Source: a virus. Taken from it: 64,000 bases of DNA. This document shows, piece after piece, positions 1 through 64,000 of the stretch. The position numbers were made by a program, and so were the translations under genes. Under the pieces are notes generated by a model. That model worked only from the letters and a program-made list of their open reading frames with translations, was not told where the DNA came from and ran no database searches. The DNA is taken from positions 46,536 to 110,535 of the IMG/VR virus record IMGVR_UViG_3300025237_000002. One strand, given 5' to 3'. How positions within the stretch are numbered: the first letter of the stretch is position 1; each line of letters starts with the position of its first letter.

Positions 1-29
1 ACCAATATACAATCATTTTAAAGGTATAT

Positions 30-389
30 ATGGAGAAAATAGTTTATGATATTAATGAGGTGTTAGAGGAATACGAATGTGATTGGAGGTCAGTTTTAGA
101 ATTGAAAAACCCAACATTATTTTTCCATGAATACCCAACTAAAGATACTGATTGGGATGATGTCTATCGAGATATGTCAGGTTGGAATGGTGCTTACGTT
201 GGTTCAGTTTATCTTAAACTTGGTATTAAGAGAATGGATGGATGGATGTGTAAAGAGATTATGAAAGGTGAAGAAGAATCCAAGTATACAAAAGAACAAA
301 TGGAATATATGATAAAGTATAACCCACATGTTCACCCAATAATAAAAACTAATTTACTTGAAAACTTACAAACAATTTGGAATATATGA
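30..389 (+). CDS. hypothetical protein
   Basis: 119 aa ORF in dense operon. Confidence 0.7.
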   Translation: MEKIVYDINEVLEEYECDWRSVLELKNPTLFFHEYPTKDTDWDDVYRDMSGWNGAYVGSVYLKLGIKRMDGWMCKEIMKGEEESKYTKEQMEYMIKYNPHVHPIIKTNLLENLQTIWNI

Positions 390-538
390 ATGAAATTAAA
401 GGTGGTGACGGTGTTTTAATAGTGGAACATTCTGGTTATTTTAAGGTATATGATTATGGTGATGACTTATATATATTTTTAGGTCCAGATAAACAGAGTT
501 TAAGAGATTTTACAATAAAAGAAATATATAATGAGTAA
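386..538 (+). CDS. small hypothetical protein (50 aa)
   Basis: ATGA overlap with upstream stop; fills gap. Confidence 0.5.
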   Translation: MNEIKGGDGVLIVEHSGYFKVYDYGDDLYIFLGPDKQSLRDFTIKEIYNE

Positions 539-725
539 AACAGCTAGAATTGAATTAGAAAATATTAAATGTTCTGATGGTTGGACTGGATTAGCCAACG
601 ATTTAGGGTATTCAAACGAAGATGCTAGAGACATTTTCGAATACGGGGAATATGGACATATTACCATTGAAGTTGATGAGAATTTAAATATCATTGGCGG
701 TAAAATACATCCATTTAAAAAATGA
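531..725 (+). CDS. hypothetical protein
   Basis: coupled ORF. Confidence 0.7.
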   Translation: MSKTARIELENIKCSDGWTGLANDLGYSNEDARDIFEYGEYGHITIEVDENLNIIGGKIHPFKK

Positions 726-1078
726 GTGATATAGTACATTATAGAGGTATTCTATATGAGGTTCACCCTCAAAACAACGAGACCATTCAAGAAACGGCTG
801 AGAGATTATTCAATGAGGGAGGTCATAAAGTAAGTGATTATTCCAAAGAATTTTATAGGGGTGATTGGGTAAGAACACTATGCGCATATGCAGAAAATTA
901 CTTCCTATTCAATTATAAACTATATATAATAAAAAAAGAGGAACTAGACCCAAATGATGATATTATCAGTGCTTCATTCAACGAAGATGGTTCTATTGAT
1001 TTTGAACTTAAATACTATAATGGCGGTGCTAGTATGCAAGAAGCATTAGAATCTGCCATGAAAAAATTAAATCTATGA
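722..1078 (+). CDS. hypothetical protein
   Basis: ATGA-coupled ORF. Confidence 0.7.
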   Translation: MSDIVHYRGILYEVHPQNNETIQETAERLFNEGGHKVSDYSKEFYRGDWVRTLCAYAENYFLFNYKLYIIKKEELDPNDDIISASFNEDGSIDFELKYYNGGASMQEALESAMKKLNL

Positions 1079-2019
1079 AAAAATTCGAAGCCGTTAAAGC
1101 AATTCAAAGTACTGATGAGAACGTAATGAAATTCGTTTTCACAACCAAAAACGCTGTTGCTGAAGCAGTGTTGTATAAATACCCGACCTATGAAAAAAGA
1201 ACGGTAATCTGTTGCTCAACCCAAAGTGGTTGTCCAGTAGGTTGTCGATTTTGTGGTACAGGTGACTTCTTTGTTAGGTCATTGAAAGCCGATGAAATTG
1301 TTTATCAAGTTGACCATTGTTTAGAGAGTCAAAGTGTTGATGCTAGTAAGATTCAGAATTTCCAAATTATGGTTATGTCAATGGGTGAACCAATGCTTAA
1401 CTATAAGGAGTTAGAGAAAGCTTTTCGTATTTTAAATGAAAAGTATCCACAAGCTAAATTATTAATCAGTACAGTAGGTCCAAAGGTGAATTACGAACCT
1501 CTTATGGCTCTTGCTGAAGAAATAGATACCATTGGATTACAATTTTCTGTACATGAAAGCACCGATGAAAAAAGAGATGCTTTAATCCCATTCAAGAGTA
1601 AACTTACCCTTGAAGAAATATCAATGGTTGGTGAAGTGTTTTTAGCTCGTACAGGTCGTAAACCATTTTATAATTACTGCGCTCATGATGACAATTCGTC
1701 AGATGAAGATGCTGATAGAATTACCGAATTGTTTAACCCTGATGTTTTTGAGGCGACCATTTCAGTAATTTGTGAAAAAGATGAAAGTGTTTCGGCATCA
1801 AATATAAGGCAACAAACCCTAGCCAATGACTTCAACCAAAAACTAACCGATAGAGGGTTCTCAACAAGAACATTTGACCCAGCTGGTCAAGATGATATTG
1901 GTGGTGGTTGTGGGCAATTATGGTTTGTTCAAGATTGGATGAAAAAGAATCCAGAATATGCGAGAAAATCAGTAGGATTTGGATTGGAAGATATTCATGC
2001 ACCACAAGAACTAGAATAA
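1075..2019 (+). CDS. RlmN/Cfr-family radical SAM RNA methyltransferase (short, lacks N-terminal domain)
   Basis: CSTQSGCPVGCRFC (CxxxCxxC), MSMGEP, DIGGGCGQL motifs. Confidence 0.85.
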   Translation: MKKFEAVKAIQSTDENVMKFVFTTKNAVAEAVLYKYPTYEKRTVICCSTQSGCPVGCRFCGTGDFFVRSLKADEIVYQVDHCLESQSVDASKIQNFQIMVMSMGEPMLNYKELEKAFRILNEKYPQAKLLISTVGPKVNYEPLMALAEEIDTIGLQFSVHESTDEKRDALIPFKSKLTLEEISMVGEVFLARTGRKPFYNYCAHDDNSSDEDADRITELFNPDVFEATISVICEKDESVSASNIRQQTLANDFNQKLTDRGFSTRTFDPAGQDDIGGGCGQLWFVQDWMKKNPEYARKSVGFGLEDIHAPQELE

Positions 2020-2024
2020 ATCTT

Positions 2025-2558
2025 ATGTTAGATAAATTAAAACAAATAGAGAGTAAAGAATTACGTGACCTTTTATTGGACTCTGATAACTGGAATACGT
2101 TAGATGTGGACTATACACCACCTCGTGTTGAGAGATTATGGATGCAATATGACGATGAACATCGATTATTGATACATAAGATTCATCCATGTACCAAAGA
2201 GGAAGCGTTATTTCACCCACACCCTTGGAAATCAGCGGTTCACGTACTACCAGTTGGTGGTGGATATGGACATAGTGTTGGTGTTATGAATATGTTTGGT
2301 GATAAACATATTCATTGTGAAATGGAGGTTCATGGTGAGATGTATTACGAGATGTTAAAACAGGTTACTTGTCATTCAGTTAGACCAATAGGTTTTCCAG
2401 TTTATACAGTAATGTTGATAGGTAAACCAATCTGGAAATGCAATGAGGAAACGTTTCAATATACCCTAAAAGTTAAGCCAACTGATTTGAAACCTTTAAA
2501 CGATAAAGCTAAAAAAGAGCTTTTAGAAGTGGTAAGCAAACACTTTCAATTTAGATAA
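2025..2558 (+). CDS. cupin-like protein
   Basis: HPHPW and later H motif; start moved to ATG 2025. Confidence 0.5.
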   Translation: MLDKLKQIESKELRDLLLDSDNWNTLDVDYTPPRVERLWMQYDDEHRLLIHKIHPCTKEEALFHPHPWKSAVHVLPVGGGYGHSVGVMNMFGDKHIHCEMEVHGEMYYEMLKQVTCHSVRPIGFPVYTVMLIGKPIWKCNEETFQYTLKVKPTDLKPLNDKAKKELLEVVSKHFQFR

Positions 2559-2566
2559 AATAAGAT

Positions 2567-2923
2567 ATGAAAAAATTTATAGTAGTAATTAAACAACATG
2601 GTGAAGGTTGTGGCTATATGATAGCTTGCGGTCAAAAGACAGTTGAAATAGAGGCTAAGGATATCGAACAAGCTGGTCAGAGATTCATTTCAATGATGAG
2701 ATGTTTTGAGGATGATGACGTATCTTGGACTAAAGATTATGGTGGTTATTATGATGAAAATTCATTAGAAAGTGCTGTTATACATGAGGTTATTGATACT
2801 AAAAAAATTGACACTGCTGGTGTTTATGCAGCGTTAGTAACTGAGGAATGTAAAGCATTAGTTGCTGAACAAAATAAGGCTGAAAAGGTAGAGTATGAAC
2901 GTTTAAAAAAGAAATTTGGATGA
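2567..2923 (+). CDS. hypothetical protein (VEIEAxxxEQA motif)
   Basis: ORF with A-rich leader. Confidence 0.7.
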   Translation: MKKFIVVIKQHGEGCGYMIACGQKTVEIEAKDIEQAGQRFISMMRCFEDDDVSWTKDYGGYYDENSLESAVIHEVIDTKKIDTAGVYAALVTEECKALVAEQNKAEKVEYERLKKKFG

Positions 2924-3303
2924 AAAATATATTTAAGAATAACTTTGGATTAACTAAGTCTAAATTTAAAGGAAGTGGTAAAAGTACTATCTCAATAAAT
3001 GGTAAATCCTATGTTGGAAATAACGTTACCGTTGCTGGTAATAAGGTCTACATCGATGGTAAATTATCGGACGGTGAAGAGTCTAAAGAAATCACTATTA
3101 TTGTTGATGGAAACATAGATAAATTAGATGTTGACGTAGCTAATCAAATTAGAGTTAATGGTGATGTTAAATCACTTAAAACAACTTCAGGTGATGTAGA
3201 GGTTTATGGTAATGTTGATGGAAACGTTAAAACTATGAGTGGTGACGTAGAATGCAAATCGATTGCTGGTGACGTAGAAACAATGAGTGGAGATATAAAT
3301 TAA
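2920..3303 (+). CDS. beta-strand repeat protein (DUF4097-like)
   Basis: repeated T(T/M)SGDV units. Confidence 0.65.
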   Translation: MKNIFKNNFGLTKSKFKGSGKSTISINGKSYVGNNVTVAGNKVYIDGKLSDGEESKEITIIVDGNIDKLDVDVANQIRVNGDVKSLKTTSGDVEVYGNVDGNVKTMSGDVECKSIAGDVETMSGDIN

Positions 3304-3308
3304 AGAAA

Positions 3309-3998
3309 ATGAAAATAGCCGTATTTACTGGAGCTGGAATCAGCCAAGAAAGTGGGATAGCCACTTATAGAGACCATGAAGATGGTATGTGGTATGAGTA
3401 TCATACTGAGGAAGTTGCAAGCGCAGAAGCTTGGAAGAATACACCTGAAAAGGTATTAGAATTTCATAATGTTATGCGTGGAAAGTGTCGTAATGTAGAA
3501 GCTAATATAGCCCACGAAGCTCTAGCTAAACTTGAAGAGAAACACGAGGTTACGATTGTAACCCAAAACGTTGATGACTTACACGAGAAAGGTGGTTCAA
3601 CCAACGTATTACATATTCATGGTGAGATAATGAAAGGTAGAGATAGCTTTGATAAAATATTAGACCTTGAAGGTGATTTGAATATAGGTGACAAAGATGA
3701 ATATGGTGAACAAATCCGACCACATACCGTTTTATTCGGTGAAGAACCATTTCATTGGTTTGAGGCTTTGAATGCAATCAACGATGCTGACGTATTTTTG
3801 ATTATAGGAACATCATTCTCAATAGGTTACACAATGTTCATATTAGGTGCTTGTAAGTCTGATTGTAAAGTGATTTACATTGACCCTAAACCAGATTTAG
3901 GTATTCACCATGCTGGTAGTGATGATGTTGAGTTGATATATGCTAAGGCGACTAAAGGAGTGCCAGCAACAGTAGATAAATTAATGAAAAATACTTAA
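3309..3998 (+). CDS. cobB: Sir2-family NAD-dependent deacylase
   Basis: TGAGISQESGIATYR, TQNVDDLHEKGG, HIHG, RPHTVLFGE, IGTS motifs. Confidence 0.9.
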   Translation: MKIAVFTGAGISQESGIATYRDHEDGMWYEYHTEEVASAEAWKNTPEKVLEFHNVMRGKCRNVEANIAHEALAKLEEKHEVTIVTQNVDDLHEKGGSTNVLHIHGEIMKGRDSFDKILDLEGDLNIGDKDEYGEQIRPHTVLFGEEPFHWFEALNAINDADVFLIIGTSFSIGYTMFILGACKSDCKVIYIDPKPDLGIHHAGSDDVELIYAKATKGVPATVDKLMKNT

Positions 3999-4041
3999 CG
4001 ATTCGTTAGGTTATATCAATTATGTTTAGTATCTTTGTCGT

Positions 4042-4911
4042 ATGAAACACATCGTAAGAATTGCTCCGTCACCGACTGGACAATTACATATAGGAACATT
4101 AAGGACTGCGTATTTTAATTGGTTGATAGCCAATCAAAATCCCGACAGCACATTCATTGTGCGAATCGATGACACAGATTTATCTCGTTCTCAAGATGAC
4201 CTCATTCAACCAATATTTGATTCCTTAACCAGTTATGGTTTAAAATGGGATTTAACATTCAGACAATCAAGTAGATTTAGTCGATACCAAGATTTGGCAC
4301 AAGACTTAATCAACAGTGGTAAAGCTATTAGAAGTGATGGTGCCGTTATGTTAAATAATGTACACGCATATAGTTTAGATGCTGATGATGCAGATTTAAA
4401 ATGGACTGATACCATCACAGGACCTAAAACTAAGATATCACCAGATTTGGGTTTCTTAATAAGAAACCAAGTGATTATCAAAAGTGATGGTTCGCCAACA
4501 TATAATTTCGCAAGTGCGGTTGATGATATGGATTATGGTGTAACTTGGATTGTTAGAGGTACTGACCATATAGTTAATACCTATAAGCAAGTAATCTTCT
4601 TTAACTTATTTGGAAAGCCATTACCATTATTTACACACGTAGGTTTGGTTTGTCATCCATCAGGAAAGAAGGTATCAAAGAGAGATAGTGATTCAATGGA
4701 TTTATCACAATACATCCCTGATGCATTATTAAACTACGTATTACGACTTGGATGGTCACCAAGTCAAGACGACAAAACTAATAATATAATTCCAATGGAC
4801 AAAGCAATTAACTTGTTTTTATCTGGTGGTAAAATGAGAGCACCTAACAGTAAATTAGATTTAACTAAATTACAATGGTACAATAAAAAATACACAAATG
4901 GCAATAATTAA
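4042..4911 (+). CDS. glutamyl-tRNA synthetase catalytic-domain-only protein (GluRS/GluQ family)
   Basis: RIAPSPTGQLHIG, RIDDTD, RGTDH, KVSKR, LNYVLRLGWS; 289 aa with no anticodon-binding domain. Confidence 0.85.
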   Translation: MKHIVRIAPSPTGQLHIGTLRTAYFNWLIANQNPDSTFIVRIDDTDLSRSQDDLIQPIFDSLTSYGLKWDLTFRQSSRFSRYQDLAQDLINSGKAIRSDGAVMLNNVHAYSLDADDADLKWTDTITGPKTKISPDLGFLIRNQVIIKSDGSPTYNFASAVDDMDYGVTWIVRGTDHIVNTYKQVIFFNLFGKPLPLFTHVGLVCHPSGKKVSKRDSDSMDLSQYIPDALLNYVLRLGWSPSQDDKTNNIIPMDKAINLFLSGGKMRAPNSKLDLTKLQWYNKKYTNGNN

Positions 4912-5257
4912 ATTTAACCTTGAAGCTAAACATCTAATCTTACTAAAGTTTTTAGATTGGGAACTCATCAAAGATGATAATAATAAACTAAGTACAGTAA
5001 TTGAAGAAGGGGCAACAACACCATTTGGTGGAATTAGCTTGGTTGAAGATATTGGTGTTATGATTTTTGGTAAACCAGAGGGTGACTTTGACCCAATTAA
5101 TGAATATGGAACTCAATACTCTGACGAACAAGAGCGTGAGATTGGAAGGTTATTTTCAGAATTACCGATGGCATTGGAGATAGTTTTATTTCTTCAGACA
5201 TTTGAAGTTGGGGTTTACAAAAGAAAGTGGAACCTTAAAAATTGGAAAAAGATATGA
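4898..5257 (+). CDS. hypothetical protein
   Basis: coupled ORF. Confidence 0.7.
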   Translation: MAIIKFNLEAKHLILLKFLDWELIKDDNNKLSTVIEEGATTPFGGISLVEDIGVMIFGKPEGDFDPINEYGTQYSDEQEREIGRLFSELPMALEIVLFLQTFEVGVYKRKWNLKNWKKI

Positions 5258-5460
5258 AAATAAATAATTGTATGAATTGTGGAACAGAGCAACAACTAGT
5301 AGATGTTGACGAGTTTTATTGTGAAAGATGTGGGGCTAATAATCGAGCTGATGGGTGGTGTGAACAACCTGACCCACAAGAGTCTGAAAGACAACAAGAT
5401 TTTTATGATAATGGACACGATTATAGAGACAAACAAGATTTTGAAAGAGGTAGAAATTAA
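5254..5460 (+). CDS. small zinc-ribbon protein
   Basis: CMNC...CERC. Confidence 0.6.
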   Translation: MKINNCMNCGTEQQLVDVDEFYCERCGANNRADGWCEQPDPQESERQQDFYDNGHDYRDKQDFERGRN

Positions 5461-5475
5461 TTTTAAATAAGATAT

Positions 5476-6438
5476 ATGAAAATAGATTCAGTAATTATTA
5501 ATTTGAACCAAAGCGATAGTCTTATCAATAAAGTCTATGAACGATTAGCTGCAATGAGACATAAAGTACCAATGGGTAAAGCCAACATTCAGGTATTTTC
5601 TGATGGTGAAACTTGCGTTGATTTCTCAACACCAGTTCGTGGTAAAAGAGTTTTCTTAGTGACATCACCTAATTCACCTTTAAAACGTGAACAATTGAAT
5701 TTTGCAATTGATGCTGCTAGAAGAGCAAGTGCGGTTGAAATAATTCCTATCTTACCATATTTTCCATATGCTAGACAAGATAAACGTGACCAACGTAGAG
5801 GACCAATAGGTGCTAGGGTTTACGCTGATTCATTACAAGATGTTGGCGCAACGTCAATCATCACATTTGATTTACATTCAGACCAAATAGAAGGTTTCTT
5901 CAAAATACCTGTAATTCATTTAAGAGGTAAGTATTTGTTCTGTGAATTTATACACGAAATTAGCGATGTTAACACCGTTTTATGTTCACCCGATGCTGGT
6001 GGGTTAAAACGTGTTAAAAAGATTAGAGACCGTATATATGAGAAGTATGATAACAAAATGTCATTCGTTTCAATAGACAAAACTAGAACACAAGCCAATA
6101 AGACTGATAGTGTTGAAATATTAGGTGAGGTTAAAGGTAAAAATGTTATCATGATTGATGATATGTGTGATACTGGTGGTACTTTGATTAAGGGTGCTGA
6201 GGCTTTGATAAACGCTGGGGCAACTTCAGTAAAAGTACTAGTAACTCACGCAATATTAAGTGGTGACGCAAGTCTTAACTTGGGTGCATCAATAATAGAA
6301 CAATTTATATGTTCAGATTCACTTACCCATAGGGGTGTAGGTTCTGATATGGACGGAAAAATGAAAGTAATATCAACTGCAACTGACTTAGCAAATGCTA
6401 TTGTTAGTATCAATGTTGATGGAAGTATAAACCGATAA
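5476..6438 (+). CDS. prs: ribose-phosphate pyrophosphokinase family protein
   Basis: FSDGE, PYFPYARQD, DLHSDQIEGFF, SPDAGG, IDDMCDTGGT. Confidence 0.92.
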   Translation: MKIDSVIINLNQSDSLINKVYERLAAMRHKVPMGKANIQVFSDGETCVDFSTPVRGKRVFLVTSPNSPLKREQLNFAIDAARRASAVEIIPILPYFPYARQDKRDQRRGPIGARVYADSLQDVGATSIITFDLHSDQIEGFFKIPVIHLRGKYLFCEFIHEISDVNTVLCSPDAGGLKRVKKIRDRIYEKYDNKMSFVSIDKTRTQANKTDSVEILGEVKGKNVIMIDDMCDTGGTLIKGAEALINAGATSVKVLVTHAILSGDASLNLGASIIEQFICSDSLTHRGVGSDMDGKMKVISTATDLANAIVSINVDGSINR

Positions 6439-6441
6439 AAT

Positions 6442-6633
6442 ATGATGTGGAAAATACCAAAAATGTGGAGGTGGAGAATAAATAAAATTTGGACAGATTT
6501 TTGGTATAATTATCATCCAGACCCAAATCCAAAATATGGTGGAAGAAGCCGTAGTTATTATACTTTTAGAGAATCAAGACTTGCATTAGTGATAGCAATA
6601 ATAACAATGGTAATAATAATATTTACACTATGA
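6442..6633 (+). CDS. small membrane protein
   Basis: C-terminal hydrophobic helix. Confidence 0.55.
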   Translation: MMWKIPKMWRWRINKIWTDFWYNYHPDPNPKYGGRSRSYYTFRESRLALVIAIITMVIIIFTL

Positions 6634-6842
6634 AAACATTTAATTTAAGAATTTTATTCCCATCATCGAATAAGTATAAAACTGGTAAGTCATACACTGA
6701 GAGCATTTATGCTACGAATGTGCGTTATCATGACACACATTTAGAATTTTGGGATAACGAATCACAATGTGTAATAGCTTCATACCCATCACAATATACT
6801 ATTATAGAAAGTATTGAAGATGATGATATGGACACAAATTAA
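6630..6842 (+). CDS. hypothetical protein
   Basis: coupled ORF. Confidence 0.65.
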   Translation: MKTFNLRILFPSSNKYKTGKSYTESIYATNVRYHDTHLEFWDNESQCVIASYPSQYTIIESIEDDDMDTN

Positions 6843-6847
6843 ACGAT

Positions 6848-7084
6848 ATGGAAGTACATGAATTGATTGCAAAATTACAAAAATGTGACCCTCACGCAAC
6901 GGTCATAAGAACATCATCTAATTTTGAATTGAATGGTGCTAGTGTTAAAGCTAGTGGTGTTCATGAAAGTAAAACTGGTGAGAAGCGTCAAACGAATTGT
7001 CGTGATGCTTTTGATGGTACAGAATACACTACCGAAACTTGGAGTACCTTTGGTGGCGAAGAATCGATAATTTCAATAAGTTAA
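6848..7084 (+). CDS. hypothetical protein
   Basis: MxVxELIxKL-type phage N-terminus. Confidence 0.65.
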   Translation: MEVHELIAKLQKCDPHATVIRTSSNFELNGASVKASGVHESKTGEKRQTNCRDAFDGTEYTTETWSTFGGEESIISIS

Positions 7085-7105
7085 CAGTAAAATTAGTACA
7101 AACAA

Positions 7106-8107
7106 ATGAGTAGGAGAAATAAATTAATACAAGAATTAGAATTCTCTATTAGAAAAGCTAGGGGTAACCCACATCTTTCAAAGCTGCAATTAGATATGAT
7201 TGATGTATCTGAAAAAGTATTAAACAATTATAAAGGAATTGAAGCTATTGAAGCTGAACTTGTGCAGAAAAAAATGGCTAAAAAATTTGGAGTACAGAAA
7301 ACAAACAAACAAATGAATAATTTAATAGGTGTTAGTGGTAAAATAAAGGATGGAAAAGACCTTGTAGGAGAAATGCTTCTATATATAGGTGATAATGTTG
7401 GTGAGCCAACATACGAAGGGTTTGAACTGTATGTTAATTTGGACCCAAGATATACAATTAAGAAGTGTGCGGATAAACTTAAAGATGCCATATGTGTGAT
7501 ATTAGGATGCACAAGAGCACAGCTTGAAGATAGAGATTATAAGGAAAAGGAATTGAGTGAAGAATGGTGGTGCTACCAATTAGGTGATGGTACGCTACTA
7601 CCAAGAGGGTACTACCCCAATAAACCCGATAATGATATGTGTGAAGAACGATATCTAGTTAAATTAACACCTAGAAAAATACTACAAATATTTGGTACTC
7701 AAGGTGGTAGAATGGTAGTTCATCCTAACATATGGGTCAACGCATTATTTGCTGATTATAATTCTTATTCGGCTAGAGGTAGTGAATATGAATTTGAGAA
7801 ATCACATTGGATTATAACGGATATTAGGTTTCCAGAGAATGAAGGTAAAGCCGTATCAAGTAGAGGTGGTTTGCTGATTGGAATTAAGAGATTATTTAAT
7901 TTAAGATTTCCAGAATATACAGAATTAAACGATGCGGAGGGTTATGATATCCCTGAAGAATTGGGGGTAGTTAATCCTGAGTTATATAAAAACTTAATGC
8001 ATGAATCAGAAACTTCAATGGGTGACCATAGTTGGTGTGATGTAATTATTGAAAATAATGGAACTATTGAAGAATTATTTAATAACGTTTTAAAAGCAGT
8101 ACAATGA
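7106..8107 (+). CDS. deoxynucleoside monophosphate kinase (T4 gp1-like); alternative start at 7312
   Basis: GVSGKIKDGKD P-loop, TPRKILQIFGT, ITDIRF, HESE. Confidence 0.8.
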   Translation: MSRRNKLIQELEFSIRKARGNPHLSKLQLDMIDVSEKVLNNYKGIEAIEAELVQKKMAKKFGVQKTNKQMNNLIGVSGKIKDGKDLVGEMLLYIGDNVGEPTYEGFELYVNLDPRYTIKKCADKLKDAICVILGCTRAQLEDRDYKEKELSEEWWCYQLGDGTLLPRGYYPNKPDNDMCEERYLVKLTPRKILQIFGTQGGRMVVHPNIWVNALFADYNSYSARGSEYEFEKSHWIITDIRFPENEGKAVSSRGGLLIGIKRLFNLRFPEYTELNDAEGYDIPEELGVVNPELYKNLMHESETSMGDHSWCDVIIENNGTIEELFNNVLKAVQ

Positions 8108-8319
8108 TAGACATGAAACCATTTCCATATGTATTACCTTTAGATAAACATACTGACTTTGAAAAATATATTATTTTAGAACAAATTAAAGTTTTAGAGC
8201 CATTAGGTTTTACTGAATTAGAAATGTTAGATGGATTTAGTGGATTATCAGATGTTTATACGTTTGAACAATTAAAAGAACTTTGTAAAGATTGGAATAA
8301 ATGGGAAAAAGAATTATAG
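8104..8319 (+). CDS. hypothetical protein
   Basis: coupled ORF. Confidence 0.6.
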   Translation: MIDMKPFPYVLPLDKHTDFEKYIILEQIKVLEPLGFTELEMLDGFSGLSDVYTFEQLKELCKDWNKWEKEL

Positions 8320-9546
8320 TAATAGGTGGTGGGACATTTGAACCCATCAGGAATCATTTAAGTTTATGCGCACCAGCATTTGGTGTTACAGCTAGACATA
8401 TACATAAACGTTTAGAGGGTGCTGAATTACACTTGACTAAGATGTGTGATTGGCGTTCACCGTTGGTGACCAATGATGACGTTGAAGAGTTTATTGATGA
8501 ATTAATTGAAGATAAAACCGTTGGATGAATTAATTGAAGATAAAACCGTTGGAACTATCGTAATGAATGTAGCTTTATGTGATTTTAAAGCGTTACCGAT
8601 TGATGAGAATGAGAATGGGTGGCATGGTAAACGTTTAAAGACATCTGAGGGTGATTTAACGATTACTTTAACCCCAACTGATAAAATCATAAGTAAGATT
8701 AGAAAGGCACGCCCTGACATCTTCCTTGTAGGTTTTAAGACAACAACCAATGAAACGTCAAACGACCAATTTCTTATTGCGTTGAAGATGATGAAGTCAT
8801 CCAAATGTAACTTGGTGTTGGCAAATGATACGGTTACTAGAAACAATATGATTATCACTCCAGAAGAAACTATCTATGGTGAAACTGTTCTTAGATATTC
8901 AGTAATTGAAGAGTTGTGTGAGATGATTGAAATGAGGCAGAGTCTTACGTATCATAGAGGTGAGTTTATTGTAGGTAAAGATATTCCATTTGAAAATGCA
9001 CCTGAAAACTTTAAAGAGGTTATGGGATTTTTACTTGATAATGGTGGTTATATAGAGAATAATGGCAATGGGTTCACACCAGGTCATTTTTGCTATAGAA
9101 GTGATGTATTTGAATCCAATGATTTTATATCTTCACAAAGACTTGTCAATCATAATGATGTGAGAGAAAATGGGATGACCTATGTAACAACTGCTGGAAT
9201 GTGTAAATCTTTCACGTATTTAGGAAGTAAAAAAGCTTCAGTTGGTGCTAGAAGTCAAGCGTTATTACTTAGTGAGAATCCAGAGTATGACTTTATTGTA
9301 CACACTCACAACCCATTAAAGAAAGATAGTTTAATCCCTATAACACCACAGAAACCATTTCAATGCGGTTCTATAGAATGTGGTGTAAACACATTGAATC
9401 ATTTAGGTGATTTCAACGATAGAAATATCAAAGCTGTGTTCCTAGAAAAGCATGGTATTAATATGTTGTTTAAGAAAACAACAAAATCTGAGGACGTAAT
9501 AGAATTCCTCAAAAATAATATAGAATTAGGAGTGAAAATACGGTAA
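8301..9546 (+). pseudogene. CoaB/Dfp-like ligase fused to class II aldolase-like domain, frameshifted by a 28 bp duplication
   Basis: IGGGTFEPI, ALCDF, LVGFK, LVLAND (CoaB); HTH...KHG (aldolase II); duplication 8496-8551 splits the ORF. Confidence 0.7.
8496..8553. repeat. perfect 28 bp tandem duplication
   Basis: GATGAATTAATTGAAGATAAAACCGTTG x2. Confidence 0.95.
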
Positions 9547-9704
9547 CATGAGTGAGTTTACAAGAGAAGAATATCAGAATCATTATGATAATATTACAGA
9601 TGAAATTAAAGCATTAAATAAGAAAAAAAAAGTGTGGGTTGACCACGTTGAATCTAAAGGTTTTGATTTAATAAAAGGTGAATTTGTGAAGCAAAAAAAG
9701 TGAT

Positions 9705-9977
9705 ATGGATAAAATAGAAACAGATTTTTATAAGAAATATGTGGGTAATTACGCTAAGAGATTTTACACTCCATTTAAAGAAGAAAACATATTAAAAATA
9801 GTTGGATTTAAAATGGATAAAGGTGAAGCATTTATTGAAGTTGAGCAAGAAGGAAATAAATGGTTCTGGGATATGGACGATAGTGTTATCATAACAAATG
9901 AGCCATTAGAAGAAGATATCGACAGGGTTGCAAATGTCAAACATTTGCAATATAATGGTTGGAATCCATTTCAATAA
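9705..9977 (+). CDS. hypothetical protein
   Basis: ORF. Confidence 0.65.
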   Translation: MDKIETDFYKKYVGNYAKRFYTPFKEENILKIVGFKMDKGEAFIEVEQEGNKWFWDMDDSVIITNEPLEEDIDRVANVKHLQYNGWNPFQ

Positions 9978-10023
9978 AAATGATAAAAACCTTGATTTTA
10001 ATGGTCTTTTACTAGATTTTTTG

Positions 10024-10038
10024 ATATTTATAGTATAG
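10024..10038 (+). promoter_or_regulatory. putative second-class (late?) promoter ATATTTATAGTATAG
   Basis: identical 15-mer at 12395; both 25-30 nt before ATG. Confidence 0.5.
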
Positions 10039-10068
10039 GGAATTAACAACAAAAACAGTTTTAAATAT

Positions 10069-10338
10069 ATGAAATTATTAGTCATTATGGATAGCGATGG
10101 GCACTTCAAAGTCGCACATCCAACCGATAGGAAAGCAACAGTTAAATTATTACAAGACATCAGCGATGGTGATTACTATCACGATATCGTTGGTAGCTAT
10201 GATGATATCGAATATGTTGATATGTGTTGTAAAGATTGGAACGATTTCATAAGTGAATTCATTCAAAGAGGTACGTTAGAATATGTTGAAATATCTGATA
10301 CTGTACCAGTTGGATGTAAATGTGAAAAAACATCATAA
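10069..10338 (+). CDS. hypothetical protein
   Basis: ORF. Confidence 0.7.
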   Translation: MKLLVIMDSDGHFKVAHPTDRKATVKLLQDISDGDYYHDIVGSYDDIEYVDMCCKDWNDFISEFIQRGTLEYVEISDTVPVGCKCEKTS

Positions 10339-10409
10339 TAAATTAGATTTAACCAAAAAATAATCGTAAATTTACATTTACTTTAACAAAAAAAATACTA
10401 TATTAAGAT

Positions 10410-10952
10410 ATGAATAAAAATGAAATTACAAAAGTTTCTGTCTTCGACTTTGACGGAACTTTAATAGATACTACAATGCCTGAAATTGGTAAAGAGATGT
10501 GGAAAAAAGCCACTGGCGAAGACTTCCCTCACAAAGGGTGGTGGTCTAAGCGAGAGTCTTTAGATATTAACATTTATCCTAACAATGTCTTTGATGATAT
10601 CCTAGCAGAATTCAACAAAGCCAAAGGTAATGCAAATACGTTTGTTGCCTTATGTACAGGTAGAATTACACCATTAACAAATCAAGTAAAAGCCATCTTA
10701 GATAAACATAATTTGGTATTTGATGATGTTGTATTGACTGGTGATAAAAGGTTTAACAATGGTGCTAGTGATACATTAACATTTAAAATAAATTATTTAT
10801 CATCTTTGCAAGACCAATTCCCTAATTTAGAGATGATTGAGTTCTTTGATGATAGAGACCATCACCAAGCGACATTCCAACAATGGGGTAAGTTGCAACC
10901 AATACCAGTACATATTCATCACGTTCAACGTGATAGTGATAGCAGTCATTAA
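10410..10952 (+). CDS. HAD-superfamily phosphatase (Swiss Army Knife RNA-repair-like)
   Basis: VFDFDGTL, TGR, K, FFDDR motifs. Confidence 0.75.
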   Translation: MNKNEITKVSVFDFDGTLIDTTMPEIGKEMWKKATGEDFPHKGWWSKRESLDINIYPNNVFDDILAEFNKAKGNANTFVALCTGRITPLTNQVKAILDKHNLVFDDVVLTGDKRFNNGASDTLTFKINYLSSLQDQFPNLEMIEFFDDRDHHQATFQQWGKLQPIPVHIHHVQRDSDSSH

Positions 10953-11015
10953 TCAGTACGTAAGTACACCATTAATCAGTACGTAAGTACACCATTAATC
11001 AGTGCGTTAGCACAT
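10947..11015. repeat. 3 x 23 bp direct repeat with internal palindrome upstream of sigma gene
   Basis: CATTAATCAGTACGTAAGTACAC x2 plus variant CATTAATCAGTGCGTTAGCACAT. Confidence 0.9.
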
Positions 11016-11041
11016 CCCCAAATCAAAGAAAAAATAAACAA

Positions 11042-11899
11042 ATGAAACAATTTAAAATTCAATCGACTATTACTAGTCGAGGTACCAATGCATTAAAAGC
11101 TTATTTTAATGATATCAAGCAAATCAAAATACTAACATCAGAAGAAGAATACGAAATTGCTTACCTAGCTCATGAAGGTGATGAAAAAGCTAGGCAAGAC
11201 CTTGTAAGACATAACCTACGTTTCGTAGTATCTGTTGCAAAACAATACGAAACATCAACCCTAAAACTTGAGGATTTAATCAATGAAGGTAATGTTGGTT
11301 TAGTGATTGCATCAACGAAATTCGACCCTTCAAGAGGTTTTAAGTTTCTATCATACGCTGTATGGTGGATTAGACGTTATATCTTAGCTTACATATCTGA
11401 TAACGGTAAAACTATCAGAATTCCTAACAACAAAATCAACATCATTACTAAACTTAAAAGTAAGTATGTTGCGTTAGAACAAAGGTTACAACGTGAACCA
11501 AGCTATAACGAACTTGTAGAGTACGTTAGCCCTGATTTTAACGAAGATGAAGTACATTACTTTTTTATGTCAAGAGATAATTACACCTCATCATTAGATG
11601 CACAAGTTGGACATGATGACTTTGGTAGCAATACTTTAGCTGATACAATTGAAGATAATACTGTAATTAAGACTTCACACTATGTAGACGAACTAGATAG
11701 TGAATATAGAAAAAATACGATGCTAAACCTATTGGATAAAGACATTGAAAGAGAAGTTATTAGGTTAGCGTTTGGTTTAGATGGTCAATCACCATTACCA
11801 TTAAAAACCATTGCGTTCTTATTAGGAGTTACTAGTGAGAGAGTTAGACAAGTTAAAGAAATATCTTTAAGACAATTAAAAATAAAACTAAGTAATTAG
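11042..11899 (+). CDS. RNA polymerase sigma-70 factor, Bacteroidetes RpoD/SigA-like
   Basis: NLRFVVSVAKQY, DLINEGNVGL, GFKFLSYAVWWIR, ERVRQVKE; short N-terminus as in Bacteroidetes SigA. Confidence 0.92.
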   Translation: MKQFKIQSTITSRGTNALKAYFNDIKQIKILTSEEEYEIAYLAHEGDEKARQDLVRHNLRFVVSVAKQYETSTLKLEDLINEGNVGLVIASTKFDPSRGFKFLSYAVWWIRRYILAYISDNGKTIRIPNNKINIITKLKSKYVALEQRLQREPSYNELVEYVSPDFNEDEVHYFFMSRDNYTSSLDAQVGHDDFGSNTLADTIEDNTVIKTSHYVDELDSEYRKNTMLNLLDKDIEREVIRLAFGLDGQSPLPLKTIAFLLGVTSERVRQVKEISLRQLKIKLSN

Positions 11900-11934
11900 T
11901 ATATCTCAATAAATTTTATTATCTTTGTCCCTAT

Positions 11935-12366
11935 ATGAAAGAACTACTTAAATATAGGGACAATTCTTATTTTAACGATACTGACTACTTCTTAGCGGAT
12001 AGTGGGCTTAGCTCGTTTTACCTAACTACTTTAGAATTATATAAAAGTAATTGGTATCCTAAAGAACATATGGCTTTTAGTGGTGGAACTCTATACCCTA
12101 ATGGTTATTGGTATCCGTCAAATCGATGGTATAATAACGGTTGTACCCAAGTTAATATGGCAACCACAAGAACGTTAAATTGTAATGAACTTCTTGGAAG
12201 AGAGGTTGAATATAAGGGTACTGGAATAAAAGGTACTATCACTAAATTCTTATTACATAACATGGGTGTTAATTGGTATCAAGGTCAAGGCGACCTTAAG
12301 CGGAAGTTTGGTATGCCTACTTTCTGGAATGAACCAAAGTATTTAGAATTAACACAAAATTTCTGA
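11935..12366 (+). CDS. hypothetical protein
   Basis: ORF after TATCTTTG promoter. Confidence 0.65.
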   Translation: MKELLKYRDNSYFNDTDYFLADSGLSSFYLTTLELYKSNWYPKEHMAFSGGTLYPNGYWYPSNRWYNNGCTQVNMATTRTLNCNELLGREVEYKGTGIKGTITKFLLHNMGVNWYQGQGDLKRKFGMPTFWNEPKYLELTQNF

Positions 12367-12394
12367 TTTTATAAGCTTTTTCTCGCTTTTTTTC

Positions 12395-12409
12395 ATATTT
12401 ATAGTATAG
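12395..12409 (+). promoter_or_regulatory. putative second-class (late?) promoter ATATTTATAGTATAG
   Basis: identical to 10024-10038. Confidence 0.5.
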
Positions 12410-12434
12410 ACTCAATGAGTTAAAAGTTATAAAA

Positions 12435-12821
12435 ATGAAAAAAAACGAGATAAAGAAAGTATTACGAGAAAATACAATAGGTCTGGAAGAAAAATCAGCA
12501 CCTAATAGACATATTAACCACGCCATTAGCACTAAAACTAATGACGATGCTCAATCAGATAATGAATATGAGAAAATAGTTAAGTTATTAGATAATGACT
12601 TGATTAACCACGCTGCAATTGGGCGTAGAATGAAAGGTGATGAATGGGGAGGTAATAGTGAAGCTACTAATAGGTCCAAATTCAGAAAGAAAGTTAAGAG
12701 AATGCAAAATGATGAAGGTGGTACATACCACTTTGATGAAGATGAATTATCACAAGTCCAAAAGATTCTGATGAACTTTTCTTCAACCATAAGTCATTCA
12801 ATAGGTAGAGAAGGGAAATAA
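12435..12821 (+). CDS. hypothetical protein
   Basis: ORF, N-terminus IKKVLRE. Confidence 0.7.
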   Translation: MKKNEIKKVLRENTIGLEEKSAPNRHINHAISTKTNDDAQSDNEYEKIVKLLDNDLINHAAIGRRMKGDEWGGNSEATNRSKFRKKVKRMQNDEGGTYHFDEDELSQVQKILMNFSSTISHSIGREGK

Positions 12822-13187
12822 TTGGATAAACGTTTGAATACCCAAGACATTAAAAGTCTAATCGATAATATCCATAAGACTTTTGACCAACTGAAAAAAC
12901 TTAGACTCCAAGCTAAAAATGAACTATCCCAAATTGATAAAGAACTGTCAAATCATTATCATAATATAGAGGGAACTAGTATAGAATATATGACCGACTC
13001 GCATTTAATGGTCATGAAACTAAAAGATATCTTATACCAGCGAAGAGAAGCTAAGATTAACCATACGTTGTTAGAATCATTCGTATCTGCGCTAGAAAGA
13101 CCCATGGACAAAACCAAGAAGCGGTCTACAGAAATCGTCAATAAACATGACGAGATTATTAAAGAAATAATAAAAAGAGCCAAATAG
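12822..13187 (+). CDS. coiled-coil hypothetical protein
   Basis: ORF with TTG start. Confidence 0.65.
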   Translation: MDKRLNTQDIKSLIDNIHKTFDQLKKLRLQAKNELSQIDKELSNHYHNIEGTSIEYMTDSHLMVMKLKDILYQRREAKINHTLLESFVSALERPMDKTKKRSTEIVNKHDEIIKEIIKRAK

Positions 13188-13246
13188 AAGAAATTTTATT
13201 TGGTTTTTTCGTTTTTAATACGTATCTTTGTGAAAACTAAAATATT

Positions 13247-13492
13247 ATGACAGAACAAGCATTTGGTGCAATGGGAATTATTTTTACAATAGCAATGGGA
13301 ATTATACTACTTGTTGGATTTATAGCCGATACAGGAAAACCCAACACTTGGGAAAATTTATACACTTCTTATTTAGGTGGTAGAAACCAGACGTTGAAGA
13401 TTAAACTTCAAATGATGGAGGAAGAAACCAAACAAATGGAGGAAGAAACCAAACAAATGGCTCTAACCATAGGTGATTCGATAGGAGATTAA
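13247..13492 (+). CDS. small membrane protein with in-frame 21 bp duplication
   Basis: N-terminal TM; MEEETKQ x2. Confidence 0.65.
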   Translation: MTEQAFGAMGIIFTIAMGIILLVGFIADTGKPNTWENLYTSYLGGRNQTLKIKLQMMEEETKQMEEETKQMALTIGDSIGD

Positions 13493-13570
13493 AAATAAAC
13501 CAGGTTTTATTAGGTTTGTATGTTTATTATCCTTATATTTGTACCATAATAACAATAAAACATTAAAATT

Positions 13571-14065
13571 ATGAAAACTGATTCTTTAGAATTTAACACA
13601 ATCAAAACGATTAAAGTTATCCAAAAGGATGGTATGCTTCAAAAAGTATACAATGCTAAAACAGATAACTTTAACTTTACGAAATTATTAAGTGAAGCTG
13701 AAGCCAATACGTTAGCTGATGAAACAATTAAAACACTTAACGACATTTATGTATCAATCATATTGATTGACGATGCTCAATTCGATGTGTATGAGAAAAT
13801 AAATGGAACTCGAACTACACCTAGACGATATGGTAAAAACCAAATCAAGGTTGATGTTGAAGCACAAGGTGGTATACCAACATCAGCACAAGAGTCAATG
13901 TTGTTATTAGGTGATTTAAAAGCTATGACATCGACTTTACTTAACAGAGGTGTATCTGATAGATATAAAGGAACTGTGAACTTCTCAGATGCTGACCACC
14001 GTAAAATCAAATCAGCTATTAGAGAGTTGAAAAAGAGTTTGTTACCAGTACTTAAATCTAAATAA
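13571..14065 (+). CDS. hypothetical protein
   Basis: ORF after promoter. Confidence 0.7.
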   Translation: MKTDSLEFNTIKTIKVIQKDGMLQKVYNAKTDNFNFTKLLSEAEANTLADETIKTLNDIYVSIILIDDAQFDVYEKINGTRTTPRRYGKNQIKVDVEAQGGIPTSAQESMLLLGDLKAMTSTLLNRGVSDRYKGTVNFSDADHRKIKSAIRELKKSLLPVLKSK

Positions 14066-14066
14066 G

Positions 14067-14285
14067 ATGAAAGCAATTTTAAATAAAGTTAAAGATAACC
14101 AAGAAAGTAATAAGAACTCCTTATTACTAATGAGAAGGCATAATAGAATATTAATCCCTTCAATATTTAACATAACGTTTTATTCATGTTTTATATATCA
14201 AGAATTATATATTCTTAAATATATTTGGATAGCTAACGATAATATTAAAATATTAGATAATTTAATTAATAGTTTAAATAAATAA
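14067..14285 (+). CDS. hypothetical protein
   Basis: ORF. Confidence 0.5.
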   Translation: MKAILNKVKDNQESNKNSLLLMRRHNRILIPSIFNITFYSCFIYQELYILKYIWIANDNIKILDNLINSLNK

Positions 14286-14287
14286 TT

Positions 14288-14458
14288 ATGAAATATAAAT
14301 TCACTTCAATGTTCTTCGGTCTAACAGTATTTTTTGGGTTAGGAGTAATTGATAAAATAGTTGCACAAACTATTTGGGATGGTTTTGATGTTGTTTTTAC
14401 AATATTTTTTTCTATCTTTAGTGCAATTACTTTCTATAATTATAAAAACGCTAGATAA
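14288..14458 (+). CDS. small membrane protein (56 aa)
   Basis: hydrophobic; TAATG coupling to next gene. Confidence 0.5.
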   Translation: MKYKFTSMFFGLTVFFGLGVIDKIVAQTIWDGFDVVFTIFFSIFSAITFYNYKNAR

Positions 14459-15150
14459 TGATAACAACTAACTTAAGGGATAGAGCATATAATGCACTTA
14501 ATCTAAGACAATATTCAGAATTGAATGTAGTTGATGAATTAGGACCTCTTAACTTAGTTGTACCATCGGAAAGACAATATGTCTTAAGAATACTAATCAA
14601 ACGTACATTTGGTGAATTCCAAATCCCAACAGAATTAGAATGGGTTAGACCATTTATAAATACAACTAAAGCTCACCAAGACAGAATAGGGGTTAAGCAA
14701 CCATTTGTATATCTTACGGTAAGAAACGGTCTTGTGGAGTCTGTAACCGATGATGAGTGGCACGTAGATGGTTTTTCACAAACCATTACTCACTTACCCG
14801 AACAAAATTACCTATGGACTGATGTACTACCAACTGAATATATTGAGAAAACATTTAATTTTCCTGATAACTTCGATAGTGCTAAACATAACGTTCATGA
14901 CTTCTTCCAACGTAGAATAACAACGGATGAAGTGCTAACTATGAAAGCCAAAAACGTATATGGTTTTGACCCATATGTTATTCATCGAAGACCTAAAATT
15001 AGTGCTGGAACTCAAAGATGTTTCTTAAGAGTATCTTACACACCAATTGAGATTGAAGACATTAATAATACCTTCAATGACTTATTACCAACAGCTTATG
15101 TAAGAGATGGTGTGAAAGCATTTAGAGATAAATTAGTAAGTTATGATTAG
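14458..15150 (+). CDS. 2OG-Fe(II) oxygenase-like protein
   Basis: WHVD...H...R facial-triad pattern. Confidence 0.6.
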   Translation: MITTNLRDRAYNALNLRQYSELNVVDELGPLNLVVPSERQYVLRILIKRTFGEFQIPTELEWVRPFINTTKAHQDRIGVKQPFVYLTVRNGLVESVTDDEWHVDGFSQTITHLPEQNYLWTDVLPTEYIEKTFNFPDNFDSAKHNVHDFFQRRITTDEVLTMKAKNVYGFDPYVIHRRPKISAGTQRCFLRVSYTPIEIEDINNTFNDLLPTAYVRDGVKAFRDKLVSYD

Positions 15151-15357
15151 ATATAAATTAATGAGATTGTGGTTTAAAATTAGATACCACAAAATATTTA
15201 GAAGCAAAGAAGAAAAGCTGCGAAGGAAGCAAAATGCTCTAGCACTTTACAACGAAATTATGAGTGAAAAATTTAGTGATAAAAAATAGATACGAATTTA
15301 TTTGCATATGTCGATAAAATTTCGTATATTTACATATAAGAGTTAAATACTAATATT

Positions 15358-15720
15358 ATGCCAACACAAGGAGAAAGACAAAATTACCAATGGAGACCGA
15401 ATGATAATTCGTCTACCACAAGGTTAAGATATGACTTGGAAGCTGAACATTGGTTAACCTCAATAAAATCAACATCTTCAAGAAGAGGTTCAGGTGGAAG
15501 TGGAAGTTTTGCGTTTTTATTCACGTTCTTCGCTTTAGCCTTCAATCTTTTGAACATACTCGTTCTTGGAATAACAATGTTATTCAAGTGGATGTTCGGA
15601 CTTAACAAAAAGACTTCAAGGGTTGTTACCCATGAAGGTGTACGTGAAAGAATGTTAACACCTGAAGAGGTTGACGAAATAAATAGAACCCAAACACCAA
15701 CAAGTATATATGAGAATTAA
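15358..15720 (+). CDS. membrane protein
   Basis: central TM segment. Confidence 0.6.
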   Translation: MPTQGERQNYQWRPNDNSSTTRLRYDLEAEHWLTSIKSTSSRRGSGGSGSFAFLFTFFALAFNLLNILVLGITMLFKWMFGLNKKTSRVVTHEGVRERMLTPEEVDEINRTQTPTSIYEN

Positions 15721-16039
15721 AGGAACTTTATTTGATGAGTTAGGAAACTCATATCTAGCCGATAATGTTGATATATATGTTGGTGAAATGAAAGATAGAT
15801 TATTGGTTGTAACCTATATGAACACAATCCATTTTCATGAAATTGAACTAGATACTATGAAAACTCTAGTCAAAGAAGGTGTGATTGATACAATTGATGA
15901 AGATTACAATCCTAGTCTAACTCTAAGCGCAATAGATTCAATGAGGGAAGAAATCATTGAACGATTCGATGAAGATTACCATGAGCATGTGATAGAACAA
16001 CTTAAAAAGAAAATTTTAAAAGCTAAAAAAAATGGATAA
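15710..16039 (+). CDS. hypothetical protein
   Basis: ORF. Confidence 0.65.
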   Translation: MRIKGTLFDELGNSYLADNVDIYVGEMKDRLLVVTYMNTIHFHEIELDTMKTLVKEGVIDTIDEDYNPSLTLSAIDSMREEIIERFDEDYHEHVIEQLKKKILKAKKNG

Positions 16040-16214
16040 CGATTGGGGAGATAATACTGGAAAAAGAGTAGAGATTGATGGTGTAAGTCATTTATTAATA
16101 CCCGAACAATCAACGGTTGTTAGCAAAGAAGGTGAATTTACGATGTATGATGACACACAAGGTCATTGTGCGCTATGTGGACGTATAACTTGTAAACAAA
16201 CATGTTTTAAATAA
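16032..16214 (+). CDS. small Cys-rich protein
   Basis: CALCGRITCKQTC. Confidence 0.6.
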   Translation: MDNDWGDNTGKRVEIDGVSHLLIPEQSTVVSKEGEFTMYDDTQGHCALCGRITCKQTCFK

Positions 16215-16380
16215 TGGATGCATTTCTACACTTATTAGGGTTATGTGGTGACACTCACTCACATTTCGACCTTATCGACTTACTCATCATCTTAGGTGGT
16301 GGTGGAGCTGGATTAGTTACAATTAAATTATACTACAGAACCGTGATATACATGGTTAAAGATTACATTAAAAAAATATT

Positions 16381-17148
16381 ATGAATAAAATATACGGGGA
16401 AAATAGTGACAACGGACCTGAAGGTTCAACAGCAATAGGAAATGAAGTGGGTGCTGATAACATAGAAGATAAGTTTGTAAATGAAGTGTGTAACTTGGTT
16501 ACAGAGATACTTGAAATTGGTTGGAAAGATAGAACTGTTTTTAAAGCAGTCCTAAAGAAAGCAATTGGTAAAGATATTGATTCTAGTAATCGAGAAGATG
16601 GACTATTACAACAACATGGTGCCTATGTCTTAGATAAAGCGTCTAAACGAATTATTGATGAGTTAGAATTGGTTGACGTAAAGGTTAACCATGAGTATGC
16701 CGCACACGCTAAATTTGCTGATATAGTAAAAGCAATTAAAGCTAAGCTTGACGAACCATCGTTAAAAGTTGAAGAGCTTGATACTGAGGAATTTGCGGAG
16801 AAATTATTAGAGAAATATGGTCCAGAGTCTATATTTCAATTAGCTAAGTTGTTAATTAAAATTGCGAATGACGATGTTAATTTAGCTATTTCACAATCAA
16901 TCTCAAGCCCAATGGCTGTTGATTATAGAGATGATAAAGTTAGGCAGAAAGAAGATGTAAAAAAGAAGAAATCGGATATTAAACCACCTAATATCATGCA
17001 TTTGGTAGCTACTTATAAAGCTAGAATCTTAACTCTACAAAATAAAGATTTATCGAGTATTTCAGAATACAACGGAATAAAGATTGAAATTAATACTCTT
17101 CAAGGTGTGGTTGATAACCTATCCAGTTGGATTGTTTATAATTATTAA
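16381..17148 (+). CDS. hypothetical protein
   Basis: 255 aa ORF. Confidence 0.7.
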   Translation: MNKIYGENSDNGPEGSTAIGNEVGADNIEDKFVNEVCNLVTEILEIGWKDRTVFKAVLKKAIGKDIDSSNREDGLLQQHGAYVLDKASKRIIDELELVDVKVNHEYAAHAKFADIVKAIKAKLDEPSLKVEELDTEEFAEKLLEKYGPESIFQLAKLLIKIANDDVNLAISQSISSPMAVDYRDDKVRQKEDVKKKKSDIKPPNIMHLVATYKARILTLQNKDLSSISEYNGIKIEINTLQGVVDNLSSWIVYNY

Positions 17149-17206
17149 ACAAAATTAGGTTTATAAGTTTATTATCATTATATTTGCATCATAAAAAATA
17201 ACAATT

Positions 17207-17485
17207 ATGCACGTAACCTTACAAATACTACATAGCGAAGAATACTTCCAACAAATGGATAGAGAAATCGATTGGGATGAAACTAATGACCCCAAAAAAG
17301 TATCGCTTGCACAAGCTGACCTTATCTTTAAGATTCTTACTTGTGAAGCATCTATATTCCTATTACGTAGAGCAACTGGTTCAGATGGTGGAAACGTAGA
17401 TATTATGGTGGGAGTCAGAAGAGATTTTATCAAAGAATATGAGAAATCATATGAACCATATAACTATTATAACGAAGTGGATTAA
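17207..17485 (+). CDS. hypothetical protein
   Basis: ORF after promoter. Confidence 0.7.
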   Translation: MHVTLQILHSEEYFQQMDREIDWDETNDPKKVSLAQADLIFKILTCEASIFLLRRATGSDGGNVDIMVGVRRDFIKEYEKSYEPYNYYNEVD

Positions 17486-17841
17486 TGAACATACCAAACA
17501 CATTAGACGATGCTATAATTGAAGTTCTATTGGGACTTTCAAGTGAAAACATTGCGGATATTAAAACCAATAAACTTGATTCAGTTTCAATGCATCATGT
17601 ATTAGGTAGATGGCTTAGAAATAATTGGGGCTTATGGTCTGGCTCAAACCTTAGAACACACTTCTTTGATATGGGTGTTCATCATGCAGATGATATGACA
17701 GACATCATACTTAGTAATGTTGTATGTAAAATAAAAGGTGAACCATTCAACCTCCAAGTTAAATTAGATAGATTAAGATTATTTTGGGGTGACCAAGATA
17801 TTGATGTCGATGCTGAAATAAAAAGATTAAGAAATGAATAA
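17485..17841 (+). CDS. DUF6794-like protein
   Basis: HHVLGRWLRNNWGLW...HADDM motif. Confidence 0.6.
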   Translation: MNIPNTLDDAIIEVLLGLSSENIADIKTNKLDSVSMHHVLGRWLRNNWGLWSGSNLRTHFFDMGVHHADDMTDIILSNVVCKIKGEPFNLQVKLDRLRLFWGDQDIDVDAEIKRLRNE

Positions 17842-18298
17842 AACGATAAAAGATTTTACTGCATTGTTGATAGATAAAACCAGTTTGGCTATTATCATCA
17901 ACGAATATGGAGCTGACAGACCTAACTCATACGTCCTATGGATGGGTAAAGAACCTCTTAACCTAGTGATAGGGATAGAAGAAATGGATAGTATTCTATT
18001 TAACGTATCCATGGGTGATGTAACGAAGATTGAAATCCTATCTGAGAGTATATATCAAATCTACAAGGCTAGACGTGAGCATGGTGACGATTGGAATTCA
18101 ATGAGTGATGTGTTATATCAATTAACCGATAAGACCTATCATCAAGCTCAATTAGAGAAAATCCTCGTATTTGTAATGCCAAAAGACCTTAGAGACTCAT
18201 CCTACACTTGGGGTATGACTGACACACCTTGGCGTGATAACCTACATGAATGGTGGGAAAGTAATATGATGAATGACGTAGAAAAAGAAACGCATTAA
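17834..18298 (+). CDS. hypothetical protein
   Basis: ORF. Confidence 0.7.
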   Translation: MNKTIKDFTALLIDKTSLAIIINEYGADRPNSYVLWMGKEPLNLVIGIEEMDSILFNVSMGDVTKIEILSESIYQIYKARREHGDDWNSMSDVLYQLTDKTYHQAQLEKILVFVMPKDLRDSSYTWGMTDTPWRDNLHEWWESNMMNDVEKETH

Positions 18299-18356
18299 AT
18301 TAGGTAGAACCAATTAATTGTTTTATCTTTGTGGAACAATAAGTAAAAATCATAAC

Positions 18357-18644
18357 ATGGATAACAACGGTAAAGTTCAAACTAATGAACATAAAGTAAA
18401 TGTTTTAGTCTCAACAAGACATTCAAACAATAGACATTATTCCCATTTGAATAAAGAAATTGAAGTAATAAAAACCCTATCAGATAATGATATCATTAAA
18501 TTGTGGGAGGCTAGAAATGTTGATGACAAATTAGAATTGGCTAAGAATTGGATTAAAAGAGAAGATGGGTACGCTGTTTCTAATTGTGTAGATGATACAT
18601 TAAATATCACTTATGGTAGTATTGTTAACTATAAAAATCGATAA
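18357..18644 (+). CDS. hypothetical protein
   Basis: start corrected to ATG after promoter repeat 18298-18331. Confidence 0.65.
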   Translation: MDNNGKVQTNEHKVNVLVSTRHSNNRHYSHLNKEIEVIKTLSDNDIIKLWEARNVDDKLELAKNWIKREDGYAVSNCVDDTLNITYGSIVNYKNR

Positions 18645-18647
18645 GAT

Positions 18648-19046
18648 ATGGAAACTAAATTATCATACGATGATTATCAAAAAGGAGCAATTAAATTGTT
18701 CAAGAAAATATTTGGTAATAAATTACTTAAACAAGCTAAGAATACTGAATTGAAATCTTTCGATTGGAAAGGTGTGGATTATAGTCATAATAGAATTTGT
18801 TCAACTTCTCTAACCATCAAACAAAGATATGCAAATGTCTATGAAGATGATGAAGCGTTAAGTACCTTTATTAACTCTGTGTTCCTATATGGGTATAACC
18901 AAGCATGTGAGTATGAATTAGGTCCTCTTCAAGAGGAACGTGACACGTATAGACGTTGGGTTGATGAAAGTAGAGAACGTTCACTTAGACTTAAAAATAA
19001 AATAGTTGAACTTGAAAAACAATTACATGAAAAAGAAACTAACTGA
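18648..19046 (+). CDS. hypothetical protein
   Basis: ORF. Confidence 0.7.
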   Translation: METKLSYDDYQKGAIKLFKKIFGNKLLKQAKNTELKSFDWKGVDYSHNRICSTSLTIKQRYANVYEDDEALSTFINSVFLYGYNQACEYELGPLQEERDTYRRWVDESRERSLRLKNKIVELEKQLHEKETN

Positions 19047-19365
19047 GAACCAAAGAGAATTTATGATAACCAATTTCTTTCAAAATGAGAAATATGCTGG
19101 GGCGAAAGGAATCGCTGAAAAACTGTTAGATAAAGGTCATTGCATCGTAGCTGGTAAAGATTGTATTTGGCATGGTGGTATAGGAAATTTCATAAAGACA
19201 AGTGAAGCTGAGGACGCTATCGATTGTCTTCTATATGAGTTTGATTTAGATATATTTAAATCATCAGGCTACTACAAAGAAACTCATAAGTTTATCCTCA
19301 AGGACTTAGCTGAGAAAGTGGACGAATCAGTTAAACAATTTAACGAAATTAAAGAATTAGTATAA
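19027..19365 (+). CDS. hypothetical protein
   Basis: ORF, start corrected. Confidence 0.65.
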   Translation: MKKKLTENQREFMITNFFQNEKYAGAKGIAEKLLDKGHCIVAGKDCIWHGGIGNFIKTSEAEDAIDCLLYEFDLDIFKSSGYYKETHKFILKDLAEKVDESVKQFNEIKELV

Positions 19366-19562
19366 TGGCAATATTTAAAATTAAAGAGACGGAATTAGTA
19401 ATGATGGCAAACATCTACGAGGTTGAAGCTGATACAAAAGAAGAAGCTGAAGAGAAGTATATCAATGAATTGGCTGGTAGATTAGAACTTCTAAATACTT
19501 TTCCTACATGTGAGTTAGAAGAAACCATAACAGCTTATATTGAAGGAGAAGATGGAAATTAA
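19365..19562 (+). CDS. DpnD/PcfM-like small protein
   Basis: YEVEADTKEEA motif. Confidence 0.55.
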   Translation: MAIFKIKETELVMMANIYEVEADTKEEAEEKYINELAGRLELLNTFPTCELEETITAYIEGEDGN

Positions 19563-19845
19563 AAACGACATCGCTGAAGATATTAAAGCGTATATTAAAG
19601 CAAAAAAAGTTTGTTACGGAATAGGTTCTGATGCTTATAACGTATTAAGACATCTGGAAACTACTATTCCAGATAAGATTCAAGGGACTTTAACCGTACC
19701 TGATATCAGAAACAAGTTAAGCCCTATCACACACTTAATCAGTATGATTGAGCGTGGTGATACAGACTACGTACACGAAGCAATTCCACAAGCTAAGATT
19801 AGTGTGAACTACTTAGCACAAAGAAAAGTATATGAAAAACGTTAA
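19552..19845 (+). CDS. hypothetical protein
   Basis: ORF, start corrected. Confidence 0.6.
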   Translation: MEIKNDIAEDIKAYIKAKKVCYGIGSDAYNVLRHLETTIPDKIQGTLTVPDIRNKLSPITHLISMIERGDTDYVHEAIPQAKISVNYLAQRKVYEKR

Positions 19846-20482
19846 AATACCATACAGATTTGGTAAATCATTCAAGTTCCAAGCACCTGATGATTTCACA
19901 CTAGAAATCAGTGTAACCAACGACCCTAGAAGTGCTGGTACAGCATACTATTACACCTTTGATATGTTTATTGATAGTGTACTAATTGATTCATTACCTG
20001 AACCTGTAAAAGGTAGGGAATGGGACCATTATATGGACCTTCCATATGACCAAAGCATACCTGAAGAGTTTATAAATGCTCTTCTAAAAGTTGGTTATAT
20101 AGTTGATAATCAATTCTTTGAAAATGGGGCTGCCCAATTTAGTAAATACCACAAACTTTATGTGACCAAAGCTGATAATCAAACTAAAATAATGTTAAAT
20201 AACATTAAGAAAGTTGAGCCACAAGATAAGAAATGGAAGTTAAAGTTCAACAGATTTCTTAATATGAATGAAACAAGATTGATTGTCGAAATGCGAGGGC
20301 ATTGTGTTGGTGGTAGTTATACACATGATTGGGAAGTAACACCAAGCTACATTAGTCGATTACAAGAAGTAACATGTAGAAAGGTTGAGTTTCTATCACG
20401 TAAAAATGGTGGAATTAGTTCGGATATCTATAGATTCGCAATACATCTTGATAGTAAAACACTTAAATCCCCAAAACTTTAG
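19832..20482 (+). CDS. hypothetical protein
   Basis: 216 aa ORF. Confidence 0.7.
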   Translation: MKNVKIPYRFGKSFKFQAPDDFTLEISVTNDPRSAGTAYYYTFDMFIDSVLIDSLPEPVKGREWDHYMDLPYDQSIPEEFINALLKVGYIVDNQFFENGAAQFSKYHKLYVTKADNQTKIMLNNIKKVEPQDKKWKLKFNRFLNMNETRLIVEMRGHCVGGSYTHDWEVTPSYISRLQEVTCRKVEFLSRKNGGISSDIYRFAIHLDSKTLKSPKL

Positions 20483-20547
20483 ATAGTATAATTTGGTAGT
20501 GTCAATTATATGTTGTATATTTGTAGAATATTAAAACAATATATGTT

Positions 20548-20793
20548 ATGAGAACAATATACTACGGAAATACCCACGAAACAAGTGCAAAGTACAGACC
20601 CATCGCCATGTATTCATACACATTTAATAAAATATTAAACTCTTGTGAAGGGCATTATGGTTGTGGTGGTGTCAATAAAGACTCTTACTACGTAAATGTC
20701 AATGATTGGGAAAAGGTTATTAAAATAGTCAATAAATCAATCGTTGATGGTCATAGTGTATTCACTTTAAGAACAACTAAAATAAAACTATAA
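20548..20793 (+). CDS. hypothetical protein
   Basis: ORF after promoter. Confidence 0.65.
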   Translation: MRTIYYGNTHETSAKYRPIAMYSYTFNKILNSCEGHYGCGGVNKDSYYVNVNDWEKVIKIVNKSIVDGHSVFTLRTTKIKL

Positions 20794-20794
20794 C

Positions 20795-21160
20795 ATGAAA
20801 TATATCCTATTATTACTTACGATTATGTTGATGAATTCTTGTATAGAACCTTATAAGTCACCATACCCTAGATATACACTAAAGACTCAAACATTCATTC
20901 CAGACTCTTTAAAACTTCAATACCGTACTTGGGTTACCGAAACGGTAAGAGCCGCTTCAGAAAATATGACTGGTGGTGATTATGAAGATGCTGATGAAAC
21001 GATACTTCAATCGGAGGAAACCGCTAAACGATTGTTTGGTGTTGATGTTGTTGGACTTGAACTAGAAATTAACGATGACTATTGGGATGATATTGATTTA
21101 TTGCCTAATCAGTTAACTAGAAAAGAACATAGAATATTAGATAGCTTACGGATACGATAA
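20795..21160 (+). CDS. putative lipoprotein
   Basis: signal peptide ending LMNSC. Confidence 0.6.
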   Translation: MKYILLLLTIMLMNSCIEPYKSPYPRYTLKTQTFIPDSLKLQYRTWVTETVRAASENMTGGDYEDADETILQSEETAKRLFGVDVVGLELEINDDYWDDIDLLPNQLTRKEHRILDSLRIR

Positions 21161-21171
21161 AATTTAAACTG

Positions 21172-21846
21172 ATGACATTAAAAGACCTAAAATTACATTA
21201 TAGAGTTTATAAGAATGATAAACAATATCATTTAAGTACACTAGAGGTTCAAACCACTGGTAGAGACGTATATAAGTATATTTGTAGCGTCACTAAAGAT
21301 GGTGGGTATTTCAGACTTGGAGATAAAATACCAACTAGTAAAATTGAAGTTCTCTTGGAGCAAATTCAAGAGTATTTAAACATAATTGATTACGATAGTT
21401 CTTACTACAACCCTAATTATCGAGAAGGATTTGCACAAGACCTTTTCGTTTACGATAAATTAAGAGAGTATGGGTATAGACGTGAACATATGCGTGATTG
21501 CTTCACACCAACAAGAGAAAGTATTTACGGGCTAACTGTTAGTTCAGTTCAAATTTGGTATAATATTAACGAAGAAAATAAAGTGGTTGAATTATCCCTA
21601 GCGGGTGCTAATGATAATGGATGGATTACAACTAAATCATCCTTTGATTTTAAGGATATTCACAAGACCATTGATAACCTATTAAAACCACTCCTACTTA
21701 CTGAGGGAATTAAAGATATTCAACTATCTGATAAGATGTTAATGGGTGATGTAGAATTATCAATCAATAAACTTAAAGGTCTTAATATCACAACCTCTAA
21801 ACTAGAATTAAAAGAAAAATTAATAGAAATGGCAAATGCCTTATAA
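21172..21846 (+). CDS. hypothetical protein
   Basis: 224 aa ORF. Confidence 0.7.
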   Translation: MTLKDLKLHYRVYKNDKQYHLSTLEVQTTGRDVYKYICSVTKDGGYFRLGDKIPTSKIEVLLEQIQEYLNIIDYDSSYYNPNYREGFAQDLFVYDKLREYGYRREHMRDCFTPTRESIYGLTVSSVQIWYNINEENKVVELSLAGANDNGWITTKSSFDFKDIHKTIDNLLKPLLLTEGIKDIQLSDKMLMGDVELSINKLKGLNITTSKLELKEKLIEMANAL

Positions 21847-21847
21847 T

Positions 21848-22354
21848 ATGAAAATAACAAAAGAAAAAATAGAGGTATATAAAATTCGTGGTCTTAAGGG
21901 TGGTGCATGGGCAGACATTACATTAGATAGAGGTGAGTCAAGTGGTAGATTACAAATAGCTTCCGACTATGGCAATTGGTCATACTATTGGGGTTCTTGT
22001 GGGGAATCATTTAATAAATTTTTATGTAGTTTAGATATTCATTATACAGCTGGTAAATTCGGTGAATCAGATTGGTTTGACCACAATGCAACTATCTCTA
22101 ATCTAGTGAATAGAATTGATGAATATAGTGAAGATTATCCAGACCTTAAATCAGTTTTATTGGAAGAATTAGATAATCTTAAAAGTGCATACGATAAAGA
22201 TGAATTCACTCACTCCATGTGGAATTGTGATAACATTTTGCATATGGAAGGACATCAACCAGATTTAATAAAAGATATTACTCCAAGTTTCAATCAATTT
22301 TGGGATAAAATATGGTTAGGTTTTGTAGAACACTTAAAAAAAGAAGATGAATAA
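21848..22354 (+). CDS. hypothetical phage protein
   Basis: SDYGNWSYYW motif; start corrected. Confidence 0.7.
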   Translation: MKITKEKIEVYKIRGLKGGAWADITLDRGESSGRLQIASDYGNWSYYWGSCGESFNKFLCSLDIHYTAGKFGESDWFDHNATISNLVNRIDEYSEDYPDLKSVLLEELDNLKSAYDKDEFTHSMWNCDNILHMEGHQPDLIKDITPSFNQFWDKIWLGFVEHLKKEDE

Positions 22355-22784
22355 ATATAATGGTTCAACGTTAGAAGCAACACACTCATTTGTCGTAATG
22401 CCAAAGGATTGTAACTTCAATAATAACACAAATAACAACGATAAGAATGACATTCTGTTCGGTGGTACGTTAATGTATAATATTGATTACTCTGGAGCTA
22501 AAATAGCTAGAAGAGCAACCTATGGTGTTGATTGTGATATGATTGTCACAGCATCAATGGATAGACTTAATTTTGAGAAACCAGCGTTTTTAGGTGATAT
22601 TATCTCTATGATGGCAACTATCAAATCATTAGGTACAAGTTCAATCAGTATTAGAGTTAAGGTTACAAGAGAAAGCCCAATTGGTGAGATGGAACAAATT
22701 TGTTCAGCCAATATGACCTTTGTCTCAATGAAACAAGGTAAACCAACACCACATAACTTAAGTTTTAACAATTTAATTAGGTAA
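22347..22784 (+). CDS. acyl-CoA thioesterase (hotdog fold, YciA-like)
   Basis: P-D-N...LFGG..M..ID, VTASMDRLNFEKP, GTSS, TFV. Confidence 0.8.
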   Translation: MNKYNGSTLEATHSFVVMPKDCNFNNNTNNNDKNDILFGGTLMYNIDYSGAKIARRATYGVDCDMIVTASMDRLNFEKPAFLGDIISMMATIKSLGTSSISIRVKVTRESPIGEMEQICSANMTFVSMKQGKPTPHNLSFNNLIR

Positions 22785-22795
22785 AATATAAGACT

Positions 22796-23221
22796 ATGGG
22801 TAAAAAAGAAATACTAACTAATAAATTAGAAAAAGGAAAATATATAAGCCCCGTTTTATCTGGTAACATTAAAAATTATTTAATAGATATAGATGGTACT
22901 ATCACTGAAGATGTGCCAAACGAGGACCCAAAACGTATGTCTACATGTAAACCATTTCCAGATGCGTTGGTAACATTAAATAAATGGTATGATGAAGGTC
23001 ATATGATATGTTTTTTTACCTCTCGTACTGAAGAACATCGTGAAGTAACTGAAACTTGGTTAAAAAAACATGGTTTTAAATACCATACACTACTACTTGG
23101 TAAACCACGGGGTGGAAACTATCATTGGGTAGATAATCATTTGGTTAAAGCCACAAGATATAATGGTAAGTTTACAGATATGATTGAGAAAGAAGTAGTG
23201 ATTGAAGTGTTTAAAGATTAA
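22796..23221 (+). CDS. HAD-superfamily phosphatase
   Basis: IDIDGTI, FTSR, GKP, WVD motifs. Confidence 0.8.
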   Translation: MGKKEILTNKLEKGKYISPVLSGNIKNYLIDIDGTITEDVPNEDPKRMSTCKPFPDALVTLNKWYDEGHMICFFTSRTEEHREVTETWLKKHGFKYHTLLLGKPRGGNYHWVDNHLVKATRYNGKFTDMIEKEVVIEVFKD

Positions 23222-23285
23222 TATAAATTTGGTTATTCCATTTTAATGTTGTATATTTGTATAAAATAAATAAATCACGAAAATT

Positions 23286-23657
23286 ATGAAAACATTTTTA
23301 ACTATATTATCATTCATCTTGATATTTACTGGATGTTATTTTTTAATAGGTTTATCTGTAGATAAATCAGAGATTAGGACTAAAAAAACAGAAACACTAG
23401 ATGTTATGTCACTTAGGGTTGATGATGAATCAGAGTATCATTTAACAGCTTTATCTAGTATGTCTGGACAAGTAGAATCTTGGCACGACTTACGTAGCAA
23501 TGTGTTAGATATAAGTTTTTGTGATTGTTCAGAACCCAAAGCATATATTGAAGTGAATAGTAGTAATAAAGGTACTTTTACTAGAAATACTGTAGGTAGA
23601 GATTCATTTATTATAAAACTACCACGTAACTTTAAAATCAACTACTTTGACGATTAA
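23286..23657 (+). CDS. membrane-anchored hypothetical protein
   Basis: N-terminal TM. Confidence 0.65.
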   Translation: MKTFLTILSFILIFTGCYFLIGLSVDKSEIRTKKTETLDVMSLRVDDESEYHLTALSSMSGQVESWHDLRSNVLDISFCDCSEPKAYIEVNSSNKGTFTRNTVGRDSFIIKLPRNFKINYFDD

Positions 23658-23691
23658 CTTATATTATAAATTAAAACTAAAATAAAACTAA

Positions 23692-24312
23692 ATGAAAAAA
23701 TTAACAACATTAATTATGATACTTTTTGTATCATTGACAACATTATCACAAAGTGCTTCAGTTTTTGATGAAGTACTAGACACAAGCAAAGACCTTATCG
23801 GGCTATCCAATTTAGCCGATATTGACTCAATTAAAGACCTTTTTGTTCACTATACCAAAGAAGTGGTAGAAGGTTCTAAAGATGTGGTTTCTACTAGTAT
23901 AACCATAGTAGAAGACGCAGTTACTATGTTAGTAAAAGAAAGTACTATCATTGTAAGACAATTCATAATCTTTACATCGATTAGCTTTGCAATCCCAATT
24001 CTATTTGGGCTATTCTTACTATGGGTCGGATTTAGTAAAGTATCAAAATATTTCATTACACCAAAAGATATTGCAATATTAAGTAATAAAATTAGAGATG
24101 AAGAAGAGATAGAGTATAAGAAAGGTAAAGCTTATATCCTATATATGAATAATTATTTTAGAAATAAATTAACTCTAATAGGATTTAAAACCACACAATT
24201 ATCAATATACGCACTTGCAACCTTGTTAATTGTGGAAAATATAATGCCATTTATTAAAGTAACATTCTTTAGTAAATTGTACCTAGTTGAATTATTAACT
24301 CAATACATATAA
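23692..24312 (+). CDS. membrane protein
   Basis: signal peptide plus TM helices. Confidence 0.65.
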   Translation: MKKLTTLIMILFVSLTTLSQSASVFDEVLDTSKDLIGLSNLADIDSIKDLFVHYTKEVVEGSKDVVSTSITIVEDAVTMLVKESTIIVRQFIIFTSISFAIPILFGLFLLWVGFSKVSKYFITPKDIAILSNKIRDEEEIEYKKGKAYILYMNNYFRNKLTLIGFKTTQLSIYALATLLIVENIMPFIKVTFFSKLYLVELLTQYI

Positions 24313-24316
24313 GATA

Positions 24317-25144
24317 ATGTCAAAAACATCAAAAATATTATACCAACACAAGAATAATGTATTAGGTAAAAAATCACAAACAGCTGGAGTGTCTAACAAA
24401 AAAGAGTTATTACTTCTTGGTGCGCCAAAAGAAACTGATATAGTATTTGAAAGTCTAAATATTAGAAGTCAAAGTGATTTTGCTAAAGAGCAAATGAAAG
24501 ATACTATCGAAATTGATACCGTTTCTAAATTCTATAATGGTGCTGAAACTTTCAAAGGCACACACCTTAAAGCAATTTGCAATAAATATTTCCTCGCAGT
24601 GGTATCAATCGATTCCTTCAAAGGGATATTTCCAGATGTTGCCGCTAAAGCAATTCTAGACTTCACAAAAAAAAATGATTCTACTATTATGTCAACTAGT
24701 AGATTGTACATCATGGCACATAGGAAGTGGTTTAGAGCCTCTATGAGTGATAAACGAATAAATGAACCTTTCATTATCTTTTATAAAGAAAATCATAATA
24801 ATGAAAGAGCTAATGGTATGGCTATATTAAGTTATAGTAATGTCACACAAATTTATTCATCAGGTAATGACTTCTCTAACTTTAATAAAATTACCAAGTA
24901 TTTTACATTAGAGAAATTTTCAAGTAAATCCGATGCACCACTTGGTATTGCAAATTATTCATTACTATTAGTATATTCAATACTAATGTGCGTATCTATA
25001 TATCACGCATCATTTGGTAGTATTCTAGCGACCAATATAATATTATTGGGTGCTGCAACAATATTTAATTGGAATTCCAAATATAAGAAACATTGGAATT
25101 CAATTCCTAAAGATAGAGACACGTTTTATGAAATATCTGAATAA
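24317..25144 (+). CDS. membrane protein
   Basis: two C-terminal TMs. Confidence 0.65.
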   Translation: MSKTSKILYQHKNNVLGKKSQTAGVSNKKELLLLGAPKETDIVFESLNIRSQSDFAKEQMKDTIEIDTVSKFYNGAETFKGTHLKAICNKYFLAVVSIDSFKGIFPDVAAKAILDFTKKNDSTIMSTSRLYIMAHRKWFRASMSDKRINEPFIIFYKENHNNERANGMAILSYSNVTQIYSSGNDFSNFNKITKYFTLEKFSSKSDAPLGIANYSLLLVYSILMCVSIYHASFGSILATNIILLGAATIFNWNSKYKKHWNSIPKDRDTFYEISE

Positions 25145-25145
25145 T

Positions 25146-25418
25146 ATGAAAACACTCATCATAATAGTTATATCATTAACAATTTTATTACCTTGGTATC
25201 TATTACCAAATGAACCTTACTATAAAATTGTAGATACTAAAGAATATATATCGTTTGAAAGAGCTTACTCTATTCTTGTACAACCCATAACTGATGATAA
25301 TGATTATTATTATACAGAATCAAGAACTTATGAGAAAACAAGAGGTTATTTTCCTTTTGTATATACAAAAAAACAAATATCAAAAACGCCAAGATTATAT
25401 TGGCATAGTACACGATAA
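25146..25418 (+). CDS. membrane-anchored hypothetical protein
   Basis: start corrected; N-terminal TM. Confidence 0.6.
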   Translation: MKTLIIIVISLTILLPWYLLPNEPYYKIVDTKEYISFERAYSILVQPITDDNDYYYTESRTYEKTRGYFPFVYTKKQISKTPRLYWHSTR

Positions 25419-25420
25419 AA

Positions 25421-25609
25421 ATGAGTGATAAAACAAAAGCATATGGTGCGCTAATACTTGGTTTAATTGGGTTCTTCACTCTAGGTGGGTATACAATTAC
25501 GACTACTAAGTTTGATGGGACAATTGAACTTCATAGATGGGCATTAACTGGTTTCTTTGCGGTGATGTTTATTGGCGTAGCTATTGAGAAATTTAGAAAA
25601 GGTGTATGA
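25421..25609 (+). CDS. small 2-TM membrane protein
   Basis: two hydrophobic helices. Confidence 0.6.
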   Translation: MSDKTKAYGALILGLIGFFTLGGYTITTTKFDGTIELHRWALTGFFAVMFIGVAIEKFRKGV

Positions 25610-26142
25610 TATTAGAAAAGGTCTTATGTATTGTAGGTGAAGCTAATAGAACTGGAGTTATGCCTGAAGGTAAAACTAGAGAATTTATTGCACTTCATAA
25701 TCACCCACATAATGATAAGGAGAATGGACAGTCTAGGTCACATTATCATGGTGATTCAAGATTCGATGTACCCCAACCTCATATCCCTAAAGATTGGCAT
25801 ATGAGAAGGTCTGGTGGTGCAAGGATAGTCATTAATAAAGATGGTTCCTTTGTCGATTTTGGTGGATACTATAAGATGTACCTTGAAGAAATAGAGTTAT
25901 ACCGTAATGATGAACCTCAGATGAGTAAAACTACACTTGACCTAATCACTAATTCTAAATTAAAGCATAAGTGCATTCATAAAGGTAAATGCCCACATAG
26001 AGGTTTTGACCTATCAAATGAAATACCAGTGGATGGTATTATTACATGTCCTCTACATAGCTTACAGTTTGATGCTGAAACGGGTGTATTAATAACTGAC
26101 ATGTCACTAGTTAAACCATATAATCCAAATCCTTGGGGTTAA
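25606..26142 (+). CDS. Rieske [2Fe-2S] domain protein
   Basis: CPHRG...ITCPLHSLQFDAETG. Confidence 0.8.
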   Translation: MILEKVLCIVGEANRTGVMPEGKTREFIALHNHPHNDKENGQSRSHYHGDSRFDVPQPHIPKDWHMRRSGGARIVINKDGSFVDFGGYYKMYLEEIELYRNDEPQMSKTTLDLITNSKLKHKCIHKGKCPHRGFDLSNEIPVDGIITCPLHSLQFDAETGVLITDMSLVKPYNPNPWG

Positions 26143-26152
26143 ATATAATAAA

Positions 26153-26425
26153 ATGAATAAAAAAGACCTATATGCAAATACAAAGATGTTCTTGTTCGCA
26201 AGATACCTGGCAACTTGCTATGCTGATGAACATATGAATGCTAATGGTAAGTCACAACACGATATGGAATATGACCCCGCAGAGGGAATGTCCGTACTAA
26301 ACCTTGAAGATGGCTATTGGTACATGGAACAACTGAAGCATTTCAATGACGTAGTTTACCCAAACTACATCAAAGGTGGTGGAGTTAAAGAAGCATCCGA
26401 ATTTATAACTAAGAATCATGGCTAA
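26153..26425 (+). CDS. hypothetical protein
   Basis: ORF. Confidence 0.65.
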   Translation: MNKKDLYANTKMFLFARYLATCYADEHMNANGKSQHDMEYDPAEGMSVLNLEDGYWYMEQLKHFNDVVYPNYIKGGGVKEASEFITKNHG

Positions 26426-26651
26426 AGATAGATATAAAATTTATAGAAGCACTACCAAGTATGGTAGCTTAAATGAAGCACGCAATAACGTTGGTATTGA
26501 TGAAGTGAATAATGCTATTGAAATGCACATGGAAAAAGATTGGTACAAACACTATGTAGAAATTCTTAAACTAATCGGTAAGCGATGGCTTAAAATTATC
26601 ATAATCCATGATGGTGTATTTATTAAAACTAAAAACTATCCAAATGAGTAA
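26418..26651 (+). CDS. hypothetical protein
   Basis: ORF. Confidence 0.55.
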   Translation: MAKDRYKIYRSTTKYGSLNEARNNVGIDEVNNAIEMHMEKDWYKHYVEILKLIGKRWLKIIIIHDGVFIKTKNYPNE

Positions 26652-27120
26652 ATTCCTAATAAAATTAATATGGTTCATAGTACTAACTATGGCTGTCATA
26701 GTATCATTCAATCTTCAATATAAGGATGGATATAAAGTTAGAGATTTGATAATATTTGCTAGAGTATTTTCCACTATATTACTTTTTATCTGGACTGTTG
26801 GAATGGGTGAAACTCTAAAAGAGATTGTCACTTTACGATACAAATTAATTGAAAATGGTTGGGATTATGAAGTTAAATACCTAATAATAGGTTGGTTTTT
26901 TATTCCATCTTGGAAGCCAATCAATGAAAAGTATCATAGCTACACATCTCAAAATATGTTTGGTGCTGAGACTCATGGTGGTTACTCAACCGATGTCACA
27001 TATAAGAGCAAAGGTAAGGCTTTAAAAGCAATTGAAGAACATAAATTAGAAATAAAAAAAGCTAGGGTAAAGTGGTTTAAAAAACCTGAACCTAAAAAAA
27101 GAAAAATAACATATCTATAA
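26644..27120 (+). CDS. membrane protein
   Basis: start corrected; two TMs. Confidence 0.6.
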   Translation: MSKFLIKLIWFIVLTMAVIVSFNLQYKDGYKVRDLIIFARVFSTILLFIWTVGMGETLKEIVTLRYKLIENGWDYEVKYLIIGWFFIPSWKPINEKYHSYTSQNMFGAETHGGYSTDVTYKSKGKALKAIEEHKLEIKKARVKWFKKPEPKKRKITYL

Positions 27121-27123
27121 ACT

Positions 27124-27417
27124 ATGACGCTAACTGAAGAAGTATTGAAAACTAAATTAGGAACTGAAATACCTATGACGACAAGGGGAATCCTATATCT
27201 ATGTGAGTATAAGTATGGTACACCTGAACTTATTATACACGATGAGAGATTGTATGATTCAGCTTATGAGGCACTTGAAGCATACGCTAACATACCGAAT
27301 CCTGAATCCCAATTGGTAACAGGTAATACATTCAATGAGCTAATCACCGACCTTATCCAGTTACATGAAGATGTGGAAAACGAGAAATGGTTGATTGAAT
27401 TAGCCGAATATCTATAA
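27124..27417 (+). CDS. hypothetical protein
   Basis: ORF. Confidence 0.65.
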   Translation: MTLTEEVLKTKLGTEIPMTTRGILYLCEYKYGTPELIIHDERLYDSAYEALEAYANIPNPESQLVTGNTFNELITDLIQLHEDVENEKWLIELAEYL

Positions 27418-27471
27418 TATATTTGGTAATGTGAAATATTAGTCATATATTTGTAATCTAAATAAGATAAT

Positions 27472-27828
27472 ATGAAAACAGAAGAAGAAATGGAAGATGA
27501 AAAAGTAGTAATGTTACCTATACTTCAGACAATGAAAAAACACCTACTACATTTAATTGAAGAAGGTGTACCACACGACTCTCATTATGGTTTATGTAAT
27601 GTAAGTATGGATTGTTTTAATGACCTTGAAAACCACAAAAAAAATACTATATTTAAAGCGTATTTATACGAGGTTAATAAACGAAAACGTATCTTCTGGA
27701 ATAATAATGGTGAGAAAGGTAGACGTATAAAAGGTGGTTACAATTTTTTTGGTTTCCATTGGAACCCTAGTGACACCAAATCAAGACTTAAATGGCTTGA
27801 TAAACAAATCGCAATCGAATCAAAATGA
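27472..27828 (+). CDS. hypothetical protein (paralogue of 35345-35683)
   Basis: shared LC...W.P....R..WL.K.I.IES. Confidence 0.65.
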   Translation: MKTEEEMEDEKVVMLPILQTMKKHLLHLIEEGVPHDSHYGLCNVSMDCFNDLENHKKNTIFKAYLYEVNKRKRIFWNNNGEKGRRIKGGYNFFGFHWNPSDTKSRLKWLDKQIAIESK

Positions 27829-27835
27829 ATCAACT

Positions 27836-27985
27836 ATGAAACCAATACACACAATTCTAATGCTAATTTCGTTGATACTAATGAGCGTAGCTTTTTTTAC
27901 CAAAACAGAAACTCTATTGTATTTGGCGTTAGCCATAGCATACGCAGACTCATTTATTTGGTTTCTTGAAACTAAAGATAATTAA
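27836..27985 (+). CDS. small membrane protein
   Basis: start corrected; two TMs. Confidence 0.5.
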   Translation: MKPIHTILMLISLILMSVAFFTKTETLLYLALAIAYADSFIWFLETKDN

Positions 27986-27996
27986 TAAGAGATAAT

Positions 27997-28323
27997 ATGG
28001 AAATACTTAAAAGACTTTTAAAGTTCGGAACCAAGTTATTAGCAGTAACTGCTTTGGCACTTGGAATCCTAATAATAGGACCATTCGTATACGTAGGAAC
28101 AATAATATTCTATGCAGTCCAAATCGTATGGGCTAAGATTGATTGGCAAACTTGTAAGTATTGTAACGAAAAGAAAGAGATGTTCTTTTACACTCACGAA
28201 ACACATATCCGAGACTCTGGTGATTATATCGAAGGAACTGAACAAATCTGTACGACATGTGCAATACCATACTTCGATAATGGAGGTAAAAAAGAATCCA
28301 ATGACGATACAACAACTAAATAA
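27997..28323 (+). CDS. membrane-anchored zinc-finger protein
   Basis: TM, CKYC...CTTC. Confidence 0.6.
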   Translation: MEILKRLLKFGTKLLAVTALALGILIIGPFVYVGTIIFYAVQIVWAKIDWQTCKYCNEKKEMFFYTHETHIRDSGDYIEGTEQICTTCAIPYFDNGGKKESNDDTTTK

Positions 28324-28543
28324 CAGTTTAGACTTACTAGACGAGATTCTAATCAACGATGACCCAATATTATTTAGGTTTGATGATTATGATACCGTAA
28401 TGGGAGTGCTTTTAGATGTAAAGATAGATGACTATGATTTGGAACTATTAAGCCCTGAGAATAAGGTAATGTTAGTCCACATACATATTGGTAAAGAGTC
28501 TAGAGAAAGGACCGCACGTAATAGAATGTTAAGAAGATACTAA
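28301..28543 (+). CDS. hypothetical protein
   Basis: start corrected. Confidence 0.55.
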   Translation: MTIQQLNNSLDLLDEILINDDPILFRFDDYDTVMGVLLDVKIDDYDLELLSPENKVMLVHIHIGKESRERTARNRMLRRY

Positions 28544-28824
28544 TGAGGTTTTTAAAGATAGATAGCTTACCGAAAGTATCCAAGATGTGGGTCGATAGAG
28601 ACCACATGATGTTACACGCTTGTTTTCAATTACTACAAGATTGTATGGAGAATGAACACGTTGATACTCATTGTAACTATGAAGCACATAAAGACTTCGT
28701 AGATGAGGTTAGATTCTTATATAAATGGTGGATTGAACGTAAGCACAATCTTACTGACAATGATAAAGAAGATGATGAAATGCTTGATAGATTGATGAAG
28801 ATTAGACGAATGTTATGGACTTAA
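28543..28824 (+). CDS. hypothetical phage protein
   Basis: TAATG-coupled ORF. Confidence 0.7.
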   Translation: MRFLKIDSLPKVSKMWVDRDHMMLHACFQLLQDCMENEHVDTHCNYEAHKDFVDEVRFLYKWWIERKHNLTDNDKEDDEMLDRLMKIRRMLWT

Positions 28825-28961
28825 AAATTAAATCACATATGAAACTAATTAAATTTTATTTGGGGTATATATTTTATACCCTCGTTGGTTATGGTTTAAT
28901 TATGTAGAATAATTTGGTAGTGTCAAATATATGACGTATATTTGTAATCTAAATAAAACAT

Positions 28962-30590
28962 ATGGAAACTCAGACTTTAAATTTTTGGACAAACGGTGAA
29001 TGCCTAACGAATCTATATAGAGATTTTATTCGTGAAGGTAGCTTCTCGGTTGTCGTTGAAGAATTTGCCAGACAAGATATACCAAAAGAAGAAATCAGAA
29101 AATTCTTCTTACAAGAAACTAAATTCGAAGGTGACACTAGAGAAGGTGACCATGATTTAGGTATCGTTCCAGACAAAGGTCTTTCCCATGATGATTTATT
29201 TGAATGGTTTAAAACATCTATCAGAACCCTATGTTCTAACGAAGAAGAGTTTGATAGAGATGATGTGCTTTGTGCGCTTGAAAAACCTTTTCTACTTCTA
29301 GTAGATGATAAGGTTGCAAAGAATCTAAAGTATTTCTTCTCATTATTCCCTAGAGAAGAAATCAGAAAGACTTTCAATAGAGACTTCGCAATGGAATCTA
29401 TGAAAGTTGTTGATAAAATAGATGGTCCATATTTCAATGGAATTATTTTACAAGATGGTACGATTATAGAAGTCGGACCACAAGAACATAGACATTACTA
29501 CCCAATACTAACTAAGTATGGTTTAGCCAACGATAGAGGTTGGGGATTTGACTGTACTATGACAATCAAAATTACTGATGGTCAACTAAATGGTTCTGGG
29601 TCAAATCATATACTTAATTGGGGAATGTTTCACGAGGAAGCTGACATCACACCCGTACAAGCTGAAACCTTAATAAATAACCTAGAGCATTTATCTGAAT
29701 ATGGTCACTATAGCGACCCTTTAATTAATAACCTCATCGAATATATCGAAGTTGAAGCTAATTGTGGTGCTAAGTATGGGAAATTGAAATTCCTAGAAAA
29801 GTCTCACCCTGAAATTAAATTACCTAAGTTTAGTAAAACGGAAATCGAAGGAGTTACAAATTGTATCAGAACTTCACCAAAGGATTCAATCTCAGGTCTA
29901 TTGAATAGTAAATTTGATTTAAATGAAAATTCAATCGATGAAATAAAAGCTGACTTTGAAAAATATAAAGATGTTTCTAAAGGAAATGTATTACATTTTT
30001 TCTACCAAGAATACATAGAAGGTGTAAACGGTGTTTGTAATTTCTTCGATAGTAAATTTAACTACTCTTGCTCAACAAATAGAGGTGACGTTGTGTTAGG
30101 TAAGAAAGGTAATCATAAATTATCTAAATCAGAAGGAACTTACTTGAATGACTTGTCTGTAAAGATAAGTGATGAACTTGAAAAGAATGTACAACTAGAA
30201 TTTGTTATCACCGATTCAGGTGAAATATATATAGTACAACTTAAAATCATGGGTGATGCTAAAAGAGAGAATTATAGAGGGATGCAATTGATAATTAAAG
30301 AGGAAATTATCACAACTGGAAAGTCCTTTTACGGTACTAACGCATTCGGTCTTAAACGTGAGGATGTTCTAATTATTGATAGTGATTGTGAAAGCAAAGA
30401 CCTAATCGGTAAGAAAGCCCTTATAGTGAGAGATGATGTACAATTCTCACACGCTCTAGCACTAAGCTACTCAATGGCAATTCCAAGTATCTACGCAGTA
30501 GGTGACGTTGAAATTCCTGATGTGTTCTCAATCGATACATATGAAGAAGTGGGTTATATCTTAAACAGAACTAAACAACAGAAAGTATGA
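28962..30590 (+). CDS. PEP synthase/PPDK-like protein (ATP-grasp plus phosphohistidine swivel domain)
   Basis: YQEYIEG, GDVVLG, QLEF..EIYIVQ, SHALALSYSMAIPSI. Confidence 0.6.
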   Translation: METQTLNFWTNGECLTNLYRDFIREGSFSVVVEEFARQDIPKEEIRKFFLQETKFEGDTREGDHDLGIVPDKGLSHDDLFEWFKTSIRTLCSNEEEFDRDDVLCALEKPFLLLVDDKVAKNLKYFFSLFPREEIRKTFNRDFAMESMKVVDKIDGPYFNGIILQDGTIIEVGPQEHRHYYPILTKYGLANDRGWGFDCTMTIKITDGQLNGSGSNHILNWGMFHEEADITPVQAETLINNLEHLSEYGHYSDPLINNLIEYIEVEANCGAKYGKLKFLEKSHPEIKLPKFSKTEIEGVTNCIRTSPKDSISGLLNSKFDLNENSIDEIKADFEKYKDVSKGNVLHFFYQEYIEGVNGVCNFFDSKFNYSCSTNRGDVVLGKKGNHKLSKSEGTYLNDLSVKISDELEKNVQLEFVITDSGEIYIVQLKIMGDAKRENYRGMQLIIKEEIITTGKSFYGTNAFGLKREDVLIIDSDCESKDLIGKKALIVRDDVQFSHALALSYSMAIPSIYAVGDVEIPDVFSIDTYEEVGYILNRTKQQKV

Positions 30591-30805
30591 ACATAGAAAA
30601 ATTAAATAGAGGTAACCAAATTATAACTGAAATAGCTTATCTAAAGGGATTAATAAAATCACCTATTACATTTACAAGCACATCAAATGGTGGGGCTACT
30701 ACAATTATAATTTCTGATAATGTTAATAGACAATTTGGACCAAAAATAGTGAGCGTTTTGGTAGCAGAAGTAAAAGCTCTTGAAGAAGAATTTAATTCAT
30801 TATAA
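30587..30805 (+). CDS. hypothetical protein
   Basis: coupled ORF. Confidence 0.65.
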   Translation: MNIEKLNRGNQIITEIAYLKGLIKSPITFTSTSNGGATTIIISDNVNRQFGPKIVSVLVAEVKALEEEFNSL

Positions 30806-30806
30806 C

Positions 30807-31196
30807 ATGAAAGTAACACTAGGAACATTTAAAGGAACTAAGGGCACACCATTTGTCGCATTGATTATAGATAACTACGCAGTAGCTATGAAATCAATTA
30901 CGGATATCGTAGGTCATTCAATAATTGCAATGACATTACACCCACATGGATTGTATGATAATGATAGACCCATTGTTGATATCAATACAGGTAAAGAGGT
31001 TTATGCTAGACTACTTAAAAGGCTCCAGAAAAAGGGGGAAACTGTTATGAATTATGATGGTGGGAATTGTAGTTTAGATTTATATACATGGGAAGAGGTT
31101 AGCCGAGTGACATGTGAATACCCATATGAAACTAACTTAAGAGATTTATTAATAAAAGAAAATAAACAATATGAAATATCCGAAATTTATAATTGA
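30807..31196 (+). CDS. hypothetical protein
   Basis: start corrected. Confidence 0.65.
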   Translation: MKVTLGTFKGTKGTPFVALIIDNYAVAMKSITDIVGHSIIAMTLHPHGLYDNDRPIVDINTGKEVYARLLKRLQKKGETVMNYDGGNCSLDLYTWEEVSRVTCEYPYETNLRDLLIKENKQYEISEIYN

Positions 31197-31473
31197 AGGG
31201 ACAAGTCTAGTAATAGGCAAAGCAGAATTACACGTAGATATGTCAAACGTTAAAGAAGACGTAGTATCTGGTGGTTGGTATAATATTGATACCGAAAAGA
31301 AAGAATTACACCTATTTGGTAAGTCTTACGACTTTGGAAGGTTCACACCTGAACAAGTCCTAGAATGTACCACTGTCGGCACTCGACATAATACTGATAA
31401 CCTAAGTGATTATAAAATATTATATAGTCGTGAAGTTTATGATGGGGATGTGAAGGAAATTAAAGCTGAGTAA
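31171..31473 (+). CDS. hypothetical protein
   Basis: GG...LFGKSYDFG motif. Confidence 0.7.
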   Translation: MKYPKFIIEGTSLVIGKAELHVDMSNVKEDVVSGGWYNIDTEKKELHLFGKSYDFGRFTPEQVLECTTVGTRHNTDNLSDYKILYSREVYDGDVKEIKAE

Positions 31474-31527
31474 ATTAGGTTGTCTCAAATAAAAGTAGTA
31501 TCTTTGTAAGAACATTAAAGCTATTAT

Positions 31528-31734
31528 ATGATAAGTTGGAAAGAATTATTTAAATTATGTGTGTTTGTTGAAGGACTGAACCTATTAGTATGCCTTGGTT
31601 TTTGCTTATATGAATATCTAACAGGTGGAGATGCGATAACATTTACCACATTCCTTCAAACATCAGCAGTTGTAATAGGCTCAACAATATTAGCAGTACT
31701 AATCACACCACTAGCAAATTGGTGGTTTAAATAA
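31528..31734 (+). CDS. small membrane protein
   Basis: two TMs. Confidence 0.6.
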   Translation: MISWKELFKLCVFVEGLNLLVCLGFCLYEYLTGGDAITFTTFLQTSAVVIGSTILAVLITPLANWWFK

Positions 31735-31743
31735 CTAAGAATT

Positions 31744-32178
31744 ATGATGAAATATATTCTACTTTTACTCGTAGTAATTACAAGTCTTACGTCTTGTAAT
31801 AACATAATCACAAGAACAACTGAAGAATTTCCACTTAGACAATTAGTCCAAAATGAAGAAACTTCACCACACACATCAGCTAGTTACTTCCTATTCATGG
31901 GTGGTTATCACTCGTCAACTTCAACTCAAAATAAGTTGAAGGTATTTGCTAGTGTTGATGGTATGTATCAATTCATCAACATGAATTTGGAGAACGTAAG
32001 AATTAAGATAGTAGATTCTACACTTACACCATCTATACAAGCAGTATATAGGTCTAGATTTGACGACCTAACGAATGAAAGAATCTTAAATGGTGGTACT
32101 TGGGTTAGTTACTATATTATAAACGTACCTGAGAAGTACCTACCAAAGAGATTAATACCAATTGATATTACAAATTAA
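31744..32178 (+). CDS. putative lipoprotein
   Basis: lipobox LTSC. Confidence 0.6.
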   Translation: MMKYILLLLVVITSLTSCNNIITRTTEEFPLRQLVQNEETSPHTSASYFLFMGGYHSSTSTQNKLKVFASVDGMYQFINMNLENVRIKIVDSTLTPSIQAVYRSRFDDLTNERILNGGTWVSYYIINVPEKYLPKRLIPIDITN

Positions 32179-32193
32179 CCTAAAACAAAAATT

Positions 32194-32376
32194 ATGATAT
32201 TACTAATTACATTTTTATCCTTTAAATGGATAATTCTAGGAGCGATTATTATGGGTTACATTATGTGGGCTAGAAAAATTGAGAAGAAATCAAGTGGTTG
32301 GTTCTCTCAAGTGGACCAATTTAAACCATTCGTTATTTTCTTACTAACCATCATTGGATGGCTAATCATATTTTAA
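32194..32376 (+). CDS. small membrane protein
   Basis: two TMs. Confidence 0.55.
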   Translation: MILLITFLSFKWIILGAIIMGYIMWARKIEKKSSGWFSQVDQFKPFVIFLLTIIGWLIIF

Positions 32377-32377
32377 T

Positions 32378-32584
32378 ATGCTACCAAGAAAAGAAATGTT
32401 GAAACAAATAAATCGTTTCTACGATATGATTGATGAAATCAATAAAGCCGTTGCACTAGAAGGTAAAGATGCACCAGCTCACTTATTCATGGATTACTTT
32501 CAATTGACAGCCAAAACTGGCACGCAATTACAATATGCAATTGGTCATCTAAAAGATGATTTAGATAATTTAGAATCAGAATAA
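32378..32584 (+). CDS. hypothetical protein
   Basis: ORF. Confidence 0.6.
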   Translation: MLPRKEMLKQINRFYDMIDEINKAVALEGKDAPAHLFMDYFQLTAKTGTQLQYAIGHLKDDLDNLESE

Positions 32585-32924
32585 TGACAGATATAAAATT
32601 AGATGATAAATCTATGGATAAGATAATCCTTACGGCTATACAAATAGCCACTGGGTTAAATTATGGGTCTAAACAATCTGAAAGATATCTAATACAAACT
32701 AAAGCAAGATGCTTTCGTGAACAGAGTAATGAACCAACAATACAAATCTCATGATAATAATATTTTTAATAGTATTTTACGTAATATTTTCTTACCTAGT
32801 GTTACTTGGTATTAAATTCGGTGATATGAACCTTCCTTTGTGGAATATAGCAATAGCACCAATAGCTCTACCAATATTATTAGGTAAATGGTTAGCTATA
32901 AACTTCGACAAATAATGAAAGGTA

Positions 32925-33434
32925 ATGAATAAAACACCCAAAGAAGAAGCAACAGAAATGATTGCCGTATTTAGACAAAGATGTAAATTCTTAGGAGATA
33001 ATCATTTTGAAACACATTATGTCCTCAATGAACAGCAAGCCATAAATTGTGCAATCCTATGTGTGGATAGAATATTGAAAACTGACCCGCAAATCATTAC
33101 CTATGAGGGAAATAAATATGACCCAACGCAATACGAAAAACACGCTAAAGGTAATACAATATATTGGATTGAAGTGAAACGTGAACTTGAAAGTAGACTC
33201 GAAGATAAAGACACGTCACCAAGTATTACAGATTGGATATTAGGTTTAGAAACATGGACCGAAGTTCCAGAATGTGAAATTGATTTTAAAAAATTAAAAC
33301 CTACTGATATTTCAAATTCTCTTCATATATTTGAAGAAAAATATAAAATTGATGGTGATGAGTATAGATTATTATACCCAATTAGTAACCCTAATGCAAG
33401 TCCAAGAATTGAAATTTTAAATAAGACAAAATGA
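32925..33434 (+). CDS. hypothetical protein
   Basis: TPKEEA...CAILCVD...YW.EVK.E pattern. Confidence 0.7.
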   Translation: MNKTPKEEATEMIAVFRQRCKFLGDNHFETHYVLNEQQAINCAILCVDRILKTDPQIITYEGNKYDPTQYEKHAKGNTIYWIEVKRELESRLEDKDTSPSITDWILGLETWTEVPECEIDFKKLKPTDISNSLHIFEEKYKIDGDEYRLLYPISNPNASPRIEILNKTK

Positions 33435-33691
33435 AACCAACATACTCAGACATATTACTAGATGTAATAGCAGATTATGCAGAAGAAAATATTAAGTTCA
33501 GTCCAAGAAGTTTTGATAAAGTTCAAATCTTAGAAGTTACCTTTAGAGCTATGGAAATAGCTAGAAATGGTAATGTATCAGAACAGAGCAAAGGTATGTA
33601 TAAAAGAAAATATCTCAAAGAATTGAAACAAAAAAGGCGCAACAAAGTAATTCAAGAAATTAAAGATAAAATCGCTAAACATGAACATTAA
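33431..33691 (+). CDS. hypothetical protein
   Basis: coupled ORF. Confidence 0.6.
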   Translation: MKPTYSDILLDVIADYAEENIKFSPRSFDKVQILEVTFRAMEIARNGNVSEQSKGMYKRKYLKELKQKRRNKVIQEIKDKIAKHEH

Positions 33692-33816
33692 AATACTAAG
33701 CCAAAATATTGCCAATAACCCACAAGACTTCAATGCTGAAAGACTAGAAGAACTATTCAATGAATATGCTCAACAATGTCAAAAACAAGTGGAAATGGAC
33801 TGTCAAAACATCTAAT

Positions 33817-34221
33817 ATGATTAAAGATAATAAATTCGAACTACCAAAAATAAGAAAGTTATTCTACTACTTCTTCCCATTTAAAGGAAAAGAGGTGAGA
33901 CTTAAATTTAAACCAGCTTGGTACGGTGGTGGATATATGGAACTGAAGTATTCAGTCAATGGTGGTAAATGGTATAATATCCTTGAAGTTGTTGAAGATT
34001 TAAGCATGTCTGGTGGATGGTATTGGTTTAGACATGCGAAAACTTGGTCAACCGAATATGGCGCACTTAAACTATCTGACATGTATGAGAGATATGGCAC
34101 GCAAGGACAACTTCTTAAAATGATTGACGATGTGTACGATGAGCAGAAAAAGAAAAATAAAGTCATTGATGATGCTAAAAGAAAACATAATAAGAATATA
34201 AATGATACGCTAAACTCATGA
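33817..34221 (+). CDS. hypothetical protein
   Basis: start corrected. Confidence 0.6.
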   Translation: MIKDNKFELPKIRKLFYYFFPFKGKEVRLKFKPAWYGGGYMELKYSVNGGKWYNILEVVEDLSMSGGWYWFRHAKTWSTEYGALKLSDMYERYGTQGQLLKMIDDVYDEQKKKNKVIDDAKRKHNKNINDTLNS

Positions 34222-34523
34222 ATATTGTAGATGAAGACATGGCTCACCATGAAAAACTAAGGTTGATGAAAGGTCCTGAAAATATAAAAGCTGGATTCTA
34301 TTACGCACCATATATCCCAGTAACAGAAGCTATCATGGTAAATGGTGAGTACACTTGGCATAGAAACAAATGGAAGAACTTCTTCCTGAAGGTAAAATAC
34401 TTCTTTAAAAAACCACAATACCTTAAACATTTGGAAAAATCTAGGTATGAAATTAAAAAAGTTAATCCTAAATTCTATGGCACTTTAAAAATAAATGAAG
34501 AAACATTAGATGAAACGAAATAA
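34218..34523 (+). CDS. stand-alone fragment homologous to the C-terminus of T4 gp23-type major capsid protein
   Basis: KGPENIKAGFYYAPYIP and KSRY..K.VNP.FYG motifs. Confidence 0.7.
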   Translation: MNIVDEDMAHHEKLRLMKGPENIKAGFYYAPYIPVTEAIMVNGEYTWHRNKWKNFFLKVKYFFKKPQYLKHLEKSRYEIKKVNPKFYGTLKINEETLDETK

Positions 34524-34559
34524 TTGTTGTATCTTTGTAATCTAAATAAGTTAAGCACT

Positions 34560-34754
34560 ATGAGTTTCATTCACAGAATATTTTTAAAAAAAAGAATTAC
34601 AAAAAGAATTATTCTTTTACAAGGTAAACTAGGTTATTATGCGGGTAGAGGTATAATGAATACTGGGATTAGGTCAAGTAACACAGAAGAATATGACTTA
34701 AAAGCTAGAACATGTAGAGAAAAGATAGATAGTTTACAAGAATTAATAAATTAA
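34560..34754 (+). CDS. hypothetical protein
   Basis: start corrected after promoter. Confidence 0.6.
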   Translation: MSFIHRIFLKKRITKRIILLQGKLGYYAGRGIMNTGIRSSNTEEYDLKARTCREKIDSLQELIN

Positions 34755-34968
34755 TACCATGAAACAAACATTATTTAATTGTACAAGTGAAATAGGTATT
34801 GAATGGCATCGAAAAGAACCTGTGGGATATTATTTCGGTGATGATGGTTTATTATACAAAGAACGGGTCATCACTAGAGAGAATTACCCGTTCCCTTGGG
34901 GAGTTGGGTATAGAAAACATTTTAACAGTTGAACATTAGAATAATAATTACTATTAAATAAATAAAAC

Positions 34969-35337
34969 ATGAAAAAATTATATTACTTAATTATATTGAT
35001 ACTATTAGTATCTTGTGGTAACTCTGAAACTGAAGATATAGAAGTTAATACTATACAAAATGAACACTCAGATATATGTACCCATGTATCAAAACTGAAG
35101 ATTGGTGATTATCAGTTGGATGAAGATGGAAACCTAGTAATTTCAAATAGAATTAAAATTCATCCAGCAAAAGTATCTGATGGTAATGTAAGATATAGTT
35201 TTATATATGATAATGAACCAACAAAGATTTTTACATATCATACTGCCCATAAATCAATAGATAAAATGGTAGATTTTTTATGTCACGAATTTAATGAAAA
35301 CTATAAAGGTAATATTAAACCGTTTATATATAAATAA
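34969..35337 (+). CDS. putative lipoprotein
   Basis: lipobox LVSC. Confidence 0.6.
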   Translation: MKKLYYLIILILLVSCGNSETEDIEVNTIQNEHSDICTHVSKLKIGDYQLDEDGNLVISNRIKIHPAKVSDGNVRYSFIYDNEPTKIFTYHTAHKSIDKMVDFLCHEFNENYKGNIKPFIYK

Positions 35338-35344
35338 TTTCACT

Positions 35345-35683
35345 ATGAATAAAAATATGGAACAACAAATATTAGTGCAGAATTTGAAAACTCTTAAAGA
35401 AGATTTTCTTGAGAAAATTAAAAAAGTGAATGAAGATAAACATCGTCATTCTTTTAAACATATATATAGCTTATGTATTACAAGTAACTTTGAAGGGTGG
35501 TTTCTGGACTATCTTAAAGAAACTCACCTTAATAAAAAAGTATTCTACGATGTATCCAATATTTCTGTTAACAAAGTATTCAAAACTAAAGATGCTATAT
35601 ATTATTGGCACCCATTTAATTCAGAACCAAGAATTAATTGGTTGAATAAAAGAATTGAAATAGAATCATCTAAACTTAAATAA
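35345..35683 (+). CDS. hypothetical protein (paralogue of 27472-27828)
   Basis: start corrected; shared C-terminal motif. Confidence 0.6.
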   Translation: MNKNMEQQILVQNLKTLKEDFLEKIKKVNEDKHRHSFKHIYSLCITSNFEGWFLDYLKETHLNKKVFYDVSNISVNKVFKTKDAIYYWHPFNSEPRINWLNKRIEIESSKLK

Positions 35684-35684
35684 T

Positions 35685-35882
35685 ATGAACGATATTCTAG
35701 ACCGAATTTTTAATAGATGGACAAAATGGGAAGTTCATGAAAGTGATAAAGAATTTATGAAATCACGAGTGAATCATGCCACAGGATTCGAAAGCACCCC
35801 ACACAGTGTTATCTGCGATGTGATGAAGAGAACCAATAAGTATACAGGAATGATTCAATACAAAACAATAGAGAAACAATGA
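35685..35882 (+). CDS. hypothetical protein
   Basis: ORF. Confidence 0.6.
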   Translation: MNDILDRIFNRWTKWEVHESDKEFMKSRVNHATGFESTPHSVICDVMKRTNKYTGMIQYKTIEKQ

Positions 35883-36163
35883 TACCTAAAGTAACATTCA
35901 TCAATAGCAAAATCCTAAAGGATAGAAAACCTAGGGTAGATATCATTAGATGTGAACAACTAATAATGTTGTTCAATCAAAAAATAGAAGATGGTGATAC
36001 ATCTAAAAACGTCTTTCACCTTAATACTGTAACAGACAACGCACCACTATTAAATGATGATGAATTTAACGTATGTTATCTGATGAGCAAACAAGAAGGT
36101 TGGAAACTATCTAAACAAGGCGATAATTACCAATCAATATCATATAAACTAGAAGTAGACTAA
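35879..36163 (+). CDS. hypothetical protein
   Basis: coupled ORF. Confidence 0.6.
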   Translation: MIPKVTFINSKILKDRKPRVDIIRCEQLIMLFNQKIEDGDTSKNVFHLNTVTDNAPLLNDDEFNVCYLMSKQEGWKLSKQGDNYQSISYKLEVD

Positions 36164-36247
36164 TTGCTACCCCAGTAACAATTAATGGCTAATTAACCGA
36201 TTAATTGCTATCAGGGTGACAATATCACAACTCTAAAACAATACAAT

Positions 36248-36688
36248 ATGAAAACAAGAAAAGGAACAGGTAAAATATTCTATAGAGTAGAATATCAAGG
36301 TAGACTATCTGAATATAAAATCATTGAATTCAAAAACGATAAACCAGTATACAAAATTACACAACTAACGGATATTAGAAATGACGTATATAAACTTATC
36401 CCTGAAGAAAATAGAAACTCAATTGGAACATCTAATTTTGGATTAGAACTAATAATAGAAGATAAAGGTTTCTTTAAATCAATCGATGATGCCAAAAAGA
36501 AATCCCTTGAACGTTTCAATAAAGAAGTTAACCCAAATGGAATGTATAAAGTAGCAAGATACTTTGATGATGTATGGGAAGCTTACGAATCAAAAGAATT
36601 ATCCAAAACGGATGCAAAGTCTCTAGCAAGAGAATTAAACCAAAAACCAAGACATTACGTAAGCTATGGAATAATACCAGTATCCTAA
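36248..36688 (+). CDS. hypothetical protein
   Basis: ORF with A-rich leader. Confidence 0.7.
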   Translation: MKTRKGTGKIFYRVEYQGRLSEYKIIEFKNDKPVYKITQLTDIRNDVYKLIPEENRNSIGTSNFGLELIIEDKGFFKSIDDAKKKSLERFNKEVNPNGMYKVARYFDDVWEAYESKELSKTDAKSLARELNQKPRHYVSYGIIPVS

Positions 36689-36699
36689 AAACAATAGCA

Positions 36700-37077
36700 A
36701 TGATGACACAAGAAATGAAAGATAGTATAGACTCAGAGAAGAGTGAAATAAAGAACTTCCTTAATAAACTAAAGCAAGGAGATTGTACTGATGGTAAAAA
36801 GATTATACCTGAAGTATATTGCGTAAATAAGAAGGAAAATGGTGAACCTGACTTAGATGTGTTGGGAGCTGGTGATATGTGGCTATATTACATATCTATC
36901 TCATTCCATTACAATAAGTATTTCTATTCAATGTTCTTAAACCGTAGTAAATATGACGATAGGATGCGTGTACTTTACTCTAATACTTGCGGAAACCCAA
37001 AAGATTGTAAAAGAATGCTAGAGGAAGTAGGTGGATTCGCAAATGTAGAATTAGACCCAAGAGGACATCCAGAATAA
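36700..37077 (+). CDS. hypothetical protein
   Basis: start corrected. Confidence 0.65.
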   Translation: MMTQEMKDSIDSEKSEIKNFLNKLKQGDCTDGKKIIPEVYCVNKKENGEPDLDVLGAGDMWLYYISISFHYNKYFYSMFLNRSKYDDRMRVLYSNTCGNPKDCKRMLEEVGGFANVELDPRGHPE

Positions 37078-37095
37078 CACCATAAAACAAAAACT

Positions 37096-37413
37096 ATGAT
37101 AACAGAACAACAATATTCAACCGCAAAACAAATAGTACAACAATATAAAGAACAACAGTTTCAACCTATAGGACAATTCGAAATAATAAAAGGAATTGTA
37201 CACTGCAAATGTGGGAAGAAAGCAGTAGACCTTAGAAATAATGGAGTGTACCTATGTAGAGGTATAACTGTACCACATGGTTGTACATATAAAAAACCCA
37301 TTGAAAAAATAATAGAACATCCATGTATATGTGATGAAATACGTAACGCTAATAAAGACCCTAATACAATAGCTACTGGATTCTGTATGAAACATAAAAC
37401 CTCTTGGCTATAA
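37096..37413 (+). CDS. Cys-rich hypothetical protein
   Basis: CKCG...C...C, CIC...C..H. Confidence 0.65.
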   Translation: MITEQQYSTAKQIVQQYKEQQFQPIGQFEIIKGIVHCKCGKKAVDLRNNGVYLCRGITVPHGCTYKKPIEKIIEHPCICDEIRNANKDPNTIATGFCMKHKTSWL

Positions 37414-37548
37414 TAGAAGTATATAAAAAAATCTAACACATAAAAATTATATAAGGAAGTTGTCTTTTATTAGAACAGATAACTAAGAATATCTAGTAGC
37501 ATTAATTCATTCTTAGGTTAGTGCCAATTTCCTTATTACATAACACAG

Positions 37549-37820
37549 ACACAATTGTGTACCCGAAAAAATTATATATATAAATCCATACACACATCAC
37601 CCTTACATACACTTTTGTGTTGACCAAAAATCAATCCTTATATACACACCTATTAGAGCACCTACGTACACTTTTGTGTTGGGGGAACTAAGAGGGAGTG
37701 ATAAACCACTAGAAGGGAGATATGTGCGTCTGAGAGGTACTTTAATATACCCCTTTCTGTTATCATACGACACGTTTCGGTTATTTCGATGTTACCACCT
37801 TTTACCACTTTTTACCACTA
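37549..37820. repeat. periodic ACAC-W4-GTGT palindromes (37549, 37609, 37668) and 3 x TTACCAC (37792-37820)
   Basis: 60/59 bp spacing and 10 bp period in non-coding DNA. Confidence 0.75.
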
Positions 37821-38319
37821 AAACCCACAATTTGGTGTAGGCGGTCATTGGCGAAATATCCTACATCTTAAATGCAGAGCGACCTGTAAATAAAATTATT
37901 AATATTTTACAAATATTTTTGGGAATGCTCATGGCAAGCCCAGTGCCCCTTACGGGCATAATTGGAGGGTTATATAAGGCACATTTAAAAAAAGAGCATG
38001 ACGGTGTGCGCAGCGGTAGATGCCATGGTCCATAAAATATATTTCGATTTGTTGTAAGAAAAATCCTCACCTCTATATGTAGGGTTTGAGCAGTTCTCAT
38101 CCATTCCACCTGTAAGGTATTTCTTACAAAGTAGATGCAACAAGTCATCCCAAGAACAATTACGTTTTTGGGTTGGAGGGTGTGTTCGAGTATGTCCCCG
38201 AATCTGTTTCACAAAGATACAACAAATAAGTCGTATAAAAAAATAAATAACGTTAGGATATTAAAAATAATTGTTGTATCTTTATAACGTCATCGTTGGT
38301 AGTTGGAGTCAAAAATTTG

Positions 38320-38386
38320 AGTATAGGGTTCTGCGGAGTCTACTCTTCTAACTTGTTAGGTCAGCCCTTACCATCTTGGTACACTA
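38320..38386 (-). ncRNA. putative small RNA, GAAGAGURGACUCC family, copy C
   Basis: promoter at 38387-38420, no ORF, motif shared with 49728 and 52566. Confidence 0.5.
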
Positions 38387-38528
38387 CAAAGATAAGGAAT
38401 ATAATTGGTTCTACCTAATTAAATCACATTTATTTTTAAATTAGATAAATTAAAAGTGCTAACTATAGTATGTTGTGGGCACGGCTATGATATACTATCT
38501 TTGCAGCTAACAATTAAAACTATCTATT

Positions 38529-38729
38529 ATGAATTACTATTATGAAATACACGTAACAGGCAAGAATGGATTTTCTACAGCAGTCATTGCTGATATGCCA
38601 ATGGAAGATGATGATATCATACTTAAGGCATATGAGGATGACATCCTACATGATGATGATTGCCATTATATTGATTATATTCAGGAGCTGTCATTTGAGG
38701 ATTGGAATACACACTTTAATAATATGTAA
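38529..38729 (+). CDS. small acidic protein
   Basis: ORF after promoter. Confidence 0.65.
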   Translation: MNYYYEIHVTGKNGFSTAVIADMPMEDDDIILKAYEDDILHDDDCHYIDYIQELSFEDWNTHFNNM

Positions 38730-38789
38730 GAATTTTCTTGCGTATGTTATATATAATGATTATCTTTGCATTTCACTTAATAACTACAT

Positions 38790-38960
38790 ATGTTATATAC
38801 AGATAAAGCAAAGATAATTAAGCAAGAGGCATTACTTCTTTTAAAAAAAGTTGGTAGTAATAAGAAGATTGGTAAGAAGGAGATGACTTGGTTCTTTAAG
38901 AAGGTTACTGACTATAAGGACACTGATGATAATATGTGGGTAACACATAAAATAGATTAG
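38790..38960 (+). CDS. small basic protein (56 aa)
   Basis: promoter TATCTTTG at 38761; stop just before next repeat. Confidence 0.5.
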   Translation: MLYTDKAKIIKQEALLLLKKVGSNKKIGKKEMTWFFKKVTDYKDTDDNMWVTHKID

Positions 38961-39002
38961 TATAAATTAGGTTATGTCGAATATAAGTTGTATCTTTGTA
39001 TT

Positions 39003-39450
39003 CAACAATTACAGTAAGATGAAGTAGGTCGATTACTTTTAAAACTAACGTAGACACCTTCCCTCAGATTATGGAAAACTGATGAGCAGCTTAAGCCAAG
39101 CAATTGGATAAGGACTAACATAGATAACAAAATAATAGGATATGGTTGAGATGAGTACTTTACAATAACGAATACTATTATTTTAATTAACCTTAAAACT
39201 TAGAACTTATGAAATAAGCTAAAAGTACATTTTTAAAAAACTATTGATAACCTTTTAAAACTATGCGGTATGTTAGCACGGGCACCACCCATTGGGTGAA
39301 ACTTAAATAAGATAAATTAAAAGAAGAATGATACTGAAGGGTTAAAGACCTTCGTGCTCTCTAGTAAGGAGCCATCCGCAAGATGAAGACCAGCAGTCGG
39401 TATTATTTGAGATGTAAAAGCCCATTGATTAATTTCAATGGGCTTTTTTT
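39003..39450 (+). ncRNA. putative ~440 nt structured transcript with minigenes
   Basis: promoter 38965-38998, multi-branch stem 39329-39406, terminator 39416-39450, no long ORF. Confidence 0.45.
39416..39450. terminator. bidirectional intrinsic terminator
   Basis: AAAAGCCCATTGA-loop-TCAATGGGCTTTTTTT. Confidence 0.85.
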
Positions 39451-39453
39451 ATG

Positions 39454-39828
39454 TTATAATGATTTCTTAATTAATTTATCAATTTTCTTTAATATTTTAT
39501 CATCCCATTCTTCCATGGTATCATCGTGCGGTTCTTGTCCAGTTTGCGACTCGAATTCCTGAAGCATATATTCTTTATGCTTATCCATTTCACCGTTGAT
39601 AGTTGTCCACATATCACCCCATCCAGCCTCTAAGAACTGTTCAGCCCAGTCTGGTATGTTAGAATTGAATAATTCCTTCTTTACCTTATCAATCTTAGCT
39701 AGTTTATCCAGTAGCCCTTCATTGGTAATTCCAAAACATTCATTACATACAAGTTCTTTTCCAGTTTGCCCGTCCCAAGTTCTGTAATCTTTGACTTGAG
39801 CCTCGTTTTCACAATAGTAACATTTCAT
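39454..39828 (-). CDS. zinc-finger protein
   Basis: CYYC...CNEC; promoter at 39856. Confidence 0.7.
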   Translation of the reverse strand: MKCYYCENEAQVKDYRTWDGQTGKELVCNECFGITNEGLLDKLAKIDKVKKELFNSNIPDWAEQFLEAGWGDMWTTINGEMDKHKEYMLQEFESQTGQEPHDDTMEEWDDKILKKIDKLIKKSL

Positions 39829-40010
39829 ATTATATGGTTTTAATTAAACATACTGCAAATATACAACTAATAATTCAATCTCACAAATAAAATATCTTGC
39901 TTAAGGTGCGTGAATAGCGGCTTAAGCAGAGGTTAGCTGCTAGAGCGTGAAGATAAATTTGCCAGGTCCAAAATAAAGTTGTATCTTTGAGGTATAAATA
40001 AATAAACAAT

Positions 40011-40286
40011 ATGAAAACGATACCTAATAATTTTGGAGTGAAAATTACCTCAGCAGATTTTGCTAGTAGTGATTATGGTAATATTAATGATTGTTCATTA
40101 GCAAAAGCAATAAAAAGAAAATTCCCTAATCATAGTGTGAATTGTGGAGCTTCTACTGTTAATATAGGTGATATTGAATTTGATATAGTTGATGTTAATA
40201 ATCAAATATGTATTAGAACTCAATCAAATTTACCAGTTAAGGGGTTTAATGTTAGATTAAACAAATCAGAATTTCAATGGAATTAA
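40011..40286 (+). CDS. hypothetical protein
   Basis: cassette ORF. Confidence 0.7.
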   Translation: MKTIPNNFGVKITSADFASSDYGNINDCSLAKAIKRKFPNHSVNCGASTVNIGDIEFDIVDVNNQICIRTQSNLPVKGFNVRLNKSEFQWN

Positions 40287-40302
40287 TCTTAAATTAGATA
40301 AA

Positions 40303-40512
40303 ATGAAAACTAAAACCGTACAAGTACAAATCACTAAGACTTATTACAAATCTACTACAGCTGAAGTAGAAGTACCTGAACATTTAACGGATGATGAACT
40401 TCATACGTATATTGAACAGCAAGAGGCTAAGGATTCAGAATTATCTGATAGGTTGGCTGATGCATCTCTAAATGAGGATTTAGATGGAATAGAAATAGAA
40501 GTCTTATTTTAA
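40303..40512 (+). CDS. small acidic protein (DpnD/PcfM-like)
   Basis: two-strand plus helix pattern. Confidence 0.6.
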   Translation: MKTKTVQVQITKTYYKSTTAEVEVPEHLTDDELHTYIEQQEAKDSELSDRLADASLNEDLDGIEIEVLF

Positions 40513-40597
40513 ATAAAACAAAATGAAAGAACTTTTATTTGGTAGAACCAGATATTAGTTGTATATTTGCAGTATGTTTAATTAAAACCACAATCAC

Positions 40598-41140
40598 ATG
40601 AGTGCAACAGTTTACGATATTCCAGAAAAATTTAAAAAGACACTTCCTAATATCTTCGATGACAATGACTTTGAGCAGTATGAAAAGCTTGAGAAGGAAT
40701 GGATTGGACGACTATCAAATTACATTAGAGATAATTATGGTTCAGGTCAATACGTAGGACGAACAATTCGTTTTCCTGTGGCTGATGGCGAAGGTATCTA
40801 TATGGTAATGAGAACGTCACCAGTACAATTAATTCACTTACCTTTGATGGATGGTTACCAAAGTGAGTTTGCACATTTAATGACAGCTAAAGAGGTTAAG
40901 AAAAGAATAGATGCTTCCGATAGAATGACAGCTTACTTAAATTCTTGGAAATCTCAAACGGTTGGTGATGTTAATAAGGTAATTGAAGCTCACGGGATTA
41001 AATCTGATGAACCTAGAGAGGGTTATCAATTAGTTGAGTGGTTAAACGTTAAATACCTATTACCAACTTACGAATCAAAGCACGGTTATGACCACGGAAT
41101 TTATAAATATTTATGTAACTTGAAGTTACGTACAGTTTAA
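40598..41140 (+). CDS. hypothetical protein
   Basis: FPVADG motif; cassette ORF. Confidence 0.7.
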   Translation: MSATVYDIPEKFKKTLPNIFDDNDFEQYEKLEKEWIGRLSNYIRDNYGSGQYVGRTIRFPVADGEGIYMVMRTSPVQLIHLPLMDGYQSEFAHLMTAKEVKKRIDASDRMTAYLNSWKSQTVGDVNKVIEAHGIKSDEPREGYQLVEWLNVKYLLPTYESKHGYDHGIYKYLCNLKLRTV

Positions 41141-41158
41141 TTTAGATAAAACAAGATT

Positions 41159-41458
41159 ATGAAACCAATCACATATAAGTACAAGAATTTCGATATTACA
41201 ATTTATGATTTCCAAGGTGATAATCATATAAACGTCACTTGCAGTTTAGAGGGTAAGTCTTTCAATAGAGCTTATGAAGTTAAACAGGAAGTTGAATCTA
41301 TTGTTATAGACGAGGAATATGTTTACCTGAATGACGGTGACGAGAATCAATTTGTAATCAAATTTGAAGGTGAGTCTTGTTTGATTATTGACACCTTTGA
41401 TAATAGAGGTGAGCATCTTGAAGTGATTGGATGTCATGACTTTTATGATGACGTTTAA
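41159..41458 (+). CDS. hypothetical protein
   Basis: stop abuts repeat. Confidence 0.7.
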   Translation: MKPITYKYKNFDITIYDFQGDNHINVTCSLEGKSFNRAYEVKQEVESIVIDEEYVYLNDGDENQFVIKFEGESCLIIDTFDNRGEHLEVIGCHDFYDDV

Positions 41459-41512
41459 ATTAGGTAGAACCAAATAAAAGTTGTATCTTTGATGTAAGCA
41501 AAACAAATCATT
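41458..41512 (+). promoter_or_regulatory. canonical copy of cassette promoter (Bacteroidetes -33/-7 type)
   Basis: AATTAGGTAGAACCAAATAAAAGTTGTATCTTTG; 20 nt spacer. Confidence 0.85.
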
Positions 41513-41755
41513 ATGAAAAGACACGCAAAGAAAGCATTTACTGAATTAAAGAACTTAGGCTGTCCTGTAAAGGAGTGGCACGATGATTCCAGAGGTCATT
41601 TCTGGATTGATGCAGAAGAGCCTGAAGCTAACGAATGGTTAGATTACTGGAATGATGACTTCAGTGGTTCTGAGAAATTAGTTGAGATTCTGGAGAAAAA
41701 TGATTTATATTTTGAGTGGGAAAACTCAGCTATCGCAAATGTTTATGACAATTAA
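41513..41755 (+). CDS. hypothetical protein
   Basis: cassette ORF. Confidence 0.7.
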   Translation: MKRHAKKAFTELKNLGCPVKEWHDDSRGHFWIDAEEPEANEWLDYWNDDFSGSEKLVEILEKNDLYFEWENSAIANVYDN

Positions 41756-41768
41756 AACAATCACAACT

Positions 41769-41948
41769 ATGAGTAAATTAACAGCAGAAAAAACAGAATG
41801 GTCTACGGACGAATTAACTGAGGACTTTAAAGTAATTGGGTTTGGACATGGCTATTGTGCTGTGGAGCGAAAATCAGATGGACAGAAAGGTTCTTTTGAT
41901 TTTGGTGGAAGACCACGTAAGTATTTTAATTTTGTAAAAAGCAATTAG
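41769..41948 (+). CDS. hypothetical protein
   Basis: start corrected; RKSDGQKGS motif. Confidence 0.65.
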   Translation: MSKLTAEKTEWSTDELTEDFKVIGFGHGYCAVERKSDGQKGSFDFGGRPRKYFNFVKSN

Positions 41949-41969
41949 ATTTAACTAAAACAAGATATT

Positions 41970-42284
41970 ATGAATAGTCCAATAGCAAGTGTAGGTGAAG
42001 TAAATTTACAGACTGGTGAATTTGAATACGGTGATATATATGATTTTTGGGGTGAAGATACTACCTATGAAGTATATCGCACTAAAACTAATGAATACCG
42101 TGTAGTATCCACAGCGGGATTAGAACCAATAGTACCAATAGGGGAAACTGGTAAATTTCAAGAAGACCAAACTGGTGAGTATTTATTTACTGGTGAATGT
42201 ATTTTTGTTGCATCTGGAAATGATGGATTAAAACAAATTCAAAAAGAATATGGTACTCTAATTCAAATGGGGTGTTATAAATAA
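41970..42284 (+). CDS. hypothetical protein
   Basis: ORF. Confidence 0.65.
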   Translation: MNSPIASVGEVNLQTGEFEYGDIYDFWGEDTTYEVYRTKTNEYRVVSTAGLEPIVPIGETGKFQEDQTGEYLFTGECIFVASGNDGLKQIQKEYGTLIQMGCYK

Positions 42285-42314
42285 GATAGATTAAGTTTAA
42301 CTAAAAACCAACCA

Positions 42315-42761
42315 ATGCCAGAAGATATAGCCAAATTAGAAAAAGAATTAGCTTGGTATAAAGCATATGCCGACCACATTCAATCAACAAATCCTAGAGA
42401 GCATAATTGCGCTTGTGAAGTTGCTGATGATATAACAGATGATACAGAATATCCTTATTCTGAGGGAGATGATTATTGGACACTTCAAGAACCCGCTGAA
42501 CTAGAATATGAAGACAATTCTGGATTTTTCCAGAATGGGATTGTGGCTATTCAGAGCTGTTGGGATGACCAAAGCAAAGACTTTCACAGAGAGGACAGCG
42601 AAAGATTATATTTCAATTCCTTAGAAGAGGTACTAAAGCATTCGAGTTATAGGTATGAGTTTATCAAAGTTGAATGTTTTGATAGTGCCTATGAAGACAT
42701 TGATGATGGTGACTATTTTGTTGCTGTTGAAGAAACAGGTAAATTTCAAAAATCATATTAA
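42315..42761 (+). CDS. acidic hypothetical protein
   Basis: ORF. Confidence 0.7.
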   Translation: MPEDIAKLEKELAWYKAYADHIQSTNPREHNCACEVADDITDDTEYPYSEGDDYWTLQEPAELEYEDNSGFFQNGIVAIQSCWDDQSKDFHREDSERLYFNSLEEVLKHSSYRYEFIKVECFDSAYEDIDDGDYFVAVEETGKFQKSY

Positions 42762-42762
42762 G

Positions 42763-42993
42763 ATGGCAAAAATAATATATAAGAGAGTATTCCAGATGGG
42801 ATTTGATATTGCTGAAGGTGATGTGCCTGATGGTGAAAGTGAGTCGTTATTTAACGCAATAACCAATTTAATTGATAATTTCTATGATATTAACGGCAAG
42901 CGAGTTGAATTCATGTCGGTTGGTTGTGATAACTCAGAAGACATGAGTCATGCTTATGGTGAAAGAGAAATGGCTGAAATAAATAAGAATTAA
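42763..42993 (+). CDS. hypothetical protein
   Basis: start corrected. Confidence 0.6.
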   Translation: MAKIIYKRVFQMGFDIAEGDVPDGESESLFNAITNLIDNFYDINGKRVEFMSVGCDNSEDMSHAYGEREMAEINKN

Positions 42994-43020
42994 TCCAATA
43001 ATTAGTTGTATCTTTGTATT

Positions 43021-43212
43021 ATGGAAGAACCAGTAGATTTATTCGAGCAATACGAAACGTTACCACAAGAGGTACAAGACATCTTATTAGAATTTGGTGA
43101 TACTTGTGGTTATATAGAATGTGATGAATTATTACAAAAATTGAAACCTTTAGGTTATACCTTTGAGTATGGATTATCAGGTGAGCCTTATGATTTAACT
43201 AAGATAAATTAA
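43021..43212 (+). CDS. small acidic protein
   Basis: start corrected. Confidence 0.65.
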   Translation: MEEPVDLFEQYETLPQEVQDILLEFGDTCGYIECDELLQKLKPLGYTFEYGLSGEPYDLTKIN

Positions 43213-43243
43213 GATTACAAGTTTAACTAAAAACCAAACCACA

Positions 43244-43702
43244 ATGATTTACGTATTAAGAGCCGTTAATGGCATAAGTATAAATGGAAAGGAATTCTTA
43301 TTGGACGACAAAGGTCAACCATTAGAATTTAATGATACACGCCAAGCTAAGGACTTCCTTAGAGATAATGGTGTTGATTTAACAGACGATGAGATGGAAG
43401 ATAGTTTCCACTTTGAGGATAAAGAACTTCACAAGATACCAGTAAAAAATATCATATTCGTGTTTACAGTACAAGATGGTGATTCGCAAAGAACTGAATA
43501 CCAGACAGAAGAGGTGGACGCTAAATTGACGGATGAAGAGATTGATGCAAGAGGTGATGAACTTAATAGGATGAACTTTCCAAGTGAGGAATTATCCAAG
43601 GGGTTTTTCTGGGACTCTTCATGGGAGACAGCGGGATGCTATTCTAGGTTTGTAGAGTTACCAGATACAGAGTCTTTCAAGATAATCCAGGGAATTATCT
43701 AA
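43244..43702 (+). CDS. hypothetical protein
   Basis: NGISINGKEFLLD motif. Confidence 0.7.
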   Translation: MIYVLRAVNGISINGKEFLLDDKGQPLEFNDTRQAKDFLRDNGVDLTDDEMEDSFHFEDKELHKIPVKNIIFVFTVQDGDSQRTEYQTEEVDAKLTDEEIDARGDELNRMNFPSEELSKGFFWDSSWETAGCYSRFVELPDTESFKIIQGII

Positions 43703-43762
43703 AAATGTTTGGTAGTCTCGAAGATAACTCTTATCTTTGCAGAGAACAAAACAATCATACGA

Positions 43763-44653
43763 ATGAAATACAAAATTCCAAAAAACTTATTATCAACTCA
43801 AAACAGCAAAACTGTAAAGGGTGAAAAGTTTGGGTACACTACGTACATTATGTACTTAGCACCACACAAACAAAACTCTAAAGGGGTTAACCTTTGTGCC
43901 AAGGCTACAAAGGGCTGTGCCGAAGCTTGTTTATTTAAGTCAGGAGCTGCAAGGTTCGACCAAGTACAACAAGGTAAAATTAATAAGACCGAATATTTCT
44001 TAGCAAACCGTAGACTTTTTATGTCACAATTGGCAAATGAAATTAAAGGTATTGAACATAAGCATTCAATCGTTGAAGGTGAGAAGGTTTTATCATTCAA
44101 CAAATCAGTATTGCGATATAAGAACTTTGCAATCCGTTTGAACGGTACAAGTGATTTTCCTTTTGAGAATTTAAGAATTTTCAAACGTACTGCGACTGGT
44201 GAAATTTGGACGTATAAAAAGCCAAGTAAGAACTTGTTAAACATCTTCGAATTGTTTCCTGAAATTCAGTTTTACGATTACACGAAATTAGACAAGAGAT
44301 TTAGCAAAATTCAATCTCGTAACTATCACTTAACATTTTCAAGAAGTGAAGATAACCAAGTTGAAAGTGTAGACTTATTAAATAGAGGTTACAATGTAGC
44401 TGTAGTATTTGGTATTAAAGATGAAAGCGACTTACCTAATGAATATTTAGGGTTTCCAGTAGTAAATGGAGATGAAAGCGATTTACGTTTCTTAGATGAA
44501 GGTAATGTAATTGTAGGGCTTAAATATAAGCTTATGACTGGTAAAGGAACAGCGGGGCAAAATGCAATTATGTTAAGAGACAATCCGTTTATAGTTGGGG
44601 CTGCAGATTTTGACAAACCTAAAAAAGAATTGGTTAAAAGTTTGGTAGAGTAG
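43763..44653 (+). CDS. GP88-like phage protein (radical-SAM-like Cys cluster)
   Basis: CAKATKGCAEACL, RLNGTSD, FYDYTK, NYHLTFS, GDESDLRFLD; start corrected. Confidence 0.7.
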   Translation: MKYKIPKNLLSTQNSKTVKGEKFGYTTYIMYLAPHKQNSKGVNLCAKATKGCAEACLFKSGAARFDQVQQGKINKTEYFLANRRLFMSQLANEIKGIEHKHSIVEGEKVLSFNKSVLRYKNFAIRLNGTSDFPFENLRIFKRTATGEIWTYKKPSKNLLNIFELFPEIQFYDYTKLDKRFSKIQSRNYHLTFSRSEDNQVESVDLLNRGYNVAVVFGIKDESDLPNEYLGFPVVNGDESDLRFLDEGNVIVGLKYKLMTGKGTAGQNAIMLRDNPFIVGAADFDKPKKELVKSLVE

Positions 44654-44741
44654 AATAAAAGTATTATCTTTGTATCGGTGAAAGCATTAAGTTAGTAACC
44701 GATTTAACTAAAATTAAACCACACATCTTAAATTAGATAAA

Positions 44742-45125
44742 ATGAAATTTACATACACAAACTCAACAAATACAATCTGGACCTCCTTTGACTGTGGTGA
44801 GGTTGAAGCGAATAACCATCACGAAGCTTTAATTAAAGCTGAAGCTGAACTACAGGTGAAATTAGATATCGTCAACGCTGCACTAGCTGCTAATCCAGAA
44901 ACAAGAGGGGTGACCATTGAGATGAACATGGATAACATAGAAGTTACCCCAGTGAAGAGTTTCAATCACGTAATGAATTTCAATTTCACAGTTGAATCGG
45001 ATTCTGAAGACGCACCTAACACGAATGAAATTCGAAATGGTCTCACCAAGGGTATTGATGCCCTGAAGAATGACCCTATCGAGCTTTTAGAACGGACCGT
45101 AATTACGGATACAGTCGAAAGTTAA
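44742..45125 (+). CDS. hypothetical protein (EVEAxxxxEA motif)
   Basis: ORF. Confidence 0.7.
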   Translation: MKFTYTNSTNTIWTSFDCGEVEANNHHEALIKAEAELQVKLDIVNAALAANPETRGVTIEMNMDNIEVTPVKSFNHVMNFNFTVESDSEDAPNTNEIRNGLTKGIDALKNDPIELLERTVITDTVES

Positions 45126-45217
45126 CAATATTAGGACCTATGGTATGAGGGTGCCATGGGTCCAGCGGTATAAGCAGCTGGTCGAAGCTTGAAAACTACA
45201 GACCGTTTTAGTTAAAC

Positions 45218-45252
45218 ATGTGGTCTGGGGTGGTTCCCAGACCACTTTTTTT
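45218..45252 (+). terminator. intrinsic terminator
   Basis: GTGGTCTGGG-TGGTT-CCCAGACCAC-T tract. Confidence 0.85.
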
Positions 45253-45308
45253 TGTTTATATTTGGTGGTTACAAATAAAAGTTGTATCTTTGTATTAAAT
45301 AAAACACA

Positions 45309-45560
45309 ATGACAGTTAATCACAATGAATACCGTTTATTTGAATATAATAATAACCCATCACATGGTGATAAATATATCTTAGGAGATGTAGTTATTAC
45401 TGAAGAAAATGGTGAAGAACAAATTGGGGTTATCATTCAATGTCACGGTAAAGATGAGTATCGAACCGACCAATTTGGTAATACTTGTGCTGACTTAATT
45501 CGTTTGGCAACGGATAAGGAGATTCACAAAATAAAACCAGAATTATTTAAAACTAGATAA
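45309..45560 (+). CDS. hypothetical protein
   Basis: cassette ORF. Confidence 0.7.
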   Translation: MTVNHNEYRLFEYNNNPSHGDKYILGDVVITEENGEEQIGVIIQCHGKDEYRTDQFGNTCADLIRLATDKEIHKIKPELFKTR

Positions 45561-45561
45561 T

Positions 45562-45780
45562 ATGAATATTATAGACGAACTAATCACTATTGGTAACTGG
45601 GCTAAAAGCTGTAAGACCAAAGAGCAGTTAATGTTAGTTAAAAGATTTCTAGATAAGAAAGCTACATCACCTCACACTAAATTCCCAAAACACTTAGCAG
45701 TTAAGGTACATTATAATTTAGGTATTGTTGATGGCATTATTTTAACTTTATCTAAAACAAGATTTGGTGAATCCAAATAA
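45562..45780 (+). CDS. hypothetical protein
   Basis: C-terminus FGESK encoded by the repeat. Confidence 0.65.
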   Translation: MNIIDELITIGNWAKSCKTKEQLMLVKRFLDKKATSPHTKFPKHLAVKVHYNLGIVDGIILTLSKTRFGESK

Positions 45781-45822
45781 AAGTTGTATCTTTGCAATAT
45801 GTTTAATTAAAACCAAACCACA

Positions 45823-46038
45823 ATGGCACAAGGACAAAAACAATACTTAGTAAAATGGGAGATTGACATAACAGCAAGCTCACCACAAGAGGCTGCAAAG
45901 CAAGCCCTTGAAATCCAACGAGATAAAAATTCAGAAGCTCTAATGTTTGATGTACTCGAACAGGCTACTAATTCAGAGACGGCTGTTAGCTTACTGGGTG
46001 AATTTCATAAAGAGAACGGGCTTATTGAATTACCTTAA
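45823..46038 (+). CDS. hypothetical protein (ITASSPQEAA motif)
   Basis: single-gene cassette. Confidence 0.7.
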   Translation: MAQGQKQYLVKWEIDITASSPQEAAKQALEIQRDKNSEALMFDVLEQATNSETAVSLLGEFHKENGLIELP

Positions 46039-46116
46039 GTTTATCTAAAACAAGATTTGGTAGATTAAAATAAAAGTTGTATATTTGAATATGTTTAATT
46101 AAAACCACAAACCACA

Positions 46117-46326
46117 ATGTCAACAAGAATTGATAAAATGTTAGACCTTATTTGTTTTAATCACGAAAAGGATGCAGTAGTAGAAAGTGCTAAGTTATTA
46201 ATGAAACTCGATAATATAGAGGATAAAACACAAATGCTTGACCATGTATTGGGAGATGATGAATACCCAATTGAGCAATTCGAATATACATTTACAGTTC
46301 AGGACTTTTTAACTTATATCACTTAA
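46117..46326 (+). CDS. hypothetical protein
   Basis: cassette ORF. Confidence 0.7.
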   Translation: MSTRIDKMLDLICFNHEKDAVVESAKLLMKLDNIEDKTQMLDHVLGDDEYPIEQFEYTFTVQDFLTYIT

Positions 46327-46327
46327 T

Positions 46328-46546
46328 ATGAAAGAGCTACAACTAGAGGTGAGGTTATCAATGCATGGTGAGTATGAAAATACCCTAACTGTTTGCATTG
46401 AGATTCCAAAAGATACAGCTGACGAAAATGAGATGGCTGTTATGATGAAGGAGCTTAATGTCGAGATGGCAGATATGTATGACGATTATGAAGAGTGGGA
46501 AGATGGTAACATCTCTTGGACTCTTGAAAATTGGGAAGAACTTTAA
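46328..46546 (+). CDS. small acidic protein
   Basis: ORF. Confidence 0.65.
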   Translation: MKELQLEVRLSMHGEYENTLTVCIEIPKDTADENEMAVMMKELNVEMADMYDDYEEWEDGNISWTLENWEEL

Positions 46547-46575
46547 AATTGAATATTAACTTTAAATTATATAAA

Positions 46576-47190
46576 ATGAAAAACTTTTTAATGATTGCAG
46601 TATTATTATTTACAACAGCTATGATGGCTGAGGTCAAACTACCAGAAATTCGTGAAGTGTTAAAACACGTTGAAACAAACTACAATCCTGATGTGATTGG
46701 AGACAATGGAACTTCATTTGGGATACTTCAAATTAGACAGATTGCCATTGATGACGTGAATCAGAAATGCGGTACTAGTTATTCACATGAAGATGCCTTC
46801 GATGTCACTTGTTCTGAGGAAATATTCGATTTATATGTTACAATCTGGAGTGATAAGCTGGAGATTAGACATGGACGGGAGGCAACAGTTGAAGATATTG
46901 TTAGAATCTGGAATGGCGGCCCGAGAGGTTATCAGAAGAATTCAACTAAACATTATTATAATAAATTCATTAATTATTCGTATCTTTGTAATATGGCAAC
47001 TAAATCTGATAATCGAAAATGCTTCGTTGGAGGCAAACTAGGAATCGTTACTAAACGTTATACCCACACGGTGGATGTCTTCCTATTCAAATCTAAACGC
47101 ACAATGTATGGCGTTCATAAGAAATATGTGAAGATGCTTCCAGTTGATTTACCTCTAGTAACGAATCAATTCACCATTCAGTTTGGGTAA
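46576..47190 (+). CDS. secreted lysozyme-fold enzyme (i-type/destabilase- or SLT-like) with C-terminal extension
   Basis: signal peptide; VET..N...GD.G.S.GILQI; WNGGP; start corrected. Confidence 0.7.
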   Translation: MKNFLMIAVLLFTTAMMAEVKLPEIREVLKHVETNYNPDVIGDNGTSFGILQIRQIAIDDVNQKCGTSYSHEDAFDVTCSEEIFDLYVTIWSDKLEIRHGREATVEDIVRIWNGGPRGYQKNSTKHYYNKFINYSYLCNMATKSDNRKCFVGGKLGIVTKRYTHTVDVFLFKSKRTMYGVHKKYVKMLPVDLPLVTNQFTIQFG

Positions 47191-47386
47191 TTATAAGCGA
47201 GATACTGTCATCTATAAATTCAAGCACGAGATTCTATTGAACCGTGAGTTGAAAGAGTTCCAACGAATTCTCTTATGGAGGGCTTATCTCTTGACATTAC
47301 TTAGTATTAAGAAGCTTACAAAACACCAAGCCAACACTTGGAAATATCCAAAGGAATTAACTAACTTAAATAAGACAAAATAATAT

Positions 47387-47593
47387 ATGGCTCACAAACC
47401 ACACACATCAGCAGAAATCAATCAGAATCATATCGAGAGAACTCTCAAGAAATTAGAGAAGGGTCAAATAACAGTTCAGGAATGTAACTTGAATAAAAGA
47501 TTTGACCGACTCAAGAAAGATAGTGAACCTTGGTACGATGAGTTGTATGGAAAGTATGTGGCAATTGTTCGAAAGAAGTCAATGGCATACTAA
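47387..47593 (+). CDS. hypothetical protein
   Basis: last + strand ORF before terminator. Confidence 0.65.
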   Translation: MAHKPHTSAEINQNHIERTLKKLEKGQITVQECNLNKRFDRLKKDSEPWYDELYGKYVAIVRKKSMAY

Positions 47594-47613
47594 GTTAGGA
47601 AAACATAAGATAT

Positions 47614-47646
47614 AAAAAAAGCCTCTAAATTATTAGAGGCTTTTTT
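47614..47646. terminator. bidirectional terminator at convergence of the two arms
   Basis: A7-GCCTCTAA-loop-TTAGAGGC-T tract. Confidence 0.9.
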
Positions 47647-47665
47647 CGTACACAATTGTGTTTGG

Positions 47666-48172
47666 CTAGAACTTATAACCCGCTAGGTTAGTGTTTAAAA
47701 CCTTACCACCTTCCCGAACAATCTTGTCCAATGAGGTTTGAAGTTTCAATTGACCTTGAGGTAATTTCTTCATCTTAGCAATTGACATATTCCAACTAAG
47801 AATACGTTTCTTACCATCAGACGCTTGAAAGTAAATTCCTTTGTTGGAGTTCTTGGTAGTGTCTTTCTTTTCCAACCACACTTGAAATAACTCATCTACC
47901 TGAACCTCTAAGTCAGACTCAATAATAAAAGGTTCTCCATTTGAACCTTTGGTTAAACCCGTGTTGATACTTGGTAATGATTTAGCATAAGCTTCAGCTT
48001 CAGCTAATTGACTTCTCATTCCCTCATGAGGCATAATATGAGTGCAACCACCATGACCATCATTTTTTGCATAACCCATTTTCTTGCCGTTGAAATAAAC
48101 ATCAGCAGTAAATGCATTGGTCTCTTCAGACATTTGTTCTGAAAAGTAAACTTTCTTCAATTGTAATTTCAT
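47666..48172 (-). CDS. hypothetical protein
   Basis: SEETNAF...NDGHGG motif; cassette ORF. Confidence 0.75.
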   Translation of the reverse strand: MKLQLKKVYFSEQMSEETNAFTADVYFNGKKMGYAKNDGHGGCTHIMPHEGMRSQLAEAEAYAKSLPSINTGLTKGSNGEPFIIESDLEVQVDELFQVWLEKKDTTKNSNKGIYFQASDGKKRILSWNMSIAKMKKLPQGQLKLQTSLDKIVREGGKVLNTNLAGYKF

Positions 48173-48233
48173 ATAAAGTTATTTTAGATTAAACATAATG
48201 CAAATATACAACTTATATTTGATTCTACCAAAT

Positions 48234-48266
48234 AAAAAAAGCCACCTGAATTAACAGGTAGCTTTT
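48234..48266 (-). terminator. intrinsic terminator
   Basis: AGCTACCTG-loop-CAGGTGGCT-T tract on - strand. Confidence 0.8.
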
Positions 48267-48371
48267 AATCGCAATGCTCGTATTTTTGAAGTGCATACAT
48301 TCACTAACGGTACACTTTTAATCGCAATGCTCGTATTTTTGAAGTGCATACATTCACTAACGGTACACTTT
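48262..48371. repeat. perfect 53 bp tandem duplication
   Basis: CTTTTAATCGCAATGCTCG...AACGGTACA x2. Confidence 0.95.
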
Positions 48372-48594
48372 ATATTGGTAGCCTTGTTTATCCCTTCTAT
48401 CCACAGTCTACTATTCTAACTATCGAGGTCTTTCACTCTGTCAAACAGGTTAGTGTATAACTGCTCAGTGGTTCTGGAATTGCTTAGTCCGTCTTCTCAG
48501 ATTTTACAACGGATACTACAGCGTAAAGATACTACATTATATCCAGATAAACAAGTTTGAATGGATTTACTTTTGCCATCTTGTTTTGTTTAAA

Positions 48595-49176
48595 TTAAGT
48601 TATCTCCGTACACTTTTGTGTTAGGGCTTGGTCGATAACGCTTTTAGCTTCAGCTATCATATCTTCTTGCCCATCGTCCCCATAATATCCCCAGCAACTA
48701 TCAATATCTTCACCGTCTTTGGTTATGTTATATCCATACACCTCACCACAAAGGTAAGAGTCATATAGTTTCACATTGCTAATCAAATCTTCTAGAATAG
48801 TCTTTCCAGCCGCTTTTTCATAACCCTTAACGGATTTATATCCCCATTCTTTAAGGCACGCTTTATTGACAAATACGAAGCCAATTTGCCCACTATCCCA
48901 ACGACAAGAATATCCAATAGTATTAATAGTAATACCACTATGGTCGTACATATAAACTGGTAAGACTGCAAGTGCTTTATACTTTTTAATAAGAGCTTCT
49001 TTGAATTCATCCCAACTGTTATAGTCATCGGCAGATAAGTCAGTATCGTTTTGCAAAGAGTATCTACTATGTGATAAAGCGTATAATGCGTTACCGTCAT
49101 ATTCTGCAATAGGGTTTTCAGGATTTAAGTCCTGTTCGATTTTAATCTCGTAACCTTTGTAATTGATTGTATCCAT
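48595..49176 (-). CDS. hypothetical phage/ICE-type protein
   Basis: YDHSGITI...WDSGQIG...SCWGYYG motifs. Confidence 0.75.
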   Translation of the reverse strand: MDTINYKGYEIKIEQDLNPENPIAEYDGNALYALSHSRYSLQNDTDLSADDYNSWDEFKEALIKKYKALAVLPVYMYDHSGITINTIGYSCRWDSGQIGFVFVNKACLKEWGYKSVKGYEKAAGKTILEDLISNVKLYDSYLCGEVYGYNITKDGEDIDSCWGYYGDDGQEDMIAEAKSVIDQALTQKCTEIT

Positions 49177-49228
49177 GATTTGATTTGTTTGTTTGACAAA
49201 GATAGTGTTAATAATTCAAACTACCAAA

Positions 49229-49630
49229 TTAATTGCTATAAATTGCAAATATCATTGGTTGTATCTTCTTACCATAATCGGTATACATTATACCATAATG
49301 ATACAAAAATCCGTCAATTTCAAAACTATCTACCTCATTATCTCCTAAATGACCGTCAAAAAGCCATTTTAAAGCCGTTTTCTCGTCATTTGCACCATAA
49401 CCGATAGTATCTTGTACCAATTCCTTAAAAGCTACCTCAGATTTAAGTGCATGAAGCTCTTCTCTCTTCATATTCTCCATGCTAATAGCGTGAACATCGT
49501 CAATTTCAGCATTAATATCTGCAATGCTCATAGCATCATAGTTATAAACCGTTCTAGGTCTATGTCCATATGCGTCCTTGTAAATGTCACTTAACATTGA
49601 TATTGCCTCGCTTTTTTCAGTAGTTATCAT
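49229..49630 (-). CDS. hypothetical protein
   Basis: SDIYKDAYGHRPR motif; start corrected. Confidence 0.7.
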   Translation of the reverse strand: MITTEKSEAISMLSDIYKDAYGHRPRTVYNYDAMSIADINAEIDDVHAISMENMKREELHALKSEVAFKELVQDTIGYGANDEKTALKWLFDGHLGDNEVDSFEIDGFLYHYGIMYTDYGKKIQPMIFAIYSN

Positions 49631-49727
49631 AATGTGATTGTTTTGTTCAATACAAAGATACAACTTATATTCCACACTGCCAAACTTATTTTAGATAAAT
49701 TAAAAGTATTTGAAATTTAAGTTTGTT

Positions 49728-49774
49728 GTAGGTTGGAGTCTACTCTTCCACCTAAGTGCGCCCGTCTTCCACTA
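49728..49774 (-). ncRNA. putative small RNA, GAAGAGURGACUCC family, copy B
   Basis: own promoter 49775-49808, no ORF. Confidence 0.5.
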
Positions 49775-49831
49775 CAAAGATAAGGAAAATAAATAACCCC
49801 ACCTAATTAAAGTGAGGTTATTTTAGATAAA

Positions 49832-50089
49832 TTAAGATTTAAAGAATACAACCCACTCTTCACGAATTAGATTAGCATCTAATTCACCTTCCATGTAAAC
49901 AGCTTTGGTTCTCCAAGGCTTTTTGTTTTGGGTTACTGTTATGTGTGCGTGTTCTTCAGGGTTTTGGTAATCGAAGCTCATCTCGAACTCTTCAGTTCTT
50001 AGACAAGTTGAGGTTTCTTTACCGTCCTTCTGGATTAACATTCCTAGCTCTCTTGCCACCTCTTGTACTTTTGCATCGTTTGGTCTCAT
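49832..50089 (-). CDS. hypothetical protein
   Basis: start corrected. Confidence 0.7.
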   Translation of the reverse strand: MRPNDAKVQEVARELGMLIQKDGKETSTCLRTEEFEMSFDYQNPEEHAHITVTQNKKPWRTKAVYMEGELDANLIREEWVVFFKS

Positions 50090-50179
50090 GTGATTGTTTG
50101 TTTTGTTCCCTACAAAGATAATACTTTTAATTGTAACTACCAAACTTATTCTAGATAAATTAAGATTTAAATATTAAGC

Positions 50180-50215
50180 AAAAAAAAAGCTCCTATTTTC
50201 TAGGAGCTTTTTTTT
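50180..50215. terminator. bidirectional intrinsic terminator
   Basis: A tract-GCTCCTA-loop-TAGGAGC-T tract. Confidence 0.85.
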
Positions 50216-50231
50216 ATATATGATATAGTGT

Positions 50232-51209
50232 TTAAGCTATTCTCTTTAGTAAAGCAAATACCATTGAACTACCATCGTTGTAAGAAACGTACTCAACAAG
50301 TTTGTACGAATTACCTAACATTGAAAGTAATTTGATTTTAGTACCACCTAATACACTAGGTACGGTATCACAATTCATTTCTTCAATTACACTCTTATGA
50401 AAGTCGATTGTAGTTTGATTTTTTGTGTTCGCTTCACGACAACAAAACGTTAAACCGATTAAACCATTAACTTTTACGCTATTATTAACTAATAGGTTTC
50501 TCACTTCATTTTCATACGTTGGAAACGTTCCACAATAGTCTAAAAATGCGTGACTGAATGTATTAGGTTTACATACATTTAAAATGTCACTAGACTCACC
50601 TAAATTAGCCGACATAACTAAATTGTTTTTAGCTATTGTTTGTGCCAATTTTAAGAATACATCTTTGTTATGTTCACAAGCTACATAATGGAAGTTATTA
50701 TCAACTTGAAGGTTAGTTTGAATCTCGAATGCACAAGAATCACTAGGTAATACAAAGAATTTACCACTTTTAACAGTAGACTTACTTACTTTGTTTACAA
50801 ACAAGTCTCTTACTTGCTCTTTGTTTGCACCATCAAAAGTTACCTCTTTAGGTGTAATAGCATCGATTTTAGCTTGTTTCTTAGCTTGTAGCACCTCTGC
50901 ATACATTGTTGAGTAGTTTCTGATTAAATACTCGTTAATAAGGTGTGCAACATCGAATTTTACCGTTTTACTATTAACATACTTGTTAAGATTATAAACC
51001 GATACTCCAATTTCTTTTGCAATTTCTTTTGGATTGACTCCTTTAAGTTTCAAATAAAACCCTACATACTTTCGTCTAGTGTTTATCTGAATTTTAAAAG
51101 CACCATACGTTTGTGGATTTTTGAAAGTCGTACCATTTACACAATCAATTGCTAAGGTTGGGTTGTGGATTAGTTGTCTCTCAACTTCTACTTTTACTTC
51201 GTTATTCAT
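50232..51209 (-). CDS. HTH plus class I SAM-dependent methyltransferase-like protein
   Basis: KEIAKEIGVS HTH; YVACE and FLDYCG Rossmann-like motifs. Confidence 0.5.
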   Translation of the reverse strand: MNNEVKVEVERQLIHNPTLAIDCVNGTTFKNPQTYGAFKIQINTRRKYVGFYLKLKGVNPKEIAKEIGVSVYNLNKYVNSKTVKFDVAHLINEYLIRNYSTMYAEVLQAKKQAKIDAITPKEVTFDGANKEQVRDLFVNKVSKSTVKSGKFFVLPSDSCAFEIQTNLQVDNNFHYVACEHNKDVFLKLAQTIAKNNLVMSANLGESSDILNVCKPNTFSHAFLDYCGTFPTYENEVRNLLVNNSVKVNGLIGLTFCCREANTKNQTTIDFHKSVIEEMNCDTVPSVLGGTKIKLLSMLGNSYKLVEYVSYNDGSSMVFALLKRIA

Positions 51210-51266
51210 TTTGTTTGTTATTTAATTTGTGTAAATATAAGAAAACTTTTGACTTGACCTAATTTA

Positions 51267-52007
51267 TTAGGTTATTTTTAAACTATTCTTTAAACATGTG
51301 TCTAATTCAATAGCTAATTGTTTTTCATCTTCACTAAATTTCATCTTCTTTTCTTGACGTACAATGAAAGGTCGTACTAAATCATGATTGTATTTGTCGT
51401 TTCTCATGAATTTAATGATAGCACGTCTACAAAATGCTTTTGTTGGTAAGTAGTCTTTTAAATCTACGATTTGATTAATGATGGTATCTGACTTGGCTTC
51501 ATCAATAAATTTAAGTTTACCTTTTCGAAAATCTACCATTTTACCTTGACCTGTATAACACATAACCAAAGGTGAAATTTGTATTCCTGTTTCCTCTTGG
51601 ATAGCTTTTAATCTAACATATTCTCTAATTTTTAAAGTTGACCATATGTGAATGAATTGGTTTGTTCCCCAACCTTTAGCACTATTATTCACATCTGCAA
51701 TAAATTCAGCTAATTCTATTTCAGAATCAACTTCAACAACTCTAAATTCAATTGCAAGTCCTAATTGTACTGCGGCCGTAAAACGGTGTTGACCATCTAA
51801 AAGATAGTAATGTTTTTGACCATCATCATCGAAGATGTCAGTCAATATAACAATTAACGTTGAAATAAATCCACGCTCCTTCATTGACTCTTTTAACGTG
51901 TTAACGTGAGTTTGTTTGATATCTCGATTAAAATCAAATGTTTTAAAAAGTTTGTAGTCAGTACTTGAGAAAATGTTTGTTACTAATTTAAAAACTGGCT
52001 TATTCAT
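51267..52007 (-). CDS. ParB/Sulfiredoxin-like (DGQHR) domain protein
   Basis: NRDIKQTHV..LKESM, LLDGQHR; start corrected. Confidence 0.75.
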   Translation of the reverse strand: MNKPVFKLVTNIFSSTDYKLFKTFDFNRDIKQTHVNTLKESMKERGFISTLIVILTDIFDDDGQKHYYLLDGQHRFTAAVQLGLAIEFRVVEVDSEIELAEFIADVNNSAKGWGTNQFIHIWSTLKIREYVRLKAIQEETGIQISPLVMCYTGQGKMVDFRKGKLKFIDEAKSDTIINQIVDLKDYLPTKAFCRRAIIKFMRNDKYNHDLVRPFIVRQEKKMKFSEDEKQLAIELDTCLKNSLKIT

Positions 52008-52089
52008 AATATGATTATTTGTTTTGTTTGTTGGTACAAAGATAAGGTAAAAAAATGAACCCACCTAATAAAAGGTGGGTTATTTTAAT

Positions 52090-52479
52090 TTATCCGTAAA
52101 TTACTTCCCCGAATATAACCGATTGAATAATAGCGTCAGCGGTTTCAGCGTCATCTTGCTCGTTTTTCATATCCATTAAAGAATCCATTGGGACTTTATC
52201 CATATTAGATAAAACAAGTTCCAATGTAATTACGTGGTTTTCTTCACTCTCACTATCTTGAATTGTAAATGAGTCACCTTCATTAAGGATTTGAATTAGC
52301 ACGTCTTCATAACATGGCTTCGATGAAAACTTTGGTGTTTGCACGTTAACTCTAGCTTTAGCGTAAATAGCTTCGTCTACGTCAATAGTAAGACCATAGT
52401 GTTGAATGTATCCAAGTCCATTGCATAATGCGTTGTGAAAAAATTCGATTTTCTCTTCGTTTGAAAGTTGTAATGTCAT
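52090..52479 (-). CDS. hypothetical protein
   Basis: DAETADAIIQ..IFGEVIYG motif; start corrected. Confidence 0.75.
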   Translation of the reverse strand: MTLQLSNEEKIEFFHNALCNGLGYIQHYGLTIDVDEAIYAKARVNVQTPKFSSKPCYEDVLIQILNEGDSFTIQDSESEENHVITLELVLSNMDKVPMDSLMDMKNEQDDAETADAIIQSVIFGEVIYG

Positions 52480-52565
52480 AATGTGATTGTTTATTTTGTT
52501 CCTTACAAAGATACAACTTATATTCCATACCACCAAACTTATTTTAGATAATTTAAATTAATTTC

Positions 52566-52630
52566 AGTATAGGGTTCGGTGGAGTCCACTCTTCCGCTAT
52601 CTTGTAAGATACTCAGCCCGTCAACCACTA
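52566..52630 (-). ncRNA. putative small RNA, GAAGAGURGACUCC family, copy A
   Basis: own promoter 52631-52664, no ORF. Confidence 0.5.
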
Positions 52631-52642
52631 CAAAGATACAAC

Positions 52643-52678
52643 AAAAAAAGAACCCCACCTAATATTAGGTGGGGTTTT
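52643..52678 (-). terminator. terminator overlapping the next promoter
   Basis: AACCCCACCT-loop-AGGTGGGGTT-CTTTTTTT; same design at 49794, 52058, 56071. Confidence 0.75.
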
Positions 52679-52799
52679 ATTTAAGATAATTTAAAACCAT
52701 TTACATTAAAGTTTATAGTGGGCTATCTCTGTCGATTGTGTTATTCAATTTACTTGAGTGGCTCCACCTTACTTGGCGAGGCATTAATATTATCTTGTT

Positions 52800-53048
52800 T
52801 TATAAGATGTTAACTTCAACCCATCCCTTTTCGGAATGTTCTAACTCTGCTTTGAAACCATCATCTATTAATTCTTTCTCTAATTGAAGACCCGCTTCCC
52901 ATAAACTCTCTTCGGGAATCTCATCGTGTTCGTCATCCCAACACATATCCCCTCGACAAGAATACCATTCATTAGTCTCATCATACTCGAAGGTATGTCC
53001 ATTGATTCGTCTACTACTTGGTAAATCTTCTTTTTTAACTTTTGCCAT
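52800..53048 (-). CDS. small acidic protein
   Basis: cassette ORF. Confidence 0.7.
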   Translation of the reverse strand: MAKVKKEDLPSSRRINGHTFEYDETNEWYSCRGDMCWDDEHDEIPEESLWEAGLQLEKELIDDGFKAELEHSEKGWVEVNIL

Positions 53049-53103
53049 AATATGTGATTGTGTTTATGTTCCTTACAAAGATACAACTTTTATTTGGTTT
53101 TAC

Positions 53104-53343
53104 CTAATTTATTTTAGGATAATGGACTTTTGCTTTTACTTTTAACTTTGCAAGTGCAATTGAGGTTTCAACCACTAACTTTTCATACTCACTAAAGAAG
53201 TCTTGGGAATCTTTGAATGTTCCATGACCTTGACTATGACTTTCTTCTATTCGTGCCATAGAACCTAAGTTCTTAGCCTTAGCTAAGAAATCTCGTTCCA
53301 ATTCGTAAAGGTCTTCATTTATTTCACTGTTATACTCTGCCAT
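53104..53343 (-). CDS. hypothetical protein
   Basis: stop TAG inside repeat. Confidence 0.7.
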   Translation of the reverse strand: MAEYNSEINEDLYELERDFLAKAKNLGSMARIEESHSQGHGTFKDSQDFFSEYEKLVVETSIALAKLKVKAKVHYPKIN

Positions 53344-53369
53344 GATATGATTGTTTTATTTAATTTAAG

Positions 53370-53909
53370 TTATACGTGACAAGAAATTGTTTCATTCAAT
53401 TGTTCTAATGTGAATGCTTCATAACTAGCTTTGTTATACTCCATTAATGCATCCAATAACGATTGGTAATATACACTAATATTGTCGTCATTAATCTTAG
53501 CCATAACTTCATCATATTTGTAGAAAGGTATGTAACCACTCTTTGACGTTGTAGTATCTTCGACAATACCTTCTAATATACTTTGTAGGTCGGAATCATT
53601 AGCTACAAGTAAATCTAATTGAATTAAATCTTCTTTTGATATCTTAACTGAAATAGTGTCAGTTCCATAGTTGTAGAATTTTGGACTGTTTAGCTCAACA
53701 TACTCTAAGGTTAATTCAACTCCAAATTCATCTTCAATATATTCAGCAAATTTTAAAGTAATGTCCTTAGCTACTTCGTTATGTAGGTTTTTGAAGTCAA
53801 CTGCATCCGAATCGATTGTATTTTCTTCATCTTCATCATATACTACATCATCAATAGCAGCTGAGTAAAGGCTTTCGTAAAATCCACCAAAGTTAAAAAG
53901 AGTTTCCAT
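53370..53909 (-). CDS. acidic hypothetical phage protein
   Basis: FGGFYES, SPKFYNYGTD motifs. Confidence 0.75.
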   Translation of the reverse strand: METLFNFGGFYESLYSAAIDDVVYDEDEENTIDSDAVDFKNLHNEVAKDITLKFAEYIEDEFGVELTLEYVELNSPKFYNYGTDTISVKISKEDLIQLDLLVANDSDLQSILEGIVEDTTTSKSGYIPFYKYDEVMAKINDDNISVYYQSLLDALMEYNKASYEAFTLEQLNETISCHV

Positions 53910-53979
53910 AATTGTGATTGTTTGTTTTGTTCAATACAAAGATACAACTTTTATTTCGTTCTACCTAATTTAAAGACAT

Positions 53980-54060
53980 AAAAAAAGAGAGCCATTTAGC
54001 AGAATGACCCCCTTAAGAAAAAATAAACAAACAAATAATCAAATGTACTTTTATAATCTG
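53980..54060 (-). ncRNA. putative ~80 nt sRNA antisense to A-rich translation-initiation leaders
   Basis: promoter 54066-54099, U-rich core CAUUUGAUUAUUUGUUUGUUU, G-U-containing terminator 53980-54012. Confidence 0.6.
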
Positions 54061-54113
54061 AATACAAAGATATGTAATCTCCAAAACATATCCTAATATT
54101 TTAACACTTATTT

Positions 54114-54275
54114 TTAATTTTCACTACAACTTACTATTGTTGCACTATCCGAATACTCTGCACAGGCTTCTTTGCTTGTGTTAGCTTCCACATCTTCCCA
54201 TTGCTTATAATCGCTTGGGTCTTCTTTATGTGAGAAACAATTCGGGATAAATACTACTGTAAATGATTTTGACAT
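54114..54275 (-). CDS. small protein (VEANTSKEA motif)
   Basis: start corrected; flanked by 54 bp direct repeats. Confidence 0.65.
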   Translation of the reverse strand: MSKSFTVVFIPNCFSHKEDPSDYKQWEDVEANTSKEACAEYSDSATIVSCSEN

Positions 54276-54347
54276 AATATAGTTTTTGTTTGGTACAAAG
54301 ATATGAAATCTCCAAGGCATATCCTAATATTTTAACACTTATTTTTA

Positions 54348-54506
54348 TTAACAACTTTGGTCACAAGGTCGCCAATCACAAGTCTTACATTCTAATGGTG
54401 AATAGCTACAACTGTTATAAGCGTCTCCATCAACTGTTGGCTCTCCACAATCTGTGCATTCACCATCAATTTCACTTTCTTTATAATCTGTTGCATCACA
54501 ACACAT
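54348..54506 (-). CDS. Cys-rich miniprotein (52 aa, 9 Cys)
   Basis: manual translation MCCDATDY...RPCDQSC; A-rich leader. Confidence 0.6.
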   Translation of the reverse strand: MCCDATDYKESEIDGECTDCGEPTVDGDAYNSCSYSPLECKTCDWRPCDQSC

Positions 54507-54739
54507 AATCTTGTTTTATTTTAATAATCTTCTTTTTGTGCGAGAAGCCATTTCTTATTTTACAAAGATACAACTTTATTTCGACTCTACCAAATGAAAT
54601 TGGTCAATTTTTCTAGATACTGAATCAATCCAACTGGATATACAACTATCCTTAGCTTTTCTCATCTCTTTTCTTAACTTGTCCATGATTGTTTGTTTTG
54701 TTCAATACAAAGATACAACCTTTATTTCAATCTACCTAA

Positions 54740-54946
54740 TTAAAAGTGATTTATATTCATTAAATCATTTCGAGTATTACACCATCCTATACAATGCTCC
54801 ATTGAATTGAAAGTTAATACTTCCCCATTCATATCTTTAAATGGTCTATTTTTAACCTTGACACTTGGTCTTGGATATGGTCGCCACTCTTTACCATTCT
54901 CTAGAGCTACAAACGTATCTCCTTGTTGTGTTGCTGTTAGGGTCAT
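54740..54946 (-). CDS. hypothetical protein
   Basis: stop abuts repeat. Confidence 0.65.
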   Translation of the reverse strand: MTLTATQQGDTFVALENGKEWRPYPRPSVKVKNRPFKDMNGEVLTFNSMEHCIGWCNTRNDLMNINHF

Positions 54947-54948
54947 GA

Positions 54949-55173
54949 TTATAGGTTTGCAATATTTCTATCGTTTGACTCTAATTTTCTATTGAAATCT
55001 CTAGTACTTCTTTCATCCCAATACTCACAACATTCTACGAAACCATCTAAGGTATCTAAGTTATAATCTCCGATGTCAAGTATTTTAACTTGGTCTAATA
55101 ATCTATCGTACTTAGCTTTTGAATGCTTTTCAAATGTAATCTCCTTTGCGTATGCGTGTGTTGAATTTGCCAT
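54949..55173 (-). CDS. hypothetical protein
   Basis: cassette ORF. Confidence 0.7.
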   Translation of the reverse strand: MANSTHAYAKEITFEKHSKAKYDRLLDQVKILDIGDYNLDTLDGFVECCEYWDERSTRDFNRKLESNDRNIANL

Positions 55174-55228
55174 GATTGTGATTGTTTGTTTTGCTTAATA
55201 CAAAGATACAACTTTATTTTGGTTCTAC

Positions 55229-55531
55229 CTAATTTAATTCTTCTAAACTATCCCAATACCCTCTTGCACTATCATTGATGAACTCAATATCATCTAATAC
55301 ACAAAATACAAATCTCTCTATAACTGAATCATTCTCTTTATCAGTTAGTTTTCTACCTAATTCATTTTCTGCATTCTCAAGTTCAAGACTGTTATCATGA
55401 TTAACATTAAGTTGATATTTAATTTCATCCTGACTTAAAGCTATATACTTATCTTTAAACCAGCATTCTAAATGACCCTCTGAAAAATAACTTGTACTTT
55501 TTGCTAAATAATTTGTTAAATCTGTTTTCAT
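55229..55531 (-). CDS. hypothetical protein
   Basis: single-gene cassette; TAG in repeat. Confidence 0.7.
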   Translation of the reverse strand: MKTDLTNYLAKSTSYFSEGHLECWFKDKYIALSQDEIKYQLNVNHDNSLELENAENELGRKLTDKENDSVIERFVFCVLDDIEFINDSARGYWDSLEELN

Positions 55532-55593
55532 ACTGTGATTATTTATGTTTGATGCAAATATACAACTTTTATTTGGTTCTACCTAATTTAAGT

Positions 55594-56034
55594 TTATTCG
55601 TTGTAATCGTTTTTACACGTTTCAAGTTCTACATCACCATTTACATACATCGAGTTAATAGCAATTGGTGATTGTTTACCACAATGATTACATTGCAACA
55701 TTGTGTAACTACCACGCTTTTCAACTAGTACATTAACAGATTCATGTTTAACATCTGGAAATCCACCACCTATAAAATGATAGGCTGTTATGGTTTTACC
55801 TCTATAGTCAGATACTAACATCTTCGTATCGCTTGGCGTAAATGATTTAACAATTTCATAAGGGTAACTTTGACTCCAAGTCCATTCTTGACCACCTTGT
55901 TCAATATAAGTTAAACTAATTAAATTATGATTGGAATCCTTTTTCTCATCTACAACTTCAATTAGCATTGGCGTGTATAAAAAGAATTTATCTTTTCCAT
56001 ATAAATAACGTACTTTCTTATAACGTGTTTCCAT
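55594..56034 (-). CDS. hypothetical protein
   Basis: single-gene cassette. Confidence 0.7.
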   Translation of the reverse strand: METRYKKVRYLYGKDKFFLYTPMLIEVVDEKKDSNHNLISLTYIEQGGQEWTWSQSYPYEIVKSFTPSDTKMLVSDYRGKTITAYHFIGGGFPDVKHESVNVLVEKRGSYTMLQCNHCGKQSPIAINSMYVNGDVELETCKNDYNE

Positions 56035-56202
56035 GATTATTTTGTTTACTCAAAGATACAATAAAAAAAGAACCCCACCTAATAAAAGGTGAGGTTTTTT
56101 AGCGGATTAGGTCAGCAATCACTCCGACCAGTTCCTAAACAAAACATAATCACGCCCCTCTGTAGTTGCACGGATGTGCTTGGCGAGGGGTGAGTCTTAA
56201 TA

Positions 56203-56562
56203 CTATTCTTTGAATCTTACCTCCCATTCTTCACGGGCTTGATTCAATATAGGGTGCATATTTTCTATTTCTGAGATGTCACTTTCCCCAGTGGTTGTAT
56301 AATATCTATTACCATCTTGGAATATCTCAGTATTATTATTCTTTAGCTGTGTTATCAATTCTTTTGAAGTCTCAGCTCCAACATCTCCTATCCTTTGAAG
56401 ATTTAACCCGCCTCTCCATATTTTACATTTCCCAGTCGCTGTGAACCAATGGTCATAAGCTGTATTTATTCCACGCTTACGCTGAAATGTAAAGTTAATT
56501 GAGAATTCTTCTTTTACTAACTTCAGGTCAATTGCTCTTTTTCTAACTGCTATTACTTTCAT
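56203..56562 (-). CDS. hypothetical protein
   Basis: ORF. Confidence 0.7.
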   Translation of the reverse strand: MKVIAVRKRAIDLKLVKEEFSINFTFQRKRGINTAYDHWFTATGKCKIWRGGLNLQRIGDVGAETSKELITQLKNNNTEIFQDGNRYYTTTGESDISEIENMHPILNQAREEWEVRFKE

Positions 56563-56732
56563 TAGTATCTTTCTTTATGTTTGTTCTTACGGCTGTAACT
56601 CTTAACTGATTTGTGAACCTTTTCATTTGCTGTCCAACCATCATTAGCTTCAAAGTTCGCATCGTGATTACCCTTTCTCATCGCTTTGTATTGCTGTTCT
56701 TTGGTAATTGTACCTATACTATTCTTACTCAT
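56562..56732 (-). CDS. small basic protein (56 aa)
   Basis: follows promoter 56754; TAATG coupling; ends VHKSVKSYSRKNKHKERY. Confidence 0.6.
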   Translation of the reverse strand: MSKNSIGTITKEQQYKAMRKGNHDANFEANDGWTANEKVHKSVKSYSRKNKHKERY

Positions 56733-56781
56733 GATTATGTTTTTTGTCTCCTACAAAGATACAACTTTTATTTGTACCTAC

Positions 56782-64000: not shown

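What the first reader, a model, noticed from the sequence alone, without database searches (positions are those of the whole stretch)
34218..34523. Stand-alone mini-capsid fragment (gp23 C-terminal motifs) outside any structural module
Seen: 101 aa ORF with KGPENIKAGFYYAPYIP...KSRYEIKKVNPKFYG. From memory, T4 gp23 reads KGPNEMDAGIYYAPYV...KTRYGIGINP. The ORF is intact, translationally coupled and has an unrelated insert between the motifs. Known: several defences sense major capsid protein (Lit, CapRel). Inference: a capsid decoy or mimic, an assembly modulator, or an inhibitor of competing phages. It also indicates a T4-like head.
Basis: partly seen in the sequence, partly recalled or inferred. 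Interest (0 to 1): 0.7.

Follow-up and report, generated by a model that had tools for sequence, protein, structure and literature searches.

The report
Conserved mini-protein derived from capsid protein
This 101-residue phage gene belongs to a conserved, undescribed family of small basic proteins that evolved from the tail end of the T4-type major capsid protein, keeping the two strands around the loop where three capsomers meet and adding a new hairpin-helix there; its function is untested.

Summary
The ORF at 34218-34523 (+) is intact and its ATG overlaps the upstream stop (ATGA). The capsid resemblance is real homology.

- **Direct signal is weak:** Pfam Gp23 E=0.002 and 18 bits, below the 24.4-bit cut-off.
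- **A conserved family exists:** 40 clusters of small proteins, all 51-159 aa, down to E=6e-20. Among relatives dN/dS is 0.07-0.29.
- **Bridging members link it to the capsid protein:** P0002 (55% identical to this ORF) and P0034 match the C-terminus of gp23-type capsid proteins from phages carrying the family (BLASTP 2e-7; HMM P 5e-10 and 9e-13).
- **Position in T4 gp23:** the two motifs map to the P-domain strands flanking the P-loop, which holds the gp31-bypass and head-length mutation sites.
- **The "unrelated insert" is the best-conserved part:** a hairpin plus amphipathic helix sits at the P-loop.
- **One member is circularly permuted.**
- **Distribution:** one copy per genome, no synteny, none found in prokaryote genomes, cultured phages or PHROGs.

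My best guess, by inference only, is a protein that binds the capsid protein or capsomer by imitating the inter-capsomer contact. A function unrelated to capsids is nearly as likely. A defence decoy is less likely, because the capsid-like parts are the least conserved.

The parts
34218..34523 (+). 101-aa ORF, member of a conserved phage-only family of capsid-protein-derived mini-proteins (pI 9.4)
34266..34325 (+). N-motif, residues 17-36 (MKGPENIKAGFYYAPYIPVT). Equivalent to T4 gp23 438-457, the P-domain beta-strand leading into the P-loop
   Evidence: Domain assignment from PMC9546572
34326..34436 (+). Conserved family-specific module at the P-loop position, residues 37-73. Predicted beta-hairpin 38-48, amphipathic basic helix 51-63 and short helix 67-73. 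Carries invariant N42, W47 and N54
   Evidence: Gap position
34437..34496 (+). C-motif, residues 74-93 (KSRYEIKKVNPKFYGTLKIN). Equivalent to the ...TRYAKKM..(F/Y)YG.I... segment at the C-terminus of gp23-type capsid proteins (T4 KTRYG, 474-478)
33760..34221 (+). Upstream 153-aa ORF whose TGA overlaps the mini-gene ATG (ATGA at 34218-34221). No homologue next to the mini-gene in other phages
31499..31506 (+). TATCTTTG promoter-like box, the nearest upstream on the + strand and the likely start of the ~3-kb unit of small ORFs that ends with the mini-gene
   Evidence: 50 copies in the window against 4.9 expected. Use as a promoter is inferred
34530..34537 (+). TATCTTTG promoter-like box 7 bases after the mini-gene's stop codon, so the mini-gene is probably the last gene of its unit

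Best explanation
**Shown.** The ORF belongs to a conserved, virus-only family of small basic proteins, typically 70-100 aa. The family descends from the last ~60-85 residues of a gp23-type (T4-type, HK97-fold) major capsid protein. It keeps the two P-domain beta-strands that flank the P-loop. At the P-loop it carries a family-specific, highly conserved beta-hairpin plus amphipathic lysine-rich helix.

**Inferred.** The protein works by imitating the capsid protein's contact surface. In T4, this stretch and its P-loop make the contacts between neighbouring capsomers at the quasi-threefold axes. The same stretch holds the gp31-chaperonin-bypass site and head-length mutation sites. A free copy of this ribbon could dock onto newly made capsid protein or capsomers, either by adding a strand to their sheet or by occupying the threefold contact site. 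The added hairpin-helix would then block, delay or reshape capsomer-capsomer joining. That would make it a trans-acting regulator or inhibitor of head assembly, for the phage's own capsid protein or a co-infecting rival's.

In this phage the gene is the last in a ~3-kb unit of small ORFs that begins at the nearest upstream TATCTTTG promoter-like box. No head or tail gene was found among the ORFs scanned on the contig. It is therefore probably made before or independently of the head genes.
For: **Family and selection**
- 40 clusters of small proteins (51-159 aa) match at E down to 5.8e-20, and no full-length capsid protein is among them.
- dN/dS is 0.07-0.29 for informative pairs.
- There is one copy per genome.

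**Homology to the capsid protein**
- hhalign of the family against the G005 MCP gives E=2.6e-4, collinear, with a 17-residue insertion.
- The family HMM scores MCPs at P 4e-6 to 3e-5, and 0 of 6000 shuffled MCPs reach this.
- MCPs are the top non-family hits among 1455 ORFs.
- An HMM of the last 85 MCP residues ranks family members right after the MCPs. It scores P0034 at 34.7 bits (P 9e-13) and P0002 at 26 bits (P 5e-10).
- BLASTP of P0034 and of P0002 against the G001 MCP each gives E=2e-7.
- P0002 is 55% identical to the window ORF.

**Mapping to T4**
- Residues 17-36 equal gp23 438-457.
- A455V bypasses gp31 and lies in the P-domain sheet. T457A, R460C and G461S change head length and affect the P-loops that meet at quasi-threefold axes (PMC9546572).

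**Other support**
- A genuine circularly permuted member (L031:4325-4603) fits two strands that lie side by side as a ribbon.
- AF2 is confident for the hairpin-helix (pLDDT 83-95) but forms no sheet from the capsid-like ends (block means 52-85). This is compatible with strands that need a partner.
- All three family-bearing records in which a capsid gene could be seen have a gp23-type MCP.
Against: - No binding, structural or expression data exist, and the mechanism rests on homology alone.
- The capsid-like strands are the least conserved part of the family (top-residue frequency 0.42 and 0.46, against 0.71 for the hairpin-helix).
- In some members the strands are badly eroded (for example L024, IVYIPFEF), while the same strands in the capsid proteins are almost invariant. 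Strict interface mimicry would predict the opposite.
- The gene has no fixed position relative to head genes, and its neighbours are mostly nucleotide-metabolism or unknown genes.
- The family profile alone does not find T4 gp23 in the PDB, and only 2 of 26 members touch Pfam Gp23.
- Cultured T4-like phages assemble heads without such a protein.
Confidence: 0.4

Rival explanations
1. Exapted scaffold with a function unrelated to capsids. The capsid-derived ribbon survives only as a structural support. The conserved basic hairpin-helix is the working part, for example a small nucleic-acid-binding or host-protein-binding factor of the early/middle programme.
For: - The insert is much better conserved than the capsid-like strands, and three of the four invariant residues after the start Met lie in it.
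- All 21 members computed but one are basic: pI 9.0-10.0, with L007 at 7.6.
- The gene sits among accessory and nucleotide-metabolism genes: thymidylate synthase, thymidylate kinase, small unknown ORFs.
- Some members carry extra N- or C-terminal domains, as adaptor modules do.
- No co-variation with the cognate capsid protein is visible in three pairs.
Against: - P31 and Y32 of the APY strand motif and Y77 of the C-motif stay at or above 90% conservation in the first alignment (P31 is still at or above 90% in the second).
- The family is so far seen only with gp23-type capsids.
- No nucleic-acid-binding or other fold was recognised.
- AF2 does not make a compact autonomous fold from the ends.
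Confidence: 0.3
2. Decoy or sponge for host immunity that senses the capsid protein. An early-made fragment would occupy or desensitise a sensor that recognises a short motif in the P-domain of gp23-type capsid proteins.
For: - Capsid proteins are frequent triggers of defence. CapRel and Lit detect short motifs, and Avs7, Avs8, Avs10 and Dsr1 bind the MCP (PMC9712102 listed; bioRxiv 10.64898/2026.01.04.697583).
- A phage competitor for a structural-protein sensor is known: DSAD1 against DSR2 (PMC11087589 abstract).
- Placement is probably early and non-structural.
- Scattered, non-syntenic distribution resembles that of counter-defence genes.
Against: - The mimicking parts are the least conserved and diverge from nearly invariant capsid strands. 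A decoy should track the sensed epitope.
- Whole-fold sensors (Avs7, Avs8, Avs10) cannot be imitated by a 60-residue ribbon.
- From memory, the Lit trigger lies elsewhere in gp23.
- A fragment that binds such a sensor might activate rather than block it.
- No defence system is known for these uncultured hosts.
Confidence: 0.15
3. Chance or convergent resemblance. The family is unrelated to capsid proteins and merely shares short beta-strand motifs.
For: - Direct scores are weak: Pfam 18 bits, below cut-off, and PDB E about 1.
- The family profile finds nothing in the PDB.
- Fold searches are empty.
Against: - Two motifs occur in the same order at the same C-terminal position.
- The reciprocal HMM ranking is specific.
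- Bridging members reach P 9e-13 and BLASTP 2e-7, with 15 of 29 identities to the extreme C-terminus of the MCP.
- 0 of 6000 shuffled decoys reach the observed scores.
Confidence: 0.05
4. Decaying remnant of a recombination or duplication of the capsid gene's 3' end, with no function.
For: Partial 3'-end duplicates arise near mobile endonuclease genes in T4-like phages (general knowledge). HNH or GIY-YIG ORFs neighbour some members.
Against: - 40 diverged clusters all have intact ORFs.
- dN/dS is 0.07-0.29.
- There is a conserved new module.
- The family spans phages whose capsid proteins are only 31% identical.
- The gene lies far from the capsid gene.
Confidence: 0.02

Closest known systems
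gp23-family major capsid protein (Pfam PF07068; T4 gp23; PDB 5VF3, 7VS5)
   Same: Homologous to its C-terminal P-domain strands and P-loop region (T4 438 to about 490). It shares G-[YF]-x-Y-A-P-Y-[IV]-P and [ST]-R-Y-x-x-K-K...[FY]-Y-G motifs with the capsid proteins of phages that carry the family.
   Different: It covers only about 12-18% of the protein. It lacks the N-arm, E-loop, spine helix, A-domain and insertion domain. It has a 15-17-residue or longer conserved hairpin-helix insertion at the P-loop. It cannot form an HK97-fold subunit and scores below the Pfam cut-off.
gp24 vertex protein of T4, and Ccm capsid-protein homologues of phage satellites (capsid paralogues with accessory roles)
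   Same: These are genes derived from the major capsid protein that were kept for a specialised role in or on head assembly.
   Different: Those are full-length HK97-fold subunits built into shells. This is a fragment-sized derivative encoded by the phage itself, often far from head genes.
Trans-acting capsid-assembly modifiers: P4 Sid, SaPI CpmA/CpmB, PLE TcaP (PMC10945586, listed)
   Same: They are small or medium proteins that bind the capsid protein lattice and change how capsomers join. This is the mechanism I infer here.
   Different: They are encoded by satellites, are not derived from the capsid protein, and have demonstrated function. Here the gene is in phage genomes that also carry terL, portal and MCP, and its function is untested.
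DSAD1, a phage inhibitor that counteracts the tail-tube sensor DSR2 (PMC11087589)
   Same: It is a precedent for a phage protein that counteracts a defence protein which senses a structural protein. This is the model for the decoy reading.
   Different: To my knowledge DSAD1 is not described as a fragment of the sensed protein. No sensor is known here.

Membership tests
Gp23 major capsid protein family (PF07068) | Whole-protein score at or above the Pfam gathering threshold (24.4 bits) | tested here: not met
   18 bits, E=0.002. Only 2 of 26 family members match at E<=1.
Gp23 major capsid protein family (PF07068) | Complete HK97-fold subunit (the profile has 376 positions; proteins are about 450-600 aa) | tested here: not met
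   The ORF is 101 aa and only profile positions 306-332 match. The AF2 model is a hairpin plus helices, with no HK97 match.
Gp23 major capsid protein family (PF07068) | Sequence homology to a gp23 segment (common descent of the C-terminal P-domain ribbon) | tested here: met
   Bridging members P0002 and P0034 reach BLASTP 2e-7 and HMM P 5e-10 and 9e-13.
New mini-protein family (alignments A1, A2; not in Pfam or PHROGs) | Core x-I-N-G-E-x-V-W-x-x-N-K-W-K-N-x-L-L-K-I-K-x-F-F with invariant N42, W47 and N54, flanked by the APY strand and the Y..K.IN...YG tail | tested here: met
   The window ORF scores 106.5 bits against the family HMM.
Satellite capsid-size redirectors (Sid, CpmB, TcaP, Ccm) | Encoded by a phage satellite that lacks its own capsid and packaging genes | tested here: not met
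   G001 (161.7 kb, 97% complete) carries the mini-gene together with terL, portal, scaffold-like and MCP genes.
Satellite capsid-size redirectors (Sid, CpmB, TcaP, Ccm) | Binds the helper capsid protein and changes capsid size | not testable with these tools
   Needs co-folding of complexes or experiments.
Anti-defence decoy or sponge for capsid-sensing immunity | Binds an MCP-sensing defence protein and prevents its activation | not testable with these tools
   No host or sensor is known. Indirectly weakened by the low conservation of the mimicking strands.
T4 head decoration proteins (Soc, Hoc) | Sequence or fold similarity to Soc or Hoc | tested here: inconclusive
   No PHROG, Pfam or fold match of any kind. 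Absence of a match does not exclude it.

The most novel reading that the evidence does not exclude
The family is a trans-acting capsid-interface mimic. A phage-encoded free copy of the P-domain ribbon, with a modified P-loop, docks at the quasi-threefold contact of gp23-type capsomers. It would control when capsomers join, how large the head becomes, or whose capsomers join (self-regulation or exclusion of rival T4-type phages). The region it imitates is the one that holds T4's head-length and chaperonin-bypass mutations. This would be the first natural capsid-protein fragment used by a phage as an assembly regulator or weapon.
Probability: 0.3. Interest if true: 0.85.

Novelty: new variant of a known kind. 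Interest (0 to 1): 0.58.

Why it matters
Capsid-protein paralogues such as gp24 and satellite Ccm are known. I found no description of a conserved, stand-alone protein built from a fragment of an HK97-fold capsid protein in five literature searches, in Pfam or in PHROGs.

The fragment covers the stretch of gp23 where head-length and gp31-bypass mutations map. If the protein binds capsomers, it would give a natural tool for studying size determination and inter-capsomer contacts in T4-type and jumbo phages. If it binds something else, it is a clear case of a structural-protein piece recruited as the scaffold for a new small fold, with a natural circular permutant.

In either case, several dozen diverged orphan ORFs in abundant uncultured phages now have an origin.

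Tried and rejected
- **The look-up of encoding contigs was closed.** I could not fetch the 158-kb contig that also carries this exact protein. This phage's own capsid gene was therefore not seen.
- **An exact-pattern scan of metagenome contigs found nothing.**
- **Megablast of 5 kb around the gene against cultured phages gave no match.**
- **tblastn of the ORF against cultured phages** gave only E about 2-9 hits, those listed being in capsid genes, and no family member.
- **The single-sequence scan of viral contigs found nothing.** The alignment-based scan found 20 loci.
- **Genome contigs has no member.**
- **The family profile against the PDB found nothing.**
- **PHROGs has no family for it.**
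- **The ESM Atlas gave no usable lead.**
- **Foldseek against PDB and BFVD, and VIA-align wide, gave no meaningful match.**
- **The second AF2 run with a deeper alignment did not change the model.**
- **Promoter timing in other loci was uninformative.** Counts of TATCTTTG and TATAAATA upstream of the gene showed nothing, except that L007 has TATCTTTG 22 nt upstream.
- **No conserved neighbour exists.** Of the + strand ORFs in window 20-47 kb, only the mini-gene has homologues in the 20 related loci.
- **Reading P0034 as two tandem copies run together by the gene caller was rejected.** It is a single ORF with its own ATG, and the upstream ORF is unrelated.
- **Debris and chance readings were rejected** for the reasons given under the rival explanations.

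Full report
**1. The observation**

The window is the last 64 kb of a 110.5-kb IMG/VR viral contig that CheckV rates 31% complete. The whole phage is therefore probably about 350 kb. GC content is about 32%.

Its ATG overlaps the TGA of the upstream 153-aa ORF as ATGA.

Residues 17-36 align to T4 gp23 438-457: MKGPENIKAGFYYAPYIPVT against YKGPNEMDAGIYYAPYVALT. T4's KTRYG follows 17 residues later.

Taken alone these matches are weak:
- Pfam Gp23 gives E=0.002 and 18 bits, against a cut-off of 24.4, covering only profile positions 306-332 of 376.
- PHROG 138 (major head protein) gives E=0.044.
- tblastn against 50,697 cultured phage records gives 631 hits at E about 2-9, those listed being in major capsid/head protein genes.

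**2. A conserved family**

An exhaustive phmmer search of 1.84 billion representative proteins found 40 clusters at E<=1e-3, the best at 5.8e-20. All are small, 51-159 aa, and none is a full-length capsid protein.

The alignments (A1; A2) give this consensus: GYIxxPYxxKTxxTxINGETVWYxNKWKNLLLKIKxFFxKPKxLKxxxxYxxKxINPxxYxxIxI.

Features of the family:
- N42, W47 and N54 are invariant.
Mean top-residue frequency is 0.71 for residues 38-63, against 0.42 for the N-motif and 0.46 for the C-motif.
- Of the 21 members computed, 20 are basic (pI 9.0-10.0); L007, which carries a C-terminal extension, is 7.6.
- dN/dS is 0.07-0.29 for pairs with measurable dS.
- There is one copy per genome.
- No member was found in 185,579 prokaryote species genomes or in cultured phages.
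- No PHROG or Pfam family covers it.

**3. Is it really capsid-derived?**

An alignment-based scan of viral contigs gave 20 loci. Three of five parent records contain gp23-family capsid proteins, including G001, which is 161.7 kb and 97% complete. The other two are fragments.

The C-termini of these capsid proteins read, for example, ...KGTSILETGYIYAPYIPMQLTPVMYNPFDFTPIRGILTRYAKKMVLNRYYGKILCDG... This lines up with both motifs of the mini-protein, in order, at the very end of the capsid protein.

The tests were:
- hhalign of the family against the G005 capsid protein gives E=2.6e-4. It aligns family columns 7-82 to MCP 494-551 of 560, with one 17-residue insertion.
- The family HMM against 123 capsid proteins with Z=1 gives P 3.6e-6 to 3e-5, with both motifs aligned. 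None of 6000 shuffled capsid proteins reached 10.5 bits.
- Among 1455 ORFs from all loci, the capsid proteins of G003 and G005 are the first non-family hits.
- In reverse, an HMM of the last 85 residues of 68 distinct capsid proteins ranks family members directly after the capsid proteins. The window ORF scores E=5.8e-4 in that database.

Some family members retain much more similarity. P0034 scores 34.7 bits (P 9e-13) and P0002 scores 26 bits (P 4.6e-10). By BLASTP against the G001 capsid protein:
- P0034 gives E=2e-7, with 15 of 29 identities to residues 528-556 of 557.
- P0002 gives E=2e-7 in one gapped alignment over 469-552, with a 15-residue gap at the P-loop.

P0002 is the closest relative of the window ORF, at 55% identity and E=5.8e-20. 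Homology is therefore established transitively.

The motif RYAKK...FYG is typical of the capsid proteins of these uncultured phages rather than of T4, which has TRYGIG. The ancestor was probably a capsid gene of this group.

**4. Where the piece sits in the capsid protein**

Using T4 numbering fixed, I read the cryo-EM paper on T4 heads (PMC9546572). It reports:
- T457A, R460C and G461S alter head length. They lie near quasi-threefold axes, where three P-loops from adjacent capsomers touch.
- Capsomers are also held together by charge contacts between an acidic P-domain helix and a positive patch on P-domain strands.

In T4 numbering, the mini-protein corresponds to:
- the strand entering the P-loop (438-457);
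- the D/N-P turn of the loop, where invariant N42 aligns with D463 of T4 and with N/D of the YNP/YDP turn in related capsid proteins;
- the return segment (474 onward).

The conserved hairpin-helix is inserted just after that turn.

AF2 with 26 or 36 sequences is confident for residues 31-70: strands 38-41 and 44-48, helices 51-63 and 67-73, pLDDT 83-95. It leaves the capsid-like ends without regular pairing, at block-mean pLDDT 52-85.

One member is circularly permuted: C-motif, linker, N-motif, hairpin, helix. It is a genuine single ORF (L031:4325-4603) with its own ATG overlapping the stop of an unrelated upstream ORF. It is seen in two sources. A permutation is easy if the two strands lie side by side with their outer ends close together, as in a beta-ribbon. 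That reading is an inference.

**5. Context**

Of the + strand ORFs in window 20-47 kb, only the mini-gene has homologues in the 20 loci, so there is no synteny.

The gene's neighbours in other phages vary:
- In G001 and G005 it lies 2.3 kb and 0.8 kb upstream of terL-portal. In G001 the genes in between are a dehydrogenase-like gene and thymidylate kinase.
- In three other groups it sits beside thymidylate synthase.

In the window, the octamer TATCTTTG occurs 50 times against 4.9 expected. Earlier notes of this scan read it as the phage's promoter box for a Bacteroidota host. I confirmed only the enrichment. On the + strand near the gene it occurs at 31499 and at 34530, which is 7 bases after the mini-gene's stop. 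The gene is therefore probably the last in a ~3-kb unit of small ORFs. In L007 the same box lies 22 nt upstream of the mini-gene.

I found no head or tail gene among the 20 largest ORFs of the contig. It carries NAD-salvage genes, a sigma factor, a glucosyltransferase and similar genes.

The capsid proteins of G001 and G005 are only 31% identical. The family is therefore either old or mobile among T4-type phages.

**6. Mechanism**

What is shown is the origin, the conservation and the anatomy. What the protein does is inference.

My preferred reading (confidence 0.4) is interface mimicry. A free P-domain ribbon with a remodelled P-loop binds capsid protein or capsomers at the threefold contact or at the sheet edge. 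It thereby regulates or blocks capsomer joining, for the phage's own head or a rival's.

The main argument against this reading is that the capsid-like strands are the least conserved part. They have drifted while the cognate capsid strands are nearly invariant. That favours the rival (0.3) that the ribbon is only a scaffold for a new basic hairpin-helix with another target.

The decoy reading (0.15) suffers from the same drift. [quoted passage not shown]

Chance resemblance (0.05) and debris (0.02) are disfavoured by sections 2 and 3.

**7. Comparison and novelty**

The ORF fails membership of PF07068 as a capsid protein, on both score and architecture, but it is homologous to a segment of it.

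It is not a satellite size-redirector, because it is encoded in phage genomes that have their own head genes.

Five literature searches turned up no description of a conserved stand-alone fragment of an HK97-fold capsid protein.

I rate it a new variant of a known kind (capsid-protein derivatives with accessory roles) and give it moderate to high interest. The scan's index held no look-alike of this protein.

Noticed in passing
L031:4325-4603 (+): A circularly permuted family member (P0034). The capsid C-motif comes first, then the N-motif, hairpin and helix. It is translationally overlapped with an unrelated upstream ORF and is the member with the strongest similarity to the capsid C-terminus.
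   Followed up: yes
L031:4596-4853 (+) and L031:6038-7060 (+): By eye only, not scanned: directly downstream of the permuted mini-gene is an 85-aa GIY-YIG-like ORF. About 1.4 kb further on is a 340-aa phage-encoded DnaJ-like chaperone with a J-domain and a zinc-finger CxxCxGxG region.
   Followed up: no
window 34530-34537 and 49 other sites: TATCTTTG occurs 50 times in the window against 4.9 expected. It is strand-consistent with gene direction, and one copy sits 7 bases after the mini-gene's stop. Earlier notes of this scan read it as the phage's promoter box.
   Followed up: partly
L008:10218-12104 (+), also in L009: A 628-aa ORF in which thymidylate synthase is joined in frame with an HNH endonuclease segment (residues about 179-414). 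This could be an intein-like or in-frame homing-endonuclease insertion, and it lies immediately downstream of the mini-gene.
   Followed up: no
L018:9947-10351, L007:7170-7637; proteins P0009, P0012, P0007, P0020, P0031: Some family members carry extra domains. L018/P0013 has a C-terminal CxxC...CxxC segment. L007 and P0009 have C-terminal extensions that look like small beta-barrels. P0007, P0020 and P0031 have unrelated 40-75-aa N-terminal extensions. This suggests the mini-module can serve as a fusion partner.
   Followed up: no
proteins P0045-P0164 (relatives of the G005 capsid protein P0044): This gp23-type capsid protein is very abundant in metagenomes. The search filled its 8000-candidate limit; the 120 hits listed are 90% or more identical over the last 231 residues. 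They occur on contigs up to 362 kb. Two are labelled in NCBI as MAG proteins of Paceibacterota and Dehalococcoidia, probably phage contigs mis-binned into MAGs.
   Followed up: no
window 11042-11899 (+): A sigma-factor-like gene (phrog_351, E=4e-53) has homologues at 40-46% identity in G002 and G004, two other family-bearing jumbo-phage fragments. It has none in G001, G003 or G005.
   Followed up: partly

Follow-up and report, generated by a model that had tools for sequence, protein, structure and literature searches.

A recurrent phage RNA motif with a covarying hairpin and a near-invariant core

Three copies of an RNA motif, designated A (38314-38370), B (52567-52622) and C (49721-49766), lie on the minus strand of the 64-kb stretch of viral DNA analysed here (the window), and the entire 110-kb record holds the same three. 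The explanation that we place first, with close to an even chance of being correct, is that the motif belongs to a phage-only family of small structured RNAs that are driven by early promoters and bind a conserved protein or ligand in trans. The preliminary description of this DNA had read three minus-strand cassettes with variable but still pairing hairpins, and these proved to be real family copies. The core GAAGAGTRGACTCC has exactly three exact matches in the window, all on the minus strand (38335-48, 49735-48 and 52581-94), and a covariance model trained solely on motif copies from other phages matches at the same three places, scoring 37.9 bits for copy C (E 3e-10), 26.0 for A (E 1.7e-6) and 22.5 for B (E 2.2e-5). 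The next-best match in the window has an E-value of 0.68; i.e., the model finds just these copies.

Members of the family share the layout 5'-(G)GGC, a variable hairpin of 3-8 bp, (G)GAAGAGUAGACUCC and then usually RNC-CURC, which is replaced in copies A and B by RCNGAA-CCC; a run of U often comes next. The hairpin between GGC and the core is formed in all three window copies. In copy A, GGGC (38367-38364) leads into the hairpin CUGAC/GUUAG with a 7-nt loop (38364-38348), followed by the core (38348-38335), the 3' part GCAGAACCCUAUAC (38334-38321) and a run of five U (38315-38311); a small additional hairpin (38381-38369) is present between the promoter and GGGC. Copy B consists of GGGC (52619-52616), a hairpin with the inner stem UAUCU/AGAUA (52616-52594), the core with G at its R position (52594-52581) and the 3' part ACCGAACCCUAUAC (52580-52567), of which ACCGAACCC is also present in a paralogue of Tenacibaculum phage Larrie. 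Copy C is built from GGGC (49763-49760), the hairpin CAC-UUAG-GUG (49758-49749), the core (49748-49735) and AACCUAC (49734-49728). Next to copy A is a repeat-rich hub without genes, and across the family the motif is often followed by AT-rich sequence. Since the hairpin changes in length by non-multiples of three and no ORF overlaps the motif, it can be regarded as non-coding. The fold stability of single copies did not differ from that of shuffled sequences (z 0.1-0.9), and a search of the window for complementary target sites returned none apart from the copies themselves.

Each copy is located 5-25 nt downstream of a promoter box of the Bacteroidota type (TAnnTTTG) on the minus strand: TATCTTTG at 38387-38394 for copy A, 52631-52638 for copy B and 49775-49782 for copy C. 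These -7 boxes fit the Bacteroidota consensus of the promoter literature on Bacteroides and Flavobacterium. Because the copies lie just behind this box, the cassettes have TATCTTTGTAGTG in common; the preliminary description had assigned it to the RNA cassette, and it is indeed present, but as the -7 box and the first transcribed bases. Within the window, TATCTTTGTA with at most one mismatch occurs 56 times versus 14.5 expected. Terminator-like hairpins stand directly 5' of two of the promoter boxes, at 52676-52651 for copy B and at 49823-49791 for copy C, where the hairpin belongs to the upstream gene and its 3' arm holds the -33 element of the promoter. These modules align with each other. 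The paralogous modules of about 200 bp noticed earlier are therefore mainly shared terminator-plus-promoter cassettes, and B and C are the most alike. Behind copies B and C, a second promoter box (52506-52513 and 49653-49660, respectively, both on the minus strand) precedes the next gene, with its ATG near 52479 or near 49630. From such placements, we infer that the RNA would be driven by the strongest kind of early promoter.

This arrangement is reminiscent of the promoter-early stem-loop (PeSL) cassettes of T4-type phages, in which small early genes are flanked by repeated units, each composed of a strong host-type promoter and a terminator hairpin (Arbiol et al., 2010; PMC2839356). Copies B and C are likewise located between two promoter-terminator modules, and the repeated combination of an early promoter with a terminator stem-loop describes their flanks, not the RNA motif itself. 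PeSL is the DNA module as such, whereas the window copies add a conserved, folded RNA between two promoters; furthermore, the motif is common to unrelated phages with differing promoter modules.

The evidence that the motif works as RNA comes from its hairpin. Double changes were seen in five of the seven hairpin pairs, with 10, 16 and 26 of them at pairs 10-26, 11-25 and 12-24, where zero to one sequences were unpaired, and the hairpin alignment contains 47 G-U cells. None of 500 shuffles reached the observed covariation, which also exceeded that of every slid register. The covariation in homologues that had been named as a check on the preliminary description is therefore strong in the hairpin, the two arms of which change together, and the variable helices of the window copies fall within it. 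Because this helix covaries strongly and uses G-U pairs, comparative evidence demonstrates RNA-level hairpin pairing on this strand, and the motif strand would act as RNA.

These data also bear on whether the element functions as DNA, for example as an operator site for a protein, as an origin or primer module for replication, or as a cassette through which early genes are shuffled by recombination. The short palindrome GAGT-AG-ACTC, the position of the copies within repeated, PeSL-like terminator-plus-promoter modules (PMC2839356), the repeat-rich, gene-free hub beside copy A and the AT-rich sequence often found 3' of the motif would all suit such a role. However, the G-U pairs by which the variable helix is kept are A-C mismatches on the other strand, the orientation of the motif relative to the promoter is fixed, and the palindrome comprises just 4+4 nt and is broken in Flavobacterium phage immuto. 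A DNA-level function, including the palindrome that had been offered as an alternative, is consequently very unlikely for so strand-specific an element, found in one orientation behind its promoter and with many G-U pairs in its variable helix. As a candidate origin, the single copy in a complete 318-kb phage (G001) was inspected and is not at a turn of GC skew or gene strand.

In the core, about 10-15 nt are nearly invariant and variation is confined to a few positions, while the adjoining helix is free to change. A scan of IMG/VR for G33 variants yielded no real ones. Given this absence and the few variable positions, the constraint appears to act on sequence rather than on pairing, and it points to the core as a probable recognition or active surface rather than a plain pairing partner. 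A near letter-perfect core beside a freely evolving helix normally indicates that the RNA touches a conserved ligand or machine directly. Two further helices were considered. A closing helix between 5' GGG and 3' CCY/CURC did not outperform permuted pairs (313 of 2000), and is plausible in single cases, with 6 bp in loci L060 and L061 and in a Larrie paralogue. The helix GUAG/CURC is paired in 91% of cases, but is mismatched in three of the four natural G36 variants, and B-type copies have no CURC; this helix is not established. Many of the hairpin loops measure 7 nt and read U-N-A-A-A, a T-loop-like sequence that hints at a tertiary fold.

Such an anatomy, in which some 15 nearly invariant nucleotides form a junction with a short, covarying helix of variable sequence around it, is typical of ribozymes and aptamers. 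The motif might accordingly represent a new RNA fold class, either a self-cleaving ribozyme that trims its transcript or an aptamer for sensing or sequestering a small molecule. In the latter case, phages of Flavobacteriia might make the RNA at the start of infection as a "sponge" that absorbs a signalling nucleotide of host immunity. The T-loop-like 7-nt loops, if they do reflect a tertiary fold, would fit this idea, as would the presence of several copies in many gene contexts, since small ribozymes in phages are likewise multi-copy and found in varied contexts. Against it, no Rfam ribozyme or riboswitch matches even at E-values up to 5-10, and neither an expression platform nor a conserved downstream gene accompanies the motif. 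The theta and other HDV-like ribozymes of phages have an HDV-like fold and usually lie beside tRNA genes; the motif, by contrast, lacks an HDV-type match in Rfam, and no tRNA gene adjoins it in its loci. On balance, a new ribozyme or aptamer class is distinctly unlikely.

Beyond the window, a scan of IMG/VR recovered at least about 105 family matches with E<1e-5 in at least 91 loci, with one to four copies per phage. The carriers include many aquatic (marine and freshwater) viral contigs and phages of Flavobacteria-type hosts, and two are cultured Flavobacteriaceae phages, Tenacibaculum phage Larrie and Flavobacterium phage immuto. In Larrie (ON950054.1), which infects Tenacibaculum larymnensis, the copies lie at 16934-19469; in immuto (NC_055915.1), which infects Flavobacterium sp. 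LMO8, the motif is at 67452-67506. Flavobacterium phage elemoA, which is related to one podophage group, has no copy. Among 185,579 species genomes, the core plus CCURC occurs in five, every time on a phage-like MAG contig, so that by these searches the family is restricted to phages. A 75-aa protein family flanks many podophage copies and was considered as a conserved partner; it is absent from the window phage and from the five large phages searched, and has no Pfam or PHROG match.

This distribution is difficult to reconcile with the decoys that had been suggested earlier, namely an RNA anti-CRISPR that mimics a solitary repeat, or a pseudo-ToxI. RNA anti-CRISPRs (Racr) were reportedly described by Camara-Wilpert et al. 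in 2023, and the motif resembles them in being a small RNA that a phage would transcribe from a dedicated promoter and that could act as a protein decoy; its hairpin, its several copies and their early-type promoters agree with either kind of mimic. Unlike Racr, the motif resembles no repeat array in the bacterial genomes searched, and diverse phages share its one conserved core, whereas such mimics track one host system. With up to two mismatches, the core occurs in 151 Bacteroidota genomes at control-level counts and without arrays, and host RNAs with the same or a complementary core are also at control level there; the CRISPR-repeat comparison drew on a sample of Bacteroidota genomes and on a single genome for each species. 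The five genomes noted above, all with phage-like contigs, add no bacterial repeat. As for ToxI, such antitoxins are tandem arrays of direct repeats of about 34-36 nt, located beside a ToxN-type locus or mimicking one. Motif copies occur singly, each between two promoters, and the only tandem repeat nearby lies in an unrelated RNA (48262-48371). Since there is no Rfam match, adjacent tRNA, tandem array or bacterial repeat-like copy, the decoy and ToxI-mimic ideas are unsupported, and mimicry of this kind is extremely improbable.

The surroundings of the family members were also compared with respect to promoters and direction. A promoter box ends 10-49 nt 5' of the core in 22 of 83 copies, and 21 of the remaining 61 have a -10-like hexamer, mostly ending 26-38 nt 5' of the core. 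In Larrie and immuto, the motif is a stand-alone gene on the strand opposite to all annotated neighbour genes, and in Larrie a real terminator follows it. In large phages, its orientation is approximately 50:50 and independent of neighbour genes, and on several of their contigs it faces against all neighbours, or into a convergent gene or terminator. On podophage-type contigs, it is co-oriented with the downstream genes, at ratios by ORF length that differ between groups and range from roughly 2.5:1 to 9:1.

The podophage data would also suit a different role, that of a cis-acting 5' leader, in which the folded RNA stays on the transcript of the upstream promoter and changes its fate, either by making polymerase resistant to the cassette terminators, as HK022 put or lambda nut sites do, or by altering mRNA stability or processing. 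In put RNA and nut sites, a promoter-proximal hairpin and a conserved part bring about processive antitermination, and the motif, with its variable hairpin and invariant linear box, resembles the nut layout. It is likewise promoter-proximal RNA, and its strong conservation could reflect binding to the conserved transcription machinery of the host. In the window, copies B and C are co-oriented with the downstream gene, no terminator was found between them and the next promoter and gene, and the tandem second promoter would generate mRNAs with and without the motif. Yet co-orientation with a downstream operon, as expected of put or nut, holds for these two window copies and not family-wide. The opposed or convergent copies of Larrie, immuto and several large phages, the even orientation in large phages and the direction of copy A toward a gene-free region speak against a leader, as do the U-runs that directly follow the motif in half of the copies with a Bacteroidota promoter; moreover, there is no sequence likeness to put or nut. 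A cis-acting leader is thus unlikely, although it merits more weight than the other alternatives.

Under the preferred explanation of a trans-acting small RNA, the cassettes would be paralogous genes for a structured RNA of roughly 55-110 nt, which host RNA polymerase would transcribe on its own as soon as infection begins. That a discrete small species is released is not assured, because no terminator separates copies B and C from the next promoter and gene and a U-run follows the motif in only about one quarter of all copies; B and C may instead supply the 5' domain to a longer transcript that reads through. The near-invariant, purine-rich junction and the ACUCC stretch would form a folded recognition surface, with the hairpin serving as a scaffold only. 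Acting in trans, this surface may bind and titrate a conserved protein or small ligand or be its cofactor, and candidate partners include a host RNA-binding or defence factor, a phage enzyme and a small ligand.

Although phages are known to encode small RNAs, few such families are, to our knowledge, common to unrelated phages, and hardly any are known from Bacteroidota phages. This family is abundant in aquatic viral contigs and occurs in phages with genomes from 40 to over 300 kb. The motif was compared with the 4227 models of Rfam 15, including hammerhead, HDV-like, twister, pistol and hatchet ribozymes, riboswitches and Bacteroides sRNAs. No match was obtained for the window at gathering score, for the cassettes at E-values up to 10, or for 11 loci with canonical copies at E-values up to 5, and a full-text literature search with the core as a string returned unrelated primers only. 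The earlier proposal of a phage small-RNA family without an Rfam counterpart is borne out, with copies behind host-type promoters and a covarying hairpin. Comparative genomics of phages and metagenomes has revealed orphan structured-RNA motifs (Weinberg et al., 2010, PMC2864571; Weinberg et al., 2017, PMC5737381), and 10,006 unnamed candidates were reported more recently (Fremin et al., 2023; PMC10690425). Like these, the present motif is a short intergenic element that combines a covarying helix with conserved unpaired nucleotides on uncultured viral contigs; judged against Rfam 15, it is an uncatalogued RNA family. A catalogue entry would help to correct spurious small ORFs, such as those annotated over the motif in phage immuto, and the two cultured phage-host pairs open its transcript, partner and phenotype to direct test.

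Finally, the preliminary description had counted the region 48234-48518 as a longer, fourth copy. Its best core match has three mismatches, which is chance level, and the family model gives no match there with filters off and E-values up to 10. The region is a different non-coding RNA outside the motif family, a separate ORF-free stretch that carries a 53-nt tandem repeat in 2.1 copies.

The motif belongs to a promoter-fused, strand-specific, structured and phage-restricted family of RNA genes in which the junction sequence is almost frozen. The window covers the last 64 kb, on the right-hand side, of an IMG/VR virus record (110.5 kb, estimated completeness 31%). In it the 14-nt core GAAGAGTRGACTCC occurs exactly three times, always on the minus strand, at 38335-48 (copy A), 49735-48 (copy C) and 52581-94 (copy B). 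Three-mismatch matches, among them that of a fourth, "long" copy proposed at 48234-48518, are no more frequent than expected by chance. In each cassette, 5′ to 3′, the -7 promoter box TATCTTTG is separated by a few bases from GGGC; then come a hairpin whose sequence differs among copies A, B and C, the core, and a 3′ part, which is AACCUAC in copy C and RCNGAA-CCCUAUAC in copies A and B. The flanking sequences given for these copies in the preliminary description were confirmed on reading the window. The stretch TATCTTTGTAGTG, given there as the start of the cassettes, lies outside the motif and is the Bacteroidota promoter box TAnnTTTG of Bacteroides and Flavobacterium promoters. With at most one mismatch, TATCTTTGTA has 56 occurrences in the window, where 14.5 are expected, and each lies on the same strand as the adjacent genes. 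Terminator-like hairpins of the upstream gene end just 5′ of the promoters of copy B (52676-52651, minus strand) and copy C (49823-49791, minus strand), and some 100 nt 3′ of each motif there is another promoter box, ahead of the next gene. The repetition described earlier as paralogous modules consists of these terminator-plus-promoter cassettes, similar to the promoter-early stem-loop (PeSL) cassettes of T4-type phages (PMC2839356).

About 40 nt downstream of copy A, and pointing towards it, lies a promoter-like TATCTTTATA (38277-38286, plus strand), and a partial second 3′ module, GACUCCAACUACC (38298-38310, minus strand), follows the U-run of this copy; the same arrangement of convergent promoter and CUAUACUCAAAUUUUU is conserved in contig L100 (3451-3600). 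In many promoters of this phage the -33 element is immediately preceded by a box, TTAATTTATCTAAAATAAG, with variants (e.g., minus-strand 52538-52556, 49689-49707 and 52683-52700), in place of which other motif-bearing phages have AAATGTTAAAG or TTTAACA repeats (Tenacibaculum phage Larrie and loci L012, L023, L041, L048 and L106). This box could be recognised by a phage-specific transcription factor.

The covariance model R1, based on a gap-free alignment of 51 copies (A2), matches exactly the three copies in the window and the same three in the whole 110-kb record. At the "long copy" it gives nothing even with filters off, and this segment is no family member. Minus-strand 48234-48540 is a distinct segment free of ORFs, bounded by a promoter-like box TATCTTTA and a terminator, and holds a perfect 53-nt tandem repeat (2.1 units, 48262-48371). 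Across IMG/VR, an exact-pattern scan with GGAAGAGTRGACTCC returned at least 119 stretches; about four-fifths of the matches listed have the same anatomy as the window copies, and the remaining fifth are chance matches within coding sequence. R1 found at least 110 matches, at least about 105 of them at E<1e-5, across 91 loci among the matches listed. Five large phages searched whole, two of them complete (318 and 272 kb), hold one strong copy each, and other phages two to four. Two forms occur frequently. The first, on 40-60-kb contigs, reads NGGCCUGR-[hairpin, loop often UGAAAUA]-CGGAAGAGUAGACUCC-GYC-CUAC, and one group of these contigs has a gene in common with the Flavobacterium podophage elemo. 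The second reads (AC)GGGC-[hairpin]-GGAAGAGUAGACUCC-AAC-CURC and often continues with YUAUAU and a U-run; its contigs have Bacteroidota promoter boxes, and many of them measure 100-318 kb. In the 200-318-kb group, the motif is part of a larger RNA that a G5/C5-6 stem closes (L131 1476-1660, equivalent to 155771-155955 of the complete 318-kb phage G001) and that is followed by two copies of CCCCCAUUUnnUGAGAAUrU, with a conserved gene for a 50-aa membrane protein 175-420 nt downstream. A trap for pattern searches is GGAAGAGTAYACTCC, which also occurs within a conserved coding motif (~MEEYTPEFDQ) of a phage protein on many small contigs (L143-L260); these matches are unrelated to the RNA family.

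Support is strong for the hairpin that separates GGC from the core. In A2, the pairs 10-26, 11-25 and 12-24 show two-sided changes in 10, 16 and 26 sequences, respectively, with 0-1 unpaired; none of 500 shuffles reaches the observed covariation, and all slid registers collapse. There are 47 G-U cells in this helix; the opposite strand would have A-C mismatches in their place, so the folded molecule is the motif-strand RNA. This strand specificity makes a DNA element, either operator or origin, very unlikely, and the single copy in the complete 318-kb relative is likewise not at a skew or gene-strand turn. Since hairpin length varies by non-multiples of three and no ORF spans the motif, the element is non-protein-coding. 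Any helix beyond the hairpin is tentative. A closing helix (5′ GGG/3′ CCY) is possible everywhere and in single cases (L060, L061, a Larrie paralogue) is as long as 6 bp, but across the family it does no better than permuted partners (313/2000). A GUAG/CURC helix is 91% paired; natural G36 variants leave a mismatch in three of four cases, and CURC is missing from A/B-type copies. A 3-bp mini-helix, GRG/CUC with a UAGA cap, fits the observed variation, mostly at positions 35-37, and A32G in three Larrie paralogues yields a G-U pair; in phage immuto the mini-helix is broken. A scan of IMG/VR for any G33 change in the core found no genuine case. Folds of individual copies do not exceed shuffles in stability, and with a near-invariant core this indicates that the core is held by sequence-specific contacts rather than simple pairing. 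A new ribozyme or aptamer is a distinctly unlikely reading.

Among the matches listed, a TAnnTTTG box ends 10-49 nt before the core in 22 of 83 exact-core copies, half of which have a T-run within 45 nt downstream; of the 61 copies lacking the box, 21 carry a -10-like hexamer, in most cases with its end 26-38 nt upstream of the core. In position the motif resembles a put/nut-like antiterminator: it is promoter-proximal, and copies B and C, with no terminator before the next gene, fit a cis-acting leader. However, many copies point against their neighbours, orientation being mixed in large phages and mostly co-directional in podophage-type contigs, and a cis-acting leader is rather unlikely. 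Copies B and C may be freed as small RNAs or may remain part of a longer mRNA as its 5′ domain. No tRNA adjoins the motif in the loci examined, and no downstream gene family common to different motif groups was found. A 75-aa protein family with tandem paralogues of 75-110 aa (e.g., L037:3053-3283 and 2468-2695; KRFVVRKSLIGxNQ...YNHDxVY...KYKSYTSSTS) flanks at least about 30 podophage copies, on many contigs of 40-60 kb; it has no match in Pfam or PHROG and is absent from the window's phage and the five large phages searched.

We tentatively favour a trans-acting role as the likeliest, if still uncertain, reading: host polymerase would make the RNA immediately after infection, and its folded surface would recognise a conserved protein or ligand, making the RNA a decoy, sponge or cofactor. 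The specific decoys first suggested are scarcely credible, as the host repeat arrays that would define an RNA anti-CRISPR are absent from the bacterial genomes searched, and the copies lack the tandem repeats of a ToxI mimic. No sites complementary to the core occur elsewhere in the window, so a classical small RNA base-pairing through the core is not indicated. None of the Rfam 15 models matches the motif in the window, cassettes or relatives; phage small RNA genes and orphan structured motifs are already known as element types, and the family itself is outside Rfam. A literature search found no paper with its sequence, and it may be among the candidates that Fremin et al. (2023) left unnamed.

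The motif is restricted to phages. The core plus CCURC was found in 5 of 185,579 species genomes, all on phage-like MAG contigs, one with three copies; in 151 Bacteroidota genomes, core matches with at most two mismatches occurred at the level of the reversed-pattern control and included neither arrays nor a recurrent sequence. The motif is also present in two cultured phages: as a single copy in Flavobacterium phage vB_FspM_immuto_2-6A (NC_055915.1 67452-67506, 43.7 bits), and in Tenacibaculum phage Larrie (PMC10013915) as a strong copy with a proper terminator after it (ON950054.1 18783-18837, 51.8 bits), plus three weaker paralogues. Every annotated gene near the motif in both phages is on the opposite strand, so that in these genomes the motif is a gene standing alone. 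Across the immuto copy, a 32-codon "hypothetical protein" (gp146, 67454-67552) is annotated opposite the motif strand and is probably a spurious gene call. Two of the Larrie paralogues face each other (ON950054.1 16934-16988, plus strand, and 17004-17057, minus strand), as do 8748-8802 (plus) and 8854-8869 (minus) in L012. Such pairs, which consist of two copies or of a copy and a bare GUAGACUCCGUCCUAC hairpin, lie 16-50 nt apart with their own promoters and may be sense/antisense pairs.

What the first reader, a model, noticed from the sequence alone, without database searches (positions are those of the whole stretch)
53980..54060. Candidate anti-leader sRNA complementary to the shared translation-initiation region
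Seen: a cassette promoter (54066-54099) drives about 80 nt with no ORF, ending in a terminator whose G-U pairs fix the - strand. Its unstructured core CAUUUGAUUAUUUGUUUGUUUAUUU is the reverse complement of AAAUAAACAAACAAAUAAUCAAAUG, i.e. the cassette leader plus start codon. It matches the ParB-like gene leader for 13 nt (52012-52024) and partly matches dozens of others. Known: Bacteroidetes initiate at A-rich leaders without SD. Inference: one sRNA could shut off the whole early regulon, or block host mRNAs; I do not know of a described equivalent.
Basis: partly seen in the sequence, partly recalled or inferred. Interest (0 to 1): 0.8.

Follow-up and report, generated by a model that had tools for sequence, protein, structure and literature searches.

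The report
Phage anti-leader RNA before a terminator
An uncultured marine giant phage has a promoter-driven, ORF-free ~80-nt RNA whose U/G-rich tract mirrors the shared A-rich start region of its cassette genes; similar tracts sit just before terminators in related phages, so it is probably an untested brake on translation.

Summary
On the minus strand a Bacteroidota-type promoter (TTAGGA 54096-54091, TATCTTTG 54072-54065) is followed by about 80 nt with no ORF. The unit ends in a hairpin plus U-run that folds only on the minus strand (-15.5 vs -2.7 kcal/mol).

The tract 54045-54015 pairs with the phage's own minus-arm leaders better than with controls. Mean duplex energy is -10.0, against -6.2 for shuffled leaders and -6.5 for random 24-mers. 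The 13-nt exact match to the ParB-like gene leader is real.

It is not unique. The window holds a second tract at 56154-56134 and possibly a third at 45203-45221. Related contigs, including a complete 288-kb phage, put a complement of their own leader type just 5' of terminators: 12 of 48 terminators, against 3.4% expected and 5 of 48 in a composition control.

In the closest relative, 26/26 nt of the tract and the hairpin core are identical, with one compensatory stem change. The sequence upstream is unrelated, and the anti-start-codon CAU is not conserved.

No expression data exist, and trans versus cis action is unresolved.

Earlier notes of this scan describe similar anti-leader elements in other phages. 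I found no paper describing one.

Verdict: a plausible regulatory RNA module, a new variant of known anti-RBS logic.

The parts
54294..54347 (-). Upstream copy of the variant promoter repeat (P*1). It drives the 53-aa ORF.
   Evidence: Direct repeat with 54063-54116, few differences, -33 and -7 boxes intact.
54114..54275 (-). 53-aa ORF of unknown function. Its mRNA would carry the anti-leader and terminator as its 3' tail.
   Evidence: ORF after the leader of P*1. No Pfam or PHROG hit.
54063..54116 (-). Downstream promoter copy (P*2): -33 TTAGGA at 54096-54091, -7 TATCTTTG at 54072-54065.
   Evidence: Motifs and spacing as in the canonical cassettes. Activity is inferred, not shown.
53980..54060 (-). 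Predicted ~80-nt ORF-free transcript.
   Evidence: Promoter to U-run with no AUG between them. The fold is strand-specific.
54015..54045 (-). Anti-leader tract. The part conserved in L010 starts at 54040.
   Evidence: Complementarity to leaders. 26/26 nt identical in L010.
53978..54014 (-). Intrinsic terminator hairpin (54014-53985) plus U-run.
   Evidence: One compensatory G-C to A-U change against L010.
53907..53968 (-). Next canonical promoter, leader and ATG of the 179-aa gene. This is the cis partner if the terminator is read through.
   Evidence: Duplex with the anti-leader is -11.5, rank 8 of 20. Read-through fold.
52005..52032 (-). Leader of the ParB-like gene, the best predicted partner (-15.6 kcal/mol; 13 nt exact at 52012-52024).
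56071..56154 (-). Second anti-leader (56154-56134), in the 3' UTR of the 119-aa gene, followed by a hairpin and the terminator 56096-56071.
   Evidence: Top-ranked window of the whole arm, -16.2, z -5.5. Conserved in L010.
45203..45243 (+). Possible third anti-leader, abutting a plus-strand terminator. It is the complement of the second leader type (GTTTAATTAAAAC).
   Evidence: In the top 0.3% of windows. Ambiguous because that leader is partly palindromic.

Best explanation
The locus is one copy of a recurrent phage RNA module: a U/G-rich single-stranded tract that complements the phage's own A/C-rich, Shine-Dalgarno-less mRNA leaders, placed directly 5' of an intrinsic terminator.

Here the module is made in two forms. 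One is an ~80-nt RNA from the duplicated promoter P*2. The other is the 3' tail of the 53-aa gene mRNA from P*1.

The tract pairs with the leader, roughly -26 to -8 and sometimes the AUG, of cassette mRNAs. It pairs best with the ParB-like gene and several AACAAAACAAACAATCA-type leaders. Initiation in Bacteroidota depends on an open, A-rich leader, so pairing should reduce ribosome loading and damp that gene set. This would act mainly in trans, and also in cis on any transcript that reads through the terminator into the next cassette.

Shown: the anatomy, the strand-specific terminator, complementarity above controls, recurrence next to terminators, and conservation in one relative.

Inferred: transcription, pairing in vivo, repression, and timing.
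For: 1. Anatomy and strand specificity.

2. Specific complementarity. Minus-arm leaders average -10.0, against plus-strand leaders -6.2, random 24-mers -6.5 and shuffled leaders -6.2 (Mann-Whitney p 6e-5 to 3e-8). Shuffled-RNA control.

3. Position. The only two antisense leader-like sites in the 16-kb arm both precede terminators.

4. Recurrence. In L011, L184, L192/G001 and the window, the best or near-best window for pairing with that contig's own leaders lies just 5' of a terminator (z -4.4 to -6.9). Energies are 4-12 kcal/mol better than against reversed leaders. Pooled, 12 of 48 terminators score this way against 3.4% in the null (p 5e-8).

5. The tract follows the leader type. It complements GTTAATCAATTAAAAC leaders in G001, AATAATCAAAACAT leaders in L011 and AACAAAACAAAC leaders here.

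6. Conservation. In L010 the tract (26/26) and hairpin core (23/23) are identical, while the neighbouring 179-aa gene is 84% identical in DNA. There is one compensatory stem change. Upstream DNA is unrelated, yet again ORF-free and promoter-driven.

7. Two paralogous modules in L011 keep the tract while their stems differ by compensatory changes.

8. In G001 the strongest tract is the 3' trailer of a tRNA-like gene. tRNA 3' processing could release such a trailer as a free small RNA; this step is inferred.

9. Background: translation in Flavobacteria depends on unstructured A-rich leaders rather than SD pairing (PMC6847099, PMC7797042).
Against: - There is no transcript evidence of any kind.
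- Part of the terminator-adjacent signal is compositional. The reversed-leader control gives 5 of 48, and the k-mer enrichment is only about 2.4-fold.
- The A-U/G-U-rich duplexes are modest, -8 to -16 kcal/mol.
- The core is partly self-paired, with unpaired probability 0.59.
- Only one homologous copy, in a close relative, could be examined. Repeated regulatory cassettes may stay identical through gene conversion rather than selection.
- One RNA would have to compete with about 20 strongly promoted mRNAs.
- P*2 could be a by-product of cassette insertion.
Confidence: 0.45

Rival explanations
1. Cis-only insulator. The anti-leader exists to silence read-through. A transcript that escapes the terminator carries the anti-leader about 100 nt upstream of the next cassette's leader and folds back on it. 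The downstream gene is then translated only from its own promoter, which lies between the two arms. This is the logic of T4 genes e, soc, 49 and I-TevI.
For: The order anti-leader, terminator, promoter, leader, with about 104-111 nt spacing, recurs at most sites. The read-through fold pairs the UUUGUUUG tract with the downstream AAACAAAC leader. In L010 the downstream leader is the best partner. T4 precedent: PMC3014915.
Against: The downstream leader is usually not the preferred partner; its ranks are 8/20, 18/20, 8/13, 8/17 and 15/17. The read-through fold is not better than shuffles (z -1.4). A dedicated promoter directly in front of the tract, here and in L010, is not needed for this role.
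Confidence: 0.2
2. No RNA function. The tract is a scar of cassette shuffling, an inverted leader fragment left by recombination at repeated promoter and leader sequences. U-rich composition before terminators adds to the signal. The short transcript is a harmless by-product of the duplicated promoter.
For: Cassette order differs between the window and L010, and homology breaks exactly at the tract. The 54-nt repeats flank a single ORF. The composition control is not empty, at 5 of 48. Mobile promoter/terminator cassettes are known in T4-type phages (PMC2839356, PMC4122927).
Against: Scars should not cluster 5' of terminators in four independent contigs, each with its own leader type. None carries the inverted -7 box expected of an inverted cassette. 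The tract is better conserved than the adjacent coding DNA. Paralogues in L011 keep the tract while their stems change.
Confidence: 0.22
3. Intramolecular 5'-3' pairing, as in icaR. The tract in the 3' tail folds back on the leader of the same mRNA to block its translation or alter its decay.
For: At two other sites the transcript's own leader is the best partner: the 56154 element, and L192 position 6291. Precedents: PMC3868564 and PMC5737220.
Against: At this locus the 53-aa gene's own leader is the worst of 20 partners, at -5.0. The P*2 transcript and the L010 transcript have no leader at all.
Confidence: 0.08
4. A DNA-level or protein-binding site. The leader motif in inverse orientation would be an operator or a recombination site, or the RNA would be a decoy for a leader-binding protein.
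For: The leader motif is strongly conserved as DNA next to promoters. Nothing here excludes this.
Against: There is no candidate binding protein. The strand-specific link with G-U-containing terminators points to RNA.
Confidence: 0.05

Closest known systems
3'UTR-derived and terminator-sharing base-pairing sRNAs of bacteria, and candidate UTR-derived ncRNAs of virulent phages (PMC10914365); Bacteroides sRNAs such as GibS that pair at translation initiation regions (PMC7366714)
   Same: The seed lies in a single-stranded stretch directly 5' of an intrinsic terminator. The RNA can be made from an internal promoter or as the tail of an mRNA. It would act on translation initiation regions.
   Different: The predicted target is a leader shared by a whole phage gene set, not one or a few mRNAs. 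There is no Rfam family. The host phylum lacks SD-based initiation. Nothing here is tested experimentally.
icaR mRNA 5'-3' UTR pairing in Staphylococcus aureus (PMC3868564); hbs mRNA in B. subtilis (PMC5737220)
   Same: An anti-RBS sequence in the 3' UTR just before the terminator.
   Different: Those act on their own 5' UTR through an anti-SD motif. Here the transcript's own leader is the poorest partner, and the target is an A-rich leader without SD.
T4 genes e, soc, 49 and I-TevI: the RBS is sequestered in long early transcripts and freed in transcripts from a proximal promoter (PMC3014915)
   Same: The upstream arm lies before the proximal promoter and the downstream arm is the initiation region of the next gene. 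Both are phage timing or insulation devices.
   Different: Here a terminator lies between the arms, the arms are about 100 nt apart, and the tract matches many leaders rather than one.
T4 RegB endoribonuclease (PMC3014915)
   Same: It inactivates many early mRNAs by attacking a motif shared by their initiation regions.
   Different: RegB is a protein nuclease. Here an RNA would act by base pairing.
PeSL promoter/stem-loop cassettes of T4-type phages (PMC2839356, PMC4122927)
   Same: Repeated terminator-plus-promoter units lie between small variable genes. Gene order is shuffled between close relatives.
   Different: PeSLs are not described as carrying a complement of the leader. The phage group and promoter type are also different.

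Membership tests
Trans-acting base-pairing sRNA (generic class) | Own promoter and defined 5' end | tested here: inconclusive
   The -33 and -7 motifs and their spacing match the cassette promoters. No start-site data.
Trans-acting base-pairing sRNA (generic class) | Non-coding, ending at an intrinsic terminator | tested here: met
   No AUG-initiated ORF. Strand-specific hairpin plus U-run.
Trans-acting base-pairing sRNA (generic class) | Accessible seed with target complementarity above chance | tested here: met
   Energies beat shuffled RNA, shuffled leaders, random 24-mers and the other leader class. The seed is only partly open, at 0.59.
Trans-acting base-pairing sRNA (generic class) | Seed conserved among relatives | tested here: inconclusive
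   26/26 identical in L010, against 84% in the neighbouring gene. That is a single close relative. No other copy in IMG/VR.
Trans-acting base-pairing sRNA (generic class) | Detected transcript and target repression | not testable with these tools
   No RNA data were available to test this.
icaR-type 5'-3' UTR pairing | The 3' UTR tract complements the 5' UTR of the same mRNA | tested here: not met
   The leader of the 53-aa gene gives -5.0, rank 20 of 20.
T4-type RBS sequestration in read-through transcripts | The upstream arm lies 5' of the proximal promoter and pairs with the downstream initiation region | tested here: inconclusive
   The layout is met. Pairing is -11.5, rank 8 of 20, and the fold z is -1.4.
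PeSL-like mobile regulatory cassettes | Repeated terminator-plus-promoter units flanking variable genes, shuffled between relatives | tested here: met
   This describes the surroundings, not the anti-leader itself.
Any Rfam family | Covariance-model match | tested here: not met
   No hit near the gathering score in the window region or in L010.

The most novel reading that the evidence does not exclude
Marine Bacteroidota-type giant phages, and possibly many other phages, run an RNA-based control of their cassette genes. Short anti-leader RNAs are made as stand-alone units, mRNA 3' tails or tRNA trailers. They accumulate with early transcription and titrate the shared SD-less leader, shutting down or pacing a whole gene set. 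This would be an RNA counterpart of T4 RegB.
Probability: 0.3. Interest if true: 0.8.

Novelty: new variant of a known kind. Interest (0 to 1): 0.6.

Why it matters
How phages of Bacteroidota time and limit expression of their many small early genes is essentially unknown. These hosts initiate translation without Shine-Dalgarno pairing, so leader accessibility is the main control point.

A conserved RNA tract matched to the phage's private leader would be a simple, evolvable switch acting on a whole gene set. It is directly testable with leader reporters in Flavobacterium.

It would also give a practical annotation rule for uncultured phage genomes: look for the complement of the leader just before terminators.

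Tried and rejected
- Public runs: only the likely source DNA run was listed and no RNA holder, so nothing was laid.
The contigs behind the closer homologues P0001-P0009 (up to 158 kb) could not be fetched. Comparison rests on L010, L011, L012, L184 and L192/G001.
- Exact-pattern scans of IMG/VR found nothing: the whole hairpin, the hairpin core, the anti-leader tract and the canonical promoter.
- Megablast against GenBank phages found nothing. A distant search hit only the generic promoter and leader, in Prevotella Lak phages and a Chryseobacterium phage.
- Rfam gave only chance-level hits.
- The sigma-70 promoter scan is uninformative for this promoter type.
- Plus-strand gene remnant (17-codon ORF at 54043): rejected. 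There is no plus-strand promoter, and the ATG and ORF are absent in L010.
- Tiny minus-strand peptide: only a 9-codon TTG frame, not pursued.
- The 5' 200 nt of the L010 transcript has no relative in the own genome or in any fetched locus, and its fold z is -0.7.
- L009 and the other relatives at 30-38% identity lack the cassette design.

Full report
**Setting**

The window is the last 64 kb of a 110.5-kb IMG/VR virus record from a marine metagenome, 32% G+C. CheckV rates the record 31% complete. A related record, G001, is a complete 287,855-bp phage with terminal repeats. This is therefore a giant-phage lineage.

Window 48.2-64 kb is a minus-strand arm of small genes. Almost every gene has its own Bacteroidota-type promoter (TTAGGT/TTTGGT, about 19 nt, TATCTTTG) and a near-identical A/C-rich leader without a Shine-Dalgarno sequence (GAACAAAACAAACAATCA...ATG). 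The only GenBank phage matches to this locus are to that promoter and leader, in Prevotella and Chryseobacterium phages.

**The observation**

On the minus strand, TTAGGA (54096-54091) and TATCTTTG (54072-54065) have the register of the canonical cassettes. This promoter is the second copy of a ~54-nt direct repeat. The first copy (54347-54294) drives a 53-aa ORF.

From about 54060 there is no AUG until after a hairpin at 54014-53985 and its U-run.

The RNA folds at -15.5 kcal/mol on the minus strand (z -2.7) and -2.7 on the plus strand.

The 25-nt core is unique in the window. The 13-nt exact match to the leader of the ParB-like gene (52012-52024) is correct.

**Is the complementarity more than chance?**

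- Against 22 leaders the 5' region gives a mean duplex energy of -11.4 kcal/mol, versus -7.6 +/- 1.4 for shuffled RNA.
- It averages -10.0 on minus-arm leaders, against -6.2 on plus-strand leaders, -6.5 on random 24-mers and -6.2 on shuffled leaders.
- Leader-like 16-mers on the antisense strand of the arm occur at only two places, this one and 56137-56154. Both are upstream of terminators.
- The tract is only partly open, with unpaired probability 0.59.

**Relatives**

The 179-aa neighbour has homologues at 43-88% identity.

In L010 (a TARA scaffold; 87% protein and 84% DNA identity in the 179-aa gene), the block from 54040 to 53908 is 91% identical but sits elsewhere in the cassette order. 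The 26-nt tract and the 23-nt hairpin core are identical. One stem pair has changed G-C to A-U on both sides.

Homology stops exactly at the 5' edge of the tract. L010 has no CAU there. Upstream it has an unrelated ~200-nt ORF-free stretch behind a canonical promoter. Two phages therefore make different ORF-free transcripts that end in the same tract plus terminator.

**A recurrent design**

I scanned each contig in 30-nt windows for pairing with that contig's own leaders.

| Contig | Result |
|---|---|
| Window, minus arm | 56154-56134 element ranks 1 (-16.2, z -5.5); this locus ranks 4 (-13.9, top 0.3%) |
| L011 | Ranks 1 and 3 are two paralogous tract-plus-hairpin modules in 3' UTRs; their stems differ by compensatory changes |
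| L184 | Rank 2 abuts a terminator |
| L192/G001 | Rank 1 (-19 to -20, z about -5 to -7) and several more abut terminators |

The tracts complement the local leader type, which differs between phages.

Pooled, 12 of 48 terminators have an upstream window in the top 1.2%, against 3.4% for random positions (p 5e-8). A reversed-leader control, which keeps composition, gives 5 of 48. A k-mer count gives 12 near and 72 elsewhere, against 4 and 65 for a complement-only control. Composition therefore contributes, but the strongest cases exceed it by 4-12 kcal/mol.

None of the tracts carries an inverted -7 box, so they are not inverted cassettes.

In G001 the best tract is the 3' trailer of a tRNA-like gene.

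The plus arm of the window has one more candidate, at 45203-45221.

**Mechanism**

Neither the transcript's own leader nor the next downstream leader is consistently the best partner. At this locus the 53-aa gene's own leader is the worst, at -5.0. That speaks against icaR-type self-pairing.

The downstream 179-aa leader is average (-11.5, rank 8 of 20), and the read-through fold is not significant.

Complementarity at the level of the leader family, plus dedicated promoters here and in L010, fits trans action best. Cis silencing of read-through transcripts is a possible added effect. None of this is shown experimentally.

**Known context**

- Bacteroidota initiate on open A-rich leaders (PMC6847099, PMC7797042).
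- Anti-RBS tracts in 3' UTRs are known (icaR, PMC3868564; hbs, PMC5737220).
- T4 sequesters initiation regions in long transcripts and uses RegB to inactivate early mRNAs (PMC3014915).
- Shuffling promoter/terminator cassettes are known in T4-type phages (PMC2839356, PMC4122927).
- UTR-derived phage ncRNA candidates exist (PMC10914365).
- My searches found no paper on anti-leader RNAs in Bacteroidota phages.
- Earlier notes of this scan report similar elements in other phage genomes. These are AI notes and I did not test them.

**Verdict**

This is a plausible regulatory RNA module and one instance of a recurrent design, with function and mode of action untested.

Noticed in passing
window 52566-52630, 49728-49774, 38320-38386 (minus strand); L010 about 7075-7125; L011 about 4826-4875; L012 about 100-170: Promoter-driven ORF-free cassettes share a core like GAAGAGTAGACTCC. 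Similar stretches occur in three related contigs, suggesting a conserved small RNA family. ARAGORN finds no tRNA in the window.
   Followed up: no
window 56071-56096, 52651-52676, 52058-52081, about 49797-49817: Terminator hairpins contain the -33 box (TTAGGT) of the next promoter in their loop and 3' arm, and the U-run serves as promoter spacer. One ~50-nt unit ends one transcript and starts the next.
   Followed up: partly
window 54063-54116 and 54294-54347: Near-identical ~54-nt direct repeats bracket a single 53-aa ORF that is absent from the fetched part of L010. This is consistent with cassette insertion or duplication.
   Followed up: partly
L010 5838-6040: About 200 nt with no ORF lie between a canonical promoter and the conserved anti-leader. 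The stretch has no relative in any sequence held, and its fold is not better than shuffles.
   Followed up: partly
G001 20088-20157 (minus strand; L200 1571-1640): A tRNA-like gene, called tRNA-His with the unusual anticodon ATG, sits in a long 3' UTR and is followed at once by the strongest anti-leader and a terminator.
   Followed up: partly
window 54348-54506 (minus strand): A 52-aa cysteine-rich protein matches phrog_13157 (unknown function, E 1.6e-15). It has an unusually long 56-nt leader after the promoter at 54570.
   Followed up: no
window 39833-39862 (plus strand): The best plus-arm anti-leader signal is simply the reverse complement of the leader of a minus-strand gene embedded in the plus arm (promoter at 39863). 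Plus-strand read-through there would be antisense to that leader.
   Followed up: no
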